Shown here: positions 1 through 64,000 of the stretch, one piece after another | Layout of the letters: the number at the start of each line of letters is the position of its first letter | How positions within the stretch are numbered: the stretch's first letter is position 1 | Translations under genes and position numbers: made by a program | Notes under the pieces: generated by a model | Databases searched by the model: none | The model's input: only the letters and a program-made list of their open reading frames with translations | Told to the model about the DNA's origin: nothing | Virus record (IMG/VR): IMGVR_UViG_3300027782_000027 | Location: 1 to 64,000 of that record | Reading direction: 5' to 3' (one strand) | DNA length: 64,000 bases

Positions 1-6
1 TAAGTA

Positions 7-381
7 GTGATGATGTTTTATTGGACAAGGCAGTTTAAATCGGGACACTATCCACCTAATGTATTAGAAAAAATATGGGTAATGGCAACACCTTTTTTCG
101 CAACTGCTGATTATACACCTGTTGAAGTTGATTGGTATGGATTAGAAGATGACTCAAAGAAACCTAATGTAGGAATATACGATACAAGTGGTGATGGTGA
201 TTATTTTGTGGAACTTACACATAATACACACAATGGTAACTATTTTTTTAATAGTGTTGATAATTTATTTGATTGGTATAATACGTTTTATTTACCAGGA
301 GTTTATGAAATAATCATGAATGATTTTATATCTGAAGTCCAACAAGACACAGATGAGAGACTTAGAGATAAAAATACTTAA
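7..381 (+). CDS. hypothetical protein (start uncertain, window edge)
   Basis: 124-aa ORF followed by hairpins and a terminator. Confidence 0.55.
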   Translation: MMMFYWTRQFKSGHYPPNVLEKIWVMATPFFATADYTPVEVDWYGLEDDSKKPNVGIYDTSGDGDYFVELTHNTHNGNYFFNSVDNLFDWYNTFYLPGVYEIIMNDFISEVQQDTDERLRDKNT

Positions 382-419
382 GATACGGACTTAGGACCGT
401 TGTAGTTTAGGCTACATTA

Positions 420-451
420 ACCCCATTGAATTCGCTACTCAGTGGGGTTTT
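420..451 (+). terminator. intrinsic terminator
   Basis: ACCCCATTGA...TCAGTGGGGT stem followed by T run, between convergent genes. Confidence 0.7.
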
Positions 452-1235
452 CATTTAAGACATCTTCTACCACTGGTGAATTACATGTACGCGATGTGTG
501 TGTTGTAGTTACCTTATGATTTAGGACTTCTCCCACCTCACTGGGAACAATAGTGGGTCTACAATTGGTTTTAGTTACCTTATGATTTAATACCTTCTCC
601 ACCATATTCGGAAACGGCGGTGTATTGAATGATATTGTAGATACCTTATGATTTAATACATCTTCCACCTTTATTTCCAACTGAAAACAAGAATGACCTG
701 TTGTAGATACCTTATGATTTAATACATCTTCTACCTTATGTCCAACCCATCCATCATACCCATCAGTTGTAGATACCTTATGATTTAATACATCTTCCAC
801 CAAGAAACCTTCGTTACCGATATCGTTTTGCGTTGTGGATACCTTATGATTTAATACCTCTTCCATCTTCACACTTGCCTTCATGCCCATGTAAACAGTT
901 GTAGATACCTTATGATTTAATACCTCTTCCACCCCGCCTGTAATCATGGTCTGCGCCATGGCAGTTGTGGACACCTTATGATTTAATACCTCTTCCACCC
1001 AAGAAGCAAGTATTGGTTCAAAATCTTTGGGTTCCAATGAGAAAATAGTAAAAAAACTATTAAAGAAATAATATCTCCACCACAAACGACCACTCTTTTC
1101 AAATTCAAAATACCAATGTTCCTTTTCTCGGTCAATTAACCATATAGAATCTTTATATGGGATTATCTCCGTATTACCTAATTCTTTGTATAGTTGTTTG
1201 AATACGACCTGTTTTAATCTATCAGTTACTTTCAT
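435..1235 (-). CDS. repeat-array protein 1: N-terminal domain of about 80 aa plus (VEEVLNHKVSTT + unique 10 aa) x8
   Basis: ORF translation; paralog of 1222-1899, 1883-2521 and 9657-10385. Confidence 0.85.
   Translation of the reverse strand: MKVTDRLKQVVFKQLYKELGNTEIIPYKDSIWLIDREKEHWYFEFEKSGRLWWRYYFFNSFFTIFSLEPKDFEPILASWVEEVLNHKVSTTAMAQTMITGGVEEVLNHKVSTTVYMGMKASVKMEEVLNHKVSTTQNDIGNEGFLVEDVLNHKVSTTDGYDGWVGHKVEDVLNHKVSTTGHSCFQLEIKVEDVLNHKVSTISFNTPPFPNMVEKVLNHKVTKTNCRPTIVPSEVGEVLNHKVTTTHTSRTCNSPVVEDVLNENPTE
502..999. CRISPR. CRISPR-like array 1, in frame inside a CDS; 8 full 36-nt repeats plus a degenerate one ending at 471; 30-nt spacers
   Basis: Consensus GTTGTRGATACCTTATGATTTAATACMTCTTCCACC at 502, 568, 634, 700, 766, 832, 898, 964; exact 66-nt period; no cas genes in the window. 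Confidence 0.55.
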
Positions 1236-1899
1236 TTTCTTTTTTGTTGTTTAATACCTCATCTACCGATTCCGCTCTTCTTGAGATGTATTCTTCCGTT
1301 TTGGATACCTTACGATTCAATATATCTTCCACCAAAAAGTTTCCTTCACCTACGTCACGGACTGTTTTGGATACCTTACGATTCAATACCTGTTCCACCG
1401 CAATGGTTACAGTTCCTGCCTTTCCTGCAGTTGTGGATACCTTACTATTCAATACCTCTTCCATCATATCATTCGAAGTGAAACTGAATTGCTGAGTTGT
1501 GGATACCTTACTATTCAATACCTCTTCCACCCCTTGCTTAAAACTTCTGAAACGGCTTGCAGTTGTGGATACCTTACTATTCAATACCTCTTCCACCCCG
1601 CCATCCATGACATATTGAGTGCTGTCAGTTGTGGATACCTTACTATTCAATACCTCTTCCACCCAAGATGAAATAATTGGTTCAAAATCTTTGGACTCCA
1701 AAGAGAAAAAAGAAAAGAAAGATTTGAAATAATCATATCTCCAATATAAACATCCACTTTCAGTTAGTTGGAAATACCAGTATTTTTCTTCTCTATCAAT
1801 AAACCAATAACTGTATTGGGTAGGGATAATTTCCACATTACCTAATTCTTTGTATAGTTGTTTGAATACAACCTGTTTTAATCTATCCGTTACTTTCAT
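1222..1899 (-). CDS. repeat-array protein 2 (6 unique 10-aa cassettes)
   Basis: ORF translation; repeats VEEVLNSKVSTT. Confidence 0.85.
   Translation of the reverse strand: MKVTDRLKQVVFKQLYKELGNVEIIPTQYSYWFIDREEKYWYFQLTESGCLYWRYDYFKSFFSFFSLESKDFEPIISSWVEEVLNSKVSTTDSTQYVMDGGVEEVLNSKVSTTASRFRSFKQGVEEVLNSKVSTTQQFSFTSNDMMEEVLNSKVSTTAGKAGTVTIAVEQVLNRKVSKTVRDVGEGNFLVEDILNRKVSKTEEYISRRAESVDEVLNNKKENESN
1298..1663. CRISPR. CRISPR-like array 2, in frame; 6 full repeats plus a degenerate one ending at 1267
   Basis: GTTGTGGATACCTTACTATTCAATACCTCTTCCACC-type repeats at 1298, 1364, 1430, 1496, 1562, 1628; 30-nt unique spacers. Confidence 0.55.
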
Positions 1900-2521
1900 T
1901 TTCTTTTTTATTGTTTAATGCCTTTTTCACCCAAGCACTATTTAATACTTCTTCCACTGACCTTTCGGAAAACAAGGAATTATTTTTAGTTGTTGATACC
2001 CTACTATCTAATACTTTTTTTACCTTTCTTTTTTGGGCGGCGTCTACTTCAAAAGTTTCGGATACCTTATGATTTAAGACCTCTTCCACCCACTTTGCTG
2101 TTACAGTAGTTTTCTCTTCAGTTGTGGATACCTTATGATTTAATACCTCTTCCACCAGAGGAAATTCGTCAATTACAAACATTTTTGTTGTGGATACCTT
2201 ATGATTTAATACCTCTTCCACCTTTCGCGAGAAGTAACCGAGCTTATTGCCTGTCGTGGATACCTTATGATTTAATACCTCTTCCACCCAAGAAGATATT
2301 ATTGGTTCAAACTCACTCTGTTCCAAAGAAAAAATGCTGAAAAACGATGGGAAGAATGAGTATCTCCAAAATAAACATCCATCTTTAGACAACTGAAAAT
2401 ACCAATAACAATTTTCCCTATCAATGAACCATACAGAGTCTTTATACGGGATTATCTCCACATTACCTAACTCTTTGTATAGGTGTTTGAATATGAGTTG
2501 TTTTAGCTTATCTGTAACCAT
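1883..2521 (-). CDS. repeat-array protein 3 (5 unique cassettes); start moved to ATG at 2521
   Basis: ORF translation; TATCTTTG element just upstream of the ATG; start matches paralogs. Confidence 0.85.
   Translation of the reverse strand: MVTDKLKQLIFKHLYKELGNVEIIPYKDSVWFIDRENCYWYFQLSKDGCLFWRYSFFPSFFSIFSLEQSEFEPIISSWVEEVLNHKVSTTGNKLGYFSRKVEEVLNHKVSTTKMFVIDEFPLVEEVLNHKVSTTEEKTTVTAKWVEEVLNHKVSETFEVDAAQKRKVKKVLDSRVSTTKNNSLFSERSVEEVLNSAWVKKALNNKKENESNG
1989..2288. CRISPR. CRISPR-like array 3, in frame; 5 repeats plus a degenerate one ending at 1958
   Basis: Repeats at 1989, 2055, 2121, 2187, 2253; 66-nt period. Confidence 0.55.
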
Positions 2522-2546
2522 AAGCACAAAGATAATAAAAAATTAC

Positions 2547-3086
2547 TTAATAAACAGGTCCTGATTTGAATTTTTTACATACAGGTATATTAGCTGTGGT
2601 TTTAAACTCTCTTGGAATTGCTTCACGTATTTTACCCCATTTATTATACGTATAAACATATTTGTCAATATCATTATATAAATCACCTTTAAATTTATAA
2701 TATGAGTTTACAAATTGACAAAAATCTTTGGCGGTTGAGATAGTTTTTATTGCTGGAGTTATTAAATCTTCTGAAGATGTTGTTTGAATATCTTTTTTTA
2801 CTTGATTTGCAGCATAATTTCCATCCCAAGCGTATGTGTCGGCTTTTGAATCATATCTACACCAATTAAATGAATTTACAACAATTTCATAGTCTTCAAA
2901 TCTTTCTTCACAAAGCCTAATACTTTCAGTCCCCGAATCAGGAAGGCTTGCTCCAAGTGATAATCCCATATCATTGAGACTCCCTATTAGGTTACCTGCT
3001 GGTACTCCCCCAATAGTTTGTTCTTTTATTACACGTTTTATTAAATTAATTAATTCAGATTCGGTTAGTCTAATTTTTTTACTCAT
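2547..3086 (-). CDS. hypothetical protein with KKIRLTESEL leader
   Basis: N-terminal leader shared with about 10 other ORFs. Confidence 0.75.
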   Translation of the reverse strand: MSKKIRLTESELINLIKRVIKEQTIGGVPAGNLIGSLNDMGLSLGASLPDSGTESIRLCEERFEDYEIVVNSFNWCRYDSKADTYAWDGNYAANQVKKDIQTTSSEDLITPAIKTISTAKDFCQFVNSYYKFKGDLYNDIDKYVYTYNKWGKIREAIPREFKTTANIPVCKKFKSGPVY

Positions 3087-3112
3087 TTTGTTTTTTTTAT
3101 ATAAATATATTA

Positions 3113-3451
3113 TTAATTTTCAGACGGTAATTTTAACGACCATTGGGAGCTCATTATCTTGTTGGACATTTGACCCTCCAAATTTAGTTTATTCTTAACC
3201 CATTGCCCAACAATTCTGGTGGATTGATAACTGTTAAGAGAAAAGAAGGAAGAAATGGCTTCAATTAAACCTTTATAGATAAAACACAATTCATTATTGG
3301 AATGATTACCACCATATTGAATTTGAGCTGACTCATCTTCAGGATATGAAAAATATATACTGGCACCAGTTTTAGTTATAATGAAATCCTGACTATCAAG
3401 ATACCTGAATATTACTTTATCTAATTGTGATTCTGTGATTAAATATTTCAT
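3113..3451 (-). CDS. MKYLITE-family small protein
   Basis: MKYLITESQLDKVIFRYLD...FFSL...WV paralog family. Confidence 0.8.
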   Translation of the reverse strand: MKYLITESQLDKVIFRYLDSQDFIITKTGASIYFSYPEDESAQIQYGGNHSNNELCFIYKGLIEAISSFFSLNSYQSTRIVGQWVKNKLNLEGQMSNKIMSSQWSLKLPSEN

Positions 3452-3819
3452 GATAATGTTATACTTCTAACTGATTTAACCTCATAGTCAGGAAAGAACT
3501 CATTAAATACATCTGACATAATGAATTTGCCGTGAACTAACCAAATGGGATGAGGAAACGCTGTACCATATATATCGTCAAAGTTCCTATTATAGTATAA
3601 ATCGCCACTTGGTTTATTATAAACCATTACAGCGTTTTGGTCACTATCAAATAAGTTAAGTCTTAAATCATTTTCATCATATGAATTAACCAAATTTGCA
3701 AAATAAGGAACCAATTTAGGTTTCAGTCTTTCGTATTGTTCCGTATATTCAGAATCTCTCCAAGTTCTTTCAAGTTCAGATATTAATTTATGTTGTGACT
3801 CGGTAATAATATACTTCAT
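3448..3819 (-). CDS. MKYIITE-leader small protein
   Basis: shared leader; upstream TATTTAT motif. Confidence 0.8.
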   Translation of the reverse strand: MKYIITESQHKLISELERTWRDSEYTEQYERLKPKLVPYFANLVNSYDENDLRLNLFDSDQNAVMVYNKPSGDLYYNRNFDDIYGTAFPHPIWLVHGKFIMSDVFNEFFPDYEVKSVRSITLS

Positions 3820-3851
3820 GTAATAATAAATATAATTATATTTATTATATT

Positions 3852-4175
3852 ATGAACCTACAAGAGAATATAAAAAAAGTATTAAGGGAAGAAACAGATT
3901 TTTCACCACAGTTCAAAAGAAGACTGAATAGATTTAAATCGTTTGTATGGGATAACAATGTAACTAATTATCCATGTGATTTTGAAAACTTTGAAGCGTT
4001 CATGCGTGGTATACAACATGAAATTATGGACATGATTACAGATGGTTCTGATACCGATGGTCCATTGTCTGAGTGGTTAAAATATAAAGATGGTGTTACG
4101 TATGTAGAAAACTACATGAGGGATGACTTAGAAAAGTTTTATAATAAAGAATGTGTTGATGTCTTATACGTATAA
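3852..4175 (+). CDS. MNLQENIKKVLREE-leader small protein
   Basis: leader shared with 5643 and 9201. Confidence 0.8.
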   Translation: MNLQENIKKVLREETDFSPQFKRRLNRFKSFVWDNNVTNYPCDFENFEAFMRGIQHEIMDMITDGSDTDGPLSEWLKYKDGVTYVENYMRDDLEKFYNKECVDVLYV

Positions 4176-4520
4176 ATCAAGAAATTGTTCCACTGTTATT
4201 CCAAGACCTGAGATACCAAATAAATTCATAAATTCAGATTCATCATATCTATCACATCCGTTATTGATAATCCAAGGAATATCTGTAACATAATTCATCT
4301 GATAAAGTATATCATAACTATTATCTAATTTTATAAGATACATCGGACCATAGTTATCCATACTAAGTCTTCTTCGTAAACCATCATCAGTAATACAGTT
4401 ATCAAAAGACATCATTACATCAATCAAATCTGGGTCAATCTCCACACGACCCGTAAGGTCAATATTAAATTTGTCTTTAATTAATGTTTTTAATTTTGAT
4501 TCAGTGATTAAGTATTTCAT
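4164..4520 (-). CDS. MKYLITE-leader small protein
   Basis: shared leader. Confidence 0.8.
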   Translation of the reverse strand: MKYLITESKLKTLIKDKFNIDLTGRVEIDPDLIDVMMSFDNCITDDGLRRRLSMDNYGPMYLIKLDNSYDILYQMNYVTDIPWIINNGCDRYDESEFMNLFGISGLGITVEQFLDLYV

Positions 4521-4536
4521 TATATATAAATATTAG

Positions 4537-4947
4537 TTAACAGTTACCTGTATTATAAACCTCAATATTGTGACCTCTAATTAGACCTCCACCGAACTGA
4601 TATAAAGCCTTAGCAATAGTATCTCTATACACACTCCTATTACCTTCTTCATACATATACCTCCCCACATTTTCAGGTTCCGGCTTAGGTATGTAGACAA
4701 CCAAATCCATAGAGTTACGAGTGGGGATGATATTATAACTACAATATCTTAAGACGGTTGAAATATCATTTTCAAATATAGTTTTTGTTAGAAAGATAAT
4801 ATCTTCTCTTTTTCCTTCAAGACCAATCTCATCAATAATATCTTCAGGTTCCTTATCAGTCATTTTACACAGAGTACGCATACCAAATTTCTCTAATAAG
4901 GGTTTAAGAGTTTTGCTATATTGATTCTCAGTGATTAAGTATTTCAT
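4537..4947 (-). CDS. MKYLITE-leader small protein
   Basis: shared leader. Confidence 0.8.
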   Translation of the reverse strand: MKYLITENQYSKTLKPLLEKFGMRTLCKMTDKEPEDIIDEIGLEGKREDIIFLTKTIFENDISTVLRYCSYNIIPTRNSMDLVVYIPKPEPENVGRYMYEEGNRSVYRDTIAKALYQFGGGLIRGHNIEVYNTGNC

Positions 4948-4955
4948 ATATTATA

Positions 4956-5285
4956 TTAGTTATTTACTCTTATCCATACATTCGGTGCGGGTTTAGCCCC
5001 ACGGACTTGTACAACTATTACTTTGAGGGTATTTTCAACCCATCTACGGATAAGTTCCATGGAATCGGAGATACCCAAAGAAAAGAAAGAGGCCACTTCA
5101 TTAATTAAACTATTAACAATGTAACACCAGCCACTAATTTTATCATATCTAATCTCAGCGTATTCATCATCTTCTAAATTAACTAAAAATATAGTTGCAC
5201 CCTTTTTAATCTGAATAAAGTTCTTAATATCCAAATATCTAAAGATTACTCTGTCTAATTGTGATTCGGTGATAAGGTATTTCAT
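4956..5285 (-). CDS. MKYLITE-family small protein
   Basis: close paralog of 8520-8816. Confidence 0.8.
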   Translation of the reverse strand: MKYLITESQLDRVIFRYLDIKNFIQIKKGATIFLVNLEDDEYAEIRYDKISGWCYIVNSLINEVASFFSLGISDSMELIRRWVENTLKVIVVQVRGAKPAPNVWIRVNN

Positions 5286-5288
5286 ATA

Positions 5289-5609
5289 TTAATATTCAAA
5301 AAACATAACATCAACATCAAATACTTTACTAAACCAATCAGAAATGAATTTACCTGATTGCTCTTTATCAAGTGGATACATGGATGAAAACTTATCTAAA
5401 AAAGATTCATCAATAAATAATCTACCATCACTATGGTCAAACTCCATTAAAATAAAAAAATCAGGGCCTCTTTCCTGGCTATATATATTAATGAAATCAC
5501 TATCTGATGTTCTATCATAATCTAATATATTATTTAACTCAGATATCATTAAATTATTTATTACCGATTTGGCTTTATCTAATTGTGATTCGGTGATAAG
5601 ATATTTCAT
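5289..5609 (-). CDS. MKYLITE-leader small protein (start moved to 5609)
   Basis: shared leader begins at codon 8 of the track ORF. Confidence 0.8.
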   Translation of the reverse strand: MKYLITESQLDKAKSVINNLMISELNNILDYDRTSDSDFINIYSQERGPDFFILMEFDHSDGRLFIDESFLDKFSSMYPLDKEQSGKFISDWFSKVFDVDVMFFEY

Positions 5610-5642
5610 ATAGAATATAAATATAATCATATTTATAATAAT

Positions 5643-5972
5643 ATGGACTTAAAAGAATCTATAAAAAGAATACTGAGGGAAGAACTATCGGCGAGAATTA
5701 AAAGAAGACTTTCTAATGATGAAATGGAAAATGAGTTTCTTGAATCTTTTGAAGGTGCTTATCGTCTTACAAAAGACAGAAAGGTTTTAAGTTCACATTT
5801 TTTAGATGAGTTAGTCTACACAACAATAACCTTTATGATGGATGGGGTACATTGGAGATTTGTTAGCACATTACCTGAAGATGAATTTTGGTATGATGAT
5901 ATACACCAAGGGTTAGAAAATCATTATAGAAAAAGAATTACACGGATGTATAATGAAAGAAAAGGTTTTTAA
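5643..5972 (+). CDS. MDLKESIKRILREE-leader small protein
   Basis: shared leader; similar to 3852-4175. Confidence 0.8.
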   Translation: MDLKESIKRILREELSARIKRRLSNDEMENEFLESFEGAYRLTKDRKVLSSHFLDELVYTTITFMMDGVHWRFVSTLPEDEFWYDDIHQGLENHYRKRITRMYNERKGF

Positions 5973-5975
5973 AGA

Positions 5976-6254
5976 TTAATTAGAGTTTAAGAATTTAAGT
6001 AACGCTCCAATATATTTGGAACGTTTATCATAGAATTCAGTATCATCATCATATTGAAAAAACTCTTCACCTCTATGTCTATCAATGAACTTTTCAATTA
6101 ATTCATAAGCGTAATCATCTCTGTCGGCGGAATCTTCAAAATCTTCTTCATCCATAATGTAGTTATAATCATCCCTAAGTGCTTCCAATTCATCCATTGT
6201 AAACCTCCTAAGTAAAAATACTTCTAACTGTGATTCTGTAATTAAGTATTTCAT
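5976..6254 (-). CDS. MKYLITE-leader acidic small protein
   Basis: shared leader. Confidence 0.8.
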   Translation of the reverse strand: MKYLITESQLEVFLLRRFTMDELEALRDDYNYIMDEEDFEDSADRDDYAYELIEKFIDRHRGEEFFQYDDDTEFYDKRSKYIGALLKFLNSN

Positions 6255-6267
6255 TATTCGTTAACCA

Positions 6268-6621
6268 TTAATCTGTAACTATTAATCTGTAATCATATGG
6301 ACCATCCCAAATCGTACTATTACTAATACCCAAAGTATTATTAACCCATTCTTTGATTATATCCAAACAATCCGATTTACCAATGGGTAATAAGGTAGAT
6401 AAATCCTCAGTCAAACTACGATTTACAAACACCCAATTCCTAACTTCACCAAAGGCGTTGTTAACATAAACACTAATCTGTGATTGACTATCTGACTCAC
6501 TGTTTAAGAAATATATATAATTGTTGAATCTCTTCTTGTTGTCATATATCACAAAGTCCTGAATATCAAGATACTTAAAGATTACTTTCTCTAATTTTGA
6601 TTCGGTGATAAGGTATTTCAT
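6268..6621 (-). CDS. MKYLITE-family small protein
   Basis: paralog family motif. Confidence 0.8.
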   Translation of the reverse strand: MKYLITESKLEKVIFKYLDIQDFVIYDNKKRFNNYIYFLNSESDSQSQISVYVNNAFGEVRNWVFVNRSLTEDLSTLLPIGKSDCLDIIKEWVNNTLGISNSTIWDGPYDYRLIVTD

Positions 6622-6633
6622 TATATATAAATA

Positions 6634-7002
6634 TTAGTTAAGGGGTATTCCCAATAACGAATGAATAAGGATGTCTTTGTTAGACGGTATTTTTAACCAA
6701 GACTGGGACATCAAAGTAGCCTTGGTGGTATTTGTAACCTTCATTTGTAGGGTATTCCCAACCCACCTACCAATAGCTGATTTAGAATCAGATTCGTCCA
6801 AAGAAAATAACGATGAGATGTTCTTGATTAATTCGGGACTTATTACACAACCAAAATTACCATTTTTGATTTGAGCATATTCATCATCTTCAGAGTTAAC
6901 GAAGTATACTAAAAGACCTATTTTAATTTGAATAAAATCTTGATGGTTCAAGTAAATAAAGATTGCTCTATCTAATTGTGATTCTGTAATTAAGTATTTC
7001 AT
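6634..7002 (-). CDS. MKYLITE-family small protein (start moved to 7002)
   Basis: leader begins at codon 15 of the track ORF. Confidence 0.8.
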   Translation of the reverse strand: MKYLITESQLDRAIFIYLNHQDFIQIKIGLLVYFVNSEDDEYAQIKNGNFGCVISPELIKNISSLFSLDESDSKSAIGRWVGNTLQMKVTNTTKATLMSQSWLKIPSNKDILIHSLLGIPLN

Positions 7003-7109
7003 TATATATAAATACAAAGATACACATAAAACTGAACAATACATATTGGGTTAATAATTTAATAAGAATAAGATAATATGGTTTGAGGTCGTTTTTAATA
7101 CTTATTATT

Positions 7110-7817
7110 ATGGATTTATCAAAGTTTTTAACCATAGTAATCCCTTGTAAGAACGAGGGCAAGATAATTGAACAAACGTTGTCCTTATTAAACTTTCAAA
7201 AGGGAATACAAGATGTTAGAGTTATTGTTTGTGATTCATCGGATGATGATTATACATCCTATTCTTTGGAAAATAGGAGAACAGATTATTTTAATCTACA
7301 GATTATTTCAGGAGGACTTCCGTCTGTTGCAAGAAATAAGGGAGCAGAGAATGTGGAAACACCTTATGTTCTATTTTTGGATGCTGACATATTCTTATTG
7401 GATTTTGACATATTAAACAATTGTATATGGGAGTTCTTATTACATAATACAGATTTGATTACATGTAAGGTAAGGTCAACGACAGGTGAGTATAATAGTA
7501 TATTCAGATTGTTTGACACCATACAAAAGGTATTTAAACCAATCACGCCATTTTGTCTTGGTGGGTTTATGATGGTTAAGAAAGAAGTATATGATACAAT
7601 CGGCGGGTTTGATGAAAACGCAAGAGTTGCTGAGGATTATCTATTCTCCAAACAAGTTAAACCAAGTAAGTTTTATATCATGAATACAACAGTATTCACA
7701 AGTCCAAGAAGGTTCAAACAGAAAGGTGTGTGGTATATGTTAAAACTTATGGTTAGTTCATTCTTCAACAGGAACAATAAAAATCATTTTGAGGATGATA
7801 AAGGATACTGGGAATGA
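7110..7817 (+). CDS. glycosyltransferase family 2
   Basis: IVIPCKNE, ARNKGA, LFLDAD (DxD) and GGFDE...ED motifs. Confidence 0.9.
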   Translation: MDLSKFLTIVIPCKNEGKIIEQTLSLLNFQKGIQDVRVIVCDSSDDDYTSYSLENRRTDYFNLQIISGGLPSVARNKGAENVETPYVLFLDADIFLLDFDILNNCIWEFLLHNTDLITCKVRSTTGEYNSIFRLFDTIQKVFKPITPFCLGGFMMVKKEVYDTIGGFDENARVAEDYLFSKQVKPSKFYIMNTTVFTSPRRFKQKGVWYMLKLMVSSFFNRNNKNHFEDDKGYWE

Positions 7818-8527
7818 ATAATTGGAAAACGATAATCATGAGTGACTTACACTTAGGAGCGAGACAATCACAGACAGATAAGATAATAAGTTTCTTGGAT
7901 AATAACACAACGGAAAAACTAATACTGAACGGTGATATAATAGATGGTTGGGCTCTCAAAGGTAATGGTAAATGGACAAAGGATTGTACCAAGATATTCA
8001 GGAAGTTCATGAAGATGTCCGAGAAGAATACAAAGGTAATTTATATAAGAGGAAACCATGATGACTTCTTAAAAGATTTTATTCCATTTAAATTAAACAA
8101 CATCAGGATTGTAAGGAAGTATGTTCATACAGGGATAGATAATAGAAAGTATTTTTGTTTTCACGGAGATGTATTGGATTTTGTTATAATGGAAGCAAGA
8201 TGGCTTGCAGTAATCGGTGGATGGTCATATGATATTGTCATTAAGTTTAATACTCTATATAACAAAATAAGAAAGTGGTTTAACTTACCATATCATTCAT
8301 TAGCTAACACAATAAAACAATCTGTAAAAGGGGCGATTAACTTTGTATCTGATTTTGAGGATAACGCGAAAGGTTTAACAAAACAAAAGGGATATGATGT
8401 TGCGGTGTGTGGACATATTCATCACCCGAAGATAGAGAATGACTATATGAACTCAGGAGACTTTTGTGAGAACTCTACATGTCTTGTAGAAGATTACAAT
8501 GGGGTGTGGAAAATAATTACTATCTAA
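7814..8527 (+). CDS. UDP-2,3-diacylglucosamine hydrolase-like (LpxH family) metallophosphoesterase
   Basis: SDLHLG, GDIID, GNHD, HGD, GHIH, NSGDF calcineurin-like motifs; translationally coupled to the GT2 gene. Confidence 0.85.
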   Translation: MNNWKTIIMSDLHLGARQSQTDKIISFLDNNTTEKLILNGDIIDGWALKGNGKWTKDCTKIFRKFMKMSEKNTKVIYIRGNHDDFLKDFIPFKLNNIRIVRKYVHTGIDNRKYFCFHGDVLDFVIMEARWLAVIGGWSYDIVIKFNTLYNKIRKWFNLPYHSLANTIKQSVKGAINFVSDFEDNAKGLTKQKGYDVAVCGHIHHPKIENDYMNSGDFCENSTCLVEDYNGVWKIITI

Positions 8528-8816
8528 CTATAACTTCTTTAACTCTTCTATCCAAAGTATTCTCAACCCATCTAGCAATAACATATTTAGAATTATCAAA
8601 TTCTATAGAGAAGAAATCTTTAATCTCATCAATTAACCCAAAAATTATTACACACTCACCACCTCTAAAGTATTCGATTGATGAGTCGATATATTCACCA
8701 CCTTCAGAATTGGCGAAGTAAATTGCACTCCCTCTTTTAATCTGAATAAAGTTCTTAATATCCAAATATCTAAAGATTACTCTATCTAATTGTGATTCTG
8801 TTATAAGGTATTTCAT
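8520..8816 (-). CDS. MKYLITE-family small protein
   Basis: paralog family motif. Confidence 0.8.
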   Translation of the reverse strand: MKYLITESQLDRVIFRYLDIKNFIQIKRGSAIYFANSEGGEYIDSSIEYFRGGECVIIFGLIDEIKDFFSIEFDNSKYVIARWVENTLDRRVKEVIVR

Positions 8817-8832
8817 TATATATAAATATTAG

Positions 8833-9168
8833 TTAGAAGGGTAACCTCAATGTCAAACTTCCACTGTTTGTAATGGACATTGATTTTTCGTAACTGTATT
8901 TTACTTGTAATGTATCACCAATCCATCGAACAATAATCTTCTCAGAATCAGAATCACTCAAAGAAAATAATGATGAAATATCGTCAACTAATTCATAATT
9001 CATAAAAGAAAAATTATCACTCATATCGTATCTGATTTGACAATACTTATCACCTTCTGAATTAACAAAGTATATAGTGTCTTTATCCTCAACCTGAATA
9101 AAATCTTGATTGTCAAGATACCTAAAGATTACTTTTTCTAATTTAGATTCTGTGATAAGATATTTCAT
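8833..9168 (-). CDS. MKYLITE-family small protein
   Basis: paralog family motif. Confidence 0.8.
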   Translation of the reverse strand: MKYLITESKLEKVIFRYLDNQDFIQVEDKDTIYFVNSEGDKYCQIRYDMSDNFSFMNYELVDDISSLFSLSDSDSEKIIVRWIGDTLQVKYSYEKSMSITNSGSLTLRLPF

Positions 9169-9200
9169 ATGATAATAAATATAATTATATTTATAATATT

Positions 9201-9656
9201 ATGAACCTACAACAAAACATAAAAAGAATATTAAGGGAAGAATACACCGTAAAACAGATGAAGTTATTAACTATCGCAAGTCAGGTGGGGTTACTAAAGA
9301 CAGGAGAAATGTTCGGTGGTATAGAATACCTTATAAATGTGTTAGGTGATGAGTTCCTTACAACAAACAATAAGGTTAAGATTATTAGGGAAGTAGTAGA
9401 AACAACCGATTATGAATATATCACACTAATGGATATGAATGAAAACCCAATAGTTCTCAAGGTTGGAGACGGTAAACTTTCACAAATAGAAATGATAAAT
9501 AAAGAAGATGTTACAGTGTTCCATTATGGTGGATATGAATACTCACAAGATTTAGGTGAAAGTTATATATCTTATGAAGAACTACCAAAAGATGTATTAG
9601 ATGATATCTTTAATATGGTATTAGATTTCTATACAGATACTTTAGAGAATAAGTAA
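9201..9656 (+). CDS. MNLQQNIKRILREE-leader protein
   Basis: shared leader. Confidence 0.8.
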   Translation: MNLQQNIKRILREEYTVKQMKLLTIASQVGLLKTGEMFGGIEYLINVLGDEFLTTNNKVKIIREVVETTDYEYITLMDMNENPIVLKVGDGKLSQIEMINKEDVTVFHYGGYEYSQDLGESYISYEELPKDVLDDIFNMVLDFYTDTLENK

Positions 9657-10385
9657 TTATTGATTTAAGACCTGTTCCATCACATAATTCATTACAGACA
9701 TTTCTACATCCGTTGTACATACCTTATTATTTAATACCTCTTCCACTCCTCTTGTGAAAGGTCCAGAATATGCTTCCATTGTAGATACCTTATGATTTAA
9801 TACCTCTTCTACCTCAATTCTTCCAACGTAATCAAGTGAATCGGTTGTGGATACCTTATGATTTAAGACCTCTTCCACCAATGAATGTTCGGGGTATTTG
9901 AGAATGGTAGTTGTAGACACCTTAACATTATGACTTAATACATCTTCCACCTTCCAAGGAACACGAACTTTAACATCGCACGTTGTGGATACCTTATGAT
10001 TTAATACATCTTCCACCATCATGCTTTCAACACCGCTACCTGTCACGGTTGTGGATACCTTATGATTTAAGACCTCTTCCACCACGTAGTTCCTAAGCCC
10101 TATAGGGCGATATGTTGCGGATACCTTATGATTTAAGACCTCTTCCACCCAAGAAGATAGAACAGGACAAAAATCATCCGAACTCATGGAGAATATTTGA
10201 AAAAACGAATTAAAAAAATCGTATCTCCACCATAAAGTACCTGACTCATCAAGTTCAAAGTACCAATGTTTATTATCCCTATTAATGAACCATATAGACC
10301 CATTATAAGGAATAATCTCACAATCACCTAACTCTCTATATAGGTGTTTAAAAATAATTTGTTTTAATCTATCTGTAATAACCAT
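9657..10385 (-). CDS. repeat-array protein 4 (7 unique cassettes)
   Basis: paralog of 435-1235; TATATTTG element just upstream of the ATG. Confidence 0.85.
   Translation of the reverse strand: MVITDRLKQIIFKHLYRELGDCEIIPYNGSIWFINRDNKHWYFELDESGTLWWRYDFFNSFFQIFSMSSDDFCPVLSSWVEEVLNHKVSATYRPIGLRNYVVEEVLNHKVSTTVTGSGVESMMVEDVLNHKVSTTCDVKVRVPWKVEDVLSHNVKVSTTTILKYPEHSLVEEVLNHKVSTTDSLDYVGRIEVEEVLNHKVSTMEAYSGPFTRGVEEVLNNKVCTTDVEMSVMNYVMEQVLNQ
9712..10149. CRISPR. CRISPR-like array 4, in frame; 7 repeats (one with a 6-nt insertion) plus a degenerate one ending at 9681
   Basis: Repeats at 9712, 9778, 9844, 9910 (42 nt), 9982, 10048, 10114; all spacers 30 nt. Confidence 0.55.
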
Positions 10386-11198
10386 AGAGCAAATATAGTA
10401 AGAAATTATGAACTAAACAAACTCATTCCCCCATTCCACTATCGTGTCGTTCCATTCCCCTAGCGGGTCATTACACTAATGGGTTCATTCATTTGTTTAC
10501 TTCTTAATTTCCCCTATTGTATGAATCTATAATTAACGTACAACACTAATCTATAATAATCCCCCATAATGAAAGACATATAGTATGAGGGGACATAACA
10601 TATTACTGTTAATGGTATTGTACCCATCGGGATAATGAAATACCCTAAAGGGTATATAATATGATATGAGTATACCTGTTAGGGTATAAAATATATGGTG
10701 GAATGTGAAGGGGACAATGTCCTTTATAGGGAACATAACCCTACAGGGTTATCCCTTATATAACACATTATGTCCCACTTTTTACCACCACTATAATTGT
10801 CCATATCATGTGTCTATATGGTAAGGGGAAATCTTAAAAACCTCATTATATTCGGGTCAAGAACCCCGTTGAAGACACTATAAAATACACTTTTCGTTGA
10901 AGGATTTAAACAACTAAAGTCTGTCCACGCCACTTTATTGTTACATCCTATTTTTAGCTGGAAAATGTATATAGTTAAAAAAACCCTTCTCACACTATCA
11001 GGAGGACCACTTTTTTCACTTTTCATATAACCAAAAACCCCTCTCACATATATGTCAGTGGTAAAAAGTGGGAAATAAAAACTTAACATAAACTATACAT
11101 TATACCATATATTTATTATGATTATTAGGTCTAAAAGTGGTCAAGGGGATTATCCCCCATCTGACACTCAACTGACATTTTGACAAAATCAAGAAAAA

Positions 11199-11495
11199 AT
11201 GAATAATAATTTATCAACAATTCCCCCTGACGATATGTCTAACCCCATTTCCATACCTGACATACTGAAGAATGTGAGGGTTGTAACTGACCCTTTACGG
11301 GATGTTGTTGCGGTGACCCTATATTATAATGGGGAAAAGGTGGGTAAGATGGAGTATAGGAAAGCTTCATCTACATACCAAGGAGACATGAAGATATTAA
11401 CATTGTATTCACTGACCCCTGAGTTCATGGAGTTATTCAAGGGACAGGAAAACCCAATTAGGATTTTAGACAACCATATTAAAGTGTTTGTTTAA
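11199..11495 (+). CDS. hypothetical protein
   Basis: 98-aa ORF. Confidence 0.5.
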   Translation: MNNNLSTIPPDDMSNPISIPDILKNVRVVTDPLRDVVAVTLYYNGEKVGKMEYRKASSTYQGDMKILTLYSLTPEFMELFKGQENPIRILDNHIKVFV

Positions 11496-11865
11496 ACTGT
11501 TTCCAAATAACACTCTTGTATTTTGTTTCATTTCCCCGAGCTTCTATTTCAAAGGGGCAGTCCCAATAACCATGTCTTGTTTGTGATGATGCGTAGTTAC
11601 GTTTGATACCCCTTTGTATGTGGTGGGTGTATTCGTGTATGATTGTTTTTACAAACTTATCAACAGTCTCACATGTGGATGGGTTTATCACCAATGCTTC
11701 ATAATCGTATTGGCCATAGAGATTTGTTAACCCGTTTCTAATTTTTAGTTTCGGGGATGGTTTGTTTCCATGACCGAGTGTCTTTCTAACTATGGTTATA
11801 AGTTGTAACCCCATCTTACGAAGTTCGGTGGTTGTGTATGTGTCTAATCTATCTTTGAGTTTCAT
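11479..11865 (-). CDS. putative zincin metallopeptidase-like protein (start moved to 11865)
   Basis: IIHEYTHHIQ (HExxH) plus PFEIEA motif. Confidence 0.7.
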   Translation of the reverse strand: MKLKDRLDTYTTTELRKMGLQLITIVRKTLGHGNKPSPKLKIRNGLTNLYGQYDYEALVINPSTCETVDKFVKTIIHEYTHHIQRGIKRNYASSQTRHGYWDCPFEIEARGNETKYKSVIWKQFKQTL

Positions 11866-11866
11866 A

Positions 11867-12289
11867 TTAGTCGATGAATTTGTAAGTGATGTTCCCGATG
11901 ATTTCGTCATTGTGTCTTGGTAATGGGATAGAGGCAGCTTTGAAGAAGGTTGGGATGATTGTGTTGTTGATAAGTTTCTGTGCTCCGTTGTTAGCTGACC
12001 ACTTTCTGCTCTTGAAGTAACTTGCTCTGTGATGACTACGCCAAGAGTTAACACTTGGGATTGATGACTCAGCGTAACGGTGGCCTTCTTTCTTCATGGT
12101 TACCTCTATGTTAATCACACGACCATAAGCGTTAGCGTTCCAACTCCACTTATCTGTCTCACCCACAGATACAATACGAACCGATACCTCACCGAAGTGG
12201 TTCCATGTGTCAGTCATAACAACAAGGTTCTGCTTCTTGATGAATCTCATTAACAATTTGGTTGATAGTTTGTCTTGGGTGATTTTCAT
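11867..12289 (-). CDS. hypothetical early protein
   Basis: TATATTTG element upstream; C-ending codon bias. Confidence 0.75.
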   Translation of the reverse strand: MKITQDKLSTKLLMRFIKKQNLVVMTDTWNHFGEVSVRIVSVGETDKWSWNANAYGRVINIEVTMKKEGHRYAESSIPSVNSWRSHHRASYFKSRKWSANNGAQKLINNTIIPTFFKAASIPLPRHNDEIIGNITYKFID

Positions 12290-12615
12290 AGTGGTTGTTT
12301 ATTGTTCTACAAATATACAACAATTTTCTTCCCCCACAAGAAAAATCTTCTTTTTTTTTAAAAGCAGGGTGGAGTACACACTCCAAGCATTAACCGTGCC
12401 AGCCCTTTATCCCCTTATCGTTATAAGGTACAGTTAGGGGGCTAAGTAACAACGAAAATAATTAATAAAAAATTAGGATGTTAACTTTCTTCGCCGTATC
12501 TTTGTGTTGACGCTCTATTTTATATAAAAAAACATATAAGGCACCAAGCTAAGTTACGGCGAATATTTTGAATAAACAAATATATTTCCCCAAGATATTA
12601 TCTTATATTTGTATA

Positions 12616-12918
12616 ATGAGACAGAAGATATATACACTAAAAGATTTTGACTTCAAACCCCATGGAGTGGTAAAGGGTGCGGTACAAGGATTACTTACAC
12701 TCCCCAACAATATCACAGTATCCATTGTAGGTGGTGGTCTTCAATCTATTGTCGGTGGGATGAATATGTTACGTGGTGATGGAGTGGATACCTTTGAAGT
12801 AGCCGCTTGGTGGGGTGACCAAGGTGATTGGATTAAACTATCTGACTACGATGATGTATTATCATATGTTGATAAAGATAGACTACCAATCATACTACTT
12901 GACTTATCTAAGAAATAA
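12616..12918 (+). CDS. hypothetical early protein (start moved to 12616)
   Basis: TATATTTG immediately upstream of the ATG. Confidence 0.75.
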   Translation: MRQKIYTLKDFDFKPHGVVKGAVQGLLTLPNNITVSIVGGGLQSIVGGMNMLRGDGVDTFEVAAWWGDQGDWIKLSDYDDVLSYVDKDRLPIILLDLSKK

Positions 12919-12963
12919 TTTGTTTATGTAAAACCTTTGTCGTATATTTGTAGTCTACACACT

Positions 12964-13152
12964 ATGAAGAAATACATACTATCCCTAATCATGTTAGTCG
13001 TTATACTAACATCTTGTTCTACCCCACAACGTGGGTACAACTACAAGAAACATTCTAACACACAACAGAAGATGTATAAACAAACTAAGAGAGTGAACAA
13101 AGGTAAGAACCAACTACAACATCAGTGTACCCCTAAGAAACACAGACGATAA
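12964..13152 (+). CDS. small basic lipoprotein
   Basis: MKKYILSLIMLVVILTSC signal peptide II and lipobox; TATATTTG upstream. Confidence 0.7.
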   Translation: MKKYILSLIMLVVILTSCSTPQRGYNYKKHSNTQQKMYKQTKRVNKGKNQLQHQCTPKKHRR

Positions 13153-13153
13153 T

Positions 13154-13252
13154 ATGAAACGATTTAAGATGACCCCTGACTTGGGGATACTAATATACAT
13201 AGCCATAGTAATTACCCTTGTAGTAATACTAAGAGCTTACCACATACTGTAA
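13154..13252 (+). CDS. 32-aa single-TM peptide (not in the ORF track)
   Basis: MKRFKMTPDLGILIYIAIVITLVVILRAYHIL, abuts the previous gene. Confidence 0.55.
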   Translation: MKRFKMTPDLGILIYIAIVITLVVILRAYHIL

Positions 13253-13421
13253 AGGGGAGGGGATACTTATCATAAGTTATCAACACCCCCTCCTATACCC
13301 CCATATACCCCTACCTATGGGGCCCCTCCCCCCGTATCCCCCCTTATATAGGGGGTTTTTTGGGTCAGAAGGGGGGATAATCCCCTCAAAAAAATCCTGG
13401 AAAAATTTTTTAGAAAAGCGA

Positions 13422-13943
13422 CCCTTTGTTTTAAAATGTTCCCTATATGTAAAAAATAAATTTTTGGAAAAATTTTGTATTTATGAATATGAGTAATGTT
13501 ATTGGTTCGGAAAAGTTTAATGGGTTATTAACTAAGGTTGTTAATTCTGTTATTGGTAAGTATCTTAAAAACGCTACCACTATTGATTACGATTTTAATT
13601 TTAGTGTTAAGGTAAGAAGAGGTATGAGTAAACCATATGTTGGTTGTAATGCGGGTTCTCATGGGGAACCTTATAATTACGTGATTGAGGTTTATTCGGA
13701 TATTGATATACCGAAGGGTTTTACATATAATGATGAGTATAGAAAGAAACACAATAAGATTGCTGATGGGTTTCATAATAGTATAATAGCCAATGAAATT
13801 AAAAATCTTATTCCAATGATGGGTTTGGATACCAAGAGTCTTGGTAATGTGTTTGGTGTTTGTTTTATGAATGTAATTTAAGTACACCACCCCTTTGTTT
13901 TAAAATATTCCCTATATTTGAAAAATAAATTTTTGGAAAAATT
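13422..13943 (+). repeat. 53-nt direct repeat pair (13422-13474 and 13891-13943) flanking gene 13483-13881
   Basis: CCCTTTGTTTTAAAATRTTCCCTATAT...AAAAATAAATTTTTGGAAAAATT in both copies. Confidence 0.85.
13483..13881 (+). CDS. hypothetical protein
   Basis: 132-aa ORF. Confidence 0.7.
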   Translation: MNMSNVIGSEKFNGLLTKVVNSVIGKYLKNATTIDYDFNFSVKVRRGMSKPYVGCNAGSHGEPYNYVIEVYSDIDIPKGFTYNDEYRKKHNKIADGFHNSIIANEIKNLIPMMGLDTKSLGNVFGVCFMNVI

Positions 13944-14216
13944 ATGAGTATTTTGTCAAATAAGAGAATGGAATTTTTAAAGAATTATATTGAGGGTGAG
14001 TTACGTGATTATGATTGGTTTAAGGGTGTTAAGGTAAGTATGTCTGAATGGGAATATAATGATTTGAGATTACCTTGTTATGATATTGATATTGATTCGG
14101 GTGGTCAATCTTTGTATAGTGAGTTTATTGAGGACCTTGACACTATGTTTTCTGTATTGTGTCCCAAGGATAAGGATGGGGAGACAATTGCTGTATGGAA
14201 TTTAATCAGTGAATGA
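13944..14216 (+). CDS. hypothetical protein; paralog of 20516-20827 lacking the MKYIITE leader
   Basis: shared Y(D/E)WF.G and DTMF..L.PKDK.G...AVW. Confidence 0.75.
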   Translation: MSILSNKRMEFLKNYIEGELRDYDWFKGVKVSMSEWEYNDLRLPCYDIDIDSGGQSLYSEFIEDLDTMFSVLCPKDKDGETIAVWNLISE

Positions 14217-14241
14217 GTATTTATTGTAAACATTATATAAT

Positions 14242-14739
14242 ATGAAAAAAGTTGTAAGATTAACAGAGTCGGATTTAACAAGAATTGTTAAACGAGTAAT
14301 AAATGAGAAAAAAGAAATGATTCGTATTACGGGTGATTATAGTGGGGCTAAACATGTACTTGGTAGTTCTGCATCTCCTGAAGATATTATGGATGAATAT
14401 AATAATGCAGTTGAAGAGGGAACACCTCTTGTTAGTTATTCTGATGGTGTGTTCTATAATCAGGATGATAAAGAGATTCCTGTAGACGTTGTTTTGGATG
14501 AATTGAATTATGCAATTCTTGGTTATGAAGAAGAAGATTATGATGATATGGGGGATTCTCCAAAACAAAAAAGATTTGGTGATGGTAATGAAAATGAAAT
14601 GTATTTAACCGATAATGTAAGGTTCCACCGTAAAGGGGGGAGGTTAACTTTAAGTTACACTCCGACTAAGACTATGGGAGGACTTACTATATCTGATAAA
14701 CAGAAGAAGATGTTAATTGATTTTTTAAACAGGAATTAA
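14242..14739 (+). CDS. MKKVVRLTESDL-leader protein
   Basis: shared leader; internal domain shared with 17769-18362. Confidence 0.8.
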   Translation: MKKVVRLTESDLTRIVKRVINEKKEMIRITGDYSGAKHVLGSSASPEDIMDEYNNAVEEGTPLVSYSDGVFYNQDDKEIPVDVVLDELNYAILGYEEEDYDDMGDSPKQKRFGDGNENEMYLTDNVRFHRKGGRLTLSYTPTKTMGGLTISDKQKKMLIDFLNRN

Positions 14740-14767
14740 CCTCTCCAATGATAGTATTGTTGGACCG

Positions 14768-14794
14768 ACCCCTTCTTCAACGGAGGGGTTTTTT
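14768..14794 (+). terminator. intrinsic terminator
   Basis: ACCCCTTC...GGAGGGGT stem plus T run. Confidence 0.75.
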
Positions 14795-14823
14795 ATTTCA
14801 TTTTTTTTTCTTATTATTAATAT

Positions 14824-15066
14824 ATGGAAGAAGAGAAATTATCAGTTACTGTGGATGTAACATTAAAGGACAATAAGTTTTTTTATAACATAATGGCCAT
14901 GAAGGGTATGAATATGGATGATATTATGTCTGTATTGTGTGGAGGTCTTGCTTTATCTATTCGTAGTAGGGAAACCCCTGAGTTACAGGGTCAGACTCTT
15001 AGGGATATTATTGGTCATTTGGAATCTGAGTTTATTAATGTGGATTCATTTTCTGACGTTAAATAA
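14824..15066 (+). CDS. hypothetical protein
   Basis: 80-aa ORF. Confidence 0.7.
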   Translation: MEEEKLSVTVDVTLKDNKFFYNIMAMKGMNMDDIMSVLCGGLALSIRSRETPELQGQTLRDIIGHLESEFINVDSFSDVK

Positions 15067-15115
15067 TTTTTTGGAAAATTAAGATTATTGTTTTATCTTT
15101 GTAAAAAAAATATAT

Positions 15116-15616
15116 ATGGAACCTGAAGAAGAAAATATTGGTATGATGAATATTTTAGGAGATAATGTTTTGTTAACAAGGGATTATGGTAATTATACTA
15201 TAACTAATGGAGGAATGACTGTTAATCCGTATCTTGATAATGATTATCGTGTTTCTTCAATGAACAACAGAACGTATAATAAAGATGGTGAATTTGTTTT
15301 TCCTGAGATGTTATTCAAGGTTCTTAAGAAGAGTTTACCTGGTATTCATTCAATTGTTATTAATAAGTTTGAAACTAAATTTACATATACTGTTGATAGT
15401 TTTGAATCTACCCCAAAGTACTTGGTATTTGTTGATGTTATATACAATTGGGATTCAAGTGAGGTGTTATCTCCTGAGAAGTTGGGTGATAAAATCAACA
15501 TGTCATTTCCTATGATATATACTGATGTTAAGTTTGTCACCTTTAGTGTAAATACCGTTAAGGTTGAGAGACGTGATTACGAGAAAGAGTTTATGAATAT
15601 CTTTGGTAAAAAATAA
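15116..15616 (+). CDS. hypothetical protein
   Basis: 166-aa ORF; TATCTTTG upstream. Confidence 0.75.
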   Translation: MEPEEENIGMMNILGDNVLLTRDYGNYTITNGGMTVNPYLDNDYRVSSMNNRTYNKDGEFVFPEMLFKVLKKSLPGIHSIVINKFETKFTYTVDSFESTPKYLVFVDVIYNWDSSEVLSPEKLGDKINMSFPMIYTDVKFVTFSVNTVKVERRDYEKEFMNIFGKK

Positions 15617-15635
15617 TTTTTTTCTTCGTTGTTCC

Positions 15636-15658
15636 AATCCCCCCTACCCCCTTTTTTG
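15636..15658 (+). repeat. dispersed intergenic element AATCCCCC(C)TACCCCCTTTTTT (other copies at 16089, 16513, 20849)
   Basis: four near-identical copies, each just after a stop codon and before TATTTAT. Confidence 0.85.
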
Positions 15659-15679
15659 TTTTGATGTATTTATTGTAAT

Positions 15680-16072
15680 ATGAAATACCAAATCACAAAG
15701 GAACAATATTCTAAACTTGTCTATAAGTTAATTGAAGCATTTTTTAAGGATGTTAAATTTTACAAAGATGATGGTGGGGGTTATTTGACTTATGATATTA
15801 CTGTTGATGGTGAGGATGTTGCTTATATTCACACGAAAAAAAGTCCTCATATAGCTAAGGGATGTGAATATGAACTTGTAATATATGACGATACTATATT
15901 AAAGATAACAGACTTTGTTCCGATTTTTAGGAAGAAGGTATTCTCAAAAATACTCATTAAATATTTTTCTGATATTACTGGCGAAGATATTGATTGTATT
16001 AATTTTGATATGAAACATCCTGGAAGTGATGATACAATTATATATACAAAAAAATTCAAAAAGAAAAAATAA
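15680..16072 (+). CDS. MKYQITKEQ-leader protein
   Basis: variant of the MKYLITE leader. Confidence 0.75.
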   Translation: MKYQITKEQYSKLVYKLIEAFFKDVKFYKDDGGGYLTYDITVDGEDVAYIHTKKSPHIAKGCEYELVIYDDTILKITDFVPIFRKKVFSKILIKYFSDITGEDIDCINFDMKHPGSDDTIIYTKKFKKKK

Positions 16073-16133
16073 TTTTTTTTCGTCGTTCAATCCCCCCTAC
16101 CCCCTTTTTTGTTTTTAGATATTTATATATAAT

Positions 16134-16514
16134 ATGAATACAACAGAACAAGAGCTTAAAGAAATACTTGATTATCAAATTGAGACAATAATAAGAAAGG
16201 GAACAACATATGAATTTCAAATCATTGACTCACCATCAATTTTTATTGATGGGGAAAGTTTTTTATCTCGCACAAATACCGTATCTATAATTAGGGAACA
16301 TCAATTAACCTCAAAATTTAATTCTATAAGAGAAGAATTTGTGAGCCGAGATGAATACGAAACGGTTGATTTTATATTAACGTCCATGGAATTTATTTTA
16401 ACATTCTTGGAGGAACATAAAGGTAAAAGGATATTTATTATGGGTGAGTCATTTAATTCTGGACCAAATCCTTTTTTTGTGAGAACTAAAACTATTAGAG
16501 CAATAGTGGTTTAA
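16134..16514 (+). CDS. hypothetical protein
   Basis: 126-aa ORF. Confidence 0.7.
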   Translation: MNTTEQELKEILDYQIETIIRKGTTYEFQIIDSPSIFIDGESFLSRTNTVSIIREHQLTSKFNSIREEFVSRDEYETVDFILTSMEFILTFLEEHKGKRIFIMGESFNSGPNPFFVRTKTIRAIVV

Positions 16515-16553
16515 TCCCCCTACCCCCTTTTTTGTTTTTGGATACTTATTTAT

Positions 16554-16745
16554 ATGAAAGAATTTTTAAAATATCTTATCATATGGATTGCTGAGAATCT
16601 ATCTATTCCATTTTGGGTTGTTGGTCATGTCCATCTATCACTTAATGTTTATAACGACATTTATGAGGTTATTGCATCTTTTGGAATGAACATAATTGTT
16701 GGTGTAGGTTTTTATTTTGGTTGGAAAGAATCTTTAAAGAAATAA
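16554..16745 (+). CDS. small membrane protein
   Basis: two hydrophobic segments. Confidence 0.65.
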   Translation: MKEFLKYLIIWIAENLSIPFWVVGHVHLSLNVYNDIYEVIASFGMNIIVGVGFYFGWKESLKK

Positions 16746-16774
16746 AATTTGAGTATTTATAATAAAAAACTATT

Positions 16775-16951
16775 ATGAAAAAATTATTAATTATCTTATC
16801 TATTGGTTTGTTTAGTTGTGGGTCATTAAAGAGTTCATCATGTTGTGATACTCATAAGGATTGTGTTAAACAGACTGAGTGTTGTGGTATGGACCACTGT
16901 GATAAAAATCATTGTGAGGGAAATTGTTGTGATTCATCTTGTTGTAGATAA
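16775..16951 (+). CDS. Cys-rich small lipoprotein (not in the ORF track)
   Basis: MKKLLIILSIGLFSC lipobox, then 11 more Cys in 43 aa; TATTTAT upstream, terminator downstream. Confidence 0.7.
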   Translation: MKKLLIILSIGLFSCGSLKSSSCCDTHKDCVKQTECCGMDHCDKNHCEGNCCDSSCCR

Positions 16952-17033
16952 TCTGATAATTTTATTATCTTAAACCCCTTTTTAAACGGAGGGGTTTTTT
17001 ATTTGTGTAGTATATTTATAATAAAATATTAAT

Positions 17034-17687
17034 ATGAAAAAAGTTGTAAGACTAACCGAGTCTGATTTGGTTAAAATAGTTAAAAGAGTTATTAGTGAAC
17101 AGACACAACCAAAAAAATTTAGAATTGGTACAACAACTTACCAAATACAAAAGATAACACCTGTTGATAATATGTGGAATCAATTAGAGTATGTAAAAGT
17201 ACTATCTAATGGAATGATGGAAAAGAGATTAATTACGGGATTTGTTAAAAATGGTAATTCTAAATTTATTTATCAAACTAAAAATGATAAATCCCAAAAG
17301 ATGGGGCCATCTGATATCGAATTAGTTGTTGGACAAAATAAACCTGATAATAAACCACAGACTCAATCACAACCTACGGTTAGTCAAAAGGACATTAATG
17401 AACTTAAAAATTTTTATAAAAACTTAACGGATTATCTAAATGACTTTTCAGGAGAGTATAAAACAAAACCTGAGAATTCTACCGAAAGTAATAAAATAAA
17501 TTTTAAATTATTTAGTAGTGAAAACATAAATGTTGGAGGATTAGTTACTTTGTCTTCAGAGTCTGGTAAAATAAAAGTATTGTTTGGTGGTAGACCTATA
17601 TACGATACTGAGCCAAATGACCCAAGAGGTATTGTTTTAACATCTAAACGTTTAGTAAAAGAATTGTTTAAACAACAAAATTACTAA
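17034..17687 (+). CDS. MKKVVRLTESDL-leader protein
   Basis: shared leader. Confidence 0.8.
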   Translation: MKKVVRLTESDLVKIVKRVISEQTQPKKFRIGTTTYQIQKITPVDNMWNQLEYVKVLSNGMMEKRLITGFVKNGNSKFIYQTKNDKSQKMGPSDIELVVGQNKPDNKPQTQSQPTVSQKDINELKNFYKNLTDYLNDFSGEYKTKPENSTESNKINFKLFSSENINVGGLVTLSSESGKIKVLFGGRPIYDTEPNDPRGIVLTSKRLVKELFKQQNY

Positions 17688-17705
17688 ACCAATATTGAGT
17701 TATAC

Positions 17706-17733
17706 AACCCCATTCTTATGAGTGGGGTTTTTT
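17706..17733 (+). terminator. intrinsic terminator
   Basis: AACCCCATTC TTAT GAGTGGGGTT plus T run. Confidence 0.8.
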
Positions 17734-17768
17734 ATTTTATGATATATTTATATATAAATTAAAATATT

Positions 17769-18362
17769 ATGAAAAAAGTTGTAAGATTAACAGAATCAGA
17801 TTTAATTAGAATTGTTAAAAGAGTTATTAAAGAAGAAACTTCCCCAAAAGAAAAAGGAAAAGATTTATACACATTATTACATTCATTGAGGAATTCAATT
17901 AACGATGAAGATAAGAAAGAAGCGTTATCTAAACTTGAGGATGTATTTTCTATTGTTAGAGACATGGATGATAAAGATAAACCAAAACGTAAGGTTAATG
18001 AAAATAGACATGAAGAAAAAGATATTTTCATATCTAAAGGTTTTAAGGGAGTTAGAATGGAATTTGGAGGTGAATCGGCATCACCAAGTGATATTATTGA
18101 GTTATATAATGATTATGTTGAAGAGGGTACCCCGTTGGTGAAATATCTTGGACGTGATATCTTTTTGAATGTTAATGATGAGGAGGTTGATAAGTATATT
18201 GTTCTTGACGAATTGAACTATGCCATTCTTGGTGAAGAAGATGAAGAAGAAGATTATGATGATGAGGAAGAAGAGCAAGATGATGATAATAATCGTCAAA
18301 GCTTTGATGATACCGGTAGACATCTTGGATGGTTTAATCCCAAACGTTTGAATGATATGTAA
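17769..18362 (+). CDS. MKKVVRLTESDL-leader acidic protein
   Basis: shared leader; domain shared with 14242. Confidence 0.8.
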   Translation: MKKVVRLTESDLIRIVKRVIKEETSPKEKGKDLYTLLHSLRNSINDEDKKEALSKLEDVFSIVRDMDDKDKPKRKVNENRHEEKDIFISKGFKGVRMEFGGESASPSDIIELYNDYVEEGTPLVKYLGRDIFLNVNDEEVDKYIVLDELNYAILGEEDEEEDYDDEEEEQDDDNNRQSFDDTGRHLGWFNPKRLNDM

Positions 18363-18463
18363 AACAATATTTCTAAATAAAATTAAAACTCCTTATTTTT
18401 TAAGGAGTTTTTTATTTTTTAATATATTTATAGTAAACATAAAAAAAATAAAAATTAAACATT

Positions 18464-18661
18464 ATGAAAAAAATTAGATTATCAGAAAGAGAATTAACTA
18501 ATATTATTAAAAAAGTTATCCGCGAGGGTGTTTATATTACAATCCCAATAGAGGGTGAACATGACGGAGTAAAATATACAATACAATTCCCTGACGGTTC
18601 AGGAAACCCTGGAACTTTAACATACGGTGAGGAAACATATACTTTAACTGAATTAAAATAA
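18464..18661 (+). CDS. MKKIRLSEREL-leader small protein
   Basis: shared leader. Confidence 0.75.
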   Translation: MKKIRLSERELTNIIKKVIREGVYITIPIEGEHDGVKYTIQFPDGSGNPGTLTYGEETYTLTELK

Positions 18662-18668
18662 AATTATT

Positions 18669-19052
18669 ATGAGAAATATTGAGGCATATAAGAACAGATT
18701 TTATAACTTGATGGAATCAACTATTGGTAATGTAAAACCATTAATTAGTGAACAAGAGGAAACTGAACCACAAATTTTTGACAAAAATTATTTTATTACA
18801 AAAAAAACGGGCACATTATCTTTGAATGATAATAGTATAGTTAACAAAATAGATGATGTTGAATTAACAGATGCTGGAAGTCAATTCTATGATAGTTTTG
18901 AAAGACAAAATTTTGGTGGAAGAGGGAGCTCATCGGGAGACTACCAATGGTCATACGGGGATACCCTTGACATTGGAATTAACGGAGCTCCTGGACAACC
19001 AGGTATTTCGATAAGTCAAAATGGAACCGAATTAGGTACAATGATATTTTAA
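18669..19052 (+). CDS. MRNIE..RF.NLMES-leader protein
   Basis: leader shared with 20895. Confidence 0.75.
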   Translation: MRNIEAYKNRFYNLMESTIGNVKPLISEQEETEPQIFDKNYFITKKTGTLSLNDNSIVNKIDDVELTDAGSQFYDSFERQNFGGRGSSSGDYQWSYGDTLDIGINGAPGQPGISISQNGTELGTMIF

Positions 19053-19122
19053 AAAATATCAATACTATAGTACAACCCCTCCGATGTGAGGGTTTTTTTA
19101 TTTGGTATATATTTATTGTAAT

Positions 19123-19779
19123 ATGAAAAAGATTGTAAGATTAACTGAATCAGATTTGGTTAAAATAGTTAAAAGAGTTATAGAAGAAGAACAGTCGTTC
19201 TCAGATAAATTGAAGCAGAAGATGTTATTCTTTAAACCTTTAAAGTTAACGGATGATAGAAAACTGAAGTTGTTTGAGTTTGTTGTTGATTCTATTGATT
19301 CTGGTGATTTTAGTACAGATGCTCGTAGAACACATCAAAAGGATGTAAACCTTGTAATTTATTCTAAGGGTGAGATAGTCATTGATGGTATCAAGACAAC
19401 TGCAAGTGTTGTTGTGTTTAATGTTAGAAAAAATATGGATGTTGGTCGTATTCCATCTTCTGATGTTATTGTTCAGATTCCAAAACATACAAAGGGTTAT
19501 GGTGATATGGGTTTTATGGATGAAAATAACCCTCTGTTTCAGAAGTTTGTCGGGTTATGTAAAAATATATTTGAAACCGACAAAAAATTACATATGGAGT
19601 TGGAAAAAGCTCAAATTAATTTATCTCGTGTTTCACCACATAAGAAGAAAGAAGACGAACCAATTCCCCGTTATGGAGTTTATTATGATTTTGATGATGA
19701 TGATTACACCAACAATAATGGTTTTGGGGGATTTGGTGGAGGTAGTTTCGGAGGTGGTGGAGCTGGTAGTGATTTCTAA
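19123..19779 (+). CDS. MKKIVRLTESDL-leader protein with Gly-rich tail
   Basis: shared leader; C-terminus GFGGFGGGSFGGGGAGSDF. Confidence 0.8.
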   Translation: MKKIVRLTESDLVKIVKRVIEEEQSFSDKLKQKMLFFKPLKLTDDRKLKLFEFVVDSIDSGDFSTDARRTHQKDVNLVIYSKGEIVIDGIKTTASVVVFNVRKNMDVGRIPSSDVIVQIPKHTKGYGDMGFMDENNPLFQKFVGLCKNIFETDKKLHMELEKAQINLSRVSPHKKKEDEPIPRYGVYYDFDDDDYTNNNGFGGFGGGSFGGGGAGSDF

Positions 19780-19794
19780 AGTATTTATTGTAAT

Positions 19795-20502
19795 ATGAAA
19801 AAGATTGTAAGATTAACTGAATCTGATTTGACAAGAATTGTTAAACGTATTATTCGTGAAAACGAGGAACAACAAATAACTGACGAGGTAACCAATATAA
19901 TTCTTAATAACATATCAAAAGAAGATTTATTAACTCTTGGGAAACTATACAACTCTATTGGGGAAGATGAATTTAAAGACGTTGTCGAAGATGTTGTTGA
20001 TAGTGTTATTGAAGGTGATACGGTTAGTGAATCAATAGGTTTTTCTAGAAGGGGTATTACTGTTGACACTCAATCTGAAAAAGATAAACTTGATGTTGCA
20101 AAAATAATCACACGATTTGCAACTACAGTACTGTCGTTACTGACAGGAGCGGTTACTATTAATACCTTGAATCCACAACACCAAGACATTGATAGTGCGA
20201 TGGTTGCCGGTATAATTACCGCAGCATTAGTAGGAACAAATCTATTAACAAGAATCCCACATAAAATTGGTACTAAACCGTTATCTAAAAAATTAAAAAA
20301 TTCAAGAATGGTTGGATTGGTTGACTCTAAATTGAACAATTTTGATAACCCAAAAAACACATTAATTGATGATGCAATTGAACATTTAATGGATAGTGGA
20401 ATTCCTGAAACAGTTACAAGACAATTTATTGAGGATTGGGAAGAAACAAATAATATTAAATTTAAAAGACCTCCTGAAAAAAGGGTAAAAAGGGCTAAAT
20501 AA
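19795..20502 (+). CDS. MKKIVRLTESDL-leader protein with two hydrophobic segments
   Basis: shared leader. Confidence 0.8.
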   Translation: MKKIVRLTESDLTRIVKRIIRENEEQQITDEVTNIILNNISKEDLLTLGKLYNSIGEDEFKDVVEDVVDSVIEGDTVSESIGFSRRGITVDTQSEKDKLDVAKIITRFATTVLSLLTGAVTINTLNPQHQDIDSAMVAGIITAALVGTNLLTRIPHKIGTKPLSKKLKNSRMVGLVDSKLNNFDNPKNTLIDDAIEHLMDSGIPETVTRQFIEDWEETNNIKFKRPPEKRVKRAK

Positions 20503-20515
20503 CATTAGTTTGAAA

Positions 20516-20827
20516 ATGAAATATATTATCACCGAGTCTCAAGAGATGTCAATTAGAAAAGTTAATTTCTTTAAAGAATATCTTGAGAACCTATTATCTA
20601 AATACGAATGGTTTAATGGTGATGTCTCGATAGAAACAAAAAATTGGAAAGTTAAAGATAAGACATATCCTGTATATCAAATTATACTAAATACAGGTGG
20701 TCGTAGTTATCACGCTTATGACGAGGGTTCAGAGATTGATGATAATATTGACACTATGTTTAAATTATTATTCCCTAAAGACAAGAACGGAGATTCTACT
20801 GCGGTGTGGGATGTTATTTTTATATAA
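20516..20827 (+). CDS. MKYIITE-leader protein
   Basis: paralog of 13944-14216. Confidence 0.8.
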   Translation: MKYIITESQEMSIRKVNFFKEYLENLLSKYEWFNGDVSIETKNWKVKDKTYPVYQIILNTGGRSYHAYDEGSEIDDNIDTMFKLLFPKDKNGDSTAVWDVIFI

Positions 20828-20894
20828 AATATTTTTTCCCGTTGTTCCAATCCTCCCTACCCCCCTTTTTATTTTCTGATGTATTTATAGTATT

Positions 20895-21677
20895 ATGAGA
20901 AACATAGAACAATATAGAAAAAGATTTTTTAATTTAATGGAATCAACCATTGGTGATGTTAAACCATTGATTAATGAAATTTTCGAGACGGATACAAATG
21001 GAACTTTAAACTATCCTGATGGTACATACACCGGAGACTATCATGCTAAACCTTTCAATCAACCTGTACGACGTGGTTATGGAATTATGAAATGGAATAA
21101 TGGTAATATATACACCGGTAATTGGGGTAATAATACGATGGATGGTTATGGAACTTTTATATATGCTAATGGTCAAAAATATATAGGGGATTTTAAAGAA
21201 GGGACTTTCAGTGGTTATGGAAGTATGACATGGCCTGATGGTCAAAAATATGTGGGATATTTCGAAAATGATTATGCCAATGGTTATGGTTCTTATACAG
21301 AAAAAAACGGAACTATTTACAAGGGAATGTGGAAAGACTTTGAGTTAGTAAATCCTGACATTGTTGAAAGTGAAGTATCGAGTACTGAATGTAATACTTT
21401 AAAGGCGGAAGCCGATAAACAAACATTATATAATCCGACTAATCTTAGTTCAGGTAAATTATCTATTGGTTTAAAAAATCAAGGACCTCTTGTAAAATAT
21501 GTTCAGTGTTTATTAAATGGAAAAAACAAAGAATTAAGTCTTGGTCTAACTGACCTTACAGTTGATGGTATTTTTGGAAATAATACAAAGAAAATGGTTA
21601 GAAAATTTCAAGAAAAGACTGGAGGATTAGGTAATGATGGTGTCGTTGGTAAAAATACATTTTTGAAATTGGTTTAA
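20895..21677 (+). CDS. MORN-repeat protein with C-terminal peptidoglycan-binding domain
   Basis: Y.G.(F/W)....(D/N)GYG repeats; VKYVQ.LL...VDGIFG..T...V..FQ...DGVVG..T (PG_binding_1-like). Confidence 0.85.
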   Translation: MRNIEQYRKRFFNLMESTIGDVKPLINEIFETDTNGTLNYPDGTYTGDYHAKPFNQPVRRGYGIMKWNNGNIYTGNWGNNTMDGYGTFIYANGQKYIGDFKEGTFSGYGSMTWPDGQKYVGYFENDYANGYGSYTEKNGTIYKGMWKDFELVNPDIVESEVSSTECNTLKAEADKQTLYNPTNLSSGKLSIGLKNQGPLVKYVQCLLNGKNKELSLGLTDLTVDGIFGNNTKKMVRKFQEKTGGLGNDGVVGKNTFLKLV

Positions 21678-21678
21678 T

Positions 21679-21990
21679 ATGAAGTATATCATTACCGAGA
21701 GTAAGTTAAATGAGGTTATTAAGAAGTACATGGAGGCCACCTATGGTGATGTTGAAATGAACATTGACAAAGATGATGGATATATTCATTTCTTTAGTAG
21801 GAAAGACTTTGATAGTGATGGTTACCCTGTAAGAATTGCCCACAGAAATAATCACGGGACATTATGGATTGATTATTCTTTTTTTGAAAAGATGCGTGTT
21901 TTATTTGGAAATTCAGTGGGTGAAGGTATTGAAAAATATTATTCCGATAAGTTTGGAATAGAAATTAAGAGAATTAACATGGAGTTTTAG
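21679..21990 (+). CDS. MKYIITE-leader protein
   Basis: shared leader. Confidence 0.8.
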   Translation: MKYIITESKLNEVIKKYMEATYGDVEMNIDKDDGYIHFFSRKDFDSDGYPVRIAHRNNHGTLWIDYSFFEKMRVLFGNSVGEGIEKYYSDKFGIEIKRINMEF

Positions 21991-22023
21991 TATTTTATCA
22001 AAAACTTTTTATATATTTGTTCT

Positions 22024-22527
22024 ATGGATTTATCTAATTATACAATAGAACAACTTGTTGAATTGAAAGACAAGATTAGTAGTCAAATTTATTCTTTTGA
22101 AGATGGATATTTTTATATCTGTAAAATTAATTCTTATGGAAGAAGTTGGGAAGATAAAGGTATAACAAACCCATATACTCTTCAAGAGTTATGTAATCAG
22201 TATGATGGTGATGAGGGTATTCTTAATGTTTATACAAACAACCCTGATTTGAATATTTATAACTATGGTGACGTTAAATTCGTTCCCACACGTGAGGACT
22301 ACGAGAAGTGGTATAAATATTCATATGTAAAACGACAAATCCCTAATATAGAAAAAGAATTGGAGGAGTGGAAAACCCGTGATGAGGTTCCATTTAATCG
22401 TCGTCCATTATTTGCTCCCATCTATTCAGTTGAGACTGTTGAGGAGTATAAAAAAGAAATGTCTGAACTTGAGGGAACATTTGTGGAACCTGTTAATATT
22501 GAGAGACATTTTGATGGAGAGGAATAA
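22024..22527 (+). CDS. hypothetical early protein
   Basis: TATATTTG just upstream. Confidence 0.75.
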   Translation: MDLSNYTIEQLVELKDKISSQIYSFEDGYFYICKINSYGRSWEDKGITNPYTLQELCNQYDGDEGILNVYTNNPDLNIYNYGDVKFVPTREDYEKWYKYSYVKRQIPNIEKELEEWKTRDEVPFNRRPLFAPIYSVETVEEYKKEMSELEGTFVEPVNIERHFDGEE

Positions 22528-22584
22528 TTTTTATACCCCATTCATCTGAGTGGGGTTTTTTGTTTTATAATGTATTTATCTTAT

Positions 22585-23094
22585 ATGTCTGATAATTTTT
22601 CACAAAAAGTAATTAGTTTAATAGATAAGGGAGGGTCTGTTTTGGATATTGCCAAGTTTTTCGGTGGGTTAGAACAATTCATTCAAAAAGTTTCCCAATA
22701 TCCATATTTAAAAGCATTGGTTGATTCAAAGTTAGGAGGTAATATTGAGTTCTATCTTGACGATTTGTCCAAAAGGTACCGACTTCCTGTTCAAATAAAA
22801 GCTGTTGAAGAGGCAGATGACTACTTTGGAGAAATGTATGACGTTTATGTTGATGTAATAATACCTGAAGTTACTGATGAAGTTGATATTGCAATCTTAT
22901 ATAATTATTTGAAAATGTATGAGGATGATACTGCGGATGAATGGGCATTACTTAACGATAAAAAACTTAATTCAGGTATGACAATGGTACATATTCTATC
23001 AATCAATGGTATTGATTGGAGAGATATGAAACGAGTGATTAATACGACAGAAGAAGACGTTGAAGAAATAATCCCTGACGAATACGAAATATAA
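22585..23094 (+). CDS. hypothetical acidic protein
   Basis: ORF; start after TATTTAT motif. Confidence 0.7.
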   Translation: MSDNFSQKVISLIDKGGSVLDIAKFFGGLEQFIQKVSQYPYLKALVDSKLGGNIEFYLDDLSKRYRLPVQIKAVEEADDYFGEMYDVYVDVIIPEVTDEVDIAILYNYLKMYEDDTADEWALLNDKKLNSGMTMVHILSINGIDWRDMKRVINTTEEDVEEIIPDEYEI

Positions 23095-23097
23095 TAT

Positions 23098-23802
23098 ATG
23101 AGTAATTTACGTCCCAAATACAAAGCGTTTTCTAAAGTAATGTCCGTCTATTTTAAGTCAAAAGAGATTTACGGATTAATAATTTATCATGATAACGAAT
23201 ATACTGGAGTTTATTTGGATAATGAACTAGTTAAGGTCCCAATCTTAAAGATAAAAAATCCAAATAACATTCCGTTTTCATACAATGCACTCAGCTCTTT
23301 ACTTGATGATGAATTAGATACTGTTGGAAATTTTGCCAATGTATCAATTAAATCATATCAACGTCCATCACTTATAGTATTAAATGATTTCAATAAAGGA
23401 GAGTTTTATATTCCTAAAGAAAATGAAAAAAAATTAAGGAAATGTTTAAATACAGATACCGTTGAGATAAAATACAGAGATAATAACAGCATAATATATA
23501 CAATATATGGAAAATATATTGTTGATGATAACTTTGAAATGTATTGGGAAAGTAGTGAATCTTTTAGAATAGACATCACTTTTGAAATTGAAAAAATATT
23601 TGTTGATGACCTTGTTAGAAAGGTTCATCATTTTATGAAAAACTATGATGAAATGGTTCACTTGGTTTATGATATAAAGTATGATAATGATGAATTGTTT
23701 GAAAACCCTGTATGGGATTGTATTATAGAAAATTTGGGTCAATATAAAACAATGATAAACAGAGACTGGCAATATGTTGATGTAAACATTATCGTTGCGT
23801 AA
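23098..23802 (+). CDS. hypothetical protein
   Basis: 234-aa ORF. Confidence 0.75.
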   Translation: MSNLRPKYKAFSKVMSVYFKSKEIYGLIIYHDNEYTGVYLDNELVKVPILKIKNPNNIPFSYNALSSLLDDELDTVGNFANVSIKSYQRPSLIVLNDFNKGEFYIPKENEKKLRKCLNTDTVEIKYRDNNSIIYTIYGKYIVDDNFEMYWESSESFRIDITFEIEKIFVDDLVRKVHHFMKNYDEMVHLVYDIKYDNDELFENPVWDCIIENLGQYKTMINRDWQYVDVNIIVA

Positions 23803-23816
23803 GGTATATATAATAT

Positions 23817-24164
23817 ATGAAGTACATCATAGACCAAAAACAATTAGAAAAGACAAAAAATTTAATTCAGGGATTAATTAATTCTAAATTAGATAGTTTA
23901 AGAGAAGAATCTGAAGAATGGGGAATGGGTGAGATGGATGAATTACACGAAGTTGAATCTGTTGATAAGATTGAGGTTGTTGATATTGTAATGTCAGGTA
24001 AGATAAAAGTTCTTATTAATATTTATAGAACTCAGTTAAGAGATGATTTTGATAATATTAGGGCGGAAATTCAATATAGATTAGAAGATTTGTTACCCAA
24101 TATTGAATTATACATAAACGATATTATTGATGAAAGGAAATTTGGTCCTGGAATTGATTGGTAA
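23817..24164 (+). CDS. MKYII-leader protein
   Basis: variant leader. Confidence 0.75.
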   Translation: MKYIIDQKQLEKTKNLIQGLINSKLDSLREESEEWGMGEMDELHEVESVDKIEVVDIVMSGKIKVLINIYRTQLRDDFDNIRAEIQYRLEDLLPNIELYINDIIDERKFGPGIDW

Positions 24165-24203
24165 TTTTTAAAATAAGTCAGATATTTATAAATAAAAAAC
24201 ACA

Positions 24204-24500
24204 ATGAAAAAAATTATTAGATTAACTGAATCAGATTTAACTCAAATTATTAAAAGAGTTATAAAAGAACAAACGTCTTCTAACGGTCCAATACAAGGAG
24301 ATAATGCCATAAAAATCACAATAAAAGGTAACGAAAAAAAAGTAACACTAAAAGGTGGGTATCAAACTAAAATTACTGACCATAATTATGGTAACGTAGA
24401 AGTAACTAATGCTATCCCTCAATCAGGTAAATACATTAAGTTTGTTTTTAATGGTTACACTTACACTTGTAATGGAACACAAACTTGTGTTAAAGGTTAA
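24204..24500 (+). CDS. MKKIIRLTESDL-leader protein
   Basis: shared leader. Confidence 0.8.
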   Translation: MKKIIRLTESDLTQIIKRVIKEQTSSNGPIQGDNAIKITIKGNEKKVTLKGGYQTKITDHNYGNVEVTNAIPQSGKYIKFVFNGYTYTCNGTQTCVKG

Positions 24501-24558
24501 TTAAAAAAACCAATAATTGAATTTTTTCACTATATTTGTAATCTAAAATAAAAACACT

Positions 24559-24657
24559 ATGACACTAAACAATTTCCCCGATGAAGACTATTACGACCAA
24601 GAAGTTTATGATGATGGAGAATTGTTAGATGACTGTGATGATTATTGCGGAAGTTGA
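24559..24657 (+). CDS. 32-aa highly acidic peptide (not in the ORF track)
   Basis: MTLNNFPDEDYYDQEVYDDGELLDDCDDYCGS; TATATTTG upstream. Confidence 0.5.
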   Translation: MTLNNFPDEDYYDQEVYDDGELLDDCDDYCGS

Positions 24658-24688
24658 TTATATTTATATAGTATAAAAACTTATAATT

Positions 24689-24844
24689 ATGAAATTCAAC
24701 AACTTTTGGTTAAAATTACAGGAAATTGATGAAATCAATATCACTGTTAAAGTCTTAGCATTTACAATTCTTTCAATTGAATTGGATTGGTCAGCAAAAA
24801 AAGTTTCTTTTACTGTATTGAACTTTAATTGGTCAAACAAGTAA
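24689..24844 (+). CDS. 51-aa hypothetical protein (not in the ORF track)
   Basis: MKFNNFWLKLQEIDEINITV...; TATTTAT upstream, terminator downstream. Confidence 0.55.
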   Translation: MKFNNFWLKLQEIDEINITVKVLAFTILSIELDWSAKKVSFTVLNFNWSNK

Positions 24845-24902
24845 TTTTAAACCCCTTGTAAAAAGGGGTTTATTTTTTTAAATTTATTTTTATTTTTATT
24901 TT

Positions 24903-25091
24903 ATGACACAAGAACAAAAATCACAATTGTATAGTAATCTATTATTACAACATACTCGTTTAGATAATCAAATTAATGAGATTAAGGCAGAACATTTTGA
25001 GATGAATGATGAACAGATGGGTAGAATTCGTGTATTACAGTCTAAACAAGGACAACTTGTTGGTCAGATGCAACAGTTGATGCAGGGTTAA
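24903..25091 (+). CDS. small Gln-rich coiled-coil protein
   Basis: 62-aa ORF. Confidence 0.65.
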   Translation: MTQEQKSQLYSNLLLQHTRLDNQINEIKAEHFEMNDEQMGRIRVLQSKQGQLVGQMQQLMQG

Positions 25092-25575
25092 ACCATTCAG
25101 GAATATCTTTATTTTTCCATTTAGCAAAATCTTTCTTAGCTCCGTTATAATAGTTTCTATATGATTCTATAACGTCTGTTACTTTGTATTTATCGGGCAT
25201 TGCTTTTGGCGGTTCTGTAAAACCTTTGTCATGAATGTTTAATTTATTTGTTAAACACCATTCAATCACATCCTGTGATTTATGACGTTTTCCGTATCTA
25301 TAAGTGTATTCCTTACATAACTCAAGTCCTAAGTCACATAGATAAAGATAGTTTGATAATGACTCTCTAACCCATATTGAACAAGGGTGGTTTTTGTGTG
25401 ATAACTTATACGGTACTTGGGCGGTACTTGGGCGGTACTTGGTGGGTGCTTGGTGGGTCACATGGTGGGCTCCACATAATAGTTGTGCAGTCTCAAGTAT
25501 CATCTTAACCACGTGTTTATCACAATGGTATTCTGCGCATTTTTTTGTGTTCCAGTCTAAAAAGAAAATATTCAT
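25042..25575 (-). CDS. pyrimidine dimer DNA glycosylase (denV-like) family protein
   Basis: MNIFFLD...HCDKHVVKMILETAQLL...HKNHPCSIW...YR.YY motifs; start moved to 25575. Confidence 0.8.
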   Translation of the reverse strand: MNIFFLDWNTKKCAEYHCDKHVVKMILETAQLLCGAHHVTHQAPTKYRPSTAQVPYKLSHKNHPCSIWVRESLSNYLYLCDLGLELCKEYTYRYGKRHKSQDVIEWCLTNKLNIHDKGFTEPPKAMPDKYKVTDVIESYRNYYNGAKKDFAKWKNKDIPEWFNPASTVASDQQVVLV

Positions 25576-25642
25576 AATGTAAAAATAGTTATTTTTTTTC
25601 ATTGTTTGATATATTTATAGTAATAAAATTAAAATTAAAATT

Positions 25643-26254
25643 ATGAAAAGATTAGTTATAACCGAATCTGAAAAACAAAGAATTTTGGGAATGCACCAAA
25701 CTGCCGCAAAAAAATTAAACTTATTAGAACAAACAGGAAATCAAACTCTTGATAGAATACTACAACAAAATAACGATGCTGCTTGGAGATTCATTGATGG
25801 TGTTACCGCAGCTGAAAAGGCGGGTACGCTTGGAACTGTTGATGAAGAGGCAATTGCTAACTTAGTTTATGGTATTAAAACAGTTGACTTATATATTGCT
25901 ATATTGTGGAATGTTAGAAATAATGTCAAAGATAATTATTGTGATGTTACTAGCTTCTCAGTTAAAACTATGTTTAGAGGTGAAGCCGGTGCAGCATCCG
26001 ATGTTCCATACTATGTAGACCCTATTAATAAACAGTTAAGAGGATTATGTACTTCCGCGGAAAAATCTTATGGTGGTGAGAATGGTAAACCTGAAAAAGG
26101 TGGATTTGAATTTACGTGTCGTGAAACGGCTGTTTATACTTCACTTCCTGCTGGTTGTAAAGGAAGTTTTAAAGTTGGTGCAACTAAATCGATTAATAGT
26201 GGTGGATTAAATAAGGTGTTTAATCTTATAGGTGACGGAGGAATTAATCCTTAA
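25643..26254 (+). CDS. hypothetical protein with ITESEKQRILGMH leader
   Basis: leader similar to 34130. Confidence 0.75.
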   Translation: MKRLVITESEKQRILGMHQTAAKKLNLLEQTGNQTLDRILQQNNDAAWRFIDGVTAAEKAGTLGTVDEEAIANLVYGIKTVDLYIAILWNVRNNVKDNYCDVTSFSVKTMFRGEAGAASDVPYYVDPINKQLRGLCTSAEKSYGGENGKPEKGGFEFTCRETAVYTSLPAGCKGSFKVGATKSINSGGLNKVFNLIGDGGINP

Positions 26255-26291
26255 ATATGAATTGAATCTGTAGTTAATATACTTTTTAAAT

Positions 26292-26324
26292 AAAAAAGGA
26301 GGGATAGTTAAATCCCTCCTTTTT
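26292..26324. terminator. bidirectional intrinsic terminator
   Basis: AAAAAAGGAGGGAT...ATCCCTCCTTTTT between convergent genes. Confidence 0.8.
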
Positions 26325-26524
26325 TATTTGATAACATTTTTTGTTGAACGGTAAATAGTAATCATCACACTTGGAACAACCAAGAAAATAAGAGTTAGTT
26401 TATTTAACGCTGAGATTAAATTTACAGTATTAATGAATTGAACTGGACATCCCGTACCTAAGAAGTTAACTAACAATGTAGAGATGATGAAGAGGGTTAC
26501 GATTACGAAGGTGAATTTTTTCAT
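26324..26524 (-). CDS. small two-TM membrane protein
   Basis: hydrophobic; TATATTTG upstream. Confidence 0.65.
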   Translation of the reverse strand: MKKFTFVIVTLFIISTLLVNFLGTGCPVQFINTVNLISALNKLTLIFLVVPSVMITIYRSTKNVIK

Positions 26525-26655
26525 TTTGTTGTAAGTATTAGAGGGTTATTGTTTGATTATCTTCTACAAATATACACATGTTTTTTGATTATACAAATTT
26601 ATTTTAAAAAAAAATCCCACAAAAGTGGGAAATTTTTAAAATAAATGAAATTGTA

Positions 26656-27081
26656 TTAGTTTACTGACACAACTTCTAAATCAAAGATAAGTTTCTTACC
26701 TGCTAATGGATGGTTCATATCCAATACCGCAGTACTTTCTTTAACTTCTGTAACTACAACGTTTACAGGACCAAATTGGTTTTGTCCTTGTAACATATCC
26801 CCAGCTTTAACACCTTCAGGGACTTGAGATAGTGGTACTTCACTCATCATTTGAGGTTTAATATCTCCGTAAGCATTTTCTGGCTCAATTTCAATTGTTT
26901 TCATTTCGCCTGCGGTCATATCAATTAATCCGTTTTCAAAACCTGGAATTAATTGACCTTGACCTAATGTTACTGTAAGAGGTTCTCTACCCTCAGCTAA
27001 AGATGTGTCGAATACTGAACCATCTTCTAATTTACCTGTATAATGAACAGATACATTATCACCGTTTTTAATTTTTGTCAT
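26656..27081 (-). CDS. FKBP-type peptidyl-prolyl isomerase (SlyD/FkpB-like)
   Basis: VSVHYTGKLEDGSVFD, LIPGFE, PENAYG, DMNHPLAGKKLIF. Confidence 0.93.
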   Translation of the reverse strand: MTKIKNGDNVSVHYTGKLEDGSVFDTSLAEGREPLTVTLGQGQLIPGFENGLIDMTAGEMKTIEIEPENAYGDIKPQMMSEVPLSQVPEGVKAGDMLQGQNQFGPVNVVVTEVKESTAVLDMNHPLAGKKLIFDLEVVSVN

Positions 27082-27190
27082 ATTTCAATATTAAATGAAA
27101 AAAAATCACTTTCAAAGTGAAAAATCAAAATTTCTTAATATTTATTACATATTAATGTGATTAATACTTAAAATAAAAAAAATATAAAAA

Positions 27191-27607
27191 ATGAAAAAAA
27201 TTGTAAGATTATCAGAATCAGAATTAACTAACTTAATTAAAACAGTAGTTAAAGAAACAAAAAGAAATAAAAGAAATGGTGTTAACGAAGAGCTTCAAAA
27301 CTACTTTAATCCTGAAGCTATGGAGACTGGTAGTGCAATTGTAACAATGGTTGGTACGGTTATAGGACTTTTAGGTATTGCTGGATGGGATTATCTTAAA
27401 GAACTTTATAGTGAATTAAGAAATACTAAAGGGAAACAAAAAGAAGCAATGGAACTTAAGTCTATTATCCAAGATTACGAAAGTAATAAAATGGATTCAG
27501 GTGAAGAAATGGATTCTGAAGTTGAAGTGGATAATATGGATATGGAAGATGAAGAACCAATGAATCCAATGGCTGAGAGTATCAGAAGACACATTAGAAG
27601 ACGTTAA
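27191..27607 (+). CDS. MKKIVRLSESEL-leader protein with one TM segment
   Basis: shared leader. Confidence 0.8.
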   Translation: MKKIVRLSESELTNLIKTVVKETKRNKRNGVNEELQNYFNPEAMETGSAIVTMVGTVIGLLGIAGWDYLKELYSELRNTKGKQKEAMELKSIIQDYESNKMDSGEEMDSEVEVDNMDMEDEEPMNPMAESIRRHIRRR

Positions 27608-27688
27608 TTTTTTAAAAAAAATAATGAAAAACTCCCAATCGGGAGTTTTTTTGTTTATATTTGTAGAACAATTAACACCAACACGACT

Positions 27689-27853
27689 ATGAAAAACTTA
27701 AAACTAAAATTGACTTCAGCAATGTTCGCTCTTGTATTATCAGTTGTATTAATGGTAAACTCACCATCATTACCTGTATTCGTTTTAAGTGTTGGTCTTA
27801 TTGTATTACAGACGGTTTTGTGGGGTAAGTTGATGAAAGAGATTAAAGAATAA
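27689..27853 (+). CDS. 54-aa two-TM protein (not in the ORF track)
   Basis: MKNLKLKLTSAMFALVLSVVLMV...; TATATTTG upstream. Confidence 0.6.
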   Translation: MKNLKLKLTSAMFALVLSVVLMVNSPSLPVFVLSVGLIVLQTVLWGKLMKEIKE

Positions 27854-27885
27854 AAAAATCCCCTTATTTGGAGGGGATTTGTAAT

Positions 27886-28710
27886 TTATACTGTTACTTC
27901 TTGTTGTAGTAGTTCGTAAGCTCTTGATAAACGAGTCATTCCTATTCCACCACCAAATCGTGGGAAGAAATCGTGTGATAAAAACTCTTCCAATTCTTTT
28001 TCTACTCTTTCTTTTCCGAATAATTCAAAAAGTTTTTCAGAGTATTTTCCATTTTCTATTGTGTAGAAGTTATTTCTCATTTCTTCTACGTTAGAACTTC
28101 TTTCAGCAGAACCGATAGTCTCTTGTCCGTAAAGAATTACATCAACTTTGTTGAATATTTTGTTTTTACCTTCTCTCATGTTCCAAAAAGGATTTGTTCT
28201 GTAAGGAAAGTTTTGTAGAGACACTACTGGTCCTTTTTCTTCCCACATTTTTGTCTCGTGTTCGTTCTCTAAAATGGATACTCCACCATATTCTTCACAA
28301 ACATCGTCGTAGTTAACTTCTACCTCACTATCAAATCCAAGATAGTCTAAAAGTTCTGATTCAAGTTTTAACATTTCTTTCATTCCACCTTTTGATTCAA
28401 ACTCAAACATTGGAAAAATCATTTCATGACGACCTGGGATTGGGTCTTTTTCTTGTCTATACGACGTTGAAATACAATATACACCATTCCATTCAGGATT
28501 TTTAAGAAGTTCGTATTCTAACCACATTTGACCTGTCTGTGGTAGTGGCCACACTTCTCCTTGATAATTAAATGTTGTTATTGAGTGTGGATTTTCACAC
28601 GCTGCCAAGATTGACAATCTTGATTGGGTTGGAACTTCTTTAAAACCTTTGTTTTGGAAGAATGTTCTCATTTTTTGAACTAACTCGTTGTAAGTTTCTG
28701 TGTTTTTCAT
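27886..28710 (-). CDS. class IIb aminoacyl-tRNA synthetase-like catalytic domain without anticodon domain (AsnRS-like; possible archaeal-type asparagine synthetase)
   Basis: motif 1 FFQNKGFKEVPT, motif 2 SYRQE...RH..IF.MFEFE, motif 3 FGGGIGMTRL; only 274 aa. Confidence 0.8.
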   Translation of the reverse strand: MKNTETYNELVQKMRTFFQNKGFKEVPTQSRLSILAACENPHSITTFNYQGEVWPLPQTGQMWLEYELLKNPEWNGVYCISTSYRQEKDPIPGRHEMIFPMFEFESKGGMKEMLKLESELLDYLGFDSEVEVNYDDVCEEYGGVSILENEHETKMWEEKGPVVSLQNFPYRTNPFWNMREGKNKIFNKVDVILYGQETIGSAERSSNVEEMRNNFYTIENGKYSEKLFELFGKERVEKELEEFLSHDFFPRFGGGIGMTRLSRAYELLQQEVTV

Positions 28711-28745
28711 TTTTTTGTTTTTTTTGTTTTATTTATTAAAAGGGC

Positions 28746-28834
28746 AAAAAAAATCCTGACAAATGTCAGGATTTCTTAAAAATATTATTGTTATTTAAAT
28801 TTCGTAATTTTCTTTTAACTTTTTTTGTAGTCAT
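28746..28834 (-). promoter_or_regulatory. putative Asn-rich leader peptide with terminator (attenuator)
   Basis: uORF 28834-28766 MTTKKVKRKLRNLNNNNIFKKS; hairpin AAATCCTGAC-ATTT-GTCAGGATTT plus U tract. Confidence 0.55.
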
Positions 28835-28907
28835 TAAAATTAAATATATGCGTTTTATTAAAAATAATCAAGATTAACAAAATATTTATTAAAAAGTATT
28901 TATCAGT

Positions 28908-30695
28908 ATGAGGAATTTATTGACTGAAGTTAGTAAGATGAAAAACATGATGGGTTTACAAGAGGCAGATAAGCCAAAATATAACCCTGAAGTAAAATAT
29001 CTTGTTTCAGTTTTAAAAGATAATAAAGTGTATAGTGCTCAAATCCAAAAATTCATTAATAGGATTAATGAATTTTCAAAAGACGGTTTAGTTGATTTTG
29101 GATTAATTACCCGAGGTATTTTAAAAACTTTAAAGTTAAAAGGTAACAAAGATATTAATGTTTTTGAATTTTTCAAACAACTAACTAAATCATTAGAAAA
29201 AAGAAAAAATAAAAAAGAAGTTGTTAATCCTGAAGAAGAACCATCAATTTTAGATAAAGACATTTATAAAAAAGAAATATTTTTTCTACAGGTTGAACTT
29301 TTAAAGTTACAGGAATGGTTAAAACAAACAGGTAAAACTGTTATAATTGTTTTTGAAGGAAGAGACTCGGCAGGTAAAGGTTCTACAATTAAGAAATTCA
29401 CTGAAAATTTAAATCCAAGATATTATAAAGTTATTGCTCTTGGTATCCCAACACCTGATGAAAGAAAGAACTGGTGGGATAGATACAGTAATCAAATTGA
29501 AAAAGGTAAGATAAACTTCTTTGATAGAAGTTGGTACAATAGAGGATTAGTTGAACCTGTAATGGGTTATGGTTCATCAGAAGAGTACGAAGACTTTATG
29601 GATAATGTTCAGGATTTTGAAGAATCATTGGTTGTTGATGGGGATTACTTATTTAAACTTTGGTTCTCAATAGATAAAGAAACTCAAGCTAAGAGATTTG
29701 ATTTCAGACAGAAGTCACCATTGAAATATTGGAAGTATTCTGAGAATGATGAGAAGATGCAAGATGTGTGGGAAAAGTTTACAGAGTATAAACAAAAACT
29801 TTTTGATAAAACATCAACCGTAAACCATCCGTGGGTTATTTTGGACGCTAACGATAAAAAGATTTCAGGTTTAAACTCAATTAGATACGTTTTACAAAAT
29901 ATTCCTTATACAAATAAGGATGAGGATGTTTTAAACAAAGACTTCCCTGAAGCGATGACGGTTTTAAAACCAAATATTAATGAGCAATCAGTTTTTGATT
30001 TCTATAACCAATTAACGGGTAAATCACAACAAAAACAAGAACCAAATTTTATGGATACATGGTCATCTATGGGACAACCAAAAGACCAAATGACACCAAA
30101 TTCAGGAGGTGCTGTTGATGCAGTTAAAGCTGGTGCTAAAAAAATTGCAAAAATTGCAAAAGAAAAGTCATCAAATTCAAATACAGTTGGGGTCGGAACA
30201 GTTTCAGATAAACTTGTAAATTTTGTAGCGAATATTGAGTTTTTTGTTAAGTGTGTTTATGACGACGCTAAAGGTGGTAAATGTGTGAGAAAAGAACCTG
30301 ATTGTTGTTTAAGAGGAAAATCCCCAACTCCCGGAGCAAAGGCAACAATAGGTTATGGTACAACGTATTATCCTGGTGGAATACCTGTTAAACCTAATGA
30401 CCCTGACATTACTGAAACAAGAGCAAAAGAATTAATGAGAAATACATTAAACAAAAATGCAAAAAAAATACTTAATTTATACCCAAACTTAAATCAACAA
30501 CAATTAGATGCGATGGCTTCATTATGTTACCAAATGGGACCTGATGGTTGTACAACAGAAGCTCCAAATTTATCAGCAGCCTTAAAAAGTAATCCAAATA
30601 ATTTACAAAATGTTGGACAACATTTTGTTGATTTCCCATTCAAAGACAGAAGAGAAAAAGAGTGGAAAATTTATAGTCAAGGAATTTATTCTTAA
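28908..30695 (+). CDS. ppk2: polyphosphate kinase 2 fused to a C-terminal GH24 lysozyme-like domain
   Basis: FEGRDSAGKG and FDRSWYNR (PPK2); E...VYDD, TIGYG, LNQQQLDAMASL.Y..G, RR.KE (phage lysozyme). Confidence 0.85.
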   Translation: MRNLLTEVSKMKNMMGLQEADKPKYNPEVKYLVSVLKDNKVYSAQIQKFINRINEFSKDGLVDFGLITRGILKTLKLKGNKDINVFEFFKQLTKSLEKRKNKKEVVNPEEEPSILDKDIYKKEIFFLQVELLKLQEWLKQTGKTVIIVFEGRDSAGKGSTIKKFTENLNPRYYKVIALGIPTPDERKNWWDRYSNQIEKGKINFFDRSWYNRGLVEPVMGYGSSEEYEDFMDNVQDFEESLVVDGDYLFKLWFSIDKETQAKRFDFRQKSPLKYWKYSENDEKMQDVWEKFTEYKQKLFDKTSTVNHPWVILDANDKKISGLNSIRYVLQNIPYTNKDEDVLNKDFPEAMTVLKPNINEQSVFDFYNQLTGKSQQKQEPNFMDTWSSMGQPKDQMTPNSGGAVDAVKAGAKKIAKIAKEKSSNSNTVGVGTVSDKLVNFVANIEFFVKCVYDDAKGGKCVRKEPDCCLRGKSPTPGAKATIGYGTTYYPGGIPVKPNDPDITETRAKELMRNTLNKNAKKILNLYPNLNQQQLDAMASLCYQMGPDGCTTEAPNLSAALKSNPNNLQNVGQHFVDFPFKDRREKEWKIYSQGIYS

Positions 30696-30713
30696 CCCTT
30701 ATATTTATAGAAT

Positions 30714-31031
30714 ATGAAAAAGTTTATTATCACAGAAAACCAATTAGAATTTATCGTTAAAAGATATATTAACGAAGATGCAAGATACGTAATGTCTTTT
30801 GACGAATTTATGAAACATAAAAACAAAGACCAACAATATAAATGTGGTTATGAAAACTTATGTTTTATCATTCATGATGGAAATCACCAAATTGACTTGG
30901 ATGAAAAATTCCATGAAACACACAAAATTCCTAATGGAGTTGGTGGAACAATTTACCACGATGGTAATAATACTTATTTCTGTCCTGACTTTGGTGATGA
31001 TAGACCACAAAGAACTATTCAGGTTTATTAA
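30714..31031 (+). CDS. MKKFIITENQL-leader protein
   Basis: variant leader. Confidence 0.75.
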   Translation: MKKFIITENQLEFIVKRYINEDARYVMSFDEFMKHKNKDQQYKCGYENLCFIIHDGNHQIDLDEKFHETHKIPNGVGGTIYHDGNNTYFCPDFGDDRPQRTIQVY

Positions 31032-31726
31032 AATTCAAATTGGTGTTTATATTCGTAACCTGTTGAAGATTCTTCAACATTCATACGAAAATCTAATTCT
31101 ATAATTTGGTTTTCATTATCAATTGTGAACGTTCCCTCAGAACCTTCATTTATTTCCCATCCACCATGATTTTGTTCCAAAATGTTGTATAACTTACTTT
31201 CCCAAACCGCTGTAAATTCATAATGTTTGTCATCAGTATCATTGATTAGACCAACGTCATCAATATAACCTGAATCACCACCACCGCTAAAATTAACTCT
31301 AATTTTAAGTTTACCATCTTCTTTCCACTGAACCATATCCTCAAGTAATTCCTTTTCGTCAATTTCAAACTCTTGGTAATACGATTCATAACCCATAGTT
31401 TGAATATTTTCTTCAATTATTAAAGTTTTGTCTGTTGTTGAATACTCACATGACACCGTTGCTCTAGAATCACCATCACCTTCTAATGAATCTAAAACTT
31501 CATCTTTAATAGAATCAAAAAAATTATCTAAAAAATCAAATAATTTATTAGGTATAATATCATAAGCACCACCTTTATTAGTCCAAGGTGAAAAGTGATA
31601 ATCAACATTTCCATCATAATCAACATAAAAGTCATTACTCATACGAGTAACACCATTACTTAATAGGATATAATGTAAAAGTTTAAAATTTTTTATAGTT
31701 TCAGGGTTATTTAATAATTCTTCCAT
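31028..31726 (-). CDS. acidic hypothetical protein (DUF6878-like by recall)
   Basis: FSGGGDSGYI and GWEINEGSEG motifs. Confidence 0.6.
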   Translation of the reverse strand: MEELLNNPETIKNFKLLHYILLSNGVTRMSNDFYVDYDGNVDYHFSPWTNKGGAYDIIPNKLFDFLDNFFDSIKDEVLDSLEGDGDSRATVSCEYSTTDKTLIIEENIQTMGYESYYQEFEIDEKELLEDMVQWKEDGKLKIRVNFSGGGDSGYIDDVGLINDTDDKHYEFTAVWESKLYNILEQNHGGWEINEGSEGTFTIDNENQIIELDFRMNVEESSTGYEYKHQFEF

Positions 31727-31737
31727 AACAATAAATA

Positions 31738-32091
31738 TCAATCATTAATTTCTAACTTCATCGTTTTAATCATCCATAAAGGTCTTTGTTTATTTTCTAA
31801 TGCTAACACCCATTCTTTTCCAGACGGAATATATCCGTTACAATCTTCCATTACATGTTGTTCACCGACATAACGGGTATATACAGTTTTTCCATCACTA
31901 TTTTTGAATTCAGGACCAAACTTTTGTTCCATTTCAAAGATACCCTCTGAATGATGTCTCCATATTCTGTGTAATGAATGTCCATACCATGATTTCGTAT
32001 TATCAAACCATTCATGAATTTCAATATAATCTTCCCATTTTCCTCCGAATTTTTTTGCTGAGGATTTAGCGTGTACGATTGGATGTGGCAT
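31738..32091 (-). CDS. His-rich hypothetical protein (DUF6915-like by recall)
   Basis: HP..HAKSSAKKFGG..EDY..IH.WFD, HR..RHHSEGIF, EQHV.ED. Confidence 0.65.
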   Translation of the reverse strand: MPHPIVHAKSSAKKFGGKWEDYIEIHEWFDNTKSWYGHSLHRIWRHHSEGIFEMEQKFGPEFKNSDGKTVYTRYVGEQHVMEDCNGYIPSGKEWVLALENKQRPLWMIKTMKLEIND

Positions 32092-32094
32092 AAT

Positions 32095-32364
32095 TTAGTG
32101 TTCTATAGATGTTGTTAATATATAATCCTCAGGAAGTGAAAGACTTTTGATAGTATGTAGGATAAGAATTTCCAGGCCTTCCGGAAAAAGTTCAATAGCA
32201 TATTCATAATTTGATGGGTATAATTTTACTGATAAAATGTTTTTTTTCTGACTAATTGAATGAGAAAATTCCGTAACTTTGATTTCAGAATTTTCACCAA
32301 ACCATTGGTCGATGTCTTGTTTGTTTGTTTTATTTAAGACTTTTTCAAAAAAACTCTTTTTCAT
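32095..32364 (-). CDS. hypothetical protein
   Basis: 89-aa ORF. Confidence 0.65.
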   Translation of the reverse strand: MKKSFFEKVLNKTNKQDIDQWFGENSEIKVTEFSHSISQKKNILSVKLYPSNYEYAIELFPEGLEILILHTIKSLSLPEDYILTTSIEH

Positions 32365-32405
32365 AATTATATATACAAAAGAAATATAAGATATTTATTG
32401 TTAAT

Positions 32406-32789
32406 ATGAAAGTAAATTTATATGATAAATCTAGTGGACTTAGTTCTGAGCAGATAAATGTTATTCAGGACTTCTTGAGATTTTGTCAAAAAAACTCTCC
32501 ACTTAAGAAAGACGTTGACATCCAACTTCTTGGTGAACGTTTTGGTAAGATGACTACAGGTAGTGAAATACTTGGTAGAATTAAAGTTCTTGCTGGTGGA
32601 AGAATGTTAATTGACATTTTAAGAACTATTGCTCACGAGTGGGTTCATGAGTTTGCTCGTCAAAGAAATATCAAATTGCAAGGGTTTAACACCGTTTCTC
32701 AAGAAAACTTTGCAAATTCTGAAGCAGGGATTATGATACGTATGTATGAAAAAAGTAATCCACAATTAACTGCGTTGTTGTATAATTAA
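32406..32789 (+). CDS. putative zincin metallopeptidase-like protein
   Basis: LRTIAHEWVH (HExxH) plus E..AN. Confidence 0.7.
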   Translation: MKVNLYDKSSGLSSEQINVIQDFLRFCQKNSPLKKDVDIQLLGERFGKMTTGSEILGRIKVLAGGRMLIDILRTIAHEWVHEFARQRNIKLQGFNTVSQENFANSEAGIMIRMYEKSNPQLTALLYN

Positions 32790-32812
32790 GAAAGATTATG
32801 TATATTTGTCCT

Positions 32813-33019
32813 ATGGATAGGGACTTTCAATGGATACGTAAGGTAATTGGTTCGATTACCCACTTTGGACAAATTCAATCTGCCGAAAATTTGATTGATT
32901 TATATGTTAAAAAGTATGAAGAATCTGAAGAATTAACACAATATTCTTTGGACTTTGAATGTAGTATTGTTTCCTTAAAGAAAAATTTAATTGGTAAAAA
33001 AGCAATTCTTGAACTATGA
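32813..33019 (+). CDS. hypothetical protein
   Basis: TATATTTG upstream; overlaps the start of the next gene. Confidence 0.65.
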   Translation: MDRDFQWIRKVIGSITHFGQIQSAENLIDLYVKKYEESEELTQYSLDFECSIVSLKKNLIGKKAILEL

Positions 33020-33612
33020 AAGAAAAAATAAGTGATTTTATTTGGAAATATTTTAGAAATCCCGTTAGAAACTTTTCTACATCTGTTGGTAATCTAATCA
33101 AGTGGTTTCCTGTGATTTGGAAAGACAGAGATTGGGATGACCATTATATTTTTGAGGTATTCAAGTTCAAGTTAGAGAAACAGGCTAAGTACATTAAAGA
33201 AAAAGGATTTCACACTAATTCAGACCTTGATTCTAAACGAATGATGTTGTGTGTCAAATTGATGGAAAAAGTTCAGGAAGAGTTTTATACAATGGAATAT
33301 ATGGACTATGAGGACAAAGATTTTTTCTTTGTTCCGACAGGTGATGATATTGAAGATGTATTGGGTGGTTATTATATGGAGACACGTTTGAAAAAAGAAA
33401 ACTTAAATGACTTTTTCAAAAAATATCCATTGGTATATAAGAAAATTGTTACCGATAAAAAGTATCATATTTTTAAAATGGACAACGAGGACTTAACTTC
33501 ATACGAGGTTAAATCAAGAATCGCTTTGAATATCGGAAGATACAATCACGAAAGGGCAAGAAAGTTACTTTTCAAAATCTTGAGTGAGAATATTGAACGT
33601 TGGTGGAATTAA
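33016..33612 (+). CDS. conserved phage hypothetical protein
   Basis: WFPVIWKDRDWD...WW motif typical of large phages. Confidence 0.75.
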   Translation: MKEKISDFIWKYFRNPVRNFSTSVGNLIKWFPVIWKDRDWDDHYIFEVFKFKLEKQAKYIKEKGFHTNSDLDSKRMMLCVKLMEKVQEEFYTMEYMDYEDKDFFFVPTGDDIEDVLGGYYMETRLKKENLNDFFKKYPLVYKKIVTDKKYHIFKMDNEDLTSYEVKSRIALNIGRYNHERARKLLFKILSENIERWWN

Positions 33613-33923
33613 CCGTTAATCTCTTCTTCAGTAGTTTCTGTAACTTCTTCTACCGTAGGTTCCTCTGTCTTATCTTTTGATTTTCTATAACCTAAAAGAG
33701 TTGCTCCAATACCAACAAGGACTACTGATTGTGTAATAACGTCAATATCCTTGTTTAAAAACATTTTATCCACACAACCCATGAAGAATGTCAAACCTCC
33801 AATAAAGACGATGTAAAGACCCGCCGTTCCACTTCCTGATGTCTTCCCTGAACTATTGGAAGTCATCTCTGCGAATGAAAACTGTTTGATGTTTCCGATT
33901 TGTTTTTTAATATATTCTTTCAT
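33609..33923 (-). CDS. two-TM membrane protein
   Basis: hydrophobic segments and acidic tail. Confidence 0.7.
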   Translation of the reverse strand: MKEYIKKQIGNIKQFSFAEMTSNSSGKTSGSGTAGLYIVFIGGLTFFMGCVDKMFLNKDIDVITQSVVLVGIGATLLGYRKSKDKTEEPTVEEVTETTEEEING

Positions 33924-33926
33924 CTT

Positions 33927-34058
33927 TTACCTCCCTTGACCTTTATAAGGTTTTTTGTAATTCTTACTTGTTTTATTGGATGTAAACTTCTTTGAAGATT
34001 TACCTGATTTCTTAACTCCGAATGATAACTTCGTTGAACCTGTTGATTTAGCTGCCAT
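33927..34058 (-). CDS. 43-aa basic peptide ending YKGQGR (not in the ORF track)
   Basis: MAAKSTGSTKLSFGVKKSGKSSKKFTSNKTSKNYKKPYKGQGR. Confidence 0.65.
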   Translation of the reverse strand: MAAKSTGSTKLSFGVKKSGKSSKKFTSNKTSKNYKKPYKGQGR

Positions 34059-34129
34059 TATTTCATTTATTTAGCAATAAGTATATACGTTTTTTAAAAT
34101 GACATATATTTATTAATAAAAATTATATT

Positions 34130-34825
34130 ATGAAAAAACTATTTGAAATTTCTTCGGAAGAAAAACAAAGAATATTGGAAATGCATGAAAGTGCCACCAA
34201 GAGAAATTATTTAAGTGAACTAGACACAACACAAGCAACTACTAAACCAGTTAAAACAACACAAATTATACCAGGTGCGGAATCAGTTGAATCTTTTATT
34301 ATACCAAGAGATTTTTGTAAAGTTCAATATGGGATTGATTTACAAAAAATTATTGATGAATATAGACAAGGTATCACTCAAGGATATTTGATTGGTAAAG
34401 ATAAACCATATTTATGGTCTGTTGAACAAGATGATTCCAAATTCGTACAATTTCAGATTAACGAATTATTTAAAACAGGTAATTTGGACCGAGTACAAAC
34501 GGTGACTTATTACAAAGATTCAAAATCATGGGGACAACAATATTTACGTCCAGATTCCGAAAAAGTTAATAACGATAAAGTTACTGACGAATATTGGAAA
34601 CCTACATTTTTTTGGAGAGGAATAGTTAACGATTTATCTCAAATAACGAATTCTTTAGTGTTAACTAGATTTCTTCAGGCTAGTAAACAAATGAATCAAC
34701 CATATAATTTAAAAGATATGATAAATAAAAAATCGCAATTGTATGTAAATCCTGAAAGTGATATTAGTCAACAAACAATAGACAATATAAAATCATCTTT
34801 AGTATATAAGACTCTTGCAACTTAA
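34130..34825 (+). CDS. hypothetical protein with ISSEEKQRILEMH leader
   Basis: shared leader type. Confidence 0.75.
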   Translation: MKKLFEISSEEKQRILEMHESATKRNYLSELDTTQATTKPVKTTQIIPGAESVESFIIPRDFCKVQYGIDLQKIIDEYRQGITQGYLIGKDKPYLWSVEQDDSKFVQFQINELFKTGNLDRVQTVTYYKDSKSWGQQYLRPDSEKVNNDKVTDEYWKPTFFWRGIVNDLSQITNSLVLTRFLQASKQMNQPYNLKDMINKKSQLYVNPESDISQQTIDNIKSSLVYKTLAT

Positions 34826-34831
34826 TTATTT

Positions 34832-35338
34832 TTATTGTAAAATTGAGTATGTGAGGGTATCTACAAAAAATACAAATCCTGATTGAGTTTCTAATAACAC
34901 TATTGTATTATATTGATTATCATTTAGGGTCTCAACAATTTGAATTGATTTATATTTACCACCATAAAGATTAATTTTTGAAAAACCAATTACTTTAAAA
35001 TTAAGTTCTGAAAGCATAGAATTTGTAAAAGTTTCATCACCTAAAAAAACAAGTGACTCTGAAAATACCCCCCAATCTACTGAAGGGGTATTTTTTGTTG
35101 GGGAAAAATCAAACTCGTATTTACTAAAATATTTGTTATGTTTTTTAACACTTCTTTCAAATGGTCCATCAGAGTAAATTGGTTCAGTCCCATTTCTTTG
35201 TGGAATTGGTACATATGGTATGTCTAAAGAATCTAAAACAAATTGTGACTCGTAGTTAGGAAAAAAATATTTTGATTCCTGAGCATTGGATACCAAACCA
35301 ACCATCACTAAAACAAGAGAAAGGAATAAGTTTTTCAT
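34832..35338 (-). CDS. secreted protein (signal peptide I)
   Basis: MKNLFLSLVLVMVGLVSNA|Q; Gln at +1 is typical of Bacteroidota. Confidence 0.75.
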   Translation of the reverse strand: MKNLFLSLVLVMVGLVSNAQESKYFFPNYESQFVLDSLDIPYVPIPQRNGTEPIYSDGPFERSVKKHNKYFSKYEFDFSPTKNTPSVDWGVFSESLVFLGDETFTNSMLSELNFKVIGFSKINLYGGKYKSIQIVETLNDNQYNTIVLLETQSGFVFFVDTLTYSILQ

Positions 35339-35421
35339 AGGACTTGATTATTTAATTATTTCTACAAATATACACAAAATATTCGTCTACACAAACATAT
35401 TTATAAATAAAATATTTTATT

Positions 35422-36246
35422 ATGGCAAAAATAGTTAGACTAACTGAAAATGATTTAGTTAAAATAATCAAAAAAGTTCTATCTGAACAAGAGACTCAAC
35501 CAACAACTCAACCTACTGGAACAACTCAAACTACGACACAAACTACAACTCAAAGTCCTGATTTATCTAATTTAGGTATAAAAACACTTAATGGTGGTGT
35601 TAAAGTCGTTGAGGTTCCTCAAAAACAAAGTCGTAATATAGAAGAAATTGCCAAACAAACTGGTGATAAAGTTTATGGTGTGGGTAAATATGAGATAATG
35701 AGTGACGTGGGTGGAAATTATCCAGGAATGCTTGTAGTTAAAAAAGAGGCGTATCAAAAATTATTATCAGACAAAGGTATTACTGTTGTGGAAGGGGAAC
35801 ATTGTTCTGAACCAAAATGGACAGGTAAAAAAGATAAAAATAATCCTACCGGTTGGGTATACACATTTAAGGCAGGTAATGATTCTTCTAATTACGTTGT
35901 TAAACCATTACCATGGAATTTATTTAATAAAATACTTAATGAAAGAGGAACACCAGGATGTCCTGACGATAGAGTGAATAGGCACATTCATCCTAAAGTT
36001 AAAGGGGATTATTCAGGAGGTAATTTTATGGACTCTGATTACAGTCAAGCCTCAAAGAATTTCTTTGATAACCCGAATTCAAATCAAGCTATGAATGCTT
36101 TTTGTAGTGGTTTAAAGCCTACAAGTTTTTATCGTATAAATGGTTTTCCAGGTGTATCGGCAAAATGTCCTGTATTTGTTGATGGTAACGAAGATATGGA
36201 ACGGGCATTTTCTACAAATGATTATATAAGGATTCAAACTATCTAA
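35422..36246 (+). CDS. MAKIVRLTENDL-leader protein with T/Q-rich linker
   Basis: shared leader. Confidence 0.8.
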   Translation: MAKIVRLTENDLVKIIKKVLSEQETQPTTQPTGTTQTTTQTTTQSPDLSNLGIKTLNGGVKVVEVPQKQSRNIEEIAKQTGDKVYGVGKYEIMSDVGGNYPGMLVVKKEAYQKLLSDKGITVVEGEHCSEPKWTGKKDKNNPTGWVYTFKAGNDSSNYVVKPLPWNLFNKILNERGTPGCPDDRVNRHIHPKVKGDYSGGNFMDSDYSQASKNFFDNPNSNQAMNAFCSGLKPTSFYRINGFPGVSAKCPVFVDGNEDMERAFSTNDYIRIQTI

Positions 36247-36258
36247 TTAAAAAACCCT

Positions 36259-36711
36259 CTAACGAGGGTTTTTCTTTTTACATTTAACATCAAAACACAT
36301 GTAACCTTCAGTGGTTTCATTATTAATGTCATACTCAACTAACATATTAACTGATTTATTATCATTTTTGTAAACGACTACAACACCTTTAAAACCTTTA
36401 GTATCGACACATTCAAAAGAAACTAAAATATCGTTTGATGGATTTTTGAATACCTCAGTGATTACAAAATTAAACACCACACCCTCACCATTTTTCATAG
36501 TTAAAGATTTATTGTCGACATCAATAGTGTAAACAACTTCCCCCTGACCAAGAGTAGTGTATGTAATTAAACCATTTTCCAATGATGGAATAAAATTAAC
36601 TTCTTTTGGGTGTTGGAATTTTTGAATAGTATCAGTTTTTACAACAAATACTTGTGAGTTAGCCACCAAACCAACCATCACTAAAACAAAAGAAAGAAAT
36701 AAGTTTTTCAT
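36259..36711 (-). CDS. secreted protein (signal peptide I)
   Basis: signal peptide nearly identical to that of 34832-35338. Confidence 0.75.
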   Translation of the reverse strand: MKNLFLSFVLVMVGLVANSQVFVVKTDTIQKFQHPKEVNFIPSLENGLITYTTLGQGEVVYTIDVDNKSLTMKNGEGVVFNFVITEVFKNPSNDILVSFECVDTKGFKGVVVVYKNDNKSVNMLVEYDINNETTEGYMCFDVKCKKKNPR

Positions 36712-36825
36712 AGGACTTGATTATTTAATTATTAATACAAATATACACAAAATATTCCTCCACACAAATATATTTATAAATAAAGTGAACTTTGTTCATA
36801 AACTTTAAACCCACGTTAATGGATA

Positions 36826-37029
36826 ATGACAAAAATGAAACGAATTCTAAAGGAAAATGTTGCCACTTACTGCCTTATGCTCGCAATGTTTTTCAACCCA
36901 CTAGGATTCGACATAATGTTCAAAGCAATTTTAGACTACACAAGTTCTTATTGGATTACCACAGGAATTTTTTATTGTATATCGGGATTGTTCTTTGGGT
37001 TGTATTTCTTATTACGAAGTAAAAAATGA
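36826..37029 (+). CDS. small two-TM membrane protein
   Basis: hydrophobic; overlaps the next start. Confidence 0.6.
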   Translation: MTKMKRILKENVATYCLMLAMFFNPLGFDIMFKAILDYTSSYWITTGIFYCISGLFFGLYFLLRSKK

Positions 37030-37625
37030 ATATCAAAAAACTTATCAAAAAAGTTCTTACAGAATCGGTGGAAAAACCACTTATTTCAGAACACCTTAAT
37101 TATCATATAACAAATGAAGTACCATTGAATGATAATATCTTCAGATTTGGTTCAGAAGAGTTCTTTAATGTTATTAACGAAGCTCGTGAGTTGTATTACG
37201 AAGGAATGGTTGAGTTAAATGAAGATGATGTTGAACTTATTGAATCTGATTTTGGAACACAGGTTAGATTATCAAGTGGTAGAGTTATTTACTTGGATAC
37301 TCCTATGGAAGAATCATTTATTTCTGAGGCGGAACATAATGGTAAGAAAGTTGAACTTGGTAAACCAAGAAGAAACAGTGGTGGTGGAAAAAAATACGTT
37401 GTTTATGTTAAAAACCCATCGACAGGTAGAGTTAAAAAGATTTCATTTGGTGATGTTAAAGGTGGATTAACCGCTAAGGTATCTAATCCTAAAGCTCGTA
37501 AATCATTTGCCGCAAGACATCAGTGTTCTAAAAAGAAAGATAGATTAACTGCGGGGTACTGGGCATGTAGACTCAATCGCTTTGGTTACCTCTGGGGAGG
37601 TAAAACTTATCCAGGATTTTGGTAA
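37026..37625 (+). CDS. conserved T4-like phage hypothetical protein
   Basis: KKY.VYVKNP..G.VKKISFGD, ARKSFAARH.C, AGYWAC. Confidence 0.75.
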   Translation: MNIKKLIKKVLTESVEKPLISEHLNYHITNEVPLNDNIFRFGSEEFFNVINEARELYYEGMVELNEDDVELIESDFGTQVRLSSGRVIYLDTPMEESFISEAEHNGKKVELGKPRRNSGGGKKYVVYVKNPSTGRVKKISFGDVKGGLTAKVSNPKARKSFAARHQCSKKKDRLTAGYWACRLNRFGYLWGGKTYPGFW

Positions 37626-37626
37626 T

Positions 37627-37893
37627 ATGAAACCGTATAAAGATAGAAAACTAACAGAAACTTCAAAGATTAGAGTTTTTAAATCCAATGTTGATAGTGG
37701 TGAACTACAATGGCATCGTGATAGAGAAGATAGATTGGTTGAAGTGGTACAAGGTGATGGATGGAAATTTCAAATGGATAATCAACTACCTATAGAGTTA
37801 ACTGAAGGACAAGTATTATTAATCCCTGAAGGAACTTACCACAGAATATTCAGAGGAACGTCTGATTTGGAATTAAAGATTGATTTTATTTAG
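37627..37893 (+). CDS. cupin-fold small protein
   Basis: WHRDREDR..EV and IPEGTYHRI. Confidence 0.7.
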   Translation: MKPYKDRKLTETSKIRVFKSNVDSGELQWHRDREDRLVEVVQGDGWKFQMDNQLPIELTEGQVLLIPEGTYHRIFRGTSDLELKIDFI

Positions 37894-38506
37894 TAATTCT
37901 ATCAACGATTAAATCCATAAGTCGTTTTAAGAAATTACCCGAAATTGTTATTAATCCAAATGCCGATAATGATTTAACCAACATTTCAGTATCTTTCATA
38001 TCCCATATACCTTCAGAGACAGCGTCATATATCATTGGTATAATTGGAACCAAGAATGCATAACTTAACATATTTGTCACACTGAATGCTGATAAATTCA
38101 AACTCTTTAAAAAACCTGCCAAAACAGTTTTAAGTTGATTAGCTTTAATTGCTCCCAATTTAAATGGTTCTTCAAGTCCGTCTTCTTTAATCTTTTTAAT
38201 AATTGATTTGGTAAAACTTCTTTCCTGAAAGAATATTACTGAAGCAATACCCGCAGCAATCAATGATGAATCTTTTTCTGTTAACTCTGGTACCTGTCCA
38301 TTTAACCATTGCATAATTGGTCCCATAAACCCTCCAATTGCCGCACCCCATGTAAGCATCATCTTTAAGTTTATTGAAGCATGTGATTTAGTGTCTTCAA
38401 CAATCTTTTTAGTTAGTTCAACACCATCTTCTTGAACTTCTTTAATCCTATCATTTATTGATTCAAGGATAATTTGCTTTTGAGATTCTTTAATTATATA
38501 TTTCAT
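37886..38506 (-). CDS. MKYIIKESQ-leader membrane protein
   Basis: variant leader and several hydrophobic helices. Confidence 0.75.
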   Translation of the reverse strand: MKYIIKESQKQIILESINDRIKEVQEDGVELTKKIVEDTKSHASINLKMMLTWGAAIGGFMGPIMQWLNGQVPELTEKDSSLIAAGIASVIFFQERSFTKSIIKKIKEDGLEEPFKLGAIKANQLKTVLAGFLKSLNLSAFSVTNMLSYAFLVPIIPMIYDAVSEGIWDMKDTEMLVKSLSAFGLITISGNFLKRLMDLIVDRITK

Positions 38507-38521
38507 TATATTTATAAATAT

Positions 38522-39124
38522 ATGAGTAAGAAATTAAATCCTGAACTTAAACCTGATGATAGAATTGTTGTCATTGAACTATTAGGTGAACCTCAATTAT
38601 CGTTTGGTGACAGAGGAACTGTTAAAGGAATTCAAAAAGGACCTGGATTTGTTCAGTATGTTGTTAAATGGGACAATGGGTCAAGTCTTTATTTATTGGA
38701 TGAAGATAAATGGATGTATGAATCTGAGTTTGATGAAATGAGAGAAAGAAAAAGAAAAAAAAATATTCAGGAAAATAAATCAACTGATTTAACACTACAT
38801 TCATTGTTAGTAAAACATTTCAACATGTTGTATTTAAAAAAATATCTTAATAAATTAAGAGAGACTAGTGTTGTTAATATGTTTGCAGCGGCACCATATC
38901 TTTATATAGGTAAAGAAAGATTGGCTCACGAACACAAATATAACGATACTAACGAATCGTTTGATGAGTTACTTGATATGGCCGATAAGGCTCAAGGTGA
39001 AATGGTAAACGGAGTAATCAGTATTATTGAAGACGAAAATAAAGAAGTAACCGTAGAAAGAATCAATGCTTATTTAAGAAGATACTCTCCAAAAATTATT
39101 TCATTTTACGCAAATTACTTCTAA
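38522..39124 (+). CDS. hypothetical protein (N-terminal DUF4314-like by recall)
   Basis: GDRGTV...VKWDNGSSL.L..EDKW. Confidence 0.65.
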   Translation: MSKKLNPELKPDDRIVVIELLGEPQLSFGDRGTVKGIQKGPGFVQYVVKWDNGSSLYLLDEDKWMYESEFDEMRERKRKKNIQENKSTDLTLHSLLVKHFNMLYLKKYLNKLRETSVVNMFAAAPYLYIGKERLAHEHKYNDTNESFDELLDMADKAQGEMVNGVISIIEDENKEVTVERINAYLRRYSPKIISFYANYF

Positions 39125-39357
39125 AGTAAAAACAAAGGATTTCTTTCACCGAAATGTCCACCAACAATGTTGTAGTAGTAATATTCTAAAGCATCTTCAT
39201 AAGACATATCTTTTTGTAATGACTCAAGTATTTTATCACGTGAATAAAGTATTCTTATACCATTACCAAACTCTTCAACAACTCCTGTAATACAATCATC
39301 AAATCCGTCTAATAGAATTGCTCCTTCAGCTAATTCTTCTACTTCTTCTTTTGTCAT
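39121..39357 (-). CDS. conserved phage hypothetical protein
   Basis: LDGFDDCITG...YS...A.EYYYYNI.G...GE..P. Confidence 0.7.
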   Translation of the reverse strand: MTKEEVEELAEGAILLDGFDDCITGVVEEFGNGIRILYSRDKILESLQKDMSYEDALEYYYYNIVGGHFGERNPLFLL

Positions 39358-39863
39358 TTGTTTTTGTATTCTTTCAGTGTGATTCCTTCGGTGTCTTTAT
39401 CACTAATCTTAACTTTAAAGTTAAATCCTCTCATGTATTTTGTGATAATATCTTTCACTTCTTCTACGGTATCCCATTGAATACATCCTTCATGTTCTTT
39501 TGAGTATTCATTGTCAACCAAATAGTTAACGATTGTTCCACTTTGAAGTGTTAAAAATCCGTGAGCGTATCCTTTTGGAACATATACCGATTCACCTGAT
39601 GTTAAAATGAATGTTTCTAACTTACCGAAGTCTTCACTGTCTTTATCTAAGTTGATAACAAAATCAATTACTTTTCCTTGAATAACTGAAACTAATTTGG
39701 ATTGAGCCATTGGGTCATCTTGATAATGTAATCCACGAAATACGAATATATCGTCGTTTATGCTAATGTTTGATTGAACCCACTTGTCAGAAAGTTTAAT
39801 TGGTGTAAAAGACCCACGATGGTCTTTAAAAACTGGTTGTAATAGTTGATAAGGTTTTTCCAT
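39354..39863 (-). CDS. rmlC: dTDP-4-dehydrorhamnose 3,5-epimerase
   Basis: FKDHRGSF, RGLHYQ, Q.KLV.VI.G, VPKGYAHGF. Confidence 0.88.
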   Translation of the reverse strand: MEKPYQLLQPVFKDHRGSFTPIKLSDKWVQSNISINDDIFVFRGLHYQDDPMAQSKLVSVIQGKVIDFVINLDKDSEDFGKLETFILTSGESVYVPKGYAHGFLTLQSGTIVNYLVDNEYSKEHEGCIQWDTVEEVKDIITKYMRGFNFKVKISDKDTEGITLKEYKNK

Positions 39864-39927
39864 GTGTAAAATATAATAAATTAATATTATTCAATCAACC
39901 ATATATTTATATAGAAAACAATTATAT

Positions 39928-40395
39928 ATGAGAAACGCATTTTTTTTGAATATTACTAAAGAAGAAAAAGAATCAATACAAGATAAACACAGAAGTCAAT
40001 ATGATGGATATGTTACTCGTGGATTTAACACACCAAAAGAACAAATCCTTAATGTTGAAAATTTGGCGTTAGATGAAAAAGGAATTACTGTTAATAATAA
40101 AGGTGATGTTACTGAATATAGAAACACGAACATTAATCAAAAACTTAAAAAAGTTTGTGAACAATGTACTGGATTATATGAAGGTGATATGTGTGAACAA
40201 TGTTCATCCATGAAAGAAGGTGAAATGTGTGAGCAGTGTGGTGGTGGAATAAAAGAGGGAGAACAATGTGAACAGTGTTCAACTAAATCATATTCTATGG
40301 AAGAAATTGAAGAAGGTATTAAAGTAAAATCAAAGGCTTATTTAGTACAAGAACAAATTAATGAATCACTTAAGTGGTTCAAGAAAATCATTTAA
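39928..40395 (+). CDS. protein with four CEQC repeats
   Basis: (EG..)CEQC x4. Confidence 0.75.
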   Translation: MRNAFFLNITKEEKESIQDKHRSQYDGYVTRGFNTPKEQILNVENLALDEKGITVNNKGDVTEYRNTNINQKLKKVCEQCTGLYEGDMCEQCSSMKEGEMCEQCGGGIKEGEQCEQCSTKSYSMEEIEEGIKVKSKAYLVQEQINESLKWFKKII

Positions 40396-40399
40396 TGAA

Positions 40400-40735
40400 A
40401 TGAAAATCAAAGAAATCGTTGATTACTATTACAATCCAAAATCTGAAATCATACAAGTTAGTTTCAGATTAAAAGAAGATGGTGAAGACGAGATAAGAGA
40501 ACATGAATTTGAACTGGACTTTGTTGAAAAGTCTGGTTTTTTCATTTTAGAGAACTATGATTATGAATCAAATGATTTACCAATTATATATGAAGAAGAT
40601 ACTGACGAGTTAATTATTGATGAAGAAGCGTCAGATGAAAAAGAATACGAAGTAGATGTAACTGAGTTAAAGGATTTTATGGAAGAATTCTACAAATTAA
40701 ATCCAAAGAAAATTCCACCTTCGTTTTTATTCTAA
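40400..40735 (+). CDS. acidic hypothetical protein
   Basis: ORF, start moved to 40400. Confidence 0.7.
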   Translation: MKIKEIVDYYYNPKSEIIQVSFRLKEDGEDEIREHEFELDFVEKSGFFILENYDYESNDLPIIYEEDTDELIIDEEASDEKEYEVDVTELKDFMEEFYKLNPKKIPPSFLF

Positions 40736-40777
40736 TAACTACATTTTTTTTATTGGTTGTGTTATATTTATGTAATA

Positions 40778-41035
40778 ATGACACAAGACGTTGATTACAT
40801 AATTTCATTACTTAAAGAATTGACTACCAATAACAGAAAAAAAGGTAGTAAAGATGAGTTAGGTGAACAAGACGCCGCCGCTGGTGGTGGAGGGGGAACT
40901 GCTAACACAAATAAAAGAGGTAGTAATTGGAATGAATTATATGTAACAACAAGAGGACCTGCAAATATGTTAGGTAAGAAAGGTGAGAAATGGGACTCAG
41001 GAGTTAAACGTGGTTCGGCAAATCAAGTTTGGTAA
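40778..41035 (+). CDS. hypothetical protein with RG(P/S)AN repeats
   Basis: ORF after TATTTAT motif. Confidence 0.7.
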   Translation: MTQDVDYIISLLKELTTNNRKKGSKDELGEQDAAAGGGGGTANTNKRGSNWNELYVTTRGPANMLGKKGEKWDSGVKRGSANQVW

Positions 41036-41037
41036 AT

Positions 41038-42873
41038 ATGGATAGTAAACAAGAATTATTAGAAAGAGTGTTGTTGATGATGAAATATGACTCATCAAGA
41101 ACTTTAAATGAAAATGTTCAAATTATAAATGAACAGTCAGATGCAAATTGGAAAACCAAATATGCGTGTGTTCCCAAACACTATGGTGCTACAAAGGATA
41201 CTTTAAAAGATGGCTCTACCGCATATAAAATTAATGGACTTTATTATTACAACAACGGAAGAGCTCAACCGTCACGAACATATTCATGTAATGACGCTTT
41301 TTTCAAATATCCTAAAAATCAAGTCGATGGAGATGCGTTTAGAAAATGGTTTTATAAGAATTATAGTAATGACAAATATTTAGGTAACATTGCAAAAAAA
41401 TATAAAGTTTCACAAACAGGTCCTTACAATTCACCTGAATTAAGAAATGCTTGGGAATCGTATGGGTGGGAATTTTTAGAAGGTGGAGGGAAATTAACAC
41501 CAGATGAAGTAATTGCTAAACGAAAAGAAATAGAAAATTCTGATATTGATGGTTATATGAGAAAGGTATGGGGAACAAGTTTTTCTATGCCTAACGCTAA
41601 ATCTAAACAAGAATGGATTAATGGTTATGCTAAGTACGCGGCTAAAGAAATTGAAGGAGCTATTTACATGGTGTGGGGTACTAATCCTGATGGTAAATGT
41701 TCTAGAAAAGATAAATCATTTTTGGATGATAAACCAATCGGTTTAAAATGGCCTTCATTATGGGAAAGATTAAATAAAAAAGGAAGTTACAATGACGGAG
41801 GTAGTACGGTTAACGAATATAATACATGTTATAATGAAGATGTTGCAATGGGATTAAAAGATGCTTACAAACCTTCTTGGGACCATGTCGTTAAAGCTTA
41901 CGGTATCAATACTACAGTATCTGTTGAAAAGATTGTTGATAAATTATGGAAAACATATACGGATGGTCATGGAAGTATTTCAAACGTACCGTCATATAGT
42001 AATCGTAGAATTTATAGAAATACGGGTTCTGTTTCAAAATCGGGTGGTATAACAATGGAAGAATTCCATGAAATTATGATGTATTTAGAAATAGGTTCAG
42101 CGTTTATACCTGGTATCGGCCCTATATTATCTTTCGGATTTGGTTTTGGTGACGCATTATTTTATATGGATGAAAATCCGGAAATGGGGGCCTTTGTTTT
42201 ACTTTTAACTGTATTACCTGAATTAAAATTGTTTACTAATACTGTAAAATTAGGTAAAGCAACAGGTGTTTATGCCACTACCTTAAATAAACTCGCCAAA
42301 GGTGATGTTAAAGCGTTAACGAAACAAGAGATTGCGTTTGTTAATGAAGTTAAGACATTAGTTGAAACAAATAAAGGTGAGGTTAAATCTGAAGTTAAAA
42401 AGGTTGTAGGTAAAGAAGCTGATAAAATTTTAAATAATCCAAGTGCGAAAAAACAATTAAAACAGGAAGAGATTAAAGCTTTAAACACAGTATCTGCTGC
42501 GAAAAATTTAGAATTTTTAAAATTAGATACTTTATTTGGTATTGCTTTACCATTTACAACAAAATATGGTAGAGATATATTAAAACGAATTTTTGGATTA
42601 TATGAAGAAAATTTTGGAGGAATGACGGAAGCTCAATGGGTTGATTTAGAAAGAAAACTTAATAAAGTTCCTAAAGAAGTAATGCCTCCAACTGTTACCG
42701 CTTTTGAAAACAAACCTGAGGAGTTTGTAGCGTATGTAAAAGAAGAAAAAGTTTCTAAAGCAATTAATTCAAGATTACAAAACTTAACACTAAAAGTACC
42801 ATTAAACCAATTAGAGACTAAAACAACTGAAGAAGATATTGCTGTTATGATGGCACAAGAACCAAACAAATAA
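41038..42873 (+). CDS. large putative virion-internal protein with hydrophobic hairpin
   Basis: leader ending INEQ; AFIPGIG.....FG..DA..Y segment. Confidence 0.65.
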   Translation: MDSKQELLERVLLMMKYDSSRTLNENVQIINEQSDANWKTKYACVPKHYGATKDTLKDGSTAYKINGLYYYNNGRAQPSRTYSCNDAFFKYPKNQVDGDAFRKWFYKNYSNDKYLGNIAKKYKVSQTGPYNSPELRNAWESYGWEFLEGGGKLTPDEVIAKRKEIENSDIDGYMRKVWGTSFSMPNAKSKQEWINGYAKYAAKEIEGAIYMVWGTNPDGKCSRKDKSFLDDKPIGLKWPSLWERLNKKGSYNDGGSTVNEYNTCYNEDVAMGLKDAYKPSWDHVVKAYGINTTVSVEKIVDKLWKTYTDGHGSISNVPSYSNRRIYRNTGSVSKSGGITMEEFHEIMMYLEIGSAFIPGIGPILSFGFGFGDALFYMDENPEMGAFVLLLTVLPELKLFTNTVKLGKATGVYATTLNKLAKGDVKALTKQEIAFVNEVKTLVETNKGEVKSEVKKVVGKEADKILNNPSAKKQLKQEEIKALNTVSAAKNLEFLKLDTLFGIALPFTTKYGRDILKRIFGLYEENFGGMTEAQWVDLERKLNKVPKEVMPPTVTAFENKPEEFVAYVKEEKVSKAINSRLQNLTLKVPLNQLETKTTEEDIAVMMAQEPNK

Positions 42874-42913
42874 TTTTTTATCAAAACAATAATATTTATA
42901 AAAAAAGACAAAA

Positions 42914-44422
42914 ATGAAATCAGAAATTTTACTTGAAATAAATAGAGTTAAAGAGATTATGGGGTTATCCCCATCATTACTCAACGAGCAACTTGCGTTT
43001 TTAAAATCAATTGCAAAATCAGGAAAGGCAGAATTAAAGGCAGAATTAAAAAATTATTTAGATACATATGCAAAGGCTATGAATGTAAGTACGGACACCG
43101 CTCTTGAAGCATTTGAAAAAGACTATGCTGAGGCTTTGTTAAAAAATGACGATAATGTAGTTAATAAAGTATTTGATGATTATTTTAGTATTGTTTCTAA
43201 AGATTATGCGGATGATTTAATTGAGATGTATGCGAGAGTTTCACCTATAGAATTTGGTAAAGAGGTAGTCGGTGCTCAGTTAGGAGTTCAATATAAAGGA
43301 GTGTATGCTAAATATATTAAACCAGAAACTAAACTTACCGACGAAACTTTTAACAGTGTTAGAAATATGTTATACGATGTTAAATCTAAAAAATTAAATA
43401 TTGTTGGAGATAGTTCTGCGGACATATTAGCAAGAGAGTCTCTTGCAGAATTTGAAGAAGCTCTTGAAAAGAAATTTACTGATTATAACGATGAGTATAT
43501 TAAAAGGGAAGAAAAAAGAGAAGCTGAGGAAATACTAAAACAACAAGAAAAGGAACTGGCAACAAGAAGTTTAGATGACTGGTATGATGATGTTTATACG
43601 GTTGATACTAAAAATGCAAGTAAAAAGCCATTAACAAGAGAAGAATTCAAAGCTCAGGTAAAATCAGCTCAAGCTAAAGTCGCTGGTGCAAAACCAGTAG
43701 ACATTGTAAAAGAGTTAATTGAAAGTGCTCCGAATAAGAAAAATGCGGTTGAATACATTAATAATGCGTTTAGAAAAAAAGGAGGTGTTGGAGATGTTGT
43801 TGACATGGCGGCAGATGGTAGTATAAAGACAACTAATAAATTGGTTGAATTTACAAAATCACTTGGAGCATTGGGTTGGGGAGGGTTATTAGTTATAGGT
43901 ATTGCGGTTGCGGTTTTTGCACCAAGTGTTATTGAGTCTATTTACCAAAAATATAAAGAAATGAGCACTAAGTATAATGATGTTTATGATGCTCTTGGGG
44001 AAAGATTATCTGGAAATTATTATGATTTACCTGATGATGTTAAATTTTTTATTAGTCGGGAATTCACAATTGAACAAGCTAAAAAAAATGACACTACACC
44101 ATATATTAAAAATATAGAATATAAAGAAAATACGGACTCTGAGGCAGGTTCAATAACAATTAAAATGAGTGATGACTCTATTGTAAAATATGAAACCTCT
44201 GATGGTAAAACATTTAATAAAGTTGGTGGTGAAGGTGAAGTTGAAAGCGGAAAAAAAACTGAAGAGGAATTTAAAGCCGCCGCTATAAAAGGAGGTTTTG
44301 ATATTGGAAAATCATTTGTTAAACAAACAGACACAAAATATTGGGGGGTTGATAACGATGATACAGAAAGTACTACTGAATGGAACGGGACAACGTTTAT
44401 TGTAACGGCAGGACACATTTAA
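42914..44422 (+). CDS. large helical putative virion-internal protein with one TM segment
   Basis: leader LLEINRVKEIMGL...LNEQ; TM GALGWGGLLVIGIAVAVFA. Confidence 0.65.
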   Translation: MKSEILLEINRVKEIMGLSPSLLNEQLAFLKSIAKSGKAELKAELKNYLDTYAKAMNVSTDTALEAFEKDYAEALLKNDDNVVNKVFDDYFSIVSKDYADDLIEMYARVSPIEFGKEVVGAQLGVQYKGVYAKYIKPETKLTDETFNSVRNMLYDVKSKKLNIVGDSSADILARESLAEFEEALEKKFTDYNDEYIKREEKREAEEILKQQEKELATRSLDDWYDDVYTVDTKNASKKPLTREEFKAQVKSAQAKVAGAKPVDIVKELIESAPNKKNAVEYINNAFRKKGGVGDVVDMAADGSIKTTNKLVEFTKSLGALGWGGLLVIGIAVAVFAPSVIESIYQKYKEMSTKYNDVYDALGERLSGNYYDLPDDVKFFISREFTIEQAKKNDTTPYIKNIEYKENTDSEAGSITIKMSDDSIVKYETSDGKTFNKVGGEGEVESGKKTEEEFKAAAIKGGFDIGKSFVKQTDTKYWGVDNDDTESTTEWNGTTFIVTAGHI

Positions 44423-44431
44423 AAAAATATT

Positions 44432-46174
44432 ATGAAAAAAATAATACTAGAACAGGTTGATAAATTAAATGTTAAAGAAAAGAGTAAATACGATGCCGCT
44501 ATAAAGTCGGGATTTAAAATTACTACTGTTAAAGAGTTTAATAAGGATACTGCGAATTATGAATATAAGTCGTTTGGAACGGGATATAGTCCCGCAATTC
44601 AGCCTGTTTATGTTAGAAAAAAGAAAACAGTTAGCCCCCCAAAACCAGTTGAAACTGAAAAAGAAAAAAAAGACAAAAAACCTTATAGTGAAGTAAAATT
44701 ACCGTTTACAAAAACTTCAGAGAGTGATGAGTTTAGAGCTTGGTTATTATCAAAATTTCCTGATTATGGAGATGAGGTAAAAATGACCAAATTATTAACT
44801 GTCGCTAAACCATCATCAAAATACAAAACATCAGACGCCCTTAAAAACGCTTATTTTGATAAAGGTGCTGAATATGTAAAATGGGTTACTGGTGGTGGAA
44901 AAGTTGATAGTAAAACATTTGCAGTTACTGACGGAACATATATACCAACCAATGACAAACCAACTGAAATAGAAAAAACTACTAAGAAGATAAAAAGAAT
45001 GGGATGTAAAAATGTTGGTGATACTAGCAGATTTAAAACCTTATCCTCTGACGATTCTCAAAGAAATGATTTTGTTAGAGATTTTTTATCGTGGTGGAAG
45101 AAAAAATTCAATAAGATATTTTTTGTATCAGATGGTAAATGTGGTATGTATCCTAGAACGGTATCCAGTTGGATTTATGGTGTTTTATATGATGAAAACG
45201 GTGATGAGTATTACGCATGGCAAGATGAAAATATAAATAATCTCGCAAATGTTAAAGATACAACTGAAGAAGGAGATGATACTACATATTTTGATATGTG
45301 GTTAAGAGATAGAGAGTTAAATATAAGAGCTCAAGAAGAAAAAAGAAAAGAAATACAAAATAAATACGGTGATAAAAACGAAAAAGAAATATCAGTTGTT
45401 AAAGATTTTGAAGGTCTTAAACTAGCGGCTGGTAACGCCAAAATTAACCCTACTAGACAAAATTGTAAGGTGTTATTCCAACAAACGAAAGGTTACAATA
45501 ATACTGATAAAACTATTAACGCAACCATTGAAACTTGTAGGTCAAAATTCCCATTGATGGACATACCTGAAAGTCTTGAAAATAAAATATCCGGAAAATT
45601 AAAACTAATGAAAGAAAATAAAAGTTTAAGTGAATCTATAACTAATAAGATTAAATCAAAGAAATATGAAAAAACTTTGGGTGGTCTATCAGAACAGTTC
45701 GACAAACAAAATTACAGAAAATTCTTTGATACGTTAACTAAATTTAGAAATAACAATATCAACGAAGCGACAAATTCAGAATTTGAAAAATCATTTGATG
45801 TTATTTTCCAAGGTAAAGAAACAGAGTTTAAAAACAGAGCGATAGAATATATCTTAGGTAAATTGGAAGTTTCACCATCGTCTGAACTTGGTAAAAGTAT
45901 TAAATCAGAATTAGATAGAGTACCAGCTAAAGACATGTTTAGAAATGAATATGATGTCCCTGAGGCAATATCAAAGGCTATTGAGACATCTTCACAATCA
46001 AATAATGGTGAACAAACAGGATTAAAAGGTATTGTATCTCAATCAATTAAATTTGACGATAAACAAATCAAACAAGGTGTTAGACAACATCTTCATGATT
46101 ATATCGAAGGAGTTAAAGATGATATTAAGTCTTTGGAACAAAAATTAAAAAGTTCGATAGTACAAGGTCTTTAA
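44432..46174 (+). CDS. large hypothetical (putative virion) protein
   Basis: 580-aa ORF. Confidence 0.7.
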   Translation: MKKIILEQVDKLNVKEKSKYDAAIKSGFKITTVKEFNKDTANYEYKSFGTGYSPAIQPVYVRKKKTVSPPKPVETEKEKKDKKPYSEVKLPFTKTSESDEFRAWLLSKFPDYGDEVKMTKLLTVAKPSSKYKTSDALKNAYFDKGAEYVKWVTGGGKVDSKTFAVTDGTYIPTNDKPTEIEKTTKKIKRMGCKNVGDTSRFKTLSSDDSQRNDFVRDFLSWWKKKFNKIFFVSDGKCGMYPRTVSSWIYGVLYDENGDEYYAWQDENINNLANVKDTTEEGDDTTYFDMWLRDRELNIRAQEEKRKEIQNKYGDKNEKEISVVKDFEGLKLAAGNAKINPTRQNCKVLFQQTKGYNNTDKTINATIETCRSKFPLMDIPESLENKISGKLKLMKENKSLSESITNKIKSKKYEKTLGGLSEQFDKQNYRKFFDTLTKFRNNNINEATNSEFEKSFDVIFQGKETEFKNRAIEYILGKLEVSPSSELGKSIKSELDRVPAKDMFRNEYDVPEAISKAIETSSQSNNGEQTGLKGIVSQSIKFDDKQIKQGVRQHLHDYIEGVKDDIKSLEQKLKSSIVQGL

Positions 46175-46665
46175 AAAGACTTTTGATATTCAGTCCAAAC
46201 TTTTTGTAAAGATTGACCCACAGAATCCGAAAATATAGAAGGTTCTGTGGGTTTTTTCATTAACCTCATATTGGTTTCACCCAATAACTTGTCCCCTTTC
46301 TTCGAATTACACGTTATACAACACGTAACTAGGTTATCCCATGTGTTACCCCCACCTTTTGATTTAGGGATGATATGGTCTATTGTAAGGTCTTTTTTAC
46401 TACCACAATAAACACAAGCGTTATGGTCACGTCTCATGATTCTATGACGATTAACACGAATACGTCTACGAGTGATTGAAACGTAGTTTAAAAGTCTAAT
46501 AATAACGGGTCTAACGAGTTTTATAATACCGCACACGACTGGCTCGTCAGATGATTTTACAACCTCTGCCTTCCCTTTATAGACTAAATTAAACCCACGA
46601 TTAAACGATGTTACATTTAAGGGACTATAATCTGAATTAAGAACTAATACTCCATTCATATTCAT
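46171..46665 (-). CDS. HNH endonuclease (McrA-like)
   Basis: RD...CVYCG....LTIDHIIPKSKGG..TWDNLVTCC..CN..KG. Confidence 0.92.
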   Translation of the reverse strand: MNMNGVLVLNSDYSPLNVTSFNRGFNLVYKGKAEVVKSSDEPVVCGIIKLVRPVIIRLLNYVSITRRRIRVNRHRIMRRDHNACVYCGSKKDLTIDHIIPKSKGGGNTWDNLVTCCITCNSKKGDKLLGETNMRLMKKPTEPSIFSDSVGQSLQKVWTEYQKSF

Positions 46666-46734
46666 AAAGATATTAATAAAAATTTATTAGGACAAATTGA
46701 ATTTACCAATAAGTATTATTATACTTAAATTGTT

Positions 46735-46986
46735 ATGTCAGAAAACAAAATACAAATATCAGAAAAATATAGAAATGATGTTAAGGGATTGACTCATGAT
46801 AAACTTATATTAGTTCCTTTGGAGGTATTAGAGAGTTTATGTGATTTTTATACATGGAAAGAATTTATGTCAAATCCATACTTTATTGAAGAACAATCAT
46901 CTCCAATCATTAAAAAATATGATAAAGTGAAGTTTTCGTTTGATGACGAATGGGATAATTATAGTGGAACACATTTTGGGTATTAA
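46735..46986 (+). CDS. hypothetical protein
   Basis: 83-aa ORF. Confidence 0.65.
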   Translation: MSENKIQISEKYRNDVKGLTHDKLILVPLEVLESLCDFYTWKEFMSNPYFIEEQSSPIIKKYDKVKFSFDDEWDNYSGTHFGY

Positions 46987-46988
46987 TT

Positions 46989-47165
46989 ATGTTTGTAATC
47001 GTTAAATTTATAAAAAACAAAAAAGGAGTTGAGATGCCAGTCATCCTTCTAAACATCCATGATGAAATCTTGGAGTTTAATACCTATGAAGAAGCTGAAA
47101 TAACAAAAGAATTATTTGAGAAAAATTCTGATTCAGGTCATAAGTATATTGTCAAAGAACTTTAA
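46989..47165 (+). CDS. 58-aa hypothetical protein (not in the ORF track)
   Basis: MFVIVKFIKNKKGVEMPVILLN..., abuts the previous gene. Confidence 0.6.
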   Translation: MFVIVKFIKNKKGVEMPVILLNIHDEILEFNTYEEAEITKELFEKNSDSGHKYIVKEL

Positions 47166-47204
47166 TATTGTCACAAATTTAATCTATATTTGTGACAAAT
47201 AAAT

Positions 47205-47278
47205 GCCTTCGTAGCTCAGTAGGATAGAGCAACAGATTTCTAATCTGTGGGCCAGGGGTTCGAATCCCTTCGGGGGTA
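47205..47278 (+). tRNA. tRNA-Arg (anticodon TCT)
   Basis: GCCTTCG acceptor, TAGCTCAG..GGATAGAGC D arm, ACAGA-TTTCTAA-TCTGT anticodon arm, GGTTCGAATCC T arm; CCA not encoded; promoter and terminator flank it. Confidence 0.93.
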
Positions 47279-47284
47279 CTATTT

Positions 47285-47311
47285 AAAAAGGGTAAATTTT
47301 TACCCTTTTTT
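47285..47311 (+). terminator. intrinsic terminator after the tRNA
   Basis: AAAAAGGGTAAA...TTTACCCTTTTT. Confidence 0.8.
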
Positions 47312-47363
47312 ATTTTTACTAATATTTATCAATTAGTGATATAAAAATTTAAAGAAAAAAACG

Positions 47364-47981
47364 GTGAAGGAAATTATACCAACAATTATTACATCAGTAA
47401 CATCTATCATTATAGCATTAATTACCGCAGGGGTTTTTAACATGATGAAAGAAAAAAGAGCGAAACAAAACTCAAGAAACAAACTTTCACAACAAATAGA
47501 AACAGACGAAATTGTTCATTCTACGTTAAGAGAAATAAGAAGAAAATATAACGCAGATAGAATATATGTCATCCAATTTCACAATGGTGGTAATTTTTAT
47601 ACATCGTCAGCAATGCAAAAAGCCTCAGTTACATATGAAAGATGTTCTGACGGACTTGAAAGAATAACTGAAAAAATACAAAATGTATTTGTAAGTCACT
47701 ATAATTGGTTGATTAAACAAACTATGGAGCACGGATTGTTTATTCACGATTGTGAGCATATTTCCGATATATCAACAAGAGCATTAATTAAAAAGTTTGG
47801 AACACAGTCTATGGTAGCATTACCAATTACGGATAAAGATAATCATTTGATTGCTCTTCTTTGTATGGATTGGGTATTCAGTGAGCATGTTGAGATATAT
47901 TGTGAAAATGAGGAGTTTACAAAGACTTTTGTTGAAGAATTTAAAACTGATACCGAATCGGTTAAAAACTTTTTGATTTAA
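47364..47981 (+). CDS. N-terminal TM plus GAF-like domain protein; candidate T4 T-type holin
   Basis: single TM, then ADRIYVIQFHNG...SMVALPI....LIALLCMD; near the endolysin. Confidence 0.55.
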   Translation: MKEIIPTIITSVTSIIIALITAGVFNMMKEKRAKQNSRNKLSQQIETDEIVHSTLREIRRKYNADRIYVIQFHNGGNFYTSSAMQKASVTYERCSDGLERITEKIQNVFVSHYNWLIKQTMEHGLFIHDCEHISDISTRALIKKFGTQSMVALPITDKDNHLIALLCMDWVFSEHVEIYCENEEFTKTFVEEFKTDTESVKNFLI

Positions 47982-48745
47982 TAATCTAAATCAAAGTTTG
48001 GGTTACTAGCCCTATTACCAACCCATCCAGCGGTATCTATTTCATAAAAATATTCGGTATTATATTCTAAATCTTCAGTTGTCTCAACTTCTATTGCTAT
48101 TGGTAGTGCATATATAAATATAGTTTCATTTGTCTCTTCATAATCTGTGATTGTGTCAGAGTCAATTTTGTCATATCTGTTAAGTTTACTAACTTCTGAT
48201 TTTAATTCTTCATTAATACTAAAATAAATGTCTAATTTTAATTCGTAAGCATCGCTTTTTTGTTGTTCACCTGTACCACTACAGTCATAACAATCTTCAT
48301 GACCGCTACCCCCACAGGTATCACAATCACTTTTACCACCACCATCACAATTTCCACATGTTTCACCTTCTTCGTTTTCACCTTCACCACCACAATCAGA
48401 ACATTCTACTTCACCTGAACCATCACATTCACTGCAACTAATCTCACCATCACCACCACAGTAATCACAGCTTTCCTGAACTTCAGTATCAAATACATTG
48501 GCAATTGCGTAGGTAAATCTTTCATTATCTACTTTCCATAATATTGATTCAAATTCTTTTTCACCATTATTAATAGCACCGATTAAAAATACCAATTTAA
48601 CAAAATCCCATCCTTCTAACACGGACATCATTTGTTGATACGGGCCTTTACTGCTATTTAATTTTCTTGATATTTGTGCGACATTTGTATCTTTAATCGA
48701 TAAAGATAACTTTTGAGCAATTCTAATTAATTTATTGTTTTCCAT
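47978..48745 (-). CDS. DnaJ-type CxxCxGxG zinc-finger repeat protein
   Basis: six CxxCxGxG repeats. Confidence 0.8.
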   Translation of the reverse strand: MENNKLIRIAQKLSLSIKDTNVAQISRKLNSSKGPYQQMMSVLEGWDFVKLVFLIGAINNGEKEFESILWKVDNERFTYAIANVFDTEVQESCDYCGGDGEISCSECDGSGEVECSDCGGEGENEEGETCGNCDGGGKSDCDTCGGSGHEDCYDCSGTGEQQKSDAYELKLDIYFSINEELKSEVSKLNRYDKIDSDTITDYEETNETIFIYALPIAIEVETTEDLEYNTEYFYEIDTAGWVGNRASNPNFDLDY

Positions 48746-48772
48746 AATATTTATAAATATACCATTTTTATA

Positions 48773-50434
48773 ATGAATAAAAAACAATTACACGAACAAT
48801 CGTTAAAGGAACTACGTAAGTTAGAATATATCTTTGAGGAGGAATCAACTGCAAGACCTGTTGCAACAAGTGTTAAAAGTCACTTGGAAGGTTTAGGATA
48901 CGAAACTAAAAGAACAATGGCGGAAGTTGGTGATTTAACTCCTGAATTTGGGGACACCTTAAAAGATGTCGGAAGTGCATTTAAACAAAAATTACCTGAT
49001 TTAAAAATAAAGTTTGGTTCAGGTAGAGATTTATTTCATAAAGCATATCCAAATAGTAGACACAATAAAGGTAATGCTATTGATGTTGTATTCAAAGGAA
49101 TTGAAAAAGGTGATGATGATGAATTAAATAAAATCTCAACTTTACTATGTGCGTTAAGAAAAAAATACCCCGGATTTACATTTATTGATGAGTATAGAAG
49201 ACCAAGTAGATTCTCAACAGGAGTTCATTATCATTTATCATATTCAGATAGTAAAACAGATGAAGGTGGTGGAACCTCTCAATTTTGTTCGTCCCTAAAA
49301 AACTTAGATAATTTAGAAGATATTGATTTTGAAAAAATTGATAACCTACAAACAACAGAAACAACAAAAGACCCTAGTAAATTAGAGAAGTTCTTAGATT
49401 ATATTGGATTAGGAAGTTTAACTGATATTAAATCAGGTGATAAAGAAAGTCAAAAAGAATTGGTATCAAAGGTTCAAGATAAAGAAGATGTTAAAGATAC
49501 TGATGACGGATTTGAAATCTTTGGATATAATGTTGACGATATAATAAATAAAATTGATGACATTTTACCTCAATTTGAGTCGGAACAAAAGAGAAAGAAT
49601 ATTTTAGAAACTCTTGCAATTAGAGATATTTCAGGAATGTCAACTTACGGAAGGAAAAATGAAAAACTTAAATCAAGAGATTTTTTTGTTATCCACCATA
49701 CCGCAGGTAGAGGTGATGCTGAAAAAGTTGTTGGTATTCTTAACAGTAGAAAAGGTGGATTAGGAGTTCAGTGGGTTATAGAAAGAGATGGGTCAATTGT
49801 TAGAACATTACCAAGTGGAAGTAGAGGCGCACACACTTTAAATTCAAGTGATTTCCCATCGGCACCACAAGGAATTAATAATTCTAACGCTGAAGGTGTT
49901 GAAGTTATTGGTATGAATGATGAGGACATTTTACCAGTACAAGCGGTTTCAGCACTTAAATTAGTTAAATCTTTGGGGTATAGTCCTGATAGTATTTACG
50001 GTCATGGTGAAATAAATCCGGGGCATAAAGCAAAAACTGAGGGTCAAACAATCAAACAATTCATTTTAAAAAATTGGGGTAATAGTGAATCTGATTATGA
50101 TTATTCTATGTTTGAAAATAGGGGAATTGATGTTGAGGCGGAAACAAAGAATATTAAAGAACCAAGTAAATTGGATTCATTTTTAGATGCCGTTGGATTA
50201 GGAAGTCTGACAGGGGCTAAAGCTGGTGATAAAGAAAGTCAAAAAGAATTAGTTTCAAAGGTTGAGAATGAAAAAGACGTTAAAGATACTGGCGATGGAT
50301 TTGAAATTTTTGGATATAAAGTTGACGATATATTAGATAAAATTGGTGATTTATTACCTCAATTTGAATCAGAACAAGAAAAAAAGAATCTTTTAGAAGA
50401 TATTGAAAGAATTAAATCAAAAATGATTAAATAA
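48773..50434 (+). CDS. two-domain cell-wall hydrolase: M15-like peptidase plus Amidase_2
   Basis: SRH..GNAID...HYHLS; VIHHTAG...GAH...GVEVIG...YGHGEI. Confidence 0.8.
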   Translation: MNKKQLHEQSLKELRKLEYIFEEESTARPVATSVKSHLEGLGYETKRTMAEVGDLTPEFGDTLKDVGSAFKQKLPDLKIKFGSGRDLFHKAYPNSRHNKGNAIDVVFKGIEKGDDDELNKISTLLCALRKKYPGFTFIDEYRRPSRFSTGVHYHLSYSDSKTDEGGGTSQFCSSLKNLDNLEDIDFEKIDNLQTTETTKDPSKLEKFLDYIGLGSLTDIKSGDKESQKELVSKVQDKEDVKDTDDGFEIFGYNVDDIINKIDDILPQFESEQKRKNILETLAIRDISGMSTYGRKNEKLKSRDFFVIHHTAGRGDAEKVVGILNSRKGGLGVQWVIERDGSIVRTLPSGSRGAHTLNSSDFPSAPQGINNSNAEGVEVIGMNDEDILPVQAVSALKLVKSLGYSPDSIYGHGEINPGHKAKTEGQTIKQFILKNWGNSESDYDYSMFENRGIDVEAETKNIKEPSKLDSFLDAVGLGSLTGAKAGDKESQKELVSKVENEKDVKDTGDGFEIFGYKVDDILDKIGDLLPQFESEQEKKNLLEDIERIKSKMIK

Positions 50435-50460
50435 AAAAAGGGACTGAAAAGTCCCTTTTT
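50433..50460. terminator. bidirectional terminator between the hydrolase and tmRNA
   Basis: AAAAAAAGGGACT-GAAA-AGTCCCTTTT. Confidence 0.85.
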
Positions 50461-50463
50461 AAT

Positions 50464-50856
50464 TGGTGGAGGTGCTGGGTTTCGAACCCAGGTCCAAAAA
50501 TGTTTACGATAAAACACTACACGTTTAGGTCATTGTTTTTCTAAACAATCCGAAACTTCACAATTCCCTTATTTTATAGTGGTTCGGTTTACTGAGAACT
50601 AATCCTCCACTTTGTTCCTTTTCGGATAGAAACCACACCACGGTACGAGCTTCTGTTTCAAGGCGTATGCTTACCGGCCCATTGTATACTAATCTTAGAT
50701 TAGGCTACAGATACTTCTTCAGTACGGATTAAACCGAGTGTAGAAAGTTTTGCAATTGTGTTGCCGTTTGTTTTTTAAACCAGTTTTACAGGGTTAGTTT
50801 AGCCCCGACGTGCGTTTTATAATAAATTCATTCCTGTCAAATCCAGAAACACCCCC
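50464..50856 (-). ncRNA. ssrA: tmRNA
   Basis: 5' GGGGGTGTTTCTGGATTTGACAGG; 3' CTGGGTTCGAAACCCAGCACCTCCACCA; tag ORF 50765-50700; TATCTTTG promoter upstream. Confidence 0.92.
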
Positions 50857-50930
50857 ATAAATCAAAGAACTATGTTACAAAGATATAAATATATTCTTCT
50901 TTTACCAAGTATTTATTTAAAAAAAGTTTA

Positions 50931-52010
50931 ATGAGTCAACTTTATCAAGCATTAAAAGATTTTACGGAAGGTTTAGCTACTGCAAATTTTGTTAGATACG
51001 AAGACGATGAAGATATTTTACGTATTACAAGAATAAATGAAAAAAATCTTGGTAAATCTTTGGTTTATTTAACATTTGATACTGAGGATTATGTTGACCT
51101 TTTCACTAGAAATAATGATGAAACTAATAACGGTTATTTAATTAGAGTTGCTTTCCAAGGGGGGTATTATGGAGATAATGTTTTCGTTGATGATTATTCC
51201 ATGGATTATGATTGGGATGAGGGTTATTTACTACATTATTTCAATAATGAGAATTTAGATAGGGTCAAACAAATAGTAAAAATATTACGACCTAGTCTTT
51301 CCGTAGAGAATTTAACAGAACATAACGATAAAATTATTGAAATTTGTAAGTGGTTAAAAAATGATTTTTCAAATGAGATAGATAGTATTATTTACGATTA
51401 TTCAAGTGAATATGATGAAGCACTCGTTAAAGGATTAAGACAATATGTTACATCTAAATTATGTAACGCTTTACTTCCTTTAAATATCTTTGAGAAAAAA
51501 TGTACTAATCTCTACATGACAACTGTAGCAATTCTTTTAAATACTTGGGATAAATCTGGTGAAGACAAAGACGCTAAACTTTCAGATATGTTAAAAACAA
51601 GTATTGACCAATTGGGAATACAGTTTGATGAAGATTTATATGAAGATTATTATGCTTATTTTGATAGTCAAAATTATGATGATGAAAGTTTTAACAGAAG
51701 TGTAACTTGGAATCTTGATAAAATCATGGAAAAAATTGAAGATAGTGATAATATTGATTCTTATCGTAAAAACTCTGAAGTACTTGAAAAATTGTCAAAT
51801 TTAAAGTATGGTGATATTGGTAAATGGTATGAATTTCCTCCACAAAAAACATTTGGCGAAAAAACACCAAACAAATTCATAATTCAAGATGTTAATGACG
51901 GAAAAATACTTATTACATATACTGACTATGAAAAAAATCAATTTAACCAAACCGTTAAAATTGATTATGATACTTTCTTAAATTTTTTATATCATCCTGA
52001 ATTGTTTTAA
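50931..52010 (+). CDS. acidic hypothetical protein
   Basis: 359-aa ORF. Confidence 0.75.
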   Translation: MSQLYQALKDFTEGLATANFVRYEDDEDILRITRINEKNLGKSLVYLTFDTEDYVDLFTRNNDETNNGYLIRVAFQGGYYGDNVFVDDYSMDYDWDEGYLLHYFNNENLDRVKQIVKILRPSLSVENLTEHNDKIIEICKWLKNDFSNEIDSIIYDYSSEYDEALVKGLRQYVTSKLCNALLPLNIFEKKCTNLYMTTVAILLNTWDKSGEDKDAKLSDMLKTSIDQLGIQFDEDLYEDYYAYFDSQNYDDESFNRSVTWNLDKIMEKIEDSDNIDSYRKNSEVLEKLSNLKYGDIGKWYEFPPQKTFGEKTPNKFIIQDVNDGKILITYTDYEKNQFNQTVKIDYDTFLNFLYHPELF

Positions 52011-52037
52011 TAGAAAAATGGCTTATCTTTATAAGCT

Positions 52038-52856
52038 ATGATAGAAAATGTTGATTTCTTAAAAAAGGTATTGTCAATACCTACAAAATCATTTAAAGAA
52101 GATTTAATGATTGAATTTTTGGTTGAATATTTAACCGAAAAAAAACACAATTTTAAAGTTGATGACTTTGGAAATGTTTATGTCACAAAAGGTGAAATAA
52201 ACGAGGGTGAATCCTACCCTTGTATTGTTGCACATACCGATACGGTTCATAACATTGACACAATCAATATCCATGAAGAACAACTTAAAGACTCAAAAGG
52301 TAATCCAAGTTTATCACTTAAAGCATATAATGATTTGGGTAACCCGACAGGTATTGGTGGTGATGATAAGTGTGGAGTGTTTGCCTGTCTTCAGTTATTG
52401 GAAGTCTTTGATGTAATTAAAGTTGCTTTATTTGTATCTGAAGAAGTTGGTTGTTTGGGTTCAAAAGAAGCTGACAGGGATTTCTTTAGTAATGTGGGTT
52501 ATGCAATTCAATTTGATGCTCCTGACGATTACATGGTAACAGAATATTGTTATGGTGTTAAAGTATTTGAAACGGATTCTGAATTTGAGACAAAGGCTAA
52601 AAAAGTTCTTTCTGAAGGTATGTTGTCTGAACCAAAATATATGCAACATCCTTACACTGATGTTTGGCAACTTCGTAAGAAGTTTGATTTCTCTTGTATT
52701 AACTTTTCAATCGGATATCACAACTATCACACACCAAATGAATATGTTGTTGTTCATGAAGTTTTTGCTGGTATGAATACAGGTAAAAAACTAATTGAAG
52801 AACTTGGTAAACAGAAATACAAATTCATACATAGTTCACAAGTTTTTAATTTTTAA
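52038..52856 (+). CDS. M20/M28-family zinc peptidase
   Basis: AHTDTV, GGDDKCG, SEEVG, D and YH..HT.NE ligands. Confidence 0.85.
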   Translation: MIENVDFLKKVLSIPTKSFKEDLMIEFLVEYLTEKKHNFKVDDFGNVYVTKGEINEGESYPCIVAHTDTVHNIDTINIHEEQLKDSKGNPSLSLKAYNDLGNPTGIGGDDKCGVFACLQLLEVFDVIKVALFVSEEVGCLGSKEADRDFFSNVGYAIQFDAPDDYMVTEYCYGVKVFETDSEFETKAKKVLSEGMLSEPKYMQHPYTDVWQLRKKFDFSCINFSIGYHNYHTPNEYVVVHEVFAGMNTGKKLIEELGKQKYKFIHSSQVFNF

Positions 52857-52873
52857 TCATAAAAAAAGGGGGT

Positions 52874-54937
52874 TTATTCCCCCTTTTTCTTTCTTGGTCT
52901 TTTCACTTTTGATGTTTCATCAGGTTGAATTTCAATTTCTGATATTGACACTTCTTCCTCATTAATTTCAATATTGTAGGTTTTATCCATTACAATTTTT
53001 TCACGTAATACTTCATCTGAAATGTAGTCTTCAATCTTTTCTTGAATTGCTCTCTTCAAAGGACGCGCTCCGTAAACATCATCAAATCCAACTTTTGAAA
53101 CAAAGTCAATTACTGACTGACCGAAGTTAATGTTATATCCCAATTTTGACAAACGAGATTTCAATTTGTTAACTTCAACCAAAACAATCTTTTGAATATC
53201 GTCATTTTGAAGTGTATTGAATACAATTACCTCATCCAAACGATTGATAAACTCAGGTGCGAAGTGATTCTTCAATTCTTTGTTTAACATTGTTTTCTTA
53301 AGTTCTTCGTTGGTATAAACATTACCTGTCTTACTAAATCCAACACCTGCTCCAAACTCTTGCATCTTTTTCACCCCAAGATTTGATGTCATAATGATTA
53401 GACAGTTCTTGAAATTAATTTTTCTTCCAAAACTATCCGTCATATAACCTTCATCTAATAGTTGAAGTAATGCTGAGAAGATATCTTTGTGTGCTTTCTC
53501 AACCTCGTCAAATAATACCACAGAGTATGGTTTAGTTTTAACTTGTTCTGTAAGTTGTCCACCTTCATCGTATCCTACATAGCCAGGAGGAGAACCAATC
53601 AAACGAGATACAGTATGTTTATCTTGGTACTCAGACATATCAACTCGAATAAGATTTTCATCGCTACCAAAGATTTGTTTTGCTAATTCTTTTGCCAATA
53701 ATGTCTTACCAACACCTGTTGAACCTAAGAATATAAATGAACCAATTGGTTTATTTGGGTCCTTGATACCTAATCTATTTCTACGAATAGATTTCGCAAT
53801 CTTTGTAACCGCTTCTTTTTGTCCGATAACCGATTTATTTAATTCTTCTTCTAAATTAATAAGAGCAATCTTATCATCTAAATTAAGTTTTGTTAAAGGT
53901 ATTTTTGTCATTGTTGACACCACCTCGTAAACCAATTCTTCAGAAATTGTTTTTCTATTATCTAATAAAGTTTGTTCAAACTTTTTCTTTTCAATATCAA
54001 GTTGTGATAAAACTTTCTTTTCTTTATCTCTTAAGTTAGCAGCTTCTTCGTAATTCTGTTTTTTAACAACAAGTAATTTTTGTTGTTTAATCTCTAACGC
54101 CTGACGTTTTAATTCATCAATTATCTCAGGATTTTTTACATCCACCTGAGCTCTTGCTCCGACTTCATCCAAGATGTCAAATGCTTTATCAGGGAACTCT
54201 CTGTCCGTGATATATCGCTCTGCTAAGTCAACACAGATTTGTAGAATATTATCGGTATAATTTACTTTGTGATAATTTTCGTATCTGTCTTTAACATTTT
54301 TAAGGATTTGTAATGTTTCTTCTTTTGTTGATGAACTAACAATTACTTTTTGGAAACGTCTATCCAACGCTCCGTCCTTTTCAATTTGTTTTTTGTATTC
54401 GTCCAATGTAGTAGCTCCAATACATTGTATTTCACCTCTCGATAATGCTGGCTTTAAGATGTTGGATGCGTCCATGGAACCTGAGGCATTACCCGCTCCG
54501 ACAATAGTATGGATTTCATCAATGAATAGAATAACATTTGGGTTTGCTTGAATTTCTTCCAAAATAACCTTTAATCTCTCTTCAAATTGACCACGATACT
54601 TTGTTCCGGCAACAACTGAATTCATTTCTAATGAAAGAATACGTTTGTCAACCAAGTTTCTTGGACAATCACCTTCAAAAATCTTCATTGCTAATCCCTC
54701 AACAATTGCCGTCTTACCACAACCAGGTTCACCGATGATAATTGGGTTATTTTTCTTTCTTCTTGAAAGAATTTGAGCAATACGTAATATTTCGTCTTCC
54801 CTACCAACAACTGGGTCTAACTTACCTTCTTCAGCAAGTTTAATAAGGTCACGACTAAAATTGTCTAAAACAGGTGTACTTGAGTTAACCTCTGCTTTTT
54901 TTGGTAGTTTCCCACCTTCTTCAACTGAATCTGTCAT
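52874..54937 (-). CDS. clpC: ClpC-like AAA+ ATPase lacking the N-terminal Clp-repeat domain
   Basis: GEPGCGKT, FIDEIH, UVR-type M domain, GSTGVGKT, LFDEVEKAH, YGARPL. Confidence 0.92.
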   Translation of the reverse strand: MTDSVEEGGKLPKKAEVNSSTPVLDNFSRDLIKLAEEGKLDPVVGREDEILRIAQILSRRKKNNPIIIGEPGCGKTAIVEGLAMKIFEGDCPRNLVDKRILSLEMNSVVAGTKYRGQFEERLKVILEEIQANPNVILFIDEIHTIVGAGNASGSMDASNILKPALSRGEIQCIGATTLDEYKKQIEKDGALDRRFQKVIVSSSTKEETLQILKNVKDRYENYHKVNYTDNILQICVDLAERYITDREFPDKAFDILDEVGARAQVDVKNPEIIDELKRQALEIKQQKLLVVKKQNYEEAANLRDKEKKVLSQLDIEKKKFEQTLLDNRKTISEELVYEVVSTMTKIPLTKLNLDDKIALINLEEELNKSVIGQKEAVTKIAKSIRRNRLGIKDPNKPIGSFIFLGSTGVGKTLLAKELAKQIFGSDENLIRVDMSEYQDKHTVSRLIGSPPGYVGYDEGGQLTEQVKTKPYSVVLFDEVEKAHKDIFSALLQLLDEGYMTDSFGRKINFKNCLIIMTSNLGVKKMQEFGAGVGFSKTGNVYTNEELKKTMLNKELKNHFAPEFINRLDEVIVFNTLQNDDIQKIVLVEVNKLKSRLSKLGYNINFGQSVIDFVSKVGFDDVYGARPLKRAIQEKIEDYISDEVLREKIVMDKTYNIEINEEEVSISEIEIQPDETSKVKRPRKKKGE

Positions 54938-55025
54938 AAAATAGTTTTTATTAAAATTAAATGAATTTGTTCTTAAATTCAACTACAAATGTAATTCAAA
55001 ATTATTTATCATTAAAAAAAAAGTT

Positions 55026-55268
55026 ATGGCAATCACAAAAGAAACAATCAGTGGAACAAATATTATTTGTGAAATTGAATCATCAAACATTACTAAAACT
55101 GATTTCAACACGGAGAGTAAAAAACTAATTGTTGATTTTAAAACAGGGGCTCAGTACGAGTATGAAGGAGTCCCACATGAAGTTTATACAAGATTTAGAA
55201 TGGCGGAATCACAGGGAAGTTTTTTTAATAAAAACATTTCAAAAACATACAAATATAAAAGATTGTAA
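55026..55268 (+). CDS. KTSC domain protein
   Basis: SSNI....F......L.V.F..G..YEY.GVP..VY..F..AES.GSFFN..I. Confidence 0.88.
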   Translation: MAITKETISGTNIICEIESSNITKTDFNTESKKLIVDFKTGAQYEYEGVPHEVYTRFRMAESQGSFFNKNISKTYKYKRL

Positions 55269-55288
55269 TTAGTTGATATTTATTATTT

Positions 55289-56050
55289 GTGAAAGATAAT
55301 AATATAATCCAAAGTTTTTTTTCTAAAGATGAACTCAACTCAAAAATTTGGGATGAGAATCAAAAATTGAGAAAAGAAGTAAGAGAAAAACTACTTCAAA
55401 CAGCCAATGAATTTATTGATTTTATTGGTGTTCCTTTATTAATTGAAGATGTTATTTTCACAGGTTCTTTAGCAAACTATAATTGGTCTGAGTATTCTGA
55501 CATTGATTTACACGTAGTTTGTGATTTTATTCAATTTTCAGATACTGAATTATCACTTTACGAAGAATTATTTAAAGTTAAAAAAACTATTTTTAATACC
55601 AATCACGATATTAAAATCTTTGGGTATGAAGTTGAACTATATGTTCAAAACGCATCTGAAGCACATTTTAGTTCAGGGGTTTATTCAGTTCTATATGATG
55701 AATGGGATGTAAAACCTGAAAAAGAAGATTCAAATATTGACACTAAAATTCTTAAATCAAAAATTAATCATTGGAAAAGTCAAATTGATACTGTTGTTGA
55801 TAACGCAACTGAAAAGGATATTGATGAGGCTCGAGAATATATTAAAAAGTTTAAAGAGAAACTTAAAAAATATCGTAGTTCAGGTCTTAAAAAAGAAGGT
55901 GAATATTCTTACGAAAATTTGGTGTTTAAATACTTAAGAAGAAGTGATTATTTAGAAAAATTATTTAATTTAGAGAATAATCTTTTAGATAAAGAACTTT
56001 CTTTAATGGAACAAAACATAGATTTTTTACTTAATCTAAAAAAATCCTAA
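55289..56050 (+). CDS. Pol-beta-type nucleotidyltransferase domain protein
   Basis: TGSLANYNWSEYSDIDLH and VELYVQ. Confidence 0.8.
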   Translation: MKDNNIIQSFFSKDELNSKIWDENQKLRKEVREKLLQTANEFIDFIGVPLLIEDVIFTGSLANYNWSEYSDIDLHVVCDFIQFSDTELSLYEELFKVKKTIFNTNHDIKIFGYEVELYVQNASEAHFSSGVYSVLYDEWDVKPEKEDSNIDTKILKSKINHWKSQIDTVVDNATEKDIDEAREYIKKFKEKLKKYRSSGLKKEGEYSYENLVFKYLRRSDYLEKLFNLENNLLDKELSLMEQNIDFLLNLKKS

Positions 56051-56080
56051 TTTTCTGTATATTTATAAAGAAAAAATAAC

Positions 56081-56266
56081 ATGGCAGTATTTTCGTCGGG
56101 AACTTATACTTATAAGTTAATTAATTACACAGGTGTAACTAATTGTGAAGCGTGTACTTCATCAATACAACCACACCCAATATATGGTAGTATGTCAAAT
56201 TCTGCGGACACTATTGTTCAACTAACTGCAATAACCCTTGGCGGATTTAATGGATTAAATAATTAA
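56081..56266 (+). CDS. small hypothetical protein
   Basis: 61-aa ORF after TATTTAT motif. Confidence 0.65.
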   Translation: MAVFSSGTYTYKLINYTGVTNCEACTSSIQPHPIYGSMSNSADTIVQLTAITLGGFNGLNN

Positions 56267-56272
56267 AAAAAA

Positions 56273-57520
56273 ATGAGTAAGATAAACCCAATCGGTAGTG
56301 AAAAACTACAAGGAATTGAAAAATTACAAAGAATTATGGAAATTGCAAGATATAAAGAAGCAATCCCAAATTCTATAAATGAAACATCATCAATTGATTA
56401 CAGAATCACATTGGCTGATGGTAATACCTATGAGATTGTTAAAGAAAGATTAGGATACATTATTAAGAAACAAATTAACGAATCTACTTCAGATTATATT
56501 GATGTTATTAAAAATAGAAAACATTTTTCATCATATTCTGCGGCAATGAGAAAATTAAACTTAATGGCTGGTGAACTTAACAGAGTTAATGGTATTAGTG
56601 AAGGTATATCTTTATTTACTGAAGATAAAAAATATATGTTGAAGGCACCTCAACCAAAAATGGAAGCTCCAACTGAAGAACCTTCAGATTTACCGCCACC
56701 ATCTCCTGAGCCAGCTCCGGCACCGGCTCCTGAGGGCGCAATGTCAACACCTCCATCAGATGAGGAATTACCAATGTCTCCTGAAGGTGAAGAGCCGGAT
56801 ATGGACATGGATTTACCTGATATGGAAGATATGGGTGGAGAACCGTCAGAAGGTGGTGAAGGTGAACCTGTTACATTTAAGTCTATCCAAAAGTTAACTG
56901 GTAAGTTGGCTCAAAAGATTAGAGATTATTCAGGTGAAGACGAGTTATCAAGTAAAGATGTAAAATATGTTATTAATTCAATATTATCTTCTTTAGATTT
57001 AAATTCATTAGATGAAGAAGATAAGGAAGAAATCTTAACAAGATTTGATGGTGAAGAAGATTCTGACTATGGAATGGAAGATATGGGTTCAGAAGAAGAC
57101 GAAATTGATATTGATACTGAAGAAGAACCAATTGAAGAACCTGAGGGTGAAATGGCTGAAGGATTTATGGATGAAATGGAATTTAAAGAAGAAGATTATG
57201 TTAATTCAGCTTTAAACAGTATTTTCAGTGAATCAACAATTGAAAAAGTTCTTAAAAGTTATGTTGTAGTTAATGAAAATGAAAAGAAATTTGTTAATAA
57301 CAAGAAAAAAGAACAAAAAGTTATTTCAGAATCAAAAAAAATAAGATACTCAAAAGAAATTGAAAGATTATCTTTAACTGAAGCACAAGCTGAAATATCA
57401 AAAAAGATTGTTAATAATTTCCCATATATAACTTTTGTTGGTAAGACTAATAAAGGTAATTTAGTATTTGAAAATAAAAACAAACAACTTAAGGTATCCC
57501 CACAAGGTAATATCCTATGA
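56273..57520 (+). CDS. acidic Pro-rich putative head/core protein
   Basis: low-complexity P/E/D regions; many (I/L)xE sites; upstream of terminase. Confidence 0.6.
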   Translation: MSKINPIGSEKLQGIEKLQRIMEIARYKEAIPNSINETSSIDYRITLADGNTYEIVKERLGYIIKKQINESTSDYIDVIKNRKHFSSYSAAMRKLNLMAGELNRVNGISEGISLFTEDKKYMLKAPQPKMEAPTEEPSDLPPPSPEPAPAPAPEGAMSTPPSDEELPMSPEGEEPDMDMDLPDMEDMGGEPSEGGEGEPVTFKSIQKLTGKLAQKIRDYSGEDELSSKDVKYVINSILSSLDLNSLDEEDKEEILTRFDGEEDSDYGMEDMGSEEDEIDIDTEEEPIEEPEGEMAEGFMDEMEFKEEDYVNSALNSIFSESTIEKVLKSYVVVNENEKKFVNNKKKEQKVISESKKIRYSKEIERLSLTEAQAEISKKIVNNFPYITFVGKTNKGNLVFENKNKQLKVSPQGNIL

Positions 57521-57936
57521 GTTATTTAGTTTTTGTTAACGGATTAGGGGCAAATTATAAAGGGAATAAAACTTACGAGTTTATTTTCTCAGAAACCACT
57601 GATGTATTTGGTGATGATTGGGACACAAACCCCGCAAATGGGAATCCAACACCACCTGATACTGAAGAAATTAAAAAAGTAGGAGTATTGAATAGAGACG
57701 GAATAGATATGGAGCTCATTCAAAACTCCGATTTTTTTTGTATGAAAGATGCGATTGATAAAGTAATTGCGTTGGCTTGGGAAAAGGATAGTGATAAAGA
57801 TAATAGATTAGTATTTCACTTTGGAATGAGTGAACAACAGGTTAAAGATAAACTATACGAAAAGGACATAATCCTTGAGTATTACAAAGAATTTGAAGAA
57901 AATGGTAACAGAAAAACAAATCCAAGAAATAATTAA
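57517..57936 (+). CDS. hypothetical protein
   Basis: 139-aa ORF coupled to its neighbours. Confidence 0.75.
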   Translation: MSYLVFVNGLGANYKGNKTYEFIFSETTDVFGDDWDTNPANGNPTPPDTEEIKKVGVLNRDGIDMELIQNSDFFCMKDAIDKVIALAWEKDSDKDNRLVFHFGMSEQQVKDKLYEKDIILEYYKEFEENGNRKTNPRNN

Positions 57937-58726
57937 GATGGGTGTTAGTAAAAACACTTTATCAAAGATGACATTAAAAGAAATTAAAAACTTACATGAG
58001 AGTATGGTAAATTCTCAAGGGTTTGTCGGAATGGATAAACCAATCGGAAGAATGGAAACTAAAGAACAAGTTACATCAGTACCTGGAAAACCATCATATA
58101 AGATTGGAGACAAGGGTGGAGTAGTTCCCGCAAACGATAAGGGGTATTCAATAAAGAAAAATACTGATAATACGGTTACCGCAACTCCAATGGAAGAAAA
58201 TAAAAAACCAAAGAAAAAAGTTGAACAAAATCCTTTTGGTATTTGTACGACATCATTAGGTTTAAAAGGTAAAAAGAAAGACGATTATACTAAAGGTGAA
58301 GAGAAAAAATTTGAAAGATGTGTTCTTGATGTCAAAAAGTCATTAAAAGAAGGTAAAAATCCATATGAAGTAATTTTGGAACAAAAAATGAGAGAGATTG
58401 TTGAATCAAATTTAAGACCCACTATGACAAAGAACGATTTAATCAATAGTATTTTGGAATCAAAAACAAAAGAAAAAACTAAAGAGAAAGAAAAAACAAC
58501 TACTCCTACTAGAAAGAATCCTTTCAAACCGGCTCCTGATACTGAGCCAAGACCAAAAGGTTCAGGTACTAAGGAAAAAGAAAAAACTAAAGAAAAGGAA
58601 AGAACAACAACAAATCCTAGAAAAAATCCTTTTCAACCAGCTCCTAACACAGACCCAAGACCAAAAGGTGAATTACCATCATATTTGAATTTTGGTAAAA
58701 TGAATATTAAATTAAAAGGTGAGTAA
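57902..58726 (+). CDS. basic protein with duplicated KEKEKT..RKNPF.PAP...PRPKG tail
   Basis: translation. Confidence 0.75.
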   Translation: MVTEKQIQEIIKMGVSKNTLSKMTLKEIKNLHESMVNSQGFVGMDKPIGRMETKEQVTSVPGKPSYKIGDKGGVVPANDKGYSIKKNTDNTVTATPMEENKKPKKKVEQNPFGICTTSLGLKGKKKDDYTKGEEKKFERCVLDVKKSLKEGKNPYEVILEQKMREIVESNLRPTMTKNDLINSILESKTKEKTKEKEKTTTPTRKNPFKPAPDTEPRPKGSGTKEKEKTKEKERTTTNPRKNPFQPAPNTDPRPKGELPSYLNFGKMNIKLKGE

Positions 58727-60026
58727 GATGAAAAAAGAACAATTAGTAAAAAGATTGGTTAGTCGAATTAATGAGGCTCCTATCGGATACGAAGGACCTG
58801 AAAGAATGGCTCCTGATATCCAATCTAAATTTGAAAAAGGTGAAACTCCTCATTCAGGTAGTAAAGCATTTCCTGAAATTACACCTGAAGGACCGGATAA
58901 ACCATCTAACTTTGAGCAACTTATTGCTTCACAAAGATTTAAAGAGGTTATCAACAGACTAAAAAGATATACTGGTCTTCAAGATGTTACATCACAAAAC
59001 GCGATGATGCAACTTCAAATGATGGTGATGAGTGCTATGCAAGAGATTGCTCAGATTGAATCTGAAAACAAAGAATACTTGGAAGAACTTGCAATTGAAG
59101 TTGTTCAAAAAGAATTCGCAATTCCTGAAGGTTCATTACAATATGATGTAAAGTTAGTTCAACCAAATGATATTGACTCAAGTAAGTTATCACCTAAAGG
59201 TGAAGAACCAAGTGAAGAAGAAATTGAAAATATGTTTGGGTCTGAAGAAGAACAAGAACAACTTGAAGATTTCATGGACTCATTCGAACAATTTGACTTA
59301 GAAAAGGCAAAAAGAAGATTTATCAACTCACTTATTCAAGGAGCCGCTAAACAATCTTCTTATATGTTTGAATTGTTAAACAGAGAGTTAAATGCTATTA
59401 ACCCAAGGTTATTAAATTTGTATGGTGTGTTTATGTCATTTGCTGATTCACTTTATTGGTTAATGCCTGACTCAATGGTTCAAGGTATGGCAGGTGATGG
59501 AGAATCTACTTTTGGTATGTCTGAATTGGATGCTAAAACTGACCCACCGACAGTAAAAGCTCGTGGTGTTAACTTACCAATCCTTATTCATGAACTTGCT
59601 AAAGGTGTTATGGAAATTGCTGGAACATACGGATTACCAAAAGATAAAACAAGACAAGAGGCGGTGATTAACTCACAAGATACTGTTGTAGGTGAAATTT
59701 GGGATATGAGATTAGGTCCTGTTATTTGGCAAAAGTTCCGTGAGTCTTATCCTGATGAGTTATTTGATGACGATAAAAGAAACTTACAACAATATTTTCT
59801 TGTAAAGTTTGCAGAACTTACACCAAACGAATTCTTTGCTATGGCTCGTGAAATTTTATCAGGTTCACCAAAAGGAAAGAAAATGGTAAAAGACATGGTT
59901 GATGAAATTGTAGAGGAATTAAAAGGATATGAGTATGAAGATACTATGAAGAAATATGAGGATGATGATGACGACGATGATGATGAAGATTTTGATGACT
60001 TCTTAAAAGGATTAGGTATCAACTAA
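58719..60026 (+). CDS. conserved large-phage hypothetical protein
   Basis: 435-aa ORF with KRRFINSLIQG and LIHELAKG. Confidence 0.75.
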   Translation: MSKMKKEQLVKRLVSRINEAPIGYEGPERMAPDIQSKFEKGETPHSGSKAFPEITPEGPDKPSNFEQLIASQRFKEVINRLKRYTGLQDVTSQNAMMQLQMMVMSAMQEIAQIESENKEYLEELAIEVVQKEFAIPEGSLQYDVKLVQPNDIDSSKLSPKGEEPSEEEIENMFGSEEEQEQLEDFMDSFEQFDLEKAKRRFINSLIQGAAKQSSYMFELLNRELNAINPRLLNLYGVFMSFADSLYWLMPDSMVQGMAGDGESTFGMSELDAKTDPPTVKARGVNLPILIHELAKGVMEIAGTYGLPKDKTRQEAVINSQDTVVGEIWDMRLGPVIWQKFRESYPDELFDDDKRNLQQYFLVKFAELTPNEFFAMAREILSGSPKGKKMVKDMVDEIVEELKGYEYEDTMKKYEDDDDDDDDEDFDDFLKGLGIN

Positions 60027-60033
60027 AAACTTT

Positions 60034-60059
60034 AAAACCCTTCAGAGATGAAGGGTTTT
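60034..60059 (+). terminator. intrinsic terminator
   Basis: AAAACCCTTCA-GAGA-TGAAGGGTTTT. Confidence 0.8.
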
Positions 60060-60091
60060 CTATTTTACGATAAATTTTATATTTATAGTAT

Positions 60092-61837
60092 ATGAGTTTA
60101 TCTAAAGAAGCCGTTTTAATGGAGTATGCCAAGTGTATGAAATCAACACCATACGCCCTTAAAACTTATTTACAGACATATGACAACACTGTTTCAAAGT
60201 ATGTCCCATTAGAGTTATTCCCTGACCAAATTAGTCTGGTTGAAGATTATGAAAACTATAATGAAAATATTGCACTAAAGTATAGACAAGCTGGTGTATC
60301 TACGGTAACCGCTGCTTGGTCATCAAAAAAACTTGTTTTTGCTAAAAAGAATAGTCCTGAAAAGGTTTTGATTATAGCAAATAAGTTGGATACTGCGGTG
60401 GAGGTGGCGAATAAGATTAGAGGATTCACCGACCAATGGCCTAGTTGGGTTGGTGTTGGGTTTTCTGCTGAAAAAAATTCACAAAGACATTTTAAATTAA
60501 CTAACGGATGTGAAGTTAAGGCAGTTGCGACATCTAAGGATGCTCTTCGTGGTTATACACCCACAATATTAATATTTGACGAGGCTGCGTATATTGAAGC
60601 TGATGGGGATTTTTGGGCGGCTTGTATGGCATCCTTATCTACAGGTGGTAAAGTAATAGTTGTATCAACACCAAACGGATATGACGCAATCTATTATGAA
60701 ATTTACGACCAAGCATTAAAGGGAATGAATGAATTCAAAGTTTCCGAAATGGTTTGGTGGAAAGACCCAAGATATGCGAAAGATTTATCATTAGTTAATG
60801 TTAAAGATATTATTCATTATTATTTAAATCGTAATGAATACCCGAATGTTGAAATTATTGAATATAATAATAAAGAAAAGAACTTTGATGAGATAAGACA
60901 ACTGATTTCACAGGGTTATAAGCCAAACTCATCTTGGTATGAGTCAATGGTAAAGAAACTTAAATACGATAAACGTAAAGTTAACCAGGAGTTGGAATGT
61001 GCGTTTCTTGGTTCAGGGGATAACGTATTTAATTCTGATATGTTGGAAGATTTAAGGGTAAATATGGTTAAGGAACCACCTACGAAGATGATGGGTGGTG
61101 GACTATGGATTTGGAAAGAACCTGAAATAGGTAAAAAATATATCATGGGAGTTGACGTATCTCGTGGTGACAGTGAAGACTTTTCAACATTTCAAATTGT
61201 TGATTTTGATACAAGAGAACAGGTTGCTGAGTATGTTGGTAAACTTCCTCCTGACACTTTGGCTGAAATATGTTATAAGTGGGGTAATATGTATAATGCG
61301 TTCATTGTTGTGGATATTACTGGTGGTATGGGTGTTACAACATCTTTAAGATTAAGGGAACTTGGATATAGGAATGTGTATGTTGATGGAGTTGATGTGT
61401 CAAACAAATGGCAATACGACCCAAAGGCAACTGAAAAAATACCAGGAATTAACTTTAATGCTAAAAGAGTTCAAATTATAGCAACTTTTGAAGAATATCT
61501 AAGACATGGATTTAGAATAAATTCAAGTAGGTTGTTAAATGAAATGAATACATTTATTTACATGAATGGAAGACCTGACCACCAAAAGGGACAACATGAT
61601 GACTTGATTATGTCTGTTGCGATGGCACTTTATGTTGGTGAAACATCATTTTCATCACTTAACAAGGTGACAAATCAAACAAAGGCGATGATTGACTCGT
61701 GGACTGTTAACACTAATGAATTTAATAGAAGACAATTTATGGACCCGGTAATTTCACAACAACAAGAAAACTTTAAACGAGAGGCAACAAAAAGTGACTA
61801 CGAAAACTATTTATGGTTATTCGGTGGTAAACGATAA
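60092..61837 (+). CDS. terL: terminase large subunit (T4 gp17-like)
   Basis: KYRQAGVST Walker A variant, ILIFDEAAY Walker B, STPNG, QELEC.FLG, GVDVSRG, HDDLIM. Confidence 0.93.
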
Positions 61838-61841
61838 AAAT

Positions 61842-63122
61842 ATGGGATTATCTAAAAGACAAAGAACGGGAACATATAACGCGACTGGGTCAAGAATGAT
61901 TGTACCTGGACTGGGTGGATTAAGTTCTAAAATACAAAATGGAGATAAAGTTTCTATTCGACCAAATAACACAATTATTTTTGAACCATCTCCGACGCCT
62001 TCGTCAACATCTATACCAACATCTACACCAACTCCAACACCTTCTATAACTCCAACACCTTCTATAACCCCTACTAATACTGTTACGCCAACAAATACAA
62101 TTACTCCTACTAACACTCAAACACCAACTAATACTGTTACACCAACAAATACTCAAACACCAACTAATACTGTTACACCAACAAATACAATTACACCAAC
62201 AAATACAATTACTCCAACTCAAACACCGACTAATACTGTTACACCAACAAATACTCAAACACCAACACCTACTCAAACTCCTACTAATACACCGACACCT
62301 TCAATTACCCCAACTAAAACTGTAACTCCAACGGTAACTCAAACACCTACTAATACTATAACTCCAACACCTTCAATTACTCCAACTAAAACTGTAACTC
62401 CAACGGTTACTCAAACACCAACTAATACCACAACTAAAACACCTACACCAACTACTACACCTACACCAACAAGATTACCAGCATTAGTTTATGATTTAGA
62501 CGCCGCTTATTATTCCGCAATGCCAACTAATGGTTCTGTAGTTTCTGGAACAGGAGCCTATAGTGTTACAGTAACTAATGCAGGAAGTAGTATATCTTGG
62601 AACAGTGCAAATGGTGGGGTATTTATTAAATCAAATAATGTTGGTACAGATGCGATATATGGTGGTCCAAACTATGTAACCAGTCAAAGTTACACAGTAT
62701 TTATGGCCTATAAACTATCAGCAACATCTCTTGGAAGATTGTTAAACACTCAAAATGAAAGTATTAAGGATTGGTTGATGGGGGCATACAATGGTAATCC
62801 AAATACTTTTTATCCAAACTTTAGTGTAAACTTACCATCATCAGGAGCTGATACAGTTTGGCATTTAGATTGGGCAACTTGGGATACGGGGACTAATACA
62901 GGTACACTGTATACCTCAACAAATACCGCCCCAACTAATTTCTCATATTCTGCAACTAATGGTGGTGGAGGTGGATTTAACCAAATAAGATTGTTTAGTC
63001 GTTCATCAGGTAGTGAAGTACAAACAGCAAACATAGGATTTGTTAAAGTTTGGGATGGGGTATTATCATTATCCCAAATACAGGCTCAACACGCTTTATA
63101 CAAAACTAGATTTGGATATTAA
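61842..63122 (+). CDS. Pro/Thr-repeat stalk protein with C-terminal LamG/ConA-like domain
   Basis: about 160 aa of TPTNT/TPTPT repeats; LVYDLDAA...IG.VKVW...LS..QI...Y..RFG. Confidence 0.8.
61988..62470 (+). repeat. coding tandem repeat (18-nt units encoding TPTNT(V/I/Q) and variants)
   Basis: ACACCAACTAATACT.. units. Confidence 0.85.
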
Positions 63123-63191
63123 AAACCATTCTATGTGTCCATCATGTTTTGATTAAACTTTAATTTAATTTAAAAGTATTTATATTTTAGT

Positions 63192-64000
63192 ATGAGTGAA
63201 AATAAACTAACGGTATGGCAACGGTTATCCCAAACATTTGGACCCAATTCTCTTTTGGGGCAGGATTATCCTACGTACAAATATGATAAAAGTGAATTAT
63301 TAAAAACAACCTCTAAGTCTGAATATGATAGAGAAAAACTTCAGGCACAACAAACATATTATTTAGCTAACCAATGGGGTAGAATTGAAAATAATCTATA
63401 TACACAGGCGGTTTATTATGAACCAACTCGTTTATCATCTTTCTACGACTATGAGTCAATGGAATTTACCCCTGAAATTGGTGCCGCTCTTGACATATAC
63501 GCTGAAGAATCTACAACCATTGACCAAAATGGTTTTATGTTACAAATTTATTCTGAATCATCGAGAATTAAATCAATTCTTGGAGATTTGTTTAATAATG
63601 CTTTAGATATTAACACTAACTTACCTATGTGGATAAGAAACACATGTAAGTATGGTGATAATTTTGTATATCTTAAATTAGACCCTGAAAAAGGTATTAT
63701 AGGATGTATGCAATTACCAATCATTGAGATTGAACGATTGGAAGCGGGTATGGGAGCACACTCAACAGACTCAACAACTAATCCTGAAAAGAAACATTTG
63801 AAGTTCAAATGGAAACAAAAGGATTTAGAGTTTAATACTTGGGAAATTGCTCACTTTAGATTACTTGGTGATGATAGAAGACTTCCTTATGGAACTTCTA
63901 TGTTAGAAAAGGCTCGTCGTATTTGGAAACAATTATTGTTATCTGAAGATGCTATGTTAATCTACAGAACATCAAGAGCACCTGAAAGACGTGTATTTAA
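63192..64000 (+). CDS. portal protein (T4 gp20-like), truncated by the window end; not in the ORF track
   Basis: MSENKLTVWQRL...ESMEFTPEIGAALDIYAEES...HFRL...PYGTSMLEKARRIWKQLLLSEDAMLIYRTSRAPERRVF. Confidence 0.92.
   Translation, partial: MSENKLTVWQRLSQTFGPNSLLGQDYPTYKYDKSELLKTTSKSEYDREKLQAQQTYYLANQWGRIENNLYTQAVYYEPTRLSSFYDYESMEFTPEIGAALDIYAEESTTIDQNGFMLQIYSESSRIKSILGDLFNNALDINTNLPMWIRNTCKYGDNFVYLKLDPEKGIIGCMQLPIIEIERLEAGMGAHSTDSTTNPEKKHLKFKWKQKDLEFNTWEIAHFRLLGDDRRLPYGTSMLEKARRIWKQLLLSEDAMLIYRTSRAPERRVF

Follow-up and report, generated by a model that had tools for sequence, protein, structure and literature searches.

CRISPR-like repeat-spacer arrays within protein-coding genes of a freshwater jumbo phage

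Four minus-strand paralogous genes of a freshwater jumbo phage were found to end in repeat-spacer arrays that have the geometry, the register and part of the sequence of Bacteroidota type VI-B CRISPR arrays, yet are read through as protein, which raises the untested possibility that CRISPR-type spacer insertion can write new peptide cassettes into a gene. The arrays lie in the window analysed here, a 64,000-nt stretch (positions 1 to 64,000) of the 240,759-bp IMG/VR record IMGVR_UViG_3300027782_000027. A first-pass annotation of the window had described the arrays and proposed that a CRISPR-adaptation-like integrase, of the host or the phage and acting in trans, inserts 30-bp pieces into these genes. 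The arrays were confirmed as described, whereas the proposed interpretation was only partly supported. The genes, designated A to D, and their relatives in the window are listed in Table 1.

Table 1. Coordinates of the array-bearing genes and related features in the window
Feature	Position	Strand	Description
Gene A	435-1235	-	ORF
Array of gene A	435..999	-	8 modules (36-bp repeat + 30-bp spacer) plus a terminal partial repeat and the stop codon
N-terminal domain of gene A	999..1235	-	Last helix runs into the first repeat (W|VEEVLNHKV); fold taken from the model of paralog D
Gene B	1222-1899	-	ORF
Array of gene B	1222..1663	-	6 modules plus a degenerate terminal repeat; repeat variant AGT (Ser) at codon 7; gene end overlaps the start of gene A
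N-terminal domain of gene B	1663..1899	-	
Gene C	1883-2521(2527)	-	ORF
Array of gene C	1883..2288	-	5 modules plus degenerate terminal repeats; gene end overlaps the start of gene B
N-terminal domain of gene C	2288..2521	-	ATG at 2521; an upstream GTG at 2527 is also open
Gene D	9657-10385	-	ORF
Array of gene D	9657..10149	-	7 modules, one of them with a 42-nt repeat variant (VEDVLSHNVKVSTT)
N-terminal domain of gene D	10149..10385	-	Modelled at pLDDT ~95 (helix, four strands, two helices)
Array-less paralog	3113..3451	-	MKYLITESQLD...; matches the N-domain HMM over its full length (E 7e-6)
Array-less paralog of the N-domain family	4956..5285	-	Uses ordinary codons at the position equivalent to the repeat
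Array-less paralog of the N-domain family	8520..8816	-	
Array-less paralog of the N-domain family	8833..9168	-	E 1e-10
Presumed array-less paralog	6634..7044	-	Shares the MKYLITESQLD start and WV.NTL helix motif; not among the N-domain HMM hits; carries one solitary repeat-like unit (VGNTLQMKVTNT), 23/36 identical to the F. columnare VI-B repeat in a +1 register

Each gene encodes a conserved N-terminal part of ~79 aa, within a ~86-aa N-domain with a predicted fold, followed by a mostly disordered tail of 66-nt units. Each unit comprises a near-identical 36-nt repeat (GTGGAAGAGGTATTAAATCATAAGGTATCCACAACT, read as VEEVLN[H/S]KVSTT) and a unique 30-nt block, giving 26 spacers in total. In frame, the 260 spacer codons contain 0 stops, against a mean of 16.9 in 20,000 shuffles (P(0)=0), whereas the other five frames hold 6-20 stops. 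The repeat was found only at these four arrays in the whole record. To test the claim that 36/30-nt geometry is typical of type II-C and VI-B arrays, real arrays were examined; Flavobacterium VI-B arrays next to Cas13b have 36-nt repeats and 30-nt spacers in 78% of units, and the F. covae II-C array has a period of 66. Structure searches with the N-domain model returned nothing above noise in PDB, AFDB clusters, VIA-align or the ESM Atlas, and in BFVD returned only uncharacterised proteins of uncultured phages that look like the same family. The family, one of small proteins of freshwater jumbo phages, is undescribed, large (468 clusters at 50% identity) and abundant in lakes.

At the DNA level the blocks are offset by -1 nt from the codon register used in the first-pass annotation. 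Over 139 unique units, the base before each repeat, which is the third base of a variable codon, is G in 97-99%, and the third base of the last repeat codon has 1.93 bits, as variable as spacer. The blocks are therefore 36+30 bp with sharp edges, and the same holds in subfamilies with quite different repeats. The last spacer residue cannot be coded by NNG in only 3% of 331 unique peptides, against 30-34% at other positions. Of 177 adjacent repeat pairs, 176 are 30 bp apart and the exception is 27; ten wider gaps span degenerate repeats, and no gap is a non-multiple of 3. In this the arrays fit the general form of a CRISPR array, near-identical direct repeats of 23-47 bp alternating with unique spacers of uniform length.

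In that register and in the sense orientation, the phage repeat is 23-24/36 identical, at offset 0, to VI-B repeats that lie next to Cas13b, where VI-B repeats of different genera share 25-27/36. It is 36 nt long, begins with GGTG where VI-B repeats begin with GTTG, ends in ACAAC as they do, and matches 16 of the 21 columns that are invariant among the VI-B repeats, a likeness that leaves it undecided whether it should be counted as a VI-B direct repeat. An empirical genome-wide null puts >=23/36 at about 2e-5 per position. Given the peptide, the codons used give 23 of a possible 24 matches where 16.3 are expected (P~1e-4), and an independently retrieved repeat gives P 2.5e-3, whereas controls give P 0.3-0.6; the test is calibrated on shuffles. 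The repeat uses the rare codons GTG, GAG, AAG and TCC, whereas array-less paralogs use common codons and score 11-18/36. The RNA hairpin of VI-B repeats, a closing stem plus a distal stem-loop, is not kept. Real VI-B repeats fold at -8.6 to -10.9 kcal/mol for three of four and at -4.7 for the fourth, with z about -3 for the two tested against shuffles, whereas the phage repeats give z of -1.5 to +1. No stem is shared among subfamilies; a GTGGA/TCCAC stem exists only in the VEEVLN[HS]K subfamily, without covariation, and a conserved repeat hairpin was rejected. An Rfam scan of positions 1-11000 at E<=10 gave no CRISPR-DR family, only chance snoRNA-like hits.

The spacers are unrelated to one another. 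Pairwise distances are bimodal, at 1-6 or >=12 differences with none at 7-11, and the bulk lies near the shuffle expectation, slightly shifted toward similarity. A few old spacer families do show graded divergence (e.g. FEVDAAQKRK and FEINASQKRT), and no adjacent duplicates were seen in the arrays listed. Hypermutation or a diversity-generating retroelement (DGR) was rejected, there being no intermediate distances, no reverse transcriptase (RT) and no template copy in the genome. Individually the spacers are conserved and look constrained as peptides (dN/dS ~0.26). Their composition is coding-like in this frame and differs from stop-filtered random DNA (P 1e-6 to 1e-9), with a GC content of ~40-43%, against 32% for the phage and 34% for real Flavobacterium spacers. 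Spacer GC3, considered as proof of foreign origin, weakened to ~34-35%, against 29% in the N-domains, once the fixed last G was removed.

Gradual divergence of spacers by point mutation among orthologs, without whole-spacer gains or external matches, had been set out in advance as the pattern that would make the array an ordinary protein tandem repeat. This was not what was seen, because orthologous arrays differ by whole-unit gains, losses and replacements. A test for polarised spacer gain had also been proposed. Private spacers sit at mean relative position 0.35 and universally shared ones at 0.78 (P=6e-6), so that variation is biased toward the 5', N-domain side, and repeats degenerate toward the 3' end. 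However, internal insertions and replacements also occur, the same spacer is found at different positions and with different flanking repeat variants, and no leader is recognisable, comparison by eye with Flavobacterium VI-B leaders showing no evident similarity, so these data do not settle whether the arrays grow from a leader end. New units in B arrays carry the AGT variant of B. Turnover is moderate, not fast: a 99.2%-identical relative has identical arrays, and differences appear at 88-97% backbone identity. In contigs from sequencing runs, the only joint reported inside an array was a 38-nt replacement at 1397/1370 in run X2, equal to the EYLHPRGNLE spacer of relatives; otherwise contigs break at the repeats and show other spacers at the repeat borders, some from other arrays that share the repeat.

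The search for adaptation genes, proposed beforehand as a check, was extended from the window, where none had been noted, to the rest of the record. No Cas1, Cas2, Cas13b or RT match was found in the whole record, the Cas9 model giving only a sub-threshold HNH hit at 46279-46395, and no Cas1 or Cas13b was found in three complete relatives of 309-322 kb. The absence of a Shine-Dalgarno signal and the GC content of 32% fit a Bacteroidota host, although the host genome is not known, and ClpC homologs, cluster names and an encoding contig gave no host name. The exact repeat pattern had no match in 185,579 species genomes, and thus neither a prophage copy nor an identical host repeat was seen there. 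Cas13b was found in 3 of 401 sampled Bacteroidota genomes.

No protospacer was found in the phage's own genome plus ~0.5 Mb of related loci, in 50,697 phage records, in 401 Flavobacteriaceae genomes, in five related jumbo phage genomes, in IMG/VR for six young spacers, or in 241 million metagenome records for one spacer. In F. columnare, spacer acquisition has a TTTANNNNN / NNNNNTAAA motif. Only 7 spacers were scanned against the large environmental sets, and most environmental spacers are unmatched in general, so that a derivation of the spacers from foreign DNA is neither borne out nor ruled out by these searches. That none of the 26 is self-derived is awkward if a host integrase samples DNA during infection.

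What the analysis itself demonstrates is the family, its architecture of N-domain and 66-bp modules, and the resemblance of the repeat to VI-B repeats in length, register, orientation and about two thirds of its bases; how the modules arise is inferred, and what they do is open. The reading favoured here, tentatively and with less than even confidence, is that the modules are products of CRISPR-type spacer integration. In this view a Cas1-Cas2 integrase supplied by the host acts in trans, inserts a 30-bp piece at a repeat border and duplicates the 36-bp repeat. In F. columnare the II-C and VI-B repeats are both 36 bp and share the leader-distal ...ACAAC end, and the cas1-less VI-B array is filled by II-C Cas1-Cas2 in trans (PMC8092290). 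Because 36+30 = 66 = 22 codons, each event would keep the reading frame; selection would then remove insertions that carry a stop, a 29- or 31-nt length or an intolerable peptide, and homologous recombination between the near-identical repeats, needed in any case to explain the departures from strict polarity, would delete and reshuffle modules within and between phages. In favour of this reading are the off-codon block edges, the uniform length, the similarity to real CRISPR repeats, the mutually unrelated spacers, the polarised module turnover, the array-specific repeat variants and the Bacteroidota-like host setting. Against it are the lack of an integrase and of protospacers, including self-derived ones, the coding-like and GC-richer spacer composition, the old protein motif in the repeat, the departures from strict polarity, the slow turnover and the rarity of Cas13b. 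The benefit to the phage could be more copies of a docking helix, variable peptides or a sink for the host's integrase. It is held that the integration is or was real, but no claim is made as to the source of the inserts, and a peptide library, as had been suggested, is pure inference. A more far-reaching version, considered less probable than not but a real possibility, is that a host adaptation complex, most likely a Bacteroidota type II-C Cas1-Cas2, recognises VI-B-like repeats that the phage keeps inside its genes and writes 30-bp captures there as heritable peptide cassettes, a CRISPR-type 'memory' stored and expressed as protein by the virus, or used by it as a frame-neutral sink for the integrase.

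The main rival, somewhat less favoured but quite possible, is an ordinary tandem-repeat protein in which a conserved 12-aa helix motif alternates with 10-aa linkers, the arrays changing only by unequal crossing-over and gene conversion between DNA-identical repeats, within a genome and between co-infecting phages. Linker diversity would have built up slowly in a huge phage population, and the likeness to CRISPR repeats would be coincidence or at most a relic. The repeat is indeed also an old protein motif, kept in distant members with other DNA and with linkers of 8-25 aa, and the first repeat is homologous to the last helix of the domain that array-less paralogs share. Some members carry the array between the N-domain and a conserved C-terminal domain. 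The exchange of spacers between positions and repeat variants, the graded families, the purifying selection and coding-like composition of the spacers, the moderate turnover and the lack of cas genes and protospacers all fit this reading. However, it offers no source for the hundreds of mutually unrelated 30-bp blocks, and does not explain the invariant G at a third codon position of a variable residue, the free third base of the last repeat codon, the near-absence of 27- or 33-bp linkers in the young arrays, the absence of tandem duplicate spacers, or the rare-codon encoding that leans toward VI-B repeats in the correct register and strand.

Three further readings are considered very unlikely. 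The arrays could be a sink for the host's spacer integrase, sharing the mechanism favoured above, with the many repeat copies on replicating phage DNA (25-26 per genome) diverting Cas1-Cas2 from the host's own arrays and the frame-neutral 66-bp design making the hits harmless. The preserved repeat ends fit, as does the 36+30 = 66 = 22-codon geometry, and insertions are not confined to the first repeat, as expected from type II arrays for targets without a proper leader, but the spacers look selected as peptides, none derives from the phage itself, turnover is slow and there is no experimental hint. The arrays could instead act as an RNA decoy whose transcripts mimic Cas13b pre-crRNA and soak up or misload the host's Cas13b, as a type VI version of the RNA anti-CRISPRs (Racrs), with the reading frame secondary. 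Phages use repeat mimics as RNA anti-CRISPRs (PMC10651486), the likeness to VI-B repeats is in the crRNA-sense orientation, and contigs from RNA libraries cover parts of these genes, which is weak evidence. However, the repeat structure is not kept, the sequence lies inside an ORF kept open far beyond chance and joined to the N-domain, the spacers are constrained as peptides, and a decoy needs no unique spacers. The suggestion that the array doubles as a crRNA-like precursor fails because the VI-B hairpin is lacking; expression as, or processing into, small RNAs was not measured. Least likely is a multi-core peptide precursor cut at the 12-aa motifs to release different 10-mers, as in RiPP precursors with hypervariable cores between flanks identical in nucleotide sequence. 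Conserved flanks, hypervariable yet individually conserved cores and a disordered tail fit, but the off-codon block edges and the likeness to VI-B repeats are not explained. Clustering of the neighbours in 60 loci showed no protease or modifying enzyme as a conserved neighbour, only two small paralog families co-occurring widely, plus a GT2 and a metallophosphoesterase in ~12 loci; as most neighbours have unknown function, this does not decide whether dedicated processing enzymes are present.

CRISPR arrays are known as non-coding memory read out as RNA, whereas this cosmopolitan family of lake jumbo phages carries arrays with CRISPR geometry, register and repeat likeness that are read out as protein. 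If an integrase really writes them, this would be the first case of spacer acquisition creating protein sequence, a new route to protein diversification, a new form of virus-host interplay at the adaptation step and the first type VI-like repeat mimic on a virus. Even under the mundane reading, the arrays are a clear example of cassette evolution whose source of new cassettes is unexplained, and a trap for CRISPR finders and for spacer-based host prediction.

Among known systems, the closest are the type VI-B arrays of Flavobacterium filled in trans by the type II-C Cas1-Cas2 (Hoikkala et al. 2021, PMC8092290), which share the 36-bp repeat starting with G and ending ...ACAAC, the 30-bp unique and mutually unrelated spacers, the variable 5' side, conserved 3' side and degenerate terminal repeats, and the lack of cas1 or cas2 next to the array. 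The phage arrays differ in lying inside a protein-coding gene kept open in one frame, in the absence of Cas13b, hairpin, recognisable leader and detected protospacers, in the GC-richer, coding-like spacers and in the exchange of modules between arrays. Virus-borne orphan mini-arrays and solitary repeat units (Racrs; PMC10651486, PMC6858448) are likewise CRISPR-repeat-like sequences carried by viruses without cas genes, the likely purpose being interplay with host CRISPR, but they are short, non-coding and promoter-driven, keep the repeat structure, have spacers that, where present, match rival viruses, and none was reported for type VI; here the arrays have 5-8 units and are translated. DGRs also diversify a defined stretch of a phage protein gene, but need an RT and a template repeat and change adenines only, whereas the spacers here are not A-mutated copies of one another. 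Cyanobactin (patE-type) precursor genes carry in-frame variable cassettes between flanks conserved at the DNA level, and the origin of new cassettes is unexplained there as well, but they are bacterial, sit next to processing enzymes, have few cassettes and show no CRISPR-like geometry or repeat sequence. False CRISPRs, tandem repeats inside protein genes (Zhang & Ye 2017, PMC5294841), also lie in coding sequence without cas genes nearby and would be flagged by CRISPR finders, but they are defined by non-diverse, mutually similar 'spacers', whereas the spacers of the phage arrays are as unrelated as in real arrays, and the block edges are off-codon.

The analyzed sequence is the first 64 kb of a 240,759-bp IMG/VR virus record, which is linear, about 82% complete and 32% GC. 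It belongs to a tailed jumbo phage that encodes a T4-type large terminase, a ClpC-like ATPase, and endolysin/amidase-domain proteins, one of them fused to a PPK2 kinase. Only 2.9% of its ORFs have a Shine-Dalgarno-like 4-mer upstream, compared with 9% in random 17-mers, and the upstream regions are G-poor; together with the low GC content this fits a Bacteroidota host, although this is an inference. The lineage is common in lake metagenomes, and relatives of the ClpC-like ATPase at 95-100% identity occur on many lake metagenome contigs of up to 306 kb, so that the phage lineage appears to be widespread and abundant in lakes. The coordinates of the features discussed are collected in the table.

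Coordinates of the array genes and of other features discussed in the text. Positions are those of the 64-kb sequence, except in the last row.
Position	Strand	Feature
435-1235	minus	Gene A (8 spacers)
1222-1899	minus	Gene B (6 spacers)
1883-2521	minus	Gene C (5 spacers)
9657-10385	minus	Gene D (7 spacers)
1222-1235 and 1883-1899		Overlaps of the tandem genes C, B and A
2547-9656		Genome end packed with two families of small paralogs
3852-4175, 5643-5972, 9201-9656	plus	Members of the second paralog family (start MNLQENIKKVLREE)
6634-7044 (unit at about 6727-6762)		Presumed array-less paralog with one solitary repeat-like unit
7083-8527		Family 2 glycosyltransferase and calcineurin-like metallophosphoesterase
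9657-10149 (unit 4)		Gene D array, with a 6-nt insertion in one repeat
28908-30695		ORF fusing a polyphosphate kinase 2 domain with a phage lysozyme domain
46279-46395		Sub-threshold match to the HNH region of the Cas9 model
52874-54937		ClpC-like double AAA+ ATPase
60092-61837		T4-type large terminase
62005-62470 (ORF 61842-63122)		Long Thr/Pro-rich tandem repeats with periods of 18, 36 and 54 nt, in the ORF just downstream of the terminase gene
about 5084-6180 of L074 (Flavobacterium sp. J27)		VI-B array with hybrid repeat units

The first-pass annotation had described CRISPR-like repeat-spacer arrays inside protein reading frames, and this observation was confirmed. The four ORFs share an N-terminal part of ~79 amino acids and continue with 66-nt units, each made of a near-identical 36-nt repeat (VEEVLN[H/S]KVSTT) and a unique 30-nt block, giving 26 spacers in all. 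No stops are found in the 260 spacer codons, compared with a mean of 16.9 after shuffling, whereas the other five frames carry 6-20 stops. The repeat occurs nowhere else in the genome. The tandem genes C, B and A overlap by 14-17 nt, with the tail of one gene (NNKKENESN(G) and the stop) encoded by the same DNA as the MKVTD start of the next, which suggests that the tandem duplication unit included the overlap and that translation may be coupled.

These genes belong to a real protein family. Searches with protein A found 878 relatives, and a full scan of 1.84 billion representatives with protein D found 468 clusters, all from uncultured phage or metagenomes and none named. In an AlphaFold model of D, residues 1-86 are predicted at pLDDT ~95 (helix, four strands, two helices), with the last helix (residues 69-86) running into the first repeat, whereas most of the array falls below pLDDT 50. 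One repeat of the D array has a 6-nt insertion (VEDVLSHNVKVSTT) that is conserved in orthologs; residues 134-157, a strand from the preceding spacer plus the helix of this repeat, are modelled at pLDDT ~70-87, unlike the rest of the tail, although whether they dock on the N-domain was not examined. An HMM of the N-domain also matched, over its full length, four neighbouring array-less paralogs that start MKYLITESQLD. The second family of small paralogs at this end of the genome co-occurs with the first, the N-domain family, in 35 of 60 related loci, and neither has a known function. Distant members keep a repeat motif at protein level with other consensus sequences (VDEVLNCEVETT, LESVLNCGVTTT, VEDTIQNGVKHT), and the oldest-looking arrays have degenerate repeats and linkers of 8-25 amino acids. 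No fold relative or function was found for the family. In some members the array sits between the N-domain and a conserved C-terminal domain, so read-through is required.

To define the boundaries of the units at DNA level, an entropy profile was calculated over 139 unique units and showed two sharp edges. The third base of the last variable codon is G in 97-99% of units, whereas the third base of the last repeat codon (Thr ACN) has 1.93 bits, like spacer positions. The DNA repeat is therefore G+35 = 36 nt (GGTGGAAGAGGTATTAAATCATAAGGTATCYACAAC), and the variable block is exactly 30 nt, shifted by -1 from the reading frame. The same edges hold in every subfamily, whatever its repeat sequence. 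The last spacer residue is almost always one that NNG can encode, with only 3% exceptions compared with 30-34% at other positions. Of 177 adjacent repeat pairs, 176 are 30 bp apart (the exception is 27); the ten wider gaps span degenerate repeats, and no gap is a non-multiple of 3. Selection on a peptide would not fix the third base of a variable codon. The unit is defined at DNA level.

The repeat resembles type VI-B CRISPR repeats. A periodic pattern scan of 185,579 species genomes recovered arrays from Flavobacterium columnare, F. covae and Flavobacterium sp. J27, of which the F. columnare array and the J27 locus lie next to Cas13b (NF038190, E 7e-235 and 5e-89). An unbiased Cas13b search of 401 Bacteroidota genomes gave two more repeats. 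In the DNA-level register and the crRNA-sense orientation, the repeats of the 64-kb sequence are 22-24/36 identical to three of the four repeats and 17-19/36 to the fourth, with other subfamilies scoring 16-26; the best offset is 0, and reverse complements score 14-20. By comparison, VI-B repeats of different genera share 25-27/36, and the phage repeat matches 16 of their 21 invariant columns. A genome-wide empirical null gave >=23/36 at roughly 5 positions per 240-kb strand outside the arrays, about 2e-5 per position. One of the best few matches in the whole genome is a solitary repeat-like unit (VGNTLQMKVTNT) in a presumed array-less paralog, the DNA of which is 23/36 identical to the F. columnare VI-B repeat, but in a register shifted by +1. 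In the J27 array several units have the 5' two thirds of the repeat replaced by another sequence (AGTTCATGAATCT...TTTGAAAGGTATCTACAAC), and the F. covae array ends in a similar hybrid unit.

The resemblance extends to synonymous sites. With the peptide held fixed, the codons used give 23 of a possible 24 matches to the F. columnare and J27 repeats, where 16.3 are expected (P 1.5e-4 with uniform codon choice and 9e-5 with the phage's own usage). The independently retrieved repeats give P 2.5e-3 and 0.05, whereas the II-C repeat and three of the four reverse complements give 0.3-0.6 and one reverse complement gives 0.011; shuffled targets show that the test is calibrated. The repeat uses codons that are rare in this phage (GTG 8%, GAG 20%, AAG 22%, TCC 2%), whereas array-less paralogs use common codons at the same place and score 11-18/36. 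According to Hoikkala et al. (PMC8092290), the F. columnare II-C and VI-B repeats are both 36 bp and share the leader-distal GTTGT (= ...ACAAC) end, and the cas1-less VI-B array is filled by the II-C Cas1-Cas2 in trans. However, the phage sequence is not a working VI-B repeat. Real repeats fold into a closing stem plus a distal stem, with energies of -8.6 to -10.9 kcal/mol for three of the four and -4.7 for the fourth, and z of about -3 for the two tested against shuffles. The phage repeats do not fold in this way (z -1.5 to +1), no stem is shared among subfamilies, and Rfam gave nothing. The proposal in the first-pass annotation that the array possibly doubles as a crRNA-like precursor is therefore not supported.

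Gradual divergence of spacers among orthologs, without whole-spacer gains or external matches, had been named in advance as an outcome that would count against insertion; orthologous arrays differ by whole-unit gains, losses and replacements, not by gradual divergence. Modules were found to come and go as wholes. Relatives with 88-97% backbone identity carry the same C-B-A trio and the D gene, but with different module sets: one has an extra 5' unit in gene A (TLLGYYSNLL), two have EYGFVENTTK where the sequence examined has DGYDGWVGHK, and another has a unit inserted next to the last one. Private spacers sit toward the 5' side (mean relative position 0.35), whereas universally shared ones sit toward the 3' end (0.78; Mann-Whitney P=6e-6), and repeats degenerate toward the 3' end. 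A relative with 99.2% identity has identical arrays, so turnover is moderate. The same spacer can occur at different positions and with different flanking repeat variants, and recombination between repeats is therefore certainly at work.

Spacers are unrelated to each other but individually conserved. Among 161 unique 30-mers, pairwise distances are 1-6 or >=12, with none at 7-11, and among 331 unique peptides there is only a small excess of 5-7/10 identities, mostly old 3'-end spacers. Near-identical variants differ by 9 synonymous and 8 non-synonymous changes where 22% synonymous is expected, so dN/dS is ~0.26, albeit on small numbers. No neighbouring duplicates were seen in the arrays listed.

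To identify the source of the spacers, searches were carried out against the phage's own genome and ~0.5 Mb of related loci, 50,697 phage records, 401 Flavobacteriaceae genomes (where only low-complexity chance hits appeared), five related jumbo phage genomes, IMG/VR (for six young spacers), and 241 million metagenome records (for one spacer, which only recovered orthologous arrays). No match outside arrays was found in any of these, and the source is not known. Spacer composition is coding-like in this frame (G1 0.27, A2 0.34, T3 0.37) and differs from stop-filtered random DNA at P 1e-6 to 1e-9; GC content is 40-43%, compared with 32% for the phage and 34% for real Flavobacterium VI-B spacers. 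The search for cas1, cas2 and RT genes beyond the 64-kb sequence, which had been suggested at the outset, was also negative: no Cas1, Cas2, Cas13b, RT or true Cas9 is encoded by the phage, and three complete relatives of 309-322 kb lack Cas1 and Cas13b. A 170-aa ORF gave a sub-threshold match to the HNH region of the Cas9 model (23.6 bits against a cut-off of 100) and is most likely a homing-type HNH endonuclease, not a Cas9. No conserved nuclease or integrase neighbours the arrays. The glycosyltransferase and metallophosphoesterase between the arrays recur near the family in about 12 of 60 loci, although it is not known whether they act on the Ser/Thr-rich KVSTT motif.

Taken together, the interpretation in the first-pass annotation, that a CRISPR-adaptation-like integrase inserts 30-bp pieces into the gene, is partly supported. 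The off-codon, sharp 36+30 block structure, the likeness to VI-B repeats in register and strand (extending to synonymous sites), the mutual unrelatedness of the spacers and the polarity of variation point to modules made by a CRISPR-type integration reaction with a ruler, now or in the past. These properties were observed directly in the sequences, whereas the integration reaction and the host enzyme that would perform it are inferred. The missing integrase, the missing protospacers (especially self-derived ones), the coding-like spacer composition and the old protein-level motif argue for caution and keep an ordinary cassette-type protein repeat alive as a rival. Recombination between repeats is needed under either view. 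CRISPR-type integration by a host enzyme in trans, followed by recombination and selection for an open frame, is tentatively preferred, at somewhat less than even odds, whereas a protein repeat with no CRISPR enzyme ever involved is rather less likely but still a real possibility. The weight that is left falls to functional variants, namely an integrase sink, an RNA decoy or a peptide precursor.

No description of in-frame, CRISPR-repeat-like arrays in phage proteins turned up in the literature. Viral solitary repeats were reported for all CRISPR types except type VI. False CRISPRs in protein genes are defined by non-diverse spacers, which is not the case here.

Follow-up and report, generated by a model that had tools for sequence, protein, structure and literature searches.

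The closest described counterparts of the locus studied here are the type VI-B (Cas13b) and type II-C CRISPR arrays of the Flavobacterium columnare group, comprising F. columnare, F. covae and Flavobacterium sp. J27. In the arrays examined here, Flavobacterium VI-B repeats are 36 nt, start with GTTG, end with GGTATCTACAAC, and are separated by 29-31-nt spacers, in agreement with the Cas13b repeat features given in the sequence-only reading. A leader-distal repeat motif has been described, and in F. columnare most new spacers come from the infecting phage (PMC8092290). Viruses can also carry sequences that resemble host CRISPR repeats without carrying cas genes, as virus-borne mini-arrays or as solitary repeat units and RNA anti-CRISPRs (Racr; Camara-Wilpert et al. 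2023, PMC10651486). Racrs are non-coding, have their own promoter, and were called at 90% or more identity to a host repeat, keeping its fold. Among protein-coding loci, cyanobactin precursors of the PatE type contain a leader followed by invariant flanks, conserved even at silent sites, and hypervariable cores of fixed length. In the antigenic variation loci Borrelia vlsE and Neisseria pilE/pilS, and in polar minisatellites, variable segments are exchanged between copies through flanking conserved repeats, with variation biased to one end. MIMIVIRE (Mimivirus R349) is a repeat element inside a viral ORF that was proposed to act like CRISPR, and has four copies of one virophage-derived 15-mer.

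Here we examined a 64,000-nt stretch (the window) of the 240-kb record of a freshwater jumbo phage, in which four paralogous minus-strand genes carry 36-nt repeats and unrelated 30-nt inserts laid out like a CRISPR array, yet all of it is translated, a combination not described before. The coordinates of the features are collected in Table 1.

Table 1. Features of the repeat-containing genes and their surroundings in the window.
Feature	Coordinates	Strand	Description
First repeat of g1	964..999	-	36-nt repeat, the first (N-domain-proximal) of gene 435-1235; encodes VEEVLNHKVST(T); starts at codon position 3 and ends at codon position 2
Gene g1	435..1235	-	266 aa; N-terminal alpha/beta domain plus 8 repeat units and a degenerate terminal repeat; array 436-999
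Gene g2	1222..1899	-	225 aa; same domain plus 6 units and a degenerate terminal repeat; array about 1232-1663; repeat carries the array-specific variant ..TTGAATAGT..
Gene g3	1883..2527	-	212-214 aa, probable ATG at 2521; domain plus 5 units and a degenerate repeat; array about 1923-2288
Gene g4	9657..10385	-	242 aa; domain plus 7 units; one repeat carries a 6-nt in-frame insertion; array about 9657-10149
N-terminal domain coding part of g1	1000..1235	-	Equivalents at 1664-1899, 2289-2521 and 10150-10385; predicted fold a1-b1-b2-b3-b4-a2-a3; helix a3 runs into the first repeat; occupies the position a leader would hold
TCTTG	1000..1004	-	On the coding strand, the Ser codon plus the first two bases of the Trp codon that precedes the first repeat
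Array-less paralogs	3113..9168	-	Cluster of about 100-117-aa paralogs that start MKYLITESQ (3113-3451, 4956-5285, 6268-6621, 6634-7002, 8520-8816, 8833-9168); homologous to the N-domain plus first repeat but carrying no array

The sequence-only reading had flagged the repeat at 964-999 as resembling Bacteroidota type VI-B/II-C direct repeats, and the observation itself is confirmed. The plus strand at this position reads GTTGTGGACACCTTATGATTTAATACCTCTTCCACC, and the repeat is its reverse complement. This copy ends GGTGTCCACAAC, one base off the consensus GGTATCCACAAC quoted in that reading. The repeat is far beyond chance, with 25 copies in the four genes of the window. Related phage loci add up to 841 copies in 136 arrays. 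Of 705 spacers, 688 are exactly 30 nt and the rest are 36 or 39 nt, thus multiples of 3 only, whereas about 30% of the spacers in true arrays are 29 or 31 nt. The spacers (hereafter cassettes) fall into 279 mutually unrelated families.

Comparison with true CRISPR repeats showed that the closest found are the 36-nt VI-B repeats of F. columnare, F. covae and Flavobacterium sp. J27, which match 24 of 36 bases (67%), with the 3' terminal 12-14 nt identical. The phage repeat ends (A)AGGTATCTACAAC, and its opposite strand starts GTTGT(G/A)G, sharing the first 7 nt (GTTGTGG) with the F. covae II-C repeat but only 16/36 overall. The 36+30 geometry and the polarity are the same, with the variable end at the 5' (leader) side and the GTTGT motif leader-distal. 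The sequence-only reading would have been contradicted had the best matches been no better than those of random phage 36-mers; in the rest of the phage genome, however, 0-1 of 475,628 36-mers reach 24/36, and none has a terminal exact run of 12 or more, such that its own condition for refutation is not fulfilled. The resemblance falls well below the 90% identity used to call solitary repeat units (PMC10651486), and an Rfam scan of positions 400-2600 at E up to 10 returned no CRISPR-DR family. Of the VI-B termini, the 3' ACAAC is present, while the 5' end is GGTG in this window and GTTG in one divergent subfamily of the related loci, an observation that does not settle whether the repeat has VI-B-type ends. 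The match to the Bacteroidota-type II-C start is likewise insufficient to assign the repeat to type II-C, as pairing with a tracrRNA anti-repeat was not examined because the host is unknown.

We next examined the repeat fold. The GTGGA/TCCAC terminal stem pointed out in the sequence-only reading is predicted, but it is the only substantial helix, and the fold is weak (-5.4 kcal/mol, z -1.3) and not better than that of shuffles. The true VI-B repeats fold at -9.8 to -10.9 kcal/mol and have a 6-bp upper stem that is absent here, as that reading had noted. The terminal stem shows no covariation. The TCTTG motif, which was suggested to act as a leader anchor, abuts the first repeat in all four window genes. 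It is, however, a Ser-Trp codon pair and is not conserved across the family: in relatives it is TCTTG in 88 of 126 arrays and GAATG (Glu-Trp) in 24.

To investigate whether the arrays are translated, in-frame stops and substitution patterns were analyzed. All four arrays sit in open frames, and 0 of 279 cassette families carry an in-frame stop, against 31-52% in the other five frames. Variants within a cassette family are 54% synonymous against 24% expected (52 synonymous and 44 non-synonymous unique events, p 3e-10), corresponding to a crude omega of 0.27 and indicating purifying selection on the cassettes as peptides. These loci therefore depart from the non-coding nature of CRISPR arrays. 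The N-domain plus first repeat aligns to the neighbouring array-less paralogs (hhalign 96%, E 2e-9), with WVEEVLN aligning to their WVxNTL helix, and the 5' half of the repeat is homologous to this protein helix. AlphaFold2 places the first repeat in helix a3 of a confident domain (pLDDT 91), whereas the repeat tail scores pLDDT about 30, has no regular secondary structure and is predicted to be disordered. Together with the near-maximal entropy of the variable halves, this does not fit a solenoid repeat protein such as an LRR protein with 22-residue repeats. Pfam and PHROGs searches with the four proteins gave nothing significant, and a search of the ESM Atlas gave no usable hit. A fold search with the N-domain model gave no PDB match and only two uncharacterised AlphaFold DB clusters at TM about 0.7, so that the N-domain fold has no characterised relative. 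Of 182 family members that show a clear repeat period, 178 have exactly 22 aa, although the motif itself drifts (VEEVLNHKVSTT, LESVLNCGVTTT, VDEVLNCEVETT, VEETLNCKVLST).

Despite being translated, the arrays evolve like CRISPR arrays. Cassette order is the same in 125 of 126 co-occurring pairs. Singletons are enriched at the first position (53%, against about 30% elsewhere), and mean mismatches rise from 2.6 in the first repeat to 6.7 in the last. This polarity is weaker than in textbook arrays; singleton cassettes also occur at internal positions, and the array listings suggest internal replacements. Phages 97-98% identical in N-domain DNA differ in about a third to over half of their cassettes. 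The same cassette occurs in different arrays and at different positions, and keeps its 5' repeat variant when its context changes, while each array keeps its own repeat variant. Repeat position 1 is G in 677 of 705 internal repeats, so the last cassette residue is limited to NNG codons, and synonymous sites of the first repeat are more conserved than those of the N-domain (major-codon share 0.91 against 0.70).

The cassette families are mutually unrelated in any register or strand. Hamming distances are 7 or less, or 11 and above at chance frequency, and shifted or inverted copies are not above shuffled controls. Duplication followed by gradual divergence is therefore not visible. Cassette composition is random-like and foreign to the phage, with GC3 of 0.40 against 0.20 in phage ORFs, and entropy of 4.1-4.2 bits at positions 1-9. 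Cassette GC3 falls from 0.425 at the 5' end to 0.34 at the 3' end (p 0.0075). Overall spacer GC is 0.42, which fits neither the phage (0.32) nor the spacers of the Flavobacterium arrays (0.32).

To look for a source of the cassettes, 338 unique spacers were searched against the phage's own genome, the usual main spacer source during infection, and against 670 kb of related phage DNA, without any match. Three first-position spacers had no out-of-array match in IMG/VR, and the commonest cassette, used as a positive control, gave 8 hits, all inside arrays. GenBank phages gave no DNA match to the first three window arrays and no tblastn match to the N-domain. The stretch 435-2527, which holds these three arrays, gave only marginal short matches in 401 Flavobacteriaceae genomes, none of spacer length and identity, and the spacers of the Flavobacterium arrays did not match the phage. 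As these databases are far from complete, the searches leave it undecided whether the cassettes derive from foreign nucleic acid. A six-frame search of the whole record (the phage is 82% complete) found no Cas1 and no reverse transcriptase (RT), the seven largest ORFs had no cas hit in PADLOC or Pfam and matched no defence-system models, and neighbouring genes in two related phage contexts showed no cas genes either. The host was not assigned: the nearest cultured TerL is that of a Flavobacterium phage at 27% identity, and ClpC-like neighbours are of mixed phyla. The absence of an RT hit, of a template copy in the genome and of adenine-specific changes (cassettes differ at all bases) does not fit a diversity-generating retroelement.

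The interpretation in the sequence-only reading is thus partly supported: the likeness to Bacteroidota VI-B and II-C repeats is greater than chance allows, but nothing indicates a Cas13b or Cas9 RNA decoy, or an integrase site. The explanation we favour, with moderate confidence, is that these are protein-coding cassette arrays and not CRISPR arrays. Each gene encodes a small, predicted alpha/beta domain whose last helix ends in VEEVLNHKV; this 12-residue motif (VEEVLNHKVSTT, 36 nt) is repeated 3-12 times and alternates with mutually unrelated 10-residue segments (30 nt). The unit of change is a DNA segment rather than a codon block, since the variable part starts at codon position 3 and ends at codon position 2, and the first G of the repeat is kept although it is the wobble base of a variable codon. 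Arrays change by gain, loss and exchange of whole 66-nt units, most likely by homologous recombination or gene conversion between the 36-bp repeats, which would act within an array, among the up to four arrays of one genome, and between co-infecting relatives. The architecture, the translation, the selection on cassettes, the unit-wise dynamics and the homology of the repeat to a domain helix are demonstrated by our data, whereas recombination as the engine and the biological role are inferences, the function of the protein being untested. Recombination only shuffles cassettes and does not create them, and how a new 30-nt cassette arises is not explained. The 5' enrichment of singletons and the GC3 gradient fit polar insertion of new DNA as well as, or better than, plain recombination. 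The strict 30-nt length and the terminal identity to real CRISPR repeats are left as coincidences, although the latter may instead be a sign of a shared DNA-level constraint.

Such polar insertion is the core of an alternative that we consider unlikely but not excluded, in which a ruler-type integrase inserts 30-bp prespacers next to the first repeat and duplicates the 36-bp repeat. The enzyme would be the host's type II-C Cas1-Cas2, which in F. columnare also serves the VI-B array in trans, or an unknown phage enzyme, and selection would remove out-of-frame and stop-containing insertions, leaving a CRISPR array that is also translated. The geometry shared with both F. columnare array types, the leader-distal GTTGT(G/A)GA motif and polarity (PMC8092290), the discrete, unrelated and random-like cassettes, the boundaries set out of phase with the codons, the decay of repeats toward the 3' end, the conserved order, the array-specific repeat variants, and the persistence of the 36+30 layout in deeply divergent subfamilies, one of which has a repeat starting GTTGGA and ending ACAAC, would all fit. 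On the other hand, no cas1 or RT gene was found in the 82%-complete phage, whose seven largest ORFs have no PADLOC hit, no spacer source was found in the genomes and databases searched, the host is unknown, and the spacer GC, the spacer lengths and the internal singletons are not those expected of such arrays. In its broadest form, also improbable, this reading would have phage genes write a heritable, ordered library of near-random 10-residue peptides, which selection then filters, amounting to a peptide-level counterpart of CRISPR memory on the virus side, or to an adaptation sink that diverts the host integrase.

About as doubtful is a multi-core precursor of processed or modified peptides, in which the N-domain would act as a leader or recognition domain, VEEVLNHKVSTT as a repeated recognition or cleavage sequence, and the 10-mers as released core peptides. 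The architecture, the nucleotide-level conservation of the flanks, the purifying selection on the cores, the predicted disorder and hence accessibility of the tail, and the several paralogous precursors per genome are consistent with this. However, no protease, cyclase, YcaO, radical-SAM or other maturation gene is recognisable next to the genes in this window or in the two related phage contexts examined, the cores show no positional residue preference, which is unusual for enzyme substrates, and the 'leader' is predicted to be a folded domain whose helix includes the first flank. Since processing was not assayed, these observations do not decide for or against a cyanobactin-like precursor. 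Very unlikely is an RNA mimic of host CRISPR repeats (a Racr-like anti-CRISPR or a hijacked guide array), whose mRNA or antisense would be bound or processed by host Cas13b, or by Cas9 with tracrRNA, sequestering or redirecting them. The terminal identity lies in the transcribed orientation of VI-B crRNA, with 30-nt spacers, and the published Racr survey found no type VI candidates but masked ORFs before searching, so in-gene mimics would have been missed (PMC10651486). Pieces of the genes occur in four metatranscriptome assemblies; the metatranscriptome and metagenome contigs show presence and alternative cassettes at repeat borders, but give no information on RNA processing. Against this reading stand the missing upper stem, the lack of compensatory changes, the low identity and the absence of an Rfam match, and substitutions within cassettes are biased to synonymous sites, so the peptide rather than the RNA is under selection. 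Promoter-like sites inside the repeats are not enriched on either strand. No complex was modelled, as no binding claim is made.

Compared with the described systems, the loci differ from the Flavobacterium arrays in lying inside genes, in being translated and selected as peptides, and in lacking the hairpin, a recognisable cas gene and a detected protospacer, while sharing repeat decay at the far end and conserved spacer order between relatives. They differ from Racrs in forming long arrays of 3-12 units inside ORFs, at 67% identity and without the fold. They differ from PatE-type precursors in having up to 11 unrelated cores in one gene, with CRISPR-like order and polarity. In vlsE and pilE/pilS the variable cassettes are homologous variants drawn from silent donor copies, whereas here they are mutually unrelated and no donor copies exist in the genome. 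In contrast to MIMIVIRE, hundreds of different 30-mers of unknown source sit between precise 36-nt repeats. CRISPR and solitary-repeat finders either mask ORFs, and so miss such loci, or would call them false arrays.

The family is large, counting 1,455 clusters at 90% identity and 485 at 50%, and essentially all members found so far come from lake and other aquatic metagenomes. These loci combine the DNA grammar of a CRISPR array, namely precise repeats, fixed-length unrelated inserts, conserved order, and novelty at one end with decay at the other, with full translation and selection on each insert as a peptide. No described system has this combination, whether CRISPR, diversity-generating retroelements, antigenic-variation cassettes or repeat proteins. 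The finding raises the question of where new 30-bp cassettes come from, and bears on whether CRISPR-type integration can act on, or be mimicked by, viral coding DNA. In the explanation favoured here, the phage population carries a combinatorial library of peptide cassettes, each of which, once present, is kept by purifying selection on its amino-acid sequence, and whose probable role is at an arms-race interface with the host, as a multivalent display or decoy of short peptides.

The window is the first 64 kb of a 240,759-bp IMG/VR virus record, which is estimated to be 82% complete and has a GC content of 32%. The record is that of a tailed jumbo phage, encoding a T4-type large terminase, a tmRNA (Rfam 130 bits) with an unusual predicted tag, AKLSTLGLIRTEEVSVA, a tRNA-Arg(TCT), a ClpC-like ATPase, a family-B DNA polymerase, a tail sheath, and one ORF that joins a polyphosphate kinase 2 (PPK2) domain to a phage lysozyme domain. 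Related contigs come almost entirely from freshwater lake and other aquatic metagenomes. The nearest cultured terminase belongs to Flavobacterium phage vB_FspM_immuto at only 27% identity, and the host is therefore not established. Outside the window, the record contains a 4,766-residue ORF, and several ORFs of 1,600-2,000 residues elsewhere in the record have no Pfam or PADLOC match. An imperfect, long tandem repeat of 18 nt (6 residues), rich in Thr, Pro and Asn, lies inside an ORF just after the large terminase gene.

The flagged repeat reads GTTGTGGACACCTTATGATTTAATACCTCTTCCACC on the plus strand, and its reverse complement is the first repeat of a minus-strand gene. The window holds 25 copies at a 66-nt period inside four paralogous genes, confirming the observation made in the sequence-only reading. 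Each protein consists of an N-terminal domain of about 78 residues, followed by n copies of VEEVLNHKVSTT plus 10 variable residues. The coding-strand consensus is GGTGGAAGAGGTATTAAATCATAAGGTATC(C/T)ACAAC, and the flagged copy ends GGTGTCCACAAC, one base off that consensus. TCTTG precedes the first repeat in all four genes, and corresponds to the Ser codon plus the first two bases of the Trp codon. In relatives, this position is occupied by TCTTG in 88 of 126 arrays and by GAATG in 24. The 5-bp terminal stem is predicted, but the fold is weak (-5.4 kcal/mol, z -1.3) and has no strong upper stem, and the stem positions show no compensatory change.

Coordinates of the repeat-bearing genes and of other features (window positions unless stated otherwise)
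Feature	Position	Strand
Flagged repeat copy (read on the plus strand)	964-999	+
Array gene containing the flagged copy	435-1235	-
Array gene	1222-1899	-
Array gene	1883-2527	-
Array gene	9657-10385	-
Loose ends (runs X1, X3 and X4) at which the CDVKVRVPWK cassette joins array repeats in lake assemblies	766, 1663, 2224	
Array-less paralogs of about 100-117 aa starting MKYLITESQ	3113-9168	
Small genes sharing the MKYLITESQ start and DNA around the start codon (repeat families D5-D8, D13)	3113-9188	
Second set of paralogs, starting MKK(I/V)VRLTESDL (repeat families D4, D10, D12, D19)	14203-35492	
C-rich motif preceding TATTTAT	15608-15678, 16061-16131, 16516-16554, 20821-20891	
PPK2-lysozyme ORF	28908-30695	+
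tmRNA and tRNA-Arg(TCT)	50464-50856, 47205-47279	-, +
18-nt tandem repeat, inside ORF 61794-63122	61997-62482	
4,766-residue ORF (position in the virus record, outside the window)	168785-183085	
Three-copy array in the Desulfobacterales MAG locus L021 (position in that locus)	18-187	

To examine whether the likeness to type VI-B and II-C CRISPR repeats is real, one genome for each of 185,579 prokaryote species was scanned for two copies of GGTATCYACAAC 52-56 nt apart. Six loci matched, of which the clear multi-copy CRISPR arrays were in Flavobacterium columnare, F. covae and Flavobacterium sp. J27. A shorter, three-copy array in a Desulfobacterales MAG, at 66-68-nt spacing and with a repeat of about 34 nt, GTTCCGGATACCGGCGAAAGTCGGTATCCACAAC, ends in the same 12-mer as the phage repeat (GGTATCCACAAC), while the other two hits showed no conserved repeat. 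The Flavobacterium repeats are GTTGGGAAAGCCCTTATTTTGAAGGGTATCTACAAC and GTTGTGAAAGCCTTTATTTTGAAAGGTATCTACAAC, both 36 nt in length with spacers of 29-31 nt. This is the VI-B repeat of F. columnare, whose array is filled in trans by the II-C Cas1-Cas2 (PMC8092290). The phage repeat matches them at 24 of 36 positions in the same orientation, with the last 12-14 bases identical. The F. covae II-C repeat, GTTGTGGTTTGATTAAAGATTAGAAAACACGATATT, shares its first 7 bases with the opposite strand of the phage repeat, but only 16/36 overall. The leader-distal GTTGT is reported as the motif common to II-C and VI-B repeats (PMC8092290), and in the phage genes it lies on the side away from the variable end, which is the same polarity.

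We next compared the match with what the rest of the phage sequence gives. Among 475,628 other 36-mers of this phage (both strands), 0 and 1 reach 24/36 to the two VI-B repeats, and none has a terminal exact run of 12 or more. After allowing for the thousands of repeat families that could have matched, we estimate the coincidence at roughly 1e-2 to 1e-4, although this is a rough inference of our own and not a computed value. The likeness is therefore more than random phage sequence gives, but is not proof of kinship. An Rfam search returned no CRISPR-DR match.

To investigate whether the arrays are translated, 136 arrays with 841 repeats and 705 spacers were collected from the phage, IMG/VR loci and 79 metagenome loci. 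Of the spacers, 688 are 30 nt, 14 are 36 nt and 3 are 39 nt, so that no length breaks the frame. None of the 279 cassette families contains an in-frame stop, while 31-52% contain one in each other frame. Within cassette families, 52 of 96 unique substitutions are synonymous, against 24% expected (p 3e-10), giving a crude omega of 0.27, and several cassettes have 3-5 nucleotide variants that all encode the same peptide. These results show that the arrays are translated and selected as protein.

The N-domain plus first repeat is homologous to the neighboring array-less paralogs (hhalign 96%, E 2e-9), with WVEEVLN aligning with their WVxNTL. At least ten small genes in this region start with the same nine residues, MKYLITESQ, and share conserved DNA around the start codon followed by TATATATAAATAT. 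Several of them belong to different protein families downstream of the motif, which could be a shared N-terminal targeting signal or a shared translation-initiation or promoter module. Some members of the array family (P0121 and P0212 among the relatives) carry the start MKYIITENQ fused in front of the array-type N-domain, and P0121 holds two domain copies in one protein, linking the two paralog families. A second set of paralogs in the window starts MKK(I/V)VRLTESDL and shares conserved upstream AT-rich sequence, and G+C-rich hairpin plus T-run terminator-like sites recur behind genes (ACCCCATTC..GTGGGGTTTTTT). A C-rich motif, CCCCCTACCCCCTTTTTTGTTTT, recurs four times in the otherwise AT-rich genome, each time just before TATTTAT, and is an unexplained, regulatory-looking element.

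With a 124-sequence alignment, AlphaFold2 gave a confident N-domain model (pLDDT 91) with the order a1-b1-b2-b3-b4-a2-a3, in which the first repeat is the C-terminal half of a3, whereas the repeat tail scored a pLDDT of about 30. The predicted fold has no solved relative, only two uncharacterized AlphaFold DB clusters at TM about 0.7. The 5' half of the repeat is therefore ancestral coding sequence, and not captured CRISPR DNA.

At the DNA level, the arrays nevertheless behave like CRISPR arrays. The cassettes are discrete and unrelated: 338 unique 30-mers fall into 279 families, Hamming distances are either 7 or less, or 11 and above at the frequency of codon-shuffled controls, and no k-mer sharing exceeds chance in any register or strand. 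They are random-like, with an entropy of 4.1-4.2 bits at positions 1-9 and with His, Cys, Trp and Arg well above the phage proteome, and their composition is foreign to the phage (GC 0.42 and GC3 0.40, against a GC3 of 0.20 in phage ORFs). The boundary is a DNA boundary, as the variable part runs from codon position 3 to codon position 2. The first G of the repeat, which is the wobble base of the last cassette codon, is kept in 677 of 705 internal repeats, and that residue is therefore limited to NNG codons. The same holds in divergent subfamilies, at 91% against about 68% expected. The first repeat is also conserved beyond its coding needs, with a major-codon share at its silent sites of 0.91, against 0.70 in the N-domain.

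The arrays are also polar, although more weakly than textbook arrays. Mean mismatches rise from 2.6 in the first repeat to 6.7 in the last. Cassette order is the same in 125 of 126 co-occurring pairs, and singletons make up 53% at the first position, against about 30% elsewhere. GC3 declines along the array from 0.425 to 0.34 (rho -0.21, p 0.0075), which fits younger cassettes at the 5' end, or GC-biased conversion there. Turnover is fast, as phages 97-98% identical in N-domain DNA differ in about a third to over half of their cassettes, and close orthologs share distal cassettes and differ in proximal ones. In lake metagenome assemblies, the cassette encoding CDVKVRVPWK joins repeats of three different arrays of this phage type, and several array variants therefore seem to coexist in natural populations. 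The layout is conserved across the family, which comprises 1,455 clusters at 90% identity and 485 at 50%. Of 182 members with a clear period, 178 have exactly 22 aa, although the motif drifts. Four divergent loci all have 36+30 nt, and one of their repeats is GTTGGAGTCGGTATTAAATTGTGGTGTAACAACAAC, which starts GTTGGA and ends ACAAC.

Other results argue against a working CRISPR connection. A six-frame search of the phage record found no Cas1 and no reverse transcriptase, and its seven largest ORFs have no PADLOC hit. No spacer matches the phage's own genome or related phage DNA. In F. columnare, most new spacers come from the infecting phage (PMC8092290). There were no matches in GenBank phages for the first three window arrays, none in IMG/VR outside arrays for the four spacers searched, and none of spacer length and identity in 401 Flavobacteriaceae genomes for those same three arrays. 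The spacer GC of 0.42 fits neither the phage nor the spacers of the Flavobacterium arrays, both at 0.32. Singleton cassettes also occur at internal positions, the same cassette occurs in different arrays, and a cassette keeps its 5' repeat variant when its neighbors change (1.9 against 5.2 mismatches), which is what recombination between repeats would produce.

Among the alternatives, integrase-type insertion into a gene and a multi-core peptide precursor are both possible but unlikely. An RNA mimic of CRISPR repeats is very unlikely, because the defining hairpin is missing and selection acts on the peptides. The interpretation offered in the sequence-only reading is partly supported: the resemblance of the repeat to Bacteroidota VI-B and II-C repeats is borne out in part, while the proposals that it acts as an RNA decoy and that TCTTG serves as a leader anchor are unsupported.

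The best-supported account, which we consider about as likely as not, with the remainder unknown beyond these alternatives, is a new kind of protein-coding cassette array. This account does not explain how new, unrelated 30-bp cassettes arise. In this view, a folded domain is followed by a disordered tail, in which copies of the domain's last helix motif alternate with fixed-length peptide cassettes. The cassettes would be shuffled as 66-bp DNA units by recombination between the 36-bp repeats, with each kept by purifying selection, and the probable setting is an arms race with the host.

What the first reader, a model, noticed from the sequence alone, without database searches (positions are those of the whole stretch)
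670..2186. Spacers look foreign and several encode recognisable bacterial protein fragments in their native frame
Seen: array 1 spacers average about 43% GC (103/240 by hand count; one is 60%) against about 30% for the phage. By motif recall: AGKAGTVTIA (1400-1429) resembles SecA AG..G.VTIATNMAGRG; GHSCFQLEIK (670-699) resembles the N-terminal GHSCF of metallo-beta-lactamase-fold hydrolases; DGYDGWVGHK (736-765) resembles the SH3 DGYEGW of NlpC/P60 proteins; KMFVIDEFPL (2157-2186) resembles an ATPase Walker B. Inference: spacers come from host genes, kept in sense orientation and native frame, so the phage protein would display host-derived peptides. Antisense transcription would instead give guides complementary to host mRNAs.
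Basis: partly seen in the sequence, partly recalled or inferred. Interest (0 to 1): 0.88.

Follow-up and report, generated by a model that had tools for sequence, protein, structure and literature searches.

The report
Host-DNA CRISPR-like arrays inside phage genes
Four small genes of a freshwater jumbo phage each end in a CRISPR-style array whose 30-base spacers are pieces of the host bacterium's chromosome, and every one of them is kept readable as protein, an arrangement I could not find described.

Summary
The window starts a 240.8-kb jumbo phage record. It carries four arrays of a 36-nt repeat and 30-nt spacers (26 spacers). Spacer GC is 0.42 against 0.31-0.32 for the phage.

Each array lies wholly inside a minus-strand ORF. 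The ORF is an 88-aa N-domain followed by units of 12 constant and 10 variable residues. Across 83 distinct spacers from 40 arrays there are no stops in the coding frame. Each of the other five frames has stops in 22-51 spacers.

The spacers come from Flavobacteriales chromosomes. Nineteen have matches of 26-30 of 30 nt, three of them perfect, in ordinary genes such as secA, mutS and htpG. Orientation is random: 9 antisense, 4 sense out of frame, 6 native frame. Random capture followed by loss of stop-containing units predicts these shares.

Arrays behave like CRISPR arrays. New units appear next to the N-domain, far-end units are shared, and far-end repeats decay.

No Cas1, Cas2, Cas4 or effector was found in the phage. 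Candidate hosts have II-C-like arrays with 30-nt spacers and the same repeat-end motif.

Best reading: a Cas1-Cas2-type reaction writes host DNA into a translated gene tail. What the tail does is unknown.

The parts
435..1235 (-). Array gene A (266 aa): N-domain (codons 1-88, about 972-1235), then 8 repeat-spacer units and a degenerate end
   Evidence: ORF list. Array mapped. AF2 gives N-domain pLDDT about 87 and tail below 40.
472..999 (-). Array 1: 8 repeats of 36 nt and 8 spacers of 30 nt, period 66. Repeat mismatches to consensus rise from 1 at the N-domain end to 6 at the far end.
1222..1899 (-). Array gene B (225 aa). Array 2 is at 1268-1663 (6 units) plus a degenerate terminal repeat. 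Its stop overlaps the start of gene A.
1883..2521 (-). Array gene C (about 212 aa from the ATG at 2521). Array 3 is at 1959-2288 (5 units) plus degenerate repeats. Its stop overlaps the start of gene B.
9657..10385 (-). Array gene D (242 aa). Array 4 is at 9682-10149 (7 spacers). One old repeat carries a 6-nt insertion (VEDVLSHNVKVSTT).
1400..1429 (-). Spacer AGKAGTVTIA = host secA fragment, sense, native frame, 29/30 nt
670..699 (-). Spacer GHSCFQLEIK = 5' end of a host MBL-fold hydrolase gene, sense, native frame, 28/30 nt
868..897 (-). Spacer VYMGMKASVK = host Glu/Leu/Phe/Val dehydrogenase gene, sense, native frame, 29/30 nt
1532..1561 (-). Spacer ASRFRSFKQG = 30/30 nt match inside a host response-regulator/PP2C gene, sense strand but out of frame
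1466..1495 (-). Spacer QQFSFTSNDM = 29/30 nt, host DUF5916 gene, sense strand, out of frame
802..831 (-). Spacer QNDIGNEGFL = 28/30 nt, antisense to host htpG (Hsp90)
472..501 (-). Oldest spacer of array 1, HTSRTCNSPV = 28/30 nt, antisense to a host M28 peptidase gene. Matches in five genomes.
1268..1297 (-). Spacer EEYISRRAES = 27/30 nt, antisense to a host DUF349 gene
1598..1627 (-). Spacer DSTQYVMDGG = 26/30 nt, host NAD kinase gene, native frame
3113..9168 (-). Cluster of 10 or more small paralogs (MKYLITESQL...RWVENTL...). They are probably the parent family of the N-domain and carry no arrays.
   Evidence: hhalign probability 55%, E 1e-4; WVEEVLNHKV aligns with WVENTLKVIV.

Best explanation
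These are CRISPR-type arrays built into the 3' part of protein-coding phage genes.

Shown: the coding DNA of the last helix of a small phage protein (..SWVEEVLNHKVSTT) serves as the first repeat. The N-domain coding sequence upstream of it occupies the position of a leader. Units are added at that junction. Each unit is a new 36-bp repeat copy plus exactly 30 bp of DNA from the Flavobacteriales host chromosome, taken from either strand and with no detectable PAM. A unit is 66 bp, or 22 codons, so the frame is always kept. About a third of random host 30-mers would bring in a stop, and no such unit is seen. Every array is therefore read through as a 22-aa-periodic tail, which AlphaFold models with no confident structure (probably disordered). 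Units are also lost or exchanged by recombination between repeats, and old repeats decay.

Inferred: the insertion chemistry is that of a Cas1-Cas2 integrase, given the staggered cuts around the first repeat and the 30-bp ruler. The likeliest source is the host's type II-C adaptation module acting in trans. That module fills cas1-less 36-bp type VI-B arrays in Flavobacterium columnare. The host DNA fragments would arise during infection.

Inferred and weakest: the selected product is the translated tail. It may act as a multivalent string of the helix motif joined by arbitrary hydrophilic linkers, rather than through the identity of the host-derived peptides.
For: Architecture: 36/30-nt period, and four arrays inside ORFs.

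Open frame: 0 of 83 spacer clusters have a stop in the coding frame, against 22-51 with stops in each other frame. The pass rate of random host 30-mers is 0.655, so 0.655^83 is about 6e-16. Genes A and D are last in their units, so polarity on downstream genes cannot explain this.

Strict length: no true 30-nt exceptions in 238 spacer instances. The ten non-30 entries are nine 102-nt composites (spacer, decayed 42-nt repeat, spacer) and one array cut by the contig end. Host arrays vary between 29 and 31 nt.

Polarity: in 138 distinct arrays, 51% of the units next to the N-domain are singletons (mean sharing 3.0), against 14% at the C-terminal end (mean 9.9). Contig L216 carries the window's array 1 plus one extra unit at the N-domain end; it also differs at one internal unit. 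Repeat mismatches rise toward the far end.

Host origin: 19 protospacers at 26-30/30, three of them perfect, in SecA, MutS, HtpG, UppS, TonB-dependent receptors and others. Spacer GC 0.416 equals host coding GC 0.422. There are no self matches and no matches in isolate phages. The control query was clean.

Random strand and frame fit capture plus a stop filter.

Integrase inference: host-family arrays have 30-nt spacers and share the leader-distal repeat end GTTGTG[AG]AT in the same polarity. PMC8092290 reports in-trans filling of 36-bp VI-B arrays by II-C Cas1, a shared leader-distal GTTGT motif, and acquisition from the host genome.

Protein side: the N-domain folds confidently and the tail does not. 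Leu and Ile are depleted and Asp, Glu, Gly, Asn and Gln enriched relative to random translation. Spacer variants are 16 synonymous to 19 non-synonymous, against 22.5% synonymous expected.

The family is large: 512 clusters at 50% identity. Lineages have their own repeat variants but always a 22-aa period.
Against: No integrase was identified. There is no Cas1, Cas2 or Cas4 Pfam match in the 82%-complete phage genome, and no Cas1 in five related partial genomes.

Only 14 of 151 genomes of the candidate host family show Cas1. Most genomes with the best protospacer matches do not, although these genomes are mostly or all MAGs of unknown completeness.

The host II-C repeats are 46-47 nt, not 36. 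Apart from the end motif they are not significantly similar to the phage repeat (z 2.3 at best).

No PAM was found, whereas type II acquisition normally selects one.

No host array with this repeat exists in 185,579 species genomes. None with this repeat-end motif at a 66-nt period exists in 236 family genomes.

Translation is inferred from the absence of stops only. RNA-library contigs cover parts of the genes at low depth, carry no strand information, and DNA carry-over cannot be excluded.

The purifying-selection signal on the peptides rests on 35 substitutions and would weaken under a transition bias.
Confidence: 0.6

Rival explanations
1. The arrays are working guide-RNA arrays. The transcript is cut into crRNAs that load a Cas effector (host or phage) and direct it to the host chromosome or its transcripts, for host shut-off or nucleotide scavenging. 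Translation of the array is secondary, for instance to stabilise the RNA.
For: The 36-nt repeat, 30-nt spacer geometry and the GTTGT repeat end match Bacteroidota II-C and VI-B arrays. The spacers match host genes. The repeat has a weak 5-bp terminal stem. Huge phages with host-targeting spacers are known (own knowledge: Al-Shayeb et al. 2020).
Against: No effector was found. No large phage ORF has a Cas-like Pfam domain or even one HEPN-type RxxxxH motif. No anti-repeat copy exists on the opposite strand. The repeat does not match any host CRISPR repeat searched, so loading into a host Cas9 or Cas13b is unexplained. Guide function does not predict zero stops in 83 spacers. Random orientation wastes half the guides for RNA targeting. 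Source genes are a random sample, not a chosen set. There is no Rfam match.
Confidence: 0.17
2. The arrays are decoy integration sites. The phage offers a leader-repeat mimic that diverts the host adaptation complex, so the host array is not immunised. The inserted units are a tolerated by-product inside a gene that accepts in-frame insertions.
For: It rests on the same facts as the best explanation about where and how units are added. There are four copies per genome on a multicopy replicating phage. No phage cas genes were found.
Against: A pure decoy needs no open frame, yet the frame is always open. A decoy should collect phage-derived spacers too, and none was found. Most candidate host genomes lack a detectable Cas1.
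Confidence: 0.12
3. One reading: spacers are host gene fragments kept in sense orientation and native frame, so the phage protein displays authentic host peptides (mimicry).
For: Six spacers are native-frame host peptides: SecA, MBL-fold hydrolase, Glu/Leu dehydrogenase, NAD kinase, MutS and one unnamed protein.
Against: 13 of 19 are antisense or out of frame. The native-frame share equals the expectation from the stop filter alone. The amino-acid make-up of 288 peptide clusters is close to random-DNA translation for Cys, His, Trp and Arg. Source proteins are mostly cytoplasmic or membrane housekeeping proteins, and the fragments come from arbitrary positions.
Confidence: 0.03
4. These are ordinary protein tandem repeats that diverged by mutation, or an assembly artefact.
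For: The 22-aa period lies inside an ORF. CRISPR finders are known to flag such repeats (own knowledge).
Against: The variable parts are unrelated to each other and match host chromosomes at up to 30/30 nt. The same arrays recur in more than 20 independent assemblies from different samples. Whole units come and go.
Confidence: 0.01

Closest known systems
Cas1-less type VI-B arrays of Flavobacterium filled in trans by the type II-C Cas1-Cas2 module (Hoikkala et al. 2021, PMC8092290)
   Same: 36-bp repeats and about 30-bp spacers. A leader-distal GTTGT repeat end shared with II-C repeats. No adaptation genes of its own. Spacers taken from dsDNA in both orientations, including from the host genome. 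Read from the leader into the array.
   Different: Here the array sits in a phage, with no cas13b or cas9 nearby. The 'leader' and first repeat are coding sequence. The whole array is kept as an open frame. No acquisition motif or PAM is seen. All traced spacers are host DNA.
Virus-borne CRISPR arrays and mini-arrays (own knowledge: Medvedeva et al. 2019; Al-Shayeb et al. 2020; ICP1 phage)
   Same: Repeat-spacer arrays carried by viruses, sometimes without adaptation genes, sometimes with spacers against host genes.
   Different: Those arrays are non-coding. They use repeats that match a host or phage Cas system and mostly target competing mobile elements or chosen host genes. Here the repeat matches no cellular array searched, the arrays are translated, and the sources are random chromosomal sites.
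Phage crRNA-like anti-defence RNAs (Racr, own knowledge; Cracr/crlRNA: Liu et al., bioRxiv 10.1101/2024.10.29.618823)
   Same: Phage-encoded repeat units organised like arrays that interact with host Cas proteins.
   Different: Those mimic host repeats closely and carry designed partial matches to cas or toxin promoters. Here there is no host repeat match and no targeting logic, and there is a coding constraint.
Host-derived spacer acquisition provoked by Campylobacter phages that encode Cas4 (PMC4804229; abstract only)
   Same: Infection-linked capture of host chromosomal DNA as spacers in a type II-C context.
   Different: There the spacers enter the bacterial array. Here they enter the phage genome, and no Cas4 was found.
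Diversity-generating retroelements and other phage protein hypervariation systems (own knowledge)
   Same: A dedicated DNA-level process makes one part of a phage protein hypervariable.
   Different: DGRs mutate adenines of a fixed template through a reverse transcriptase. Here whole 22-codon cassettes of foreign DNA are appended.

Membership tests
CRISPR array (general definition) | Near-identical direct repeats of 23-55 nt separated by unique spacers of constant length | tested here: met
   36-nt repeat and 30-nt spacers in all 238 instances; the only non-30 entries are composites with a decayed repeat or an array cut by the contig end.
CRISPR array (general definition) | Spacers are captured fragments of other DNA (protospacers exist) | tested here: met
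   19 protospacers at 26-30/30 nt in Flavobacteriales chromosomes. The control query was clean.
CRISPR array (general definition) | Polarised growth at a leader end with duplication of the first repeat, and a degenerate terminal repeat | tested here: met
   Singleton share 51% at the N-domain end against 14% at the far end. An extra leader-end unit in L216. A gradient of repeat decay.
CRISPR array (general definition) | Cas1-Cas2 adaptation genes in the same genome or locus | tested here: not met
   No PF01867, PF09827 or PF01930 match in the phage record (82% complete), and no PF01867 match in five related partial records. A divergent or missing-part integrase cannot be excluded.
CRISPR array (general definition) | Non-coding locus transcribed and processed into crRNAs | tested here: inconclusive
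   The arrays lie inside ORFs with no stops. Processing cannot be read from unstranded contigs of RNA libraries.
CRISPR array (general definition) | Protospacer-adjacent motif | tested here: not met
   No conserved position within 10 nt on either side of 18 protospacers. The sample is small.
Bacteroidota type II-C / VI-B array | 36-bp (VI-B) or 36-47-bp (II-C) repeat with a leader-distal GTTGT end, and about 30-bp spacers | tested here: met
   The phage repeat reads GTTGTGGAT... at the leader-distal end. Host-family II-C-like repeats read GTTGTGAAT... in the same polarity and have 30-nt spacers. The criterion comes from PMC8092290.
Bacteroidota type II-C / VI-B array | cas9 or cas13b effector encoded beside the array | tested here: not met
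   The neighbours are small paralogous genes. No large ORF has a Cas-like domain or a HEPN motif.
Phage repeat mimics (Racr / crlRNA) | Repeat closely matches the CRISPR repeat of a host system | tested here: not met
   The repeat pattern is absent from 185,579 species genomes. No 66-nt-period array with this repeat-end motif in 236 family genomes.
Ordinary protein tandem repeat | All parts of the units are related by descent from one ancestral unit | tested here: not met
   The variable 30-nt parts form 83 unrelated clusters and match different host genes.

The most novel reading that the evidence does not exclude
A phage has taken over CRISPR-style spacer integration as a way to write a protein. 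Captured host DNA is appended cassette by cassette to an open reading frame. The result is a heritable, polarised, hypervariable protein tail that also records past hosts, and the selected product is the polypeptide rather than a guide RNA. A still bolder variant is that the integrase is a phage-encoded enzyme unrelated to Cas1.
Probability: 0.35. Interest if true: 0.95.

Novelty: new variant of a known kind. Interest (0 to 1): 0.88.

Why it matters
CRISPR arrays are treated as non-coding memory banks of cells. Here the same repeat-spacer grammar sits in a virus, stores pieces of the host rather than of invaders, and is under selection to stay translatable.

If the tail is the selected product, this is a new route to protein hypervariability: cassette accretion from foreign DNA. 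If the host adaptation complex does the writing, it is a natural case of Cas1-Cas2 acting on a non-CRISPR target in an invader's genome. That bears on how arrays originate and on how loosely leader-repeat recognition is enforced.

There is also a practical use. The spacers give a direct, sequence-based host assignment for uncultured jumbo phages, a kind of CRISPR host prediction in reverse. Here they point to Flavobacteriales from freshwater lakes. The ordered units are a chronological record of hosts met. The family is large (512 clusters at 50% identity), so the questions can be tested on existing lake time series.

Tried and rejected
- Pfam and PHROG scans of the four array genes and their neighbours gave nothing meaningful.
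- Foldseek of the AF2 model against the PDB gave no match with E below 0.5. The ESM Atlas returned only unnamed viral clusters.
- Rfam on 1-11000 gave no family.
- Spacers against the phage's own 240 kb and 19 related loci gave no protospacers.
- The array against 50,697 isolate phage genomes gave neither repeat nor spacer matches.
- One 60%-GC spacer against JGI metagenome contigs returned only other copies of the phage array. DGYDGWVGHK against IMG/VR returned nothing.
- Host CRISPR spacers (74, from three arrays) against the phage gave only short chance matches, so there is no reciprocal targeting in this sample.
- Cas1, Cas2 and Cas4 family searches in the phage, and Pfam on 16 large ORFs, gave no cas genes. 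A crude HEPN motif scan found none.
- Gene context of two divergent family members showed Thg1-like, AAA_33, GT2 and metallophosphoesterase neighbours but no integrase.
- 'Relatives' of a virus record cannot be drawn by the genome tool.
- Literature searches with four term sets found no description of in-frame arrays.
- Ideas rejected: polarity or translational coupling as the reason for the open frame, because genes A and D end their units; an RNA origin of spacers, because the strands split 9:9; a DGR-type process, because the spacers are unrelated to each other.
Full report
WHAT IS THERE

The window is the first 64 kb of a 240,759-bp IMG/VR virus record, estimated 82% complete. The phage has a tail sheath, a baseplate J protein, a family B DNA polymerase, a ribonucleotide reductase and SprB-repeat proteins.

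A 36-nt repeat alternates with 30-nt spacers at 472-999, 1268-1663, 1959-2288 and 9682-10149. On the + strand the repeat reads GTTGTGGATACCTTATGATTTAATACCTCTTCCACC. There are 26 spacers.

Array 1 has GC 103/240 and one spacer is 60% GC. All spacers together are 0.416, against 0.314 for the window.

THE ARRAYS ARE INSIDE GENES

Each array lies wholly within a minus-strand ORF: 435-1235, 1222-1899, 1883-2521 and 9657-10385.

Each ORF begins with an 88-aa domain that ends ..SWVEEVLNHKVSTT. It then continues as units of VEEVLNHKVSTT plus ten variable residues. The repeat is the coding DNA of the end of that domain.

I collected 40 arrays from the window and from 19 IMG/VR loci that share the repeat. 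All 40 are covered end to end by an open frame.

Their 83 distinct spacer clusters have no stop in the coding frame. In each of the other five frames, 22 to 51 spacers contain stops. A random 30-mer of host coding DNA passes the stop test with probability 0.655. The chance of 83 passes is about 6e-16.

Genes A and D are followed by convergent genes. An effect on downstream genes therefore cannot be the reason for the open frame.

THEY EVOLVE LIKE CRISPR ARRAYS

Orthologous arrays share the units far from the N-domain and differ next to it. Whole 66-nt units are gained and lost.

Over 138 distinct arrays, including 120 proteins from a database search, 51% of the units in the first position are singletons, against 14% in the last position.

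A JGI contig (L216) carries the window's array 1 with one more unit, TLLGYYSNLL, inserted directly after the N-domain. It also differs from the window at one internal unit.

Repeat mismatches to the consensus rise from 0-1 near the N-domain to 5-10 at the far end. Repeat variants occur in blocks, for example three consecutive VEDVL copies. That is what successive copying of the first repeat would produce.

Spacer length is 30 nt in every true spacer. The host's own arrays vary from 29 to 31 nt. Lengths of 29 or 31 would break the frame here.

WHERE THE SPACERS COME FROM

There are no matches to the phage itself or to isolate phages.

The peptide AGKAGTVTIA, back-translated, hit more than 120 genomes, nearly all Bacteroidota. 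All hits inspected lie in SecA. Two genomes match the spacer at 29/30 nt.

One of those genomes is a Lake Mendota Flavobacteriales MAG (G001). It also matched other window spacers.

I searched its family (151, then 236 genomes) and scored five of its members in depth. This gave 19 spacer clusters with matches of 26-30/30, three of them perfect. Nine of the window's 26 spacers are among them.

A control of 7.5 kb of other phage DNA against the same five genomes gave no such hits.

The source genes are a random-looking set: secA, mutS, htpG, uppS, NAD kinase, Glu/Leu dehydrogenase, an MBL-fold hydrolase, an M28 peptidase, TonB-dependent receptors, transporters and DUF proteins. Host coding GC is 0.422, the same as the spacers.

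STRAND, FRAME AND PAM

Of the 18 protospacers found without prior choice, 9 are antisense, 4 are sense but out of frame and 5 are in the native frame.

Random capture followed by removal of stop-containing units predicts 48%, 27% and 24.5%. The data fit this.

No position within 10 nt on either side is conserved.

Inside the spacers, position 3 is A in 43 of 83 and position 30 is A or T in 62 of 83. This is unexplained.

WHO INSERTS THE UNITS

I found no Cas1, Cas2 or Cas4 in this genome and no Cas1 in five related partial genomes. There is no Cas-like domain or HEPN motif in the large ORFs. The repeat occurs in no cellular genome searched.

In the candidate host family, 14 of 151 genomes have Cas1. 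Their arrays have 46-47-nt repeats and 30-nt spacers. Read with the leader on the same side, the host repeat begins GTTGTGAAT and the phage repeat begins GTTGTGGAT.

Hoikkala et al. (PMC8092290) showed that in Flavobacterium columnare the II-C Cas1 fills a cas1-less VI-B array in trans. That array has 36-bp repeats. The leaders and repeats differ, the loci share the leader-distal GTTGT motif, and spacers also come from the host genome.

On this basis I take host II-C adaptation in trans as the most likely writer. I rate it below even odds, for three reasons: most matching host genomes show no Cas1, the repeat lengths differ, and no PAM is seen.

THE PRODUCT

AlphaFold2 models the N-domain with confidence as helix, four strands, two helices (pLDDT about 87). 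The tail is modelled with none (below 40). No fold, Pfam, PHROG or Atlas relative with a name was found.

The N-domain is probably a branch of the MKYLITESQ.. paralog family that fills 3113-9168.

The spacer-encoded peptides are close to random translation for Cys, His, Trp and Arg. They are poorer in Leu and Ile and richer in Asp, Glu, Gly, Asn and Gln. Their variants show 16 synonymous to 19 non-synonymous changes, against 22.5% synonymous expected. Together these are a weak sign of selection at the protein level.

RNA-library contigs cover pieces of the genes and arrays at low depth, with no strand information.

The family has 512 clusters at 50% identity. Lineages carry their own repeat variants, such as VEDVLNRKVVST, LESVLNCGVTTT and VEEVLKRGVSST. 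The period is always 22 aa.

VERDICT

Shown:
- CRISPR-type arrays sit in frame inside phage genes.
- The spacers come from the host chromosome.
- Units are added at one end.
- There is a strict open-frame constraint.

Inferred:
- A Cas1-Cas2-type integration, probably by the host II-C module.
- A functional translated tail.

Unknown: what the tail does.

Compared with known systems, this is closest to Bacteroidota VI-B and II-C arrays and to virus-borne arrays. It differs in being coding, in lacking cas genes, in having a repeat of its own and in sampling the host at random. Four literature searches found no description of such arrays.

LIMITS

- Hosts are inferred from MAGs.
- The phage genome is incomplete.
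- Only 19 protospacers support the strand, frame and PAM statistics.
- Protein-database entries cannot show stops by construction, so the stop test rests on the 40 DNA arrays.

Noticed in passing
window 3113-9168 (-): Ten or more paralogous small genes (95-136 aa) that start MKYLITES(Q/K)L and end ..RWVENTL... They are probably the parent family of the array genes' N-domain (hhalign probability 55%, E 1e-4). No known domain.
   Followed up: partly
window 3852-4175, 5643-5972, 9201-9656 (+): A second small paralog family that starts M(N/D)L(Q/K)E(N/S)IK(K/R)(V/I)LREE, interleaved with the first on the opposite strand.
   Followed up: no
window 7083-8527 (+); L221 4095-5529; L222 2350-3784: A GT2-type glycosyltransferase and a metallophosphoesterase-like gene sit among the paralogs. 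The window assignments are by eye from the translations; Pfam was not run on them. The same pair, annotated with Pfam there, lies near a divergent array gene in other contigs, together with Thg1-like and AAA_33 genes.
   Followed up: partly
window 15044-15110: A mostly intergenic stretch of about 65 nt that is 79% identical to a sequence present once in each of five Flavobacteriales genomes. It has no Rfam family and is unlike the 30-nt spacers. It could be a borrowed regulatory or small-RNA element.
   Followed up: partly
window 10386-11200: An ORF-poor region of about 800 bp upstream of array gene D, with several palindromes such as ATACCCTAAAGGGTAT and 21-34-nt inverted repeats.
   Followed up: no
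window 50464-50856 (-) and 47205-47279 (+): A phage-encoded tmRNA (tag AKLSTLGLIRTEEVSVA) and a tRNA-Arg(TCT).
   Followed up: no
window 62016-62470: Long imperfect 18-nt tandem repeats that would read as a Thr/Pro/Asn-rich linker, within the span of a long + strand ORF at 61842-63122 (translation not checked).
   Followed up: no
window 28908-30695, 27886-28710, 20895-21677: A PPK2 polyphosphate kinase fused to a phage lysozyme domain, a class II aminoacyl-tRNA-synthetase-like ORF, and a MORN-repeat plus peptidoglycan-binding ORF.
   Followed up: no
L175 7902-8718; L176 9622-12027; L178 9891-12476 (host-family genomes): II-C-like CRISPR arrays next to Cas1, with 46-47-nt repeats and 30-nt spacers. 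None of their 74 spacers matches this phage.
   Followed up: yes
L215/L216/L218 versus window 736-765: An internal unit differs between otherwise near-identical arrays (DGYDGWVGHK in the window, EYGFVENTTK in relatives). This points to recombination between arrays or to occasional internal insertion.
   Followed up: partly
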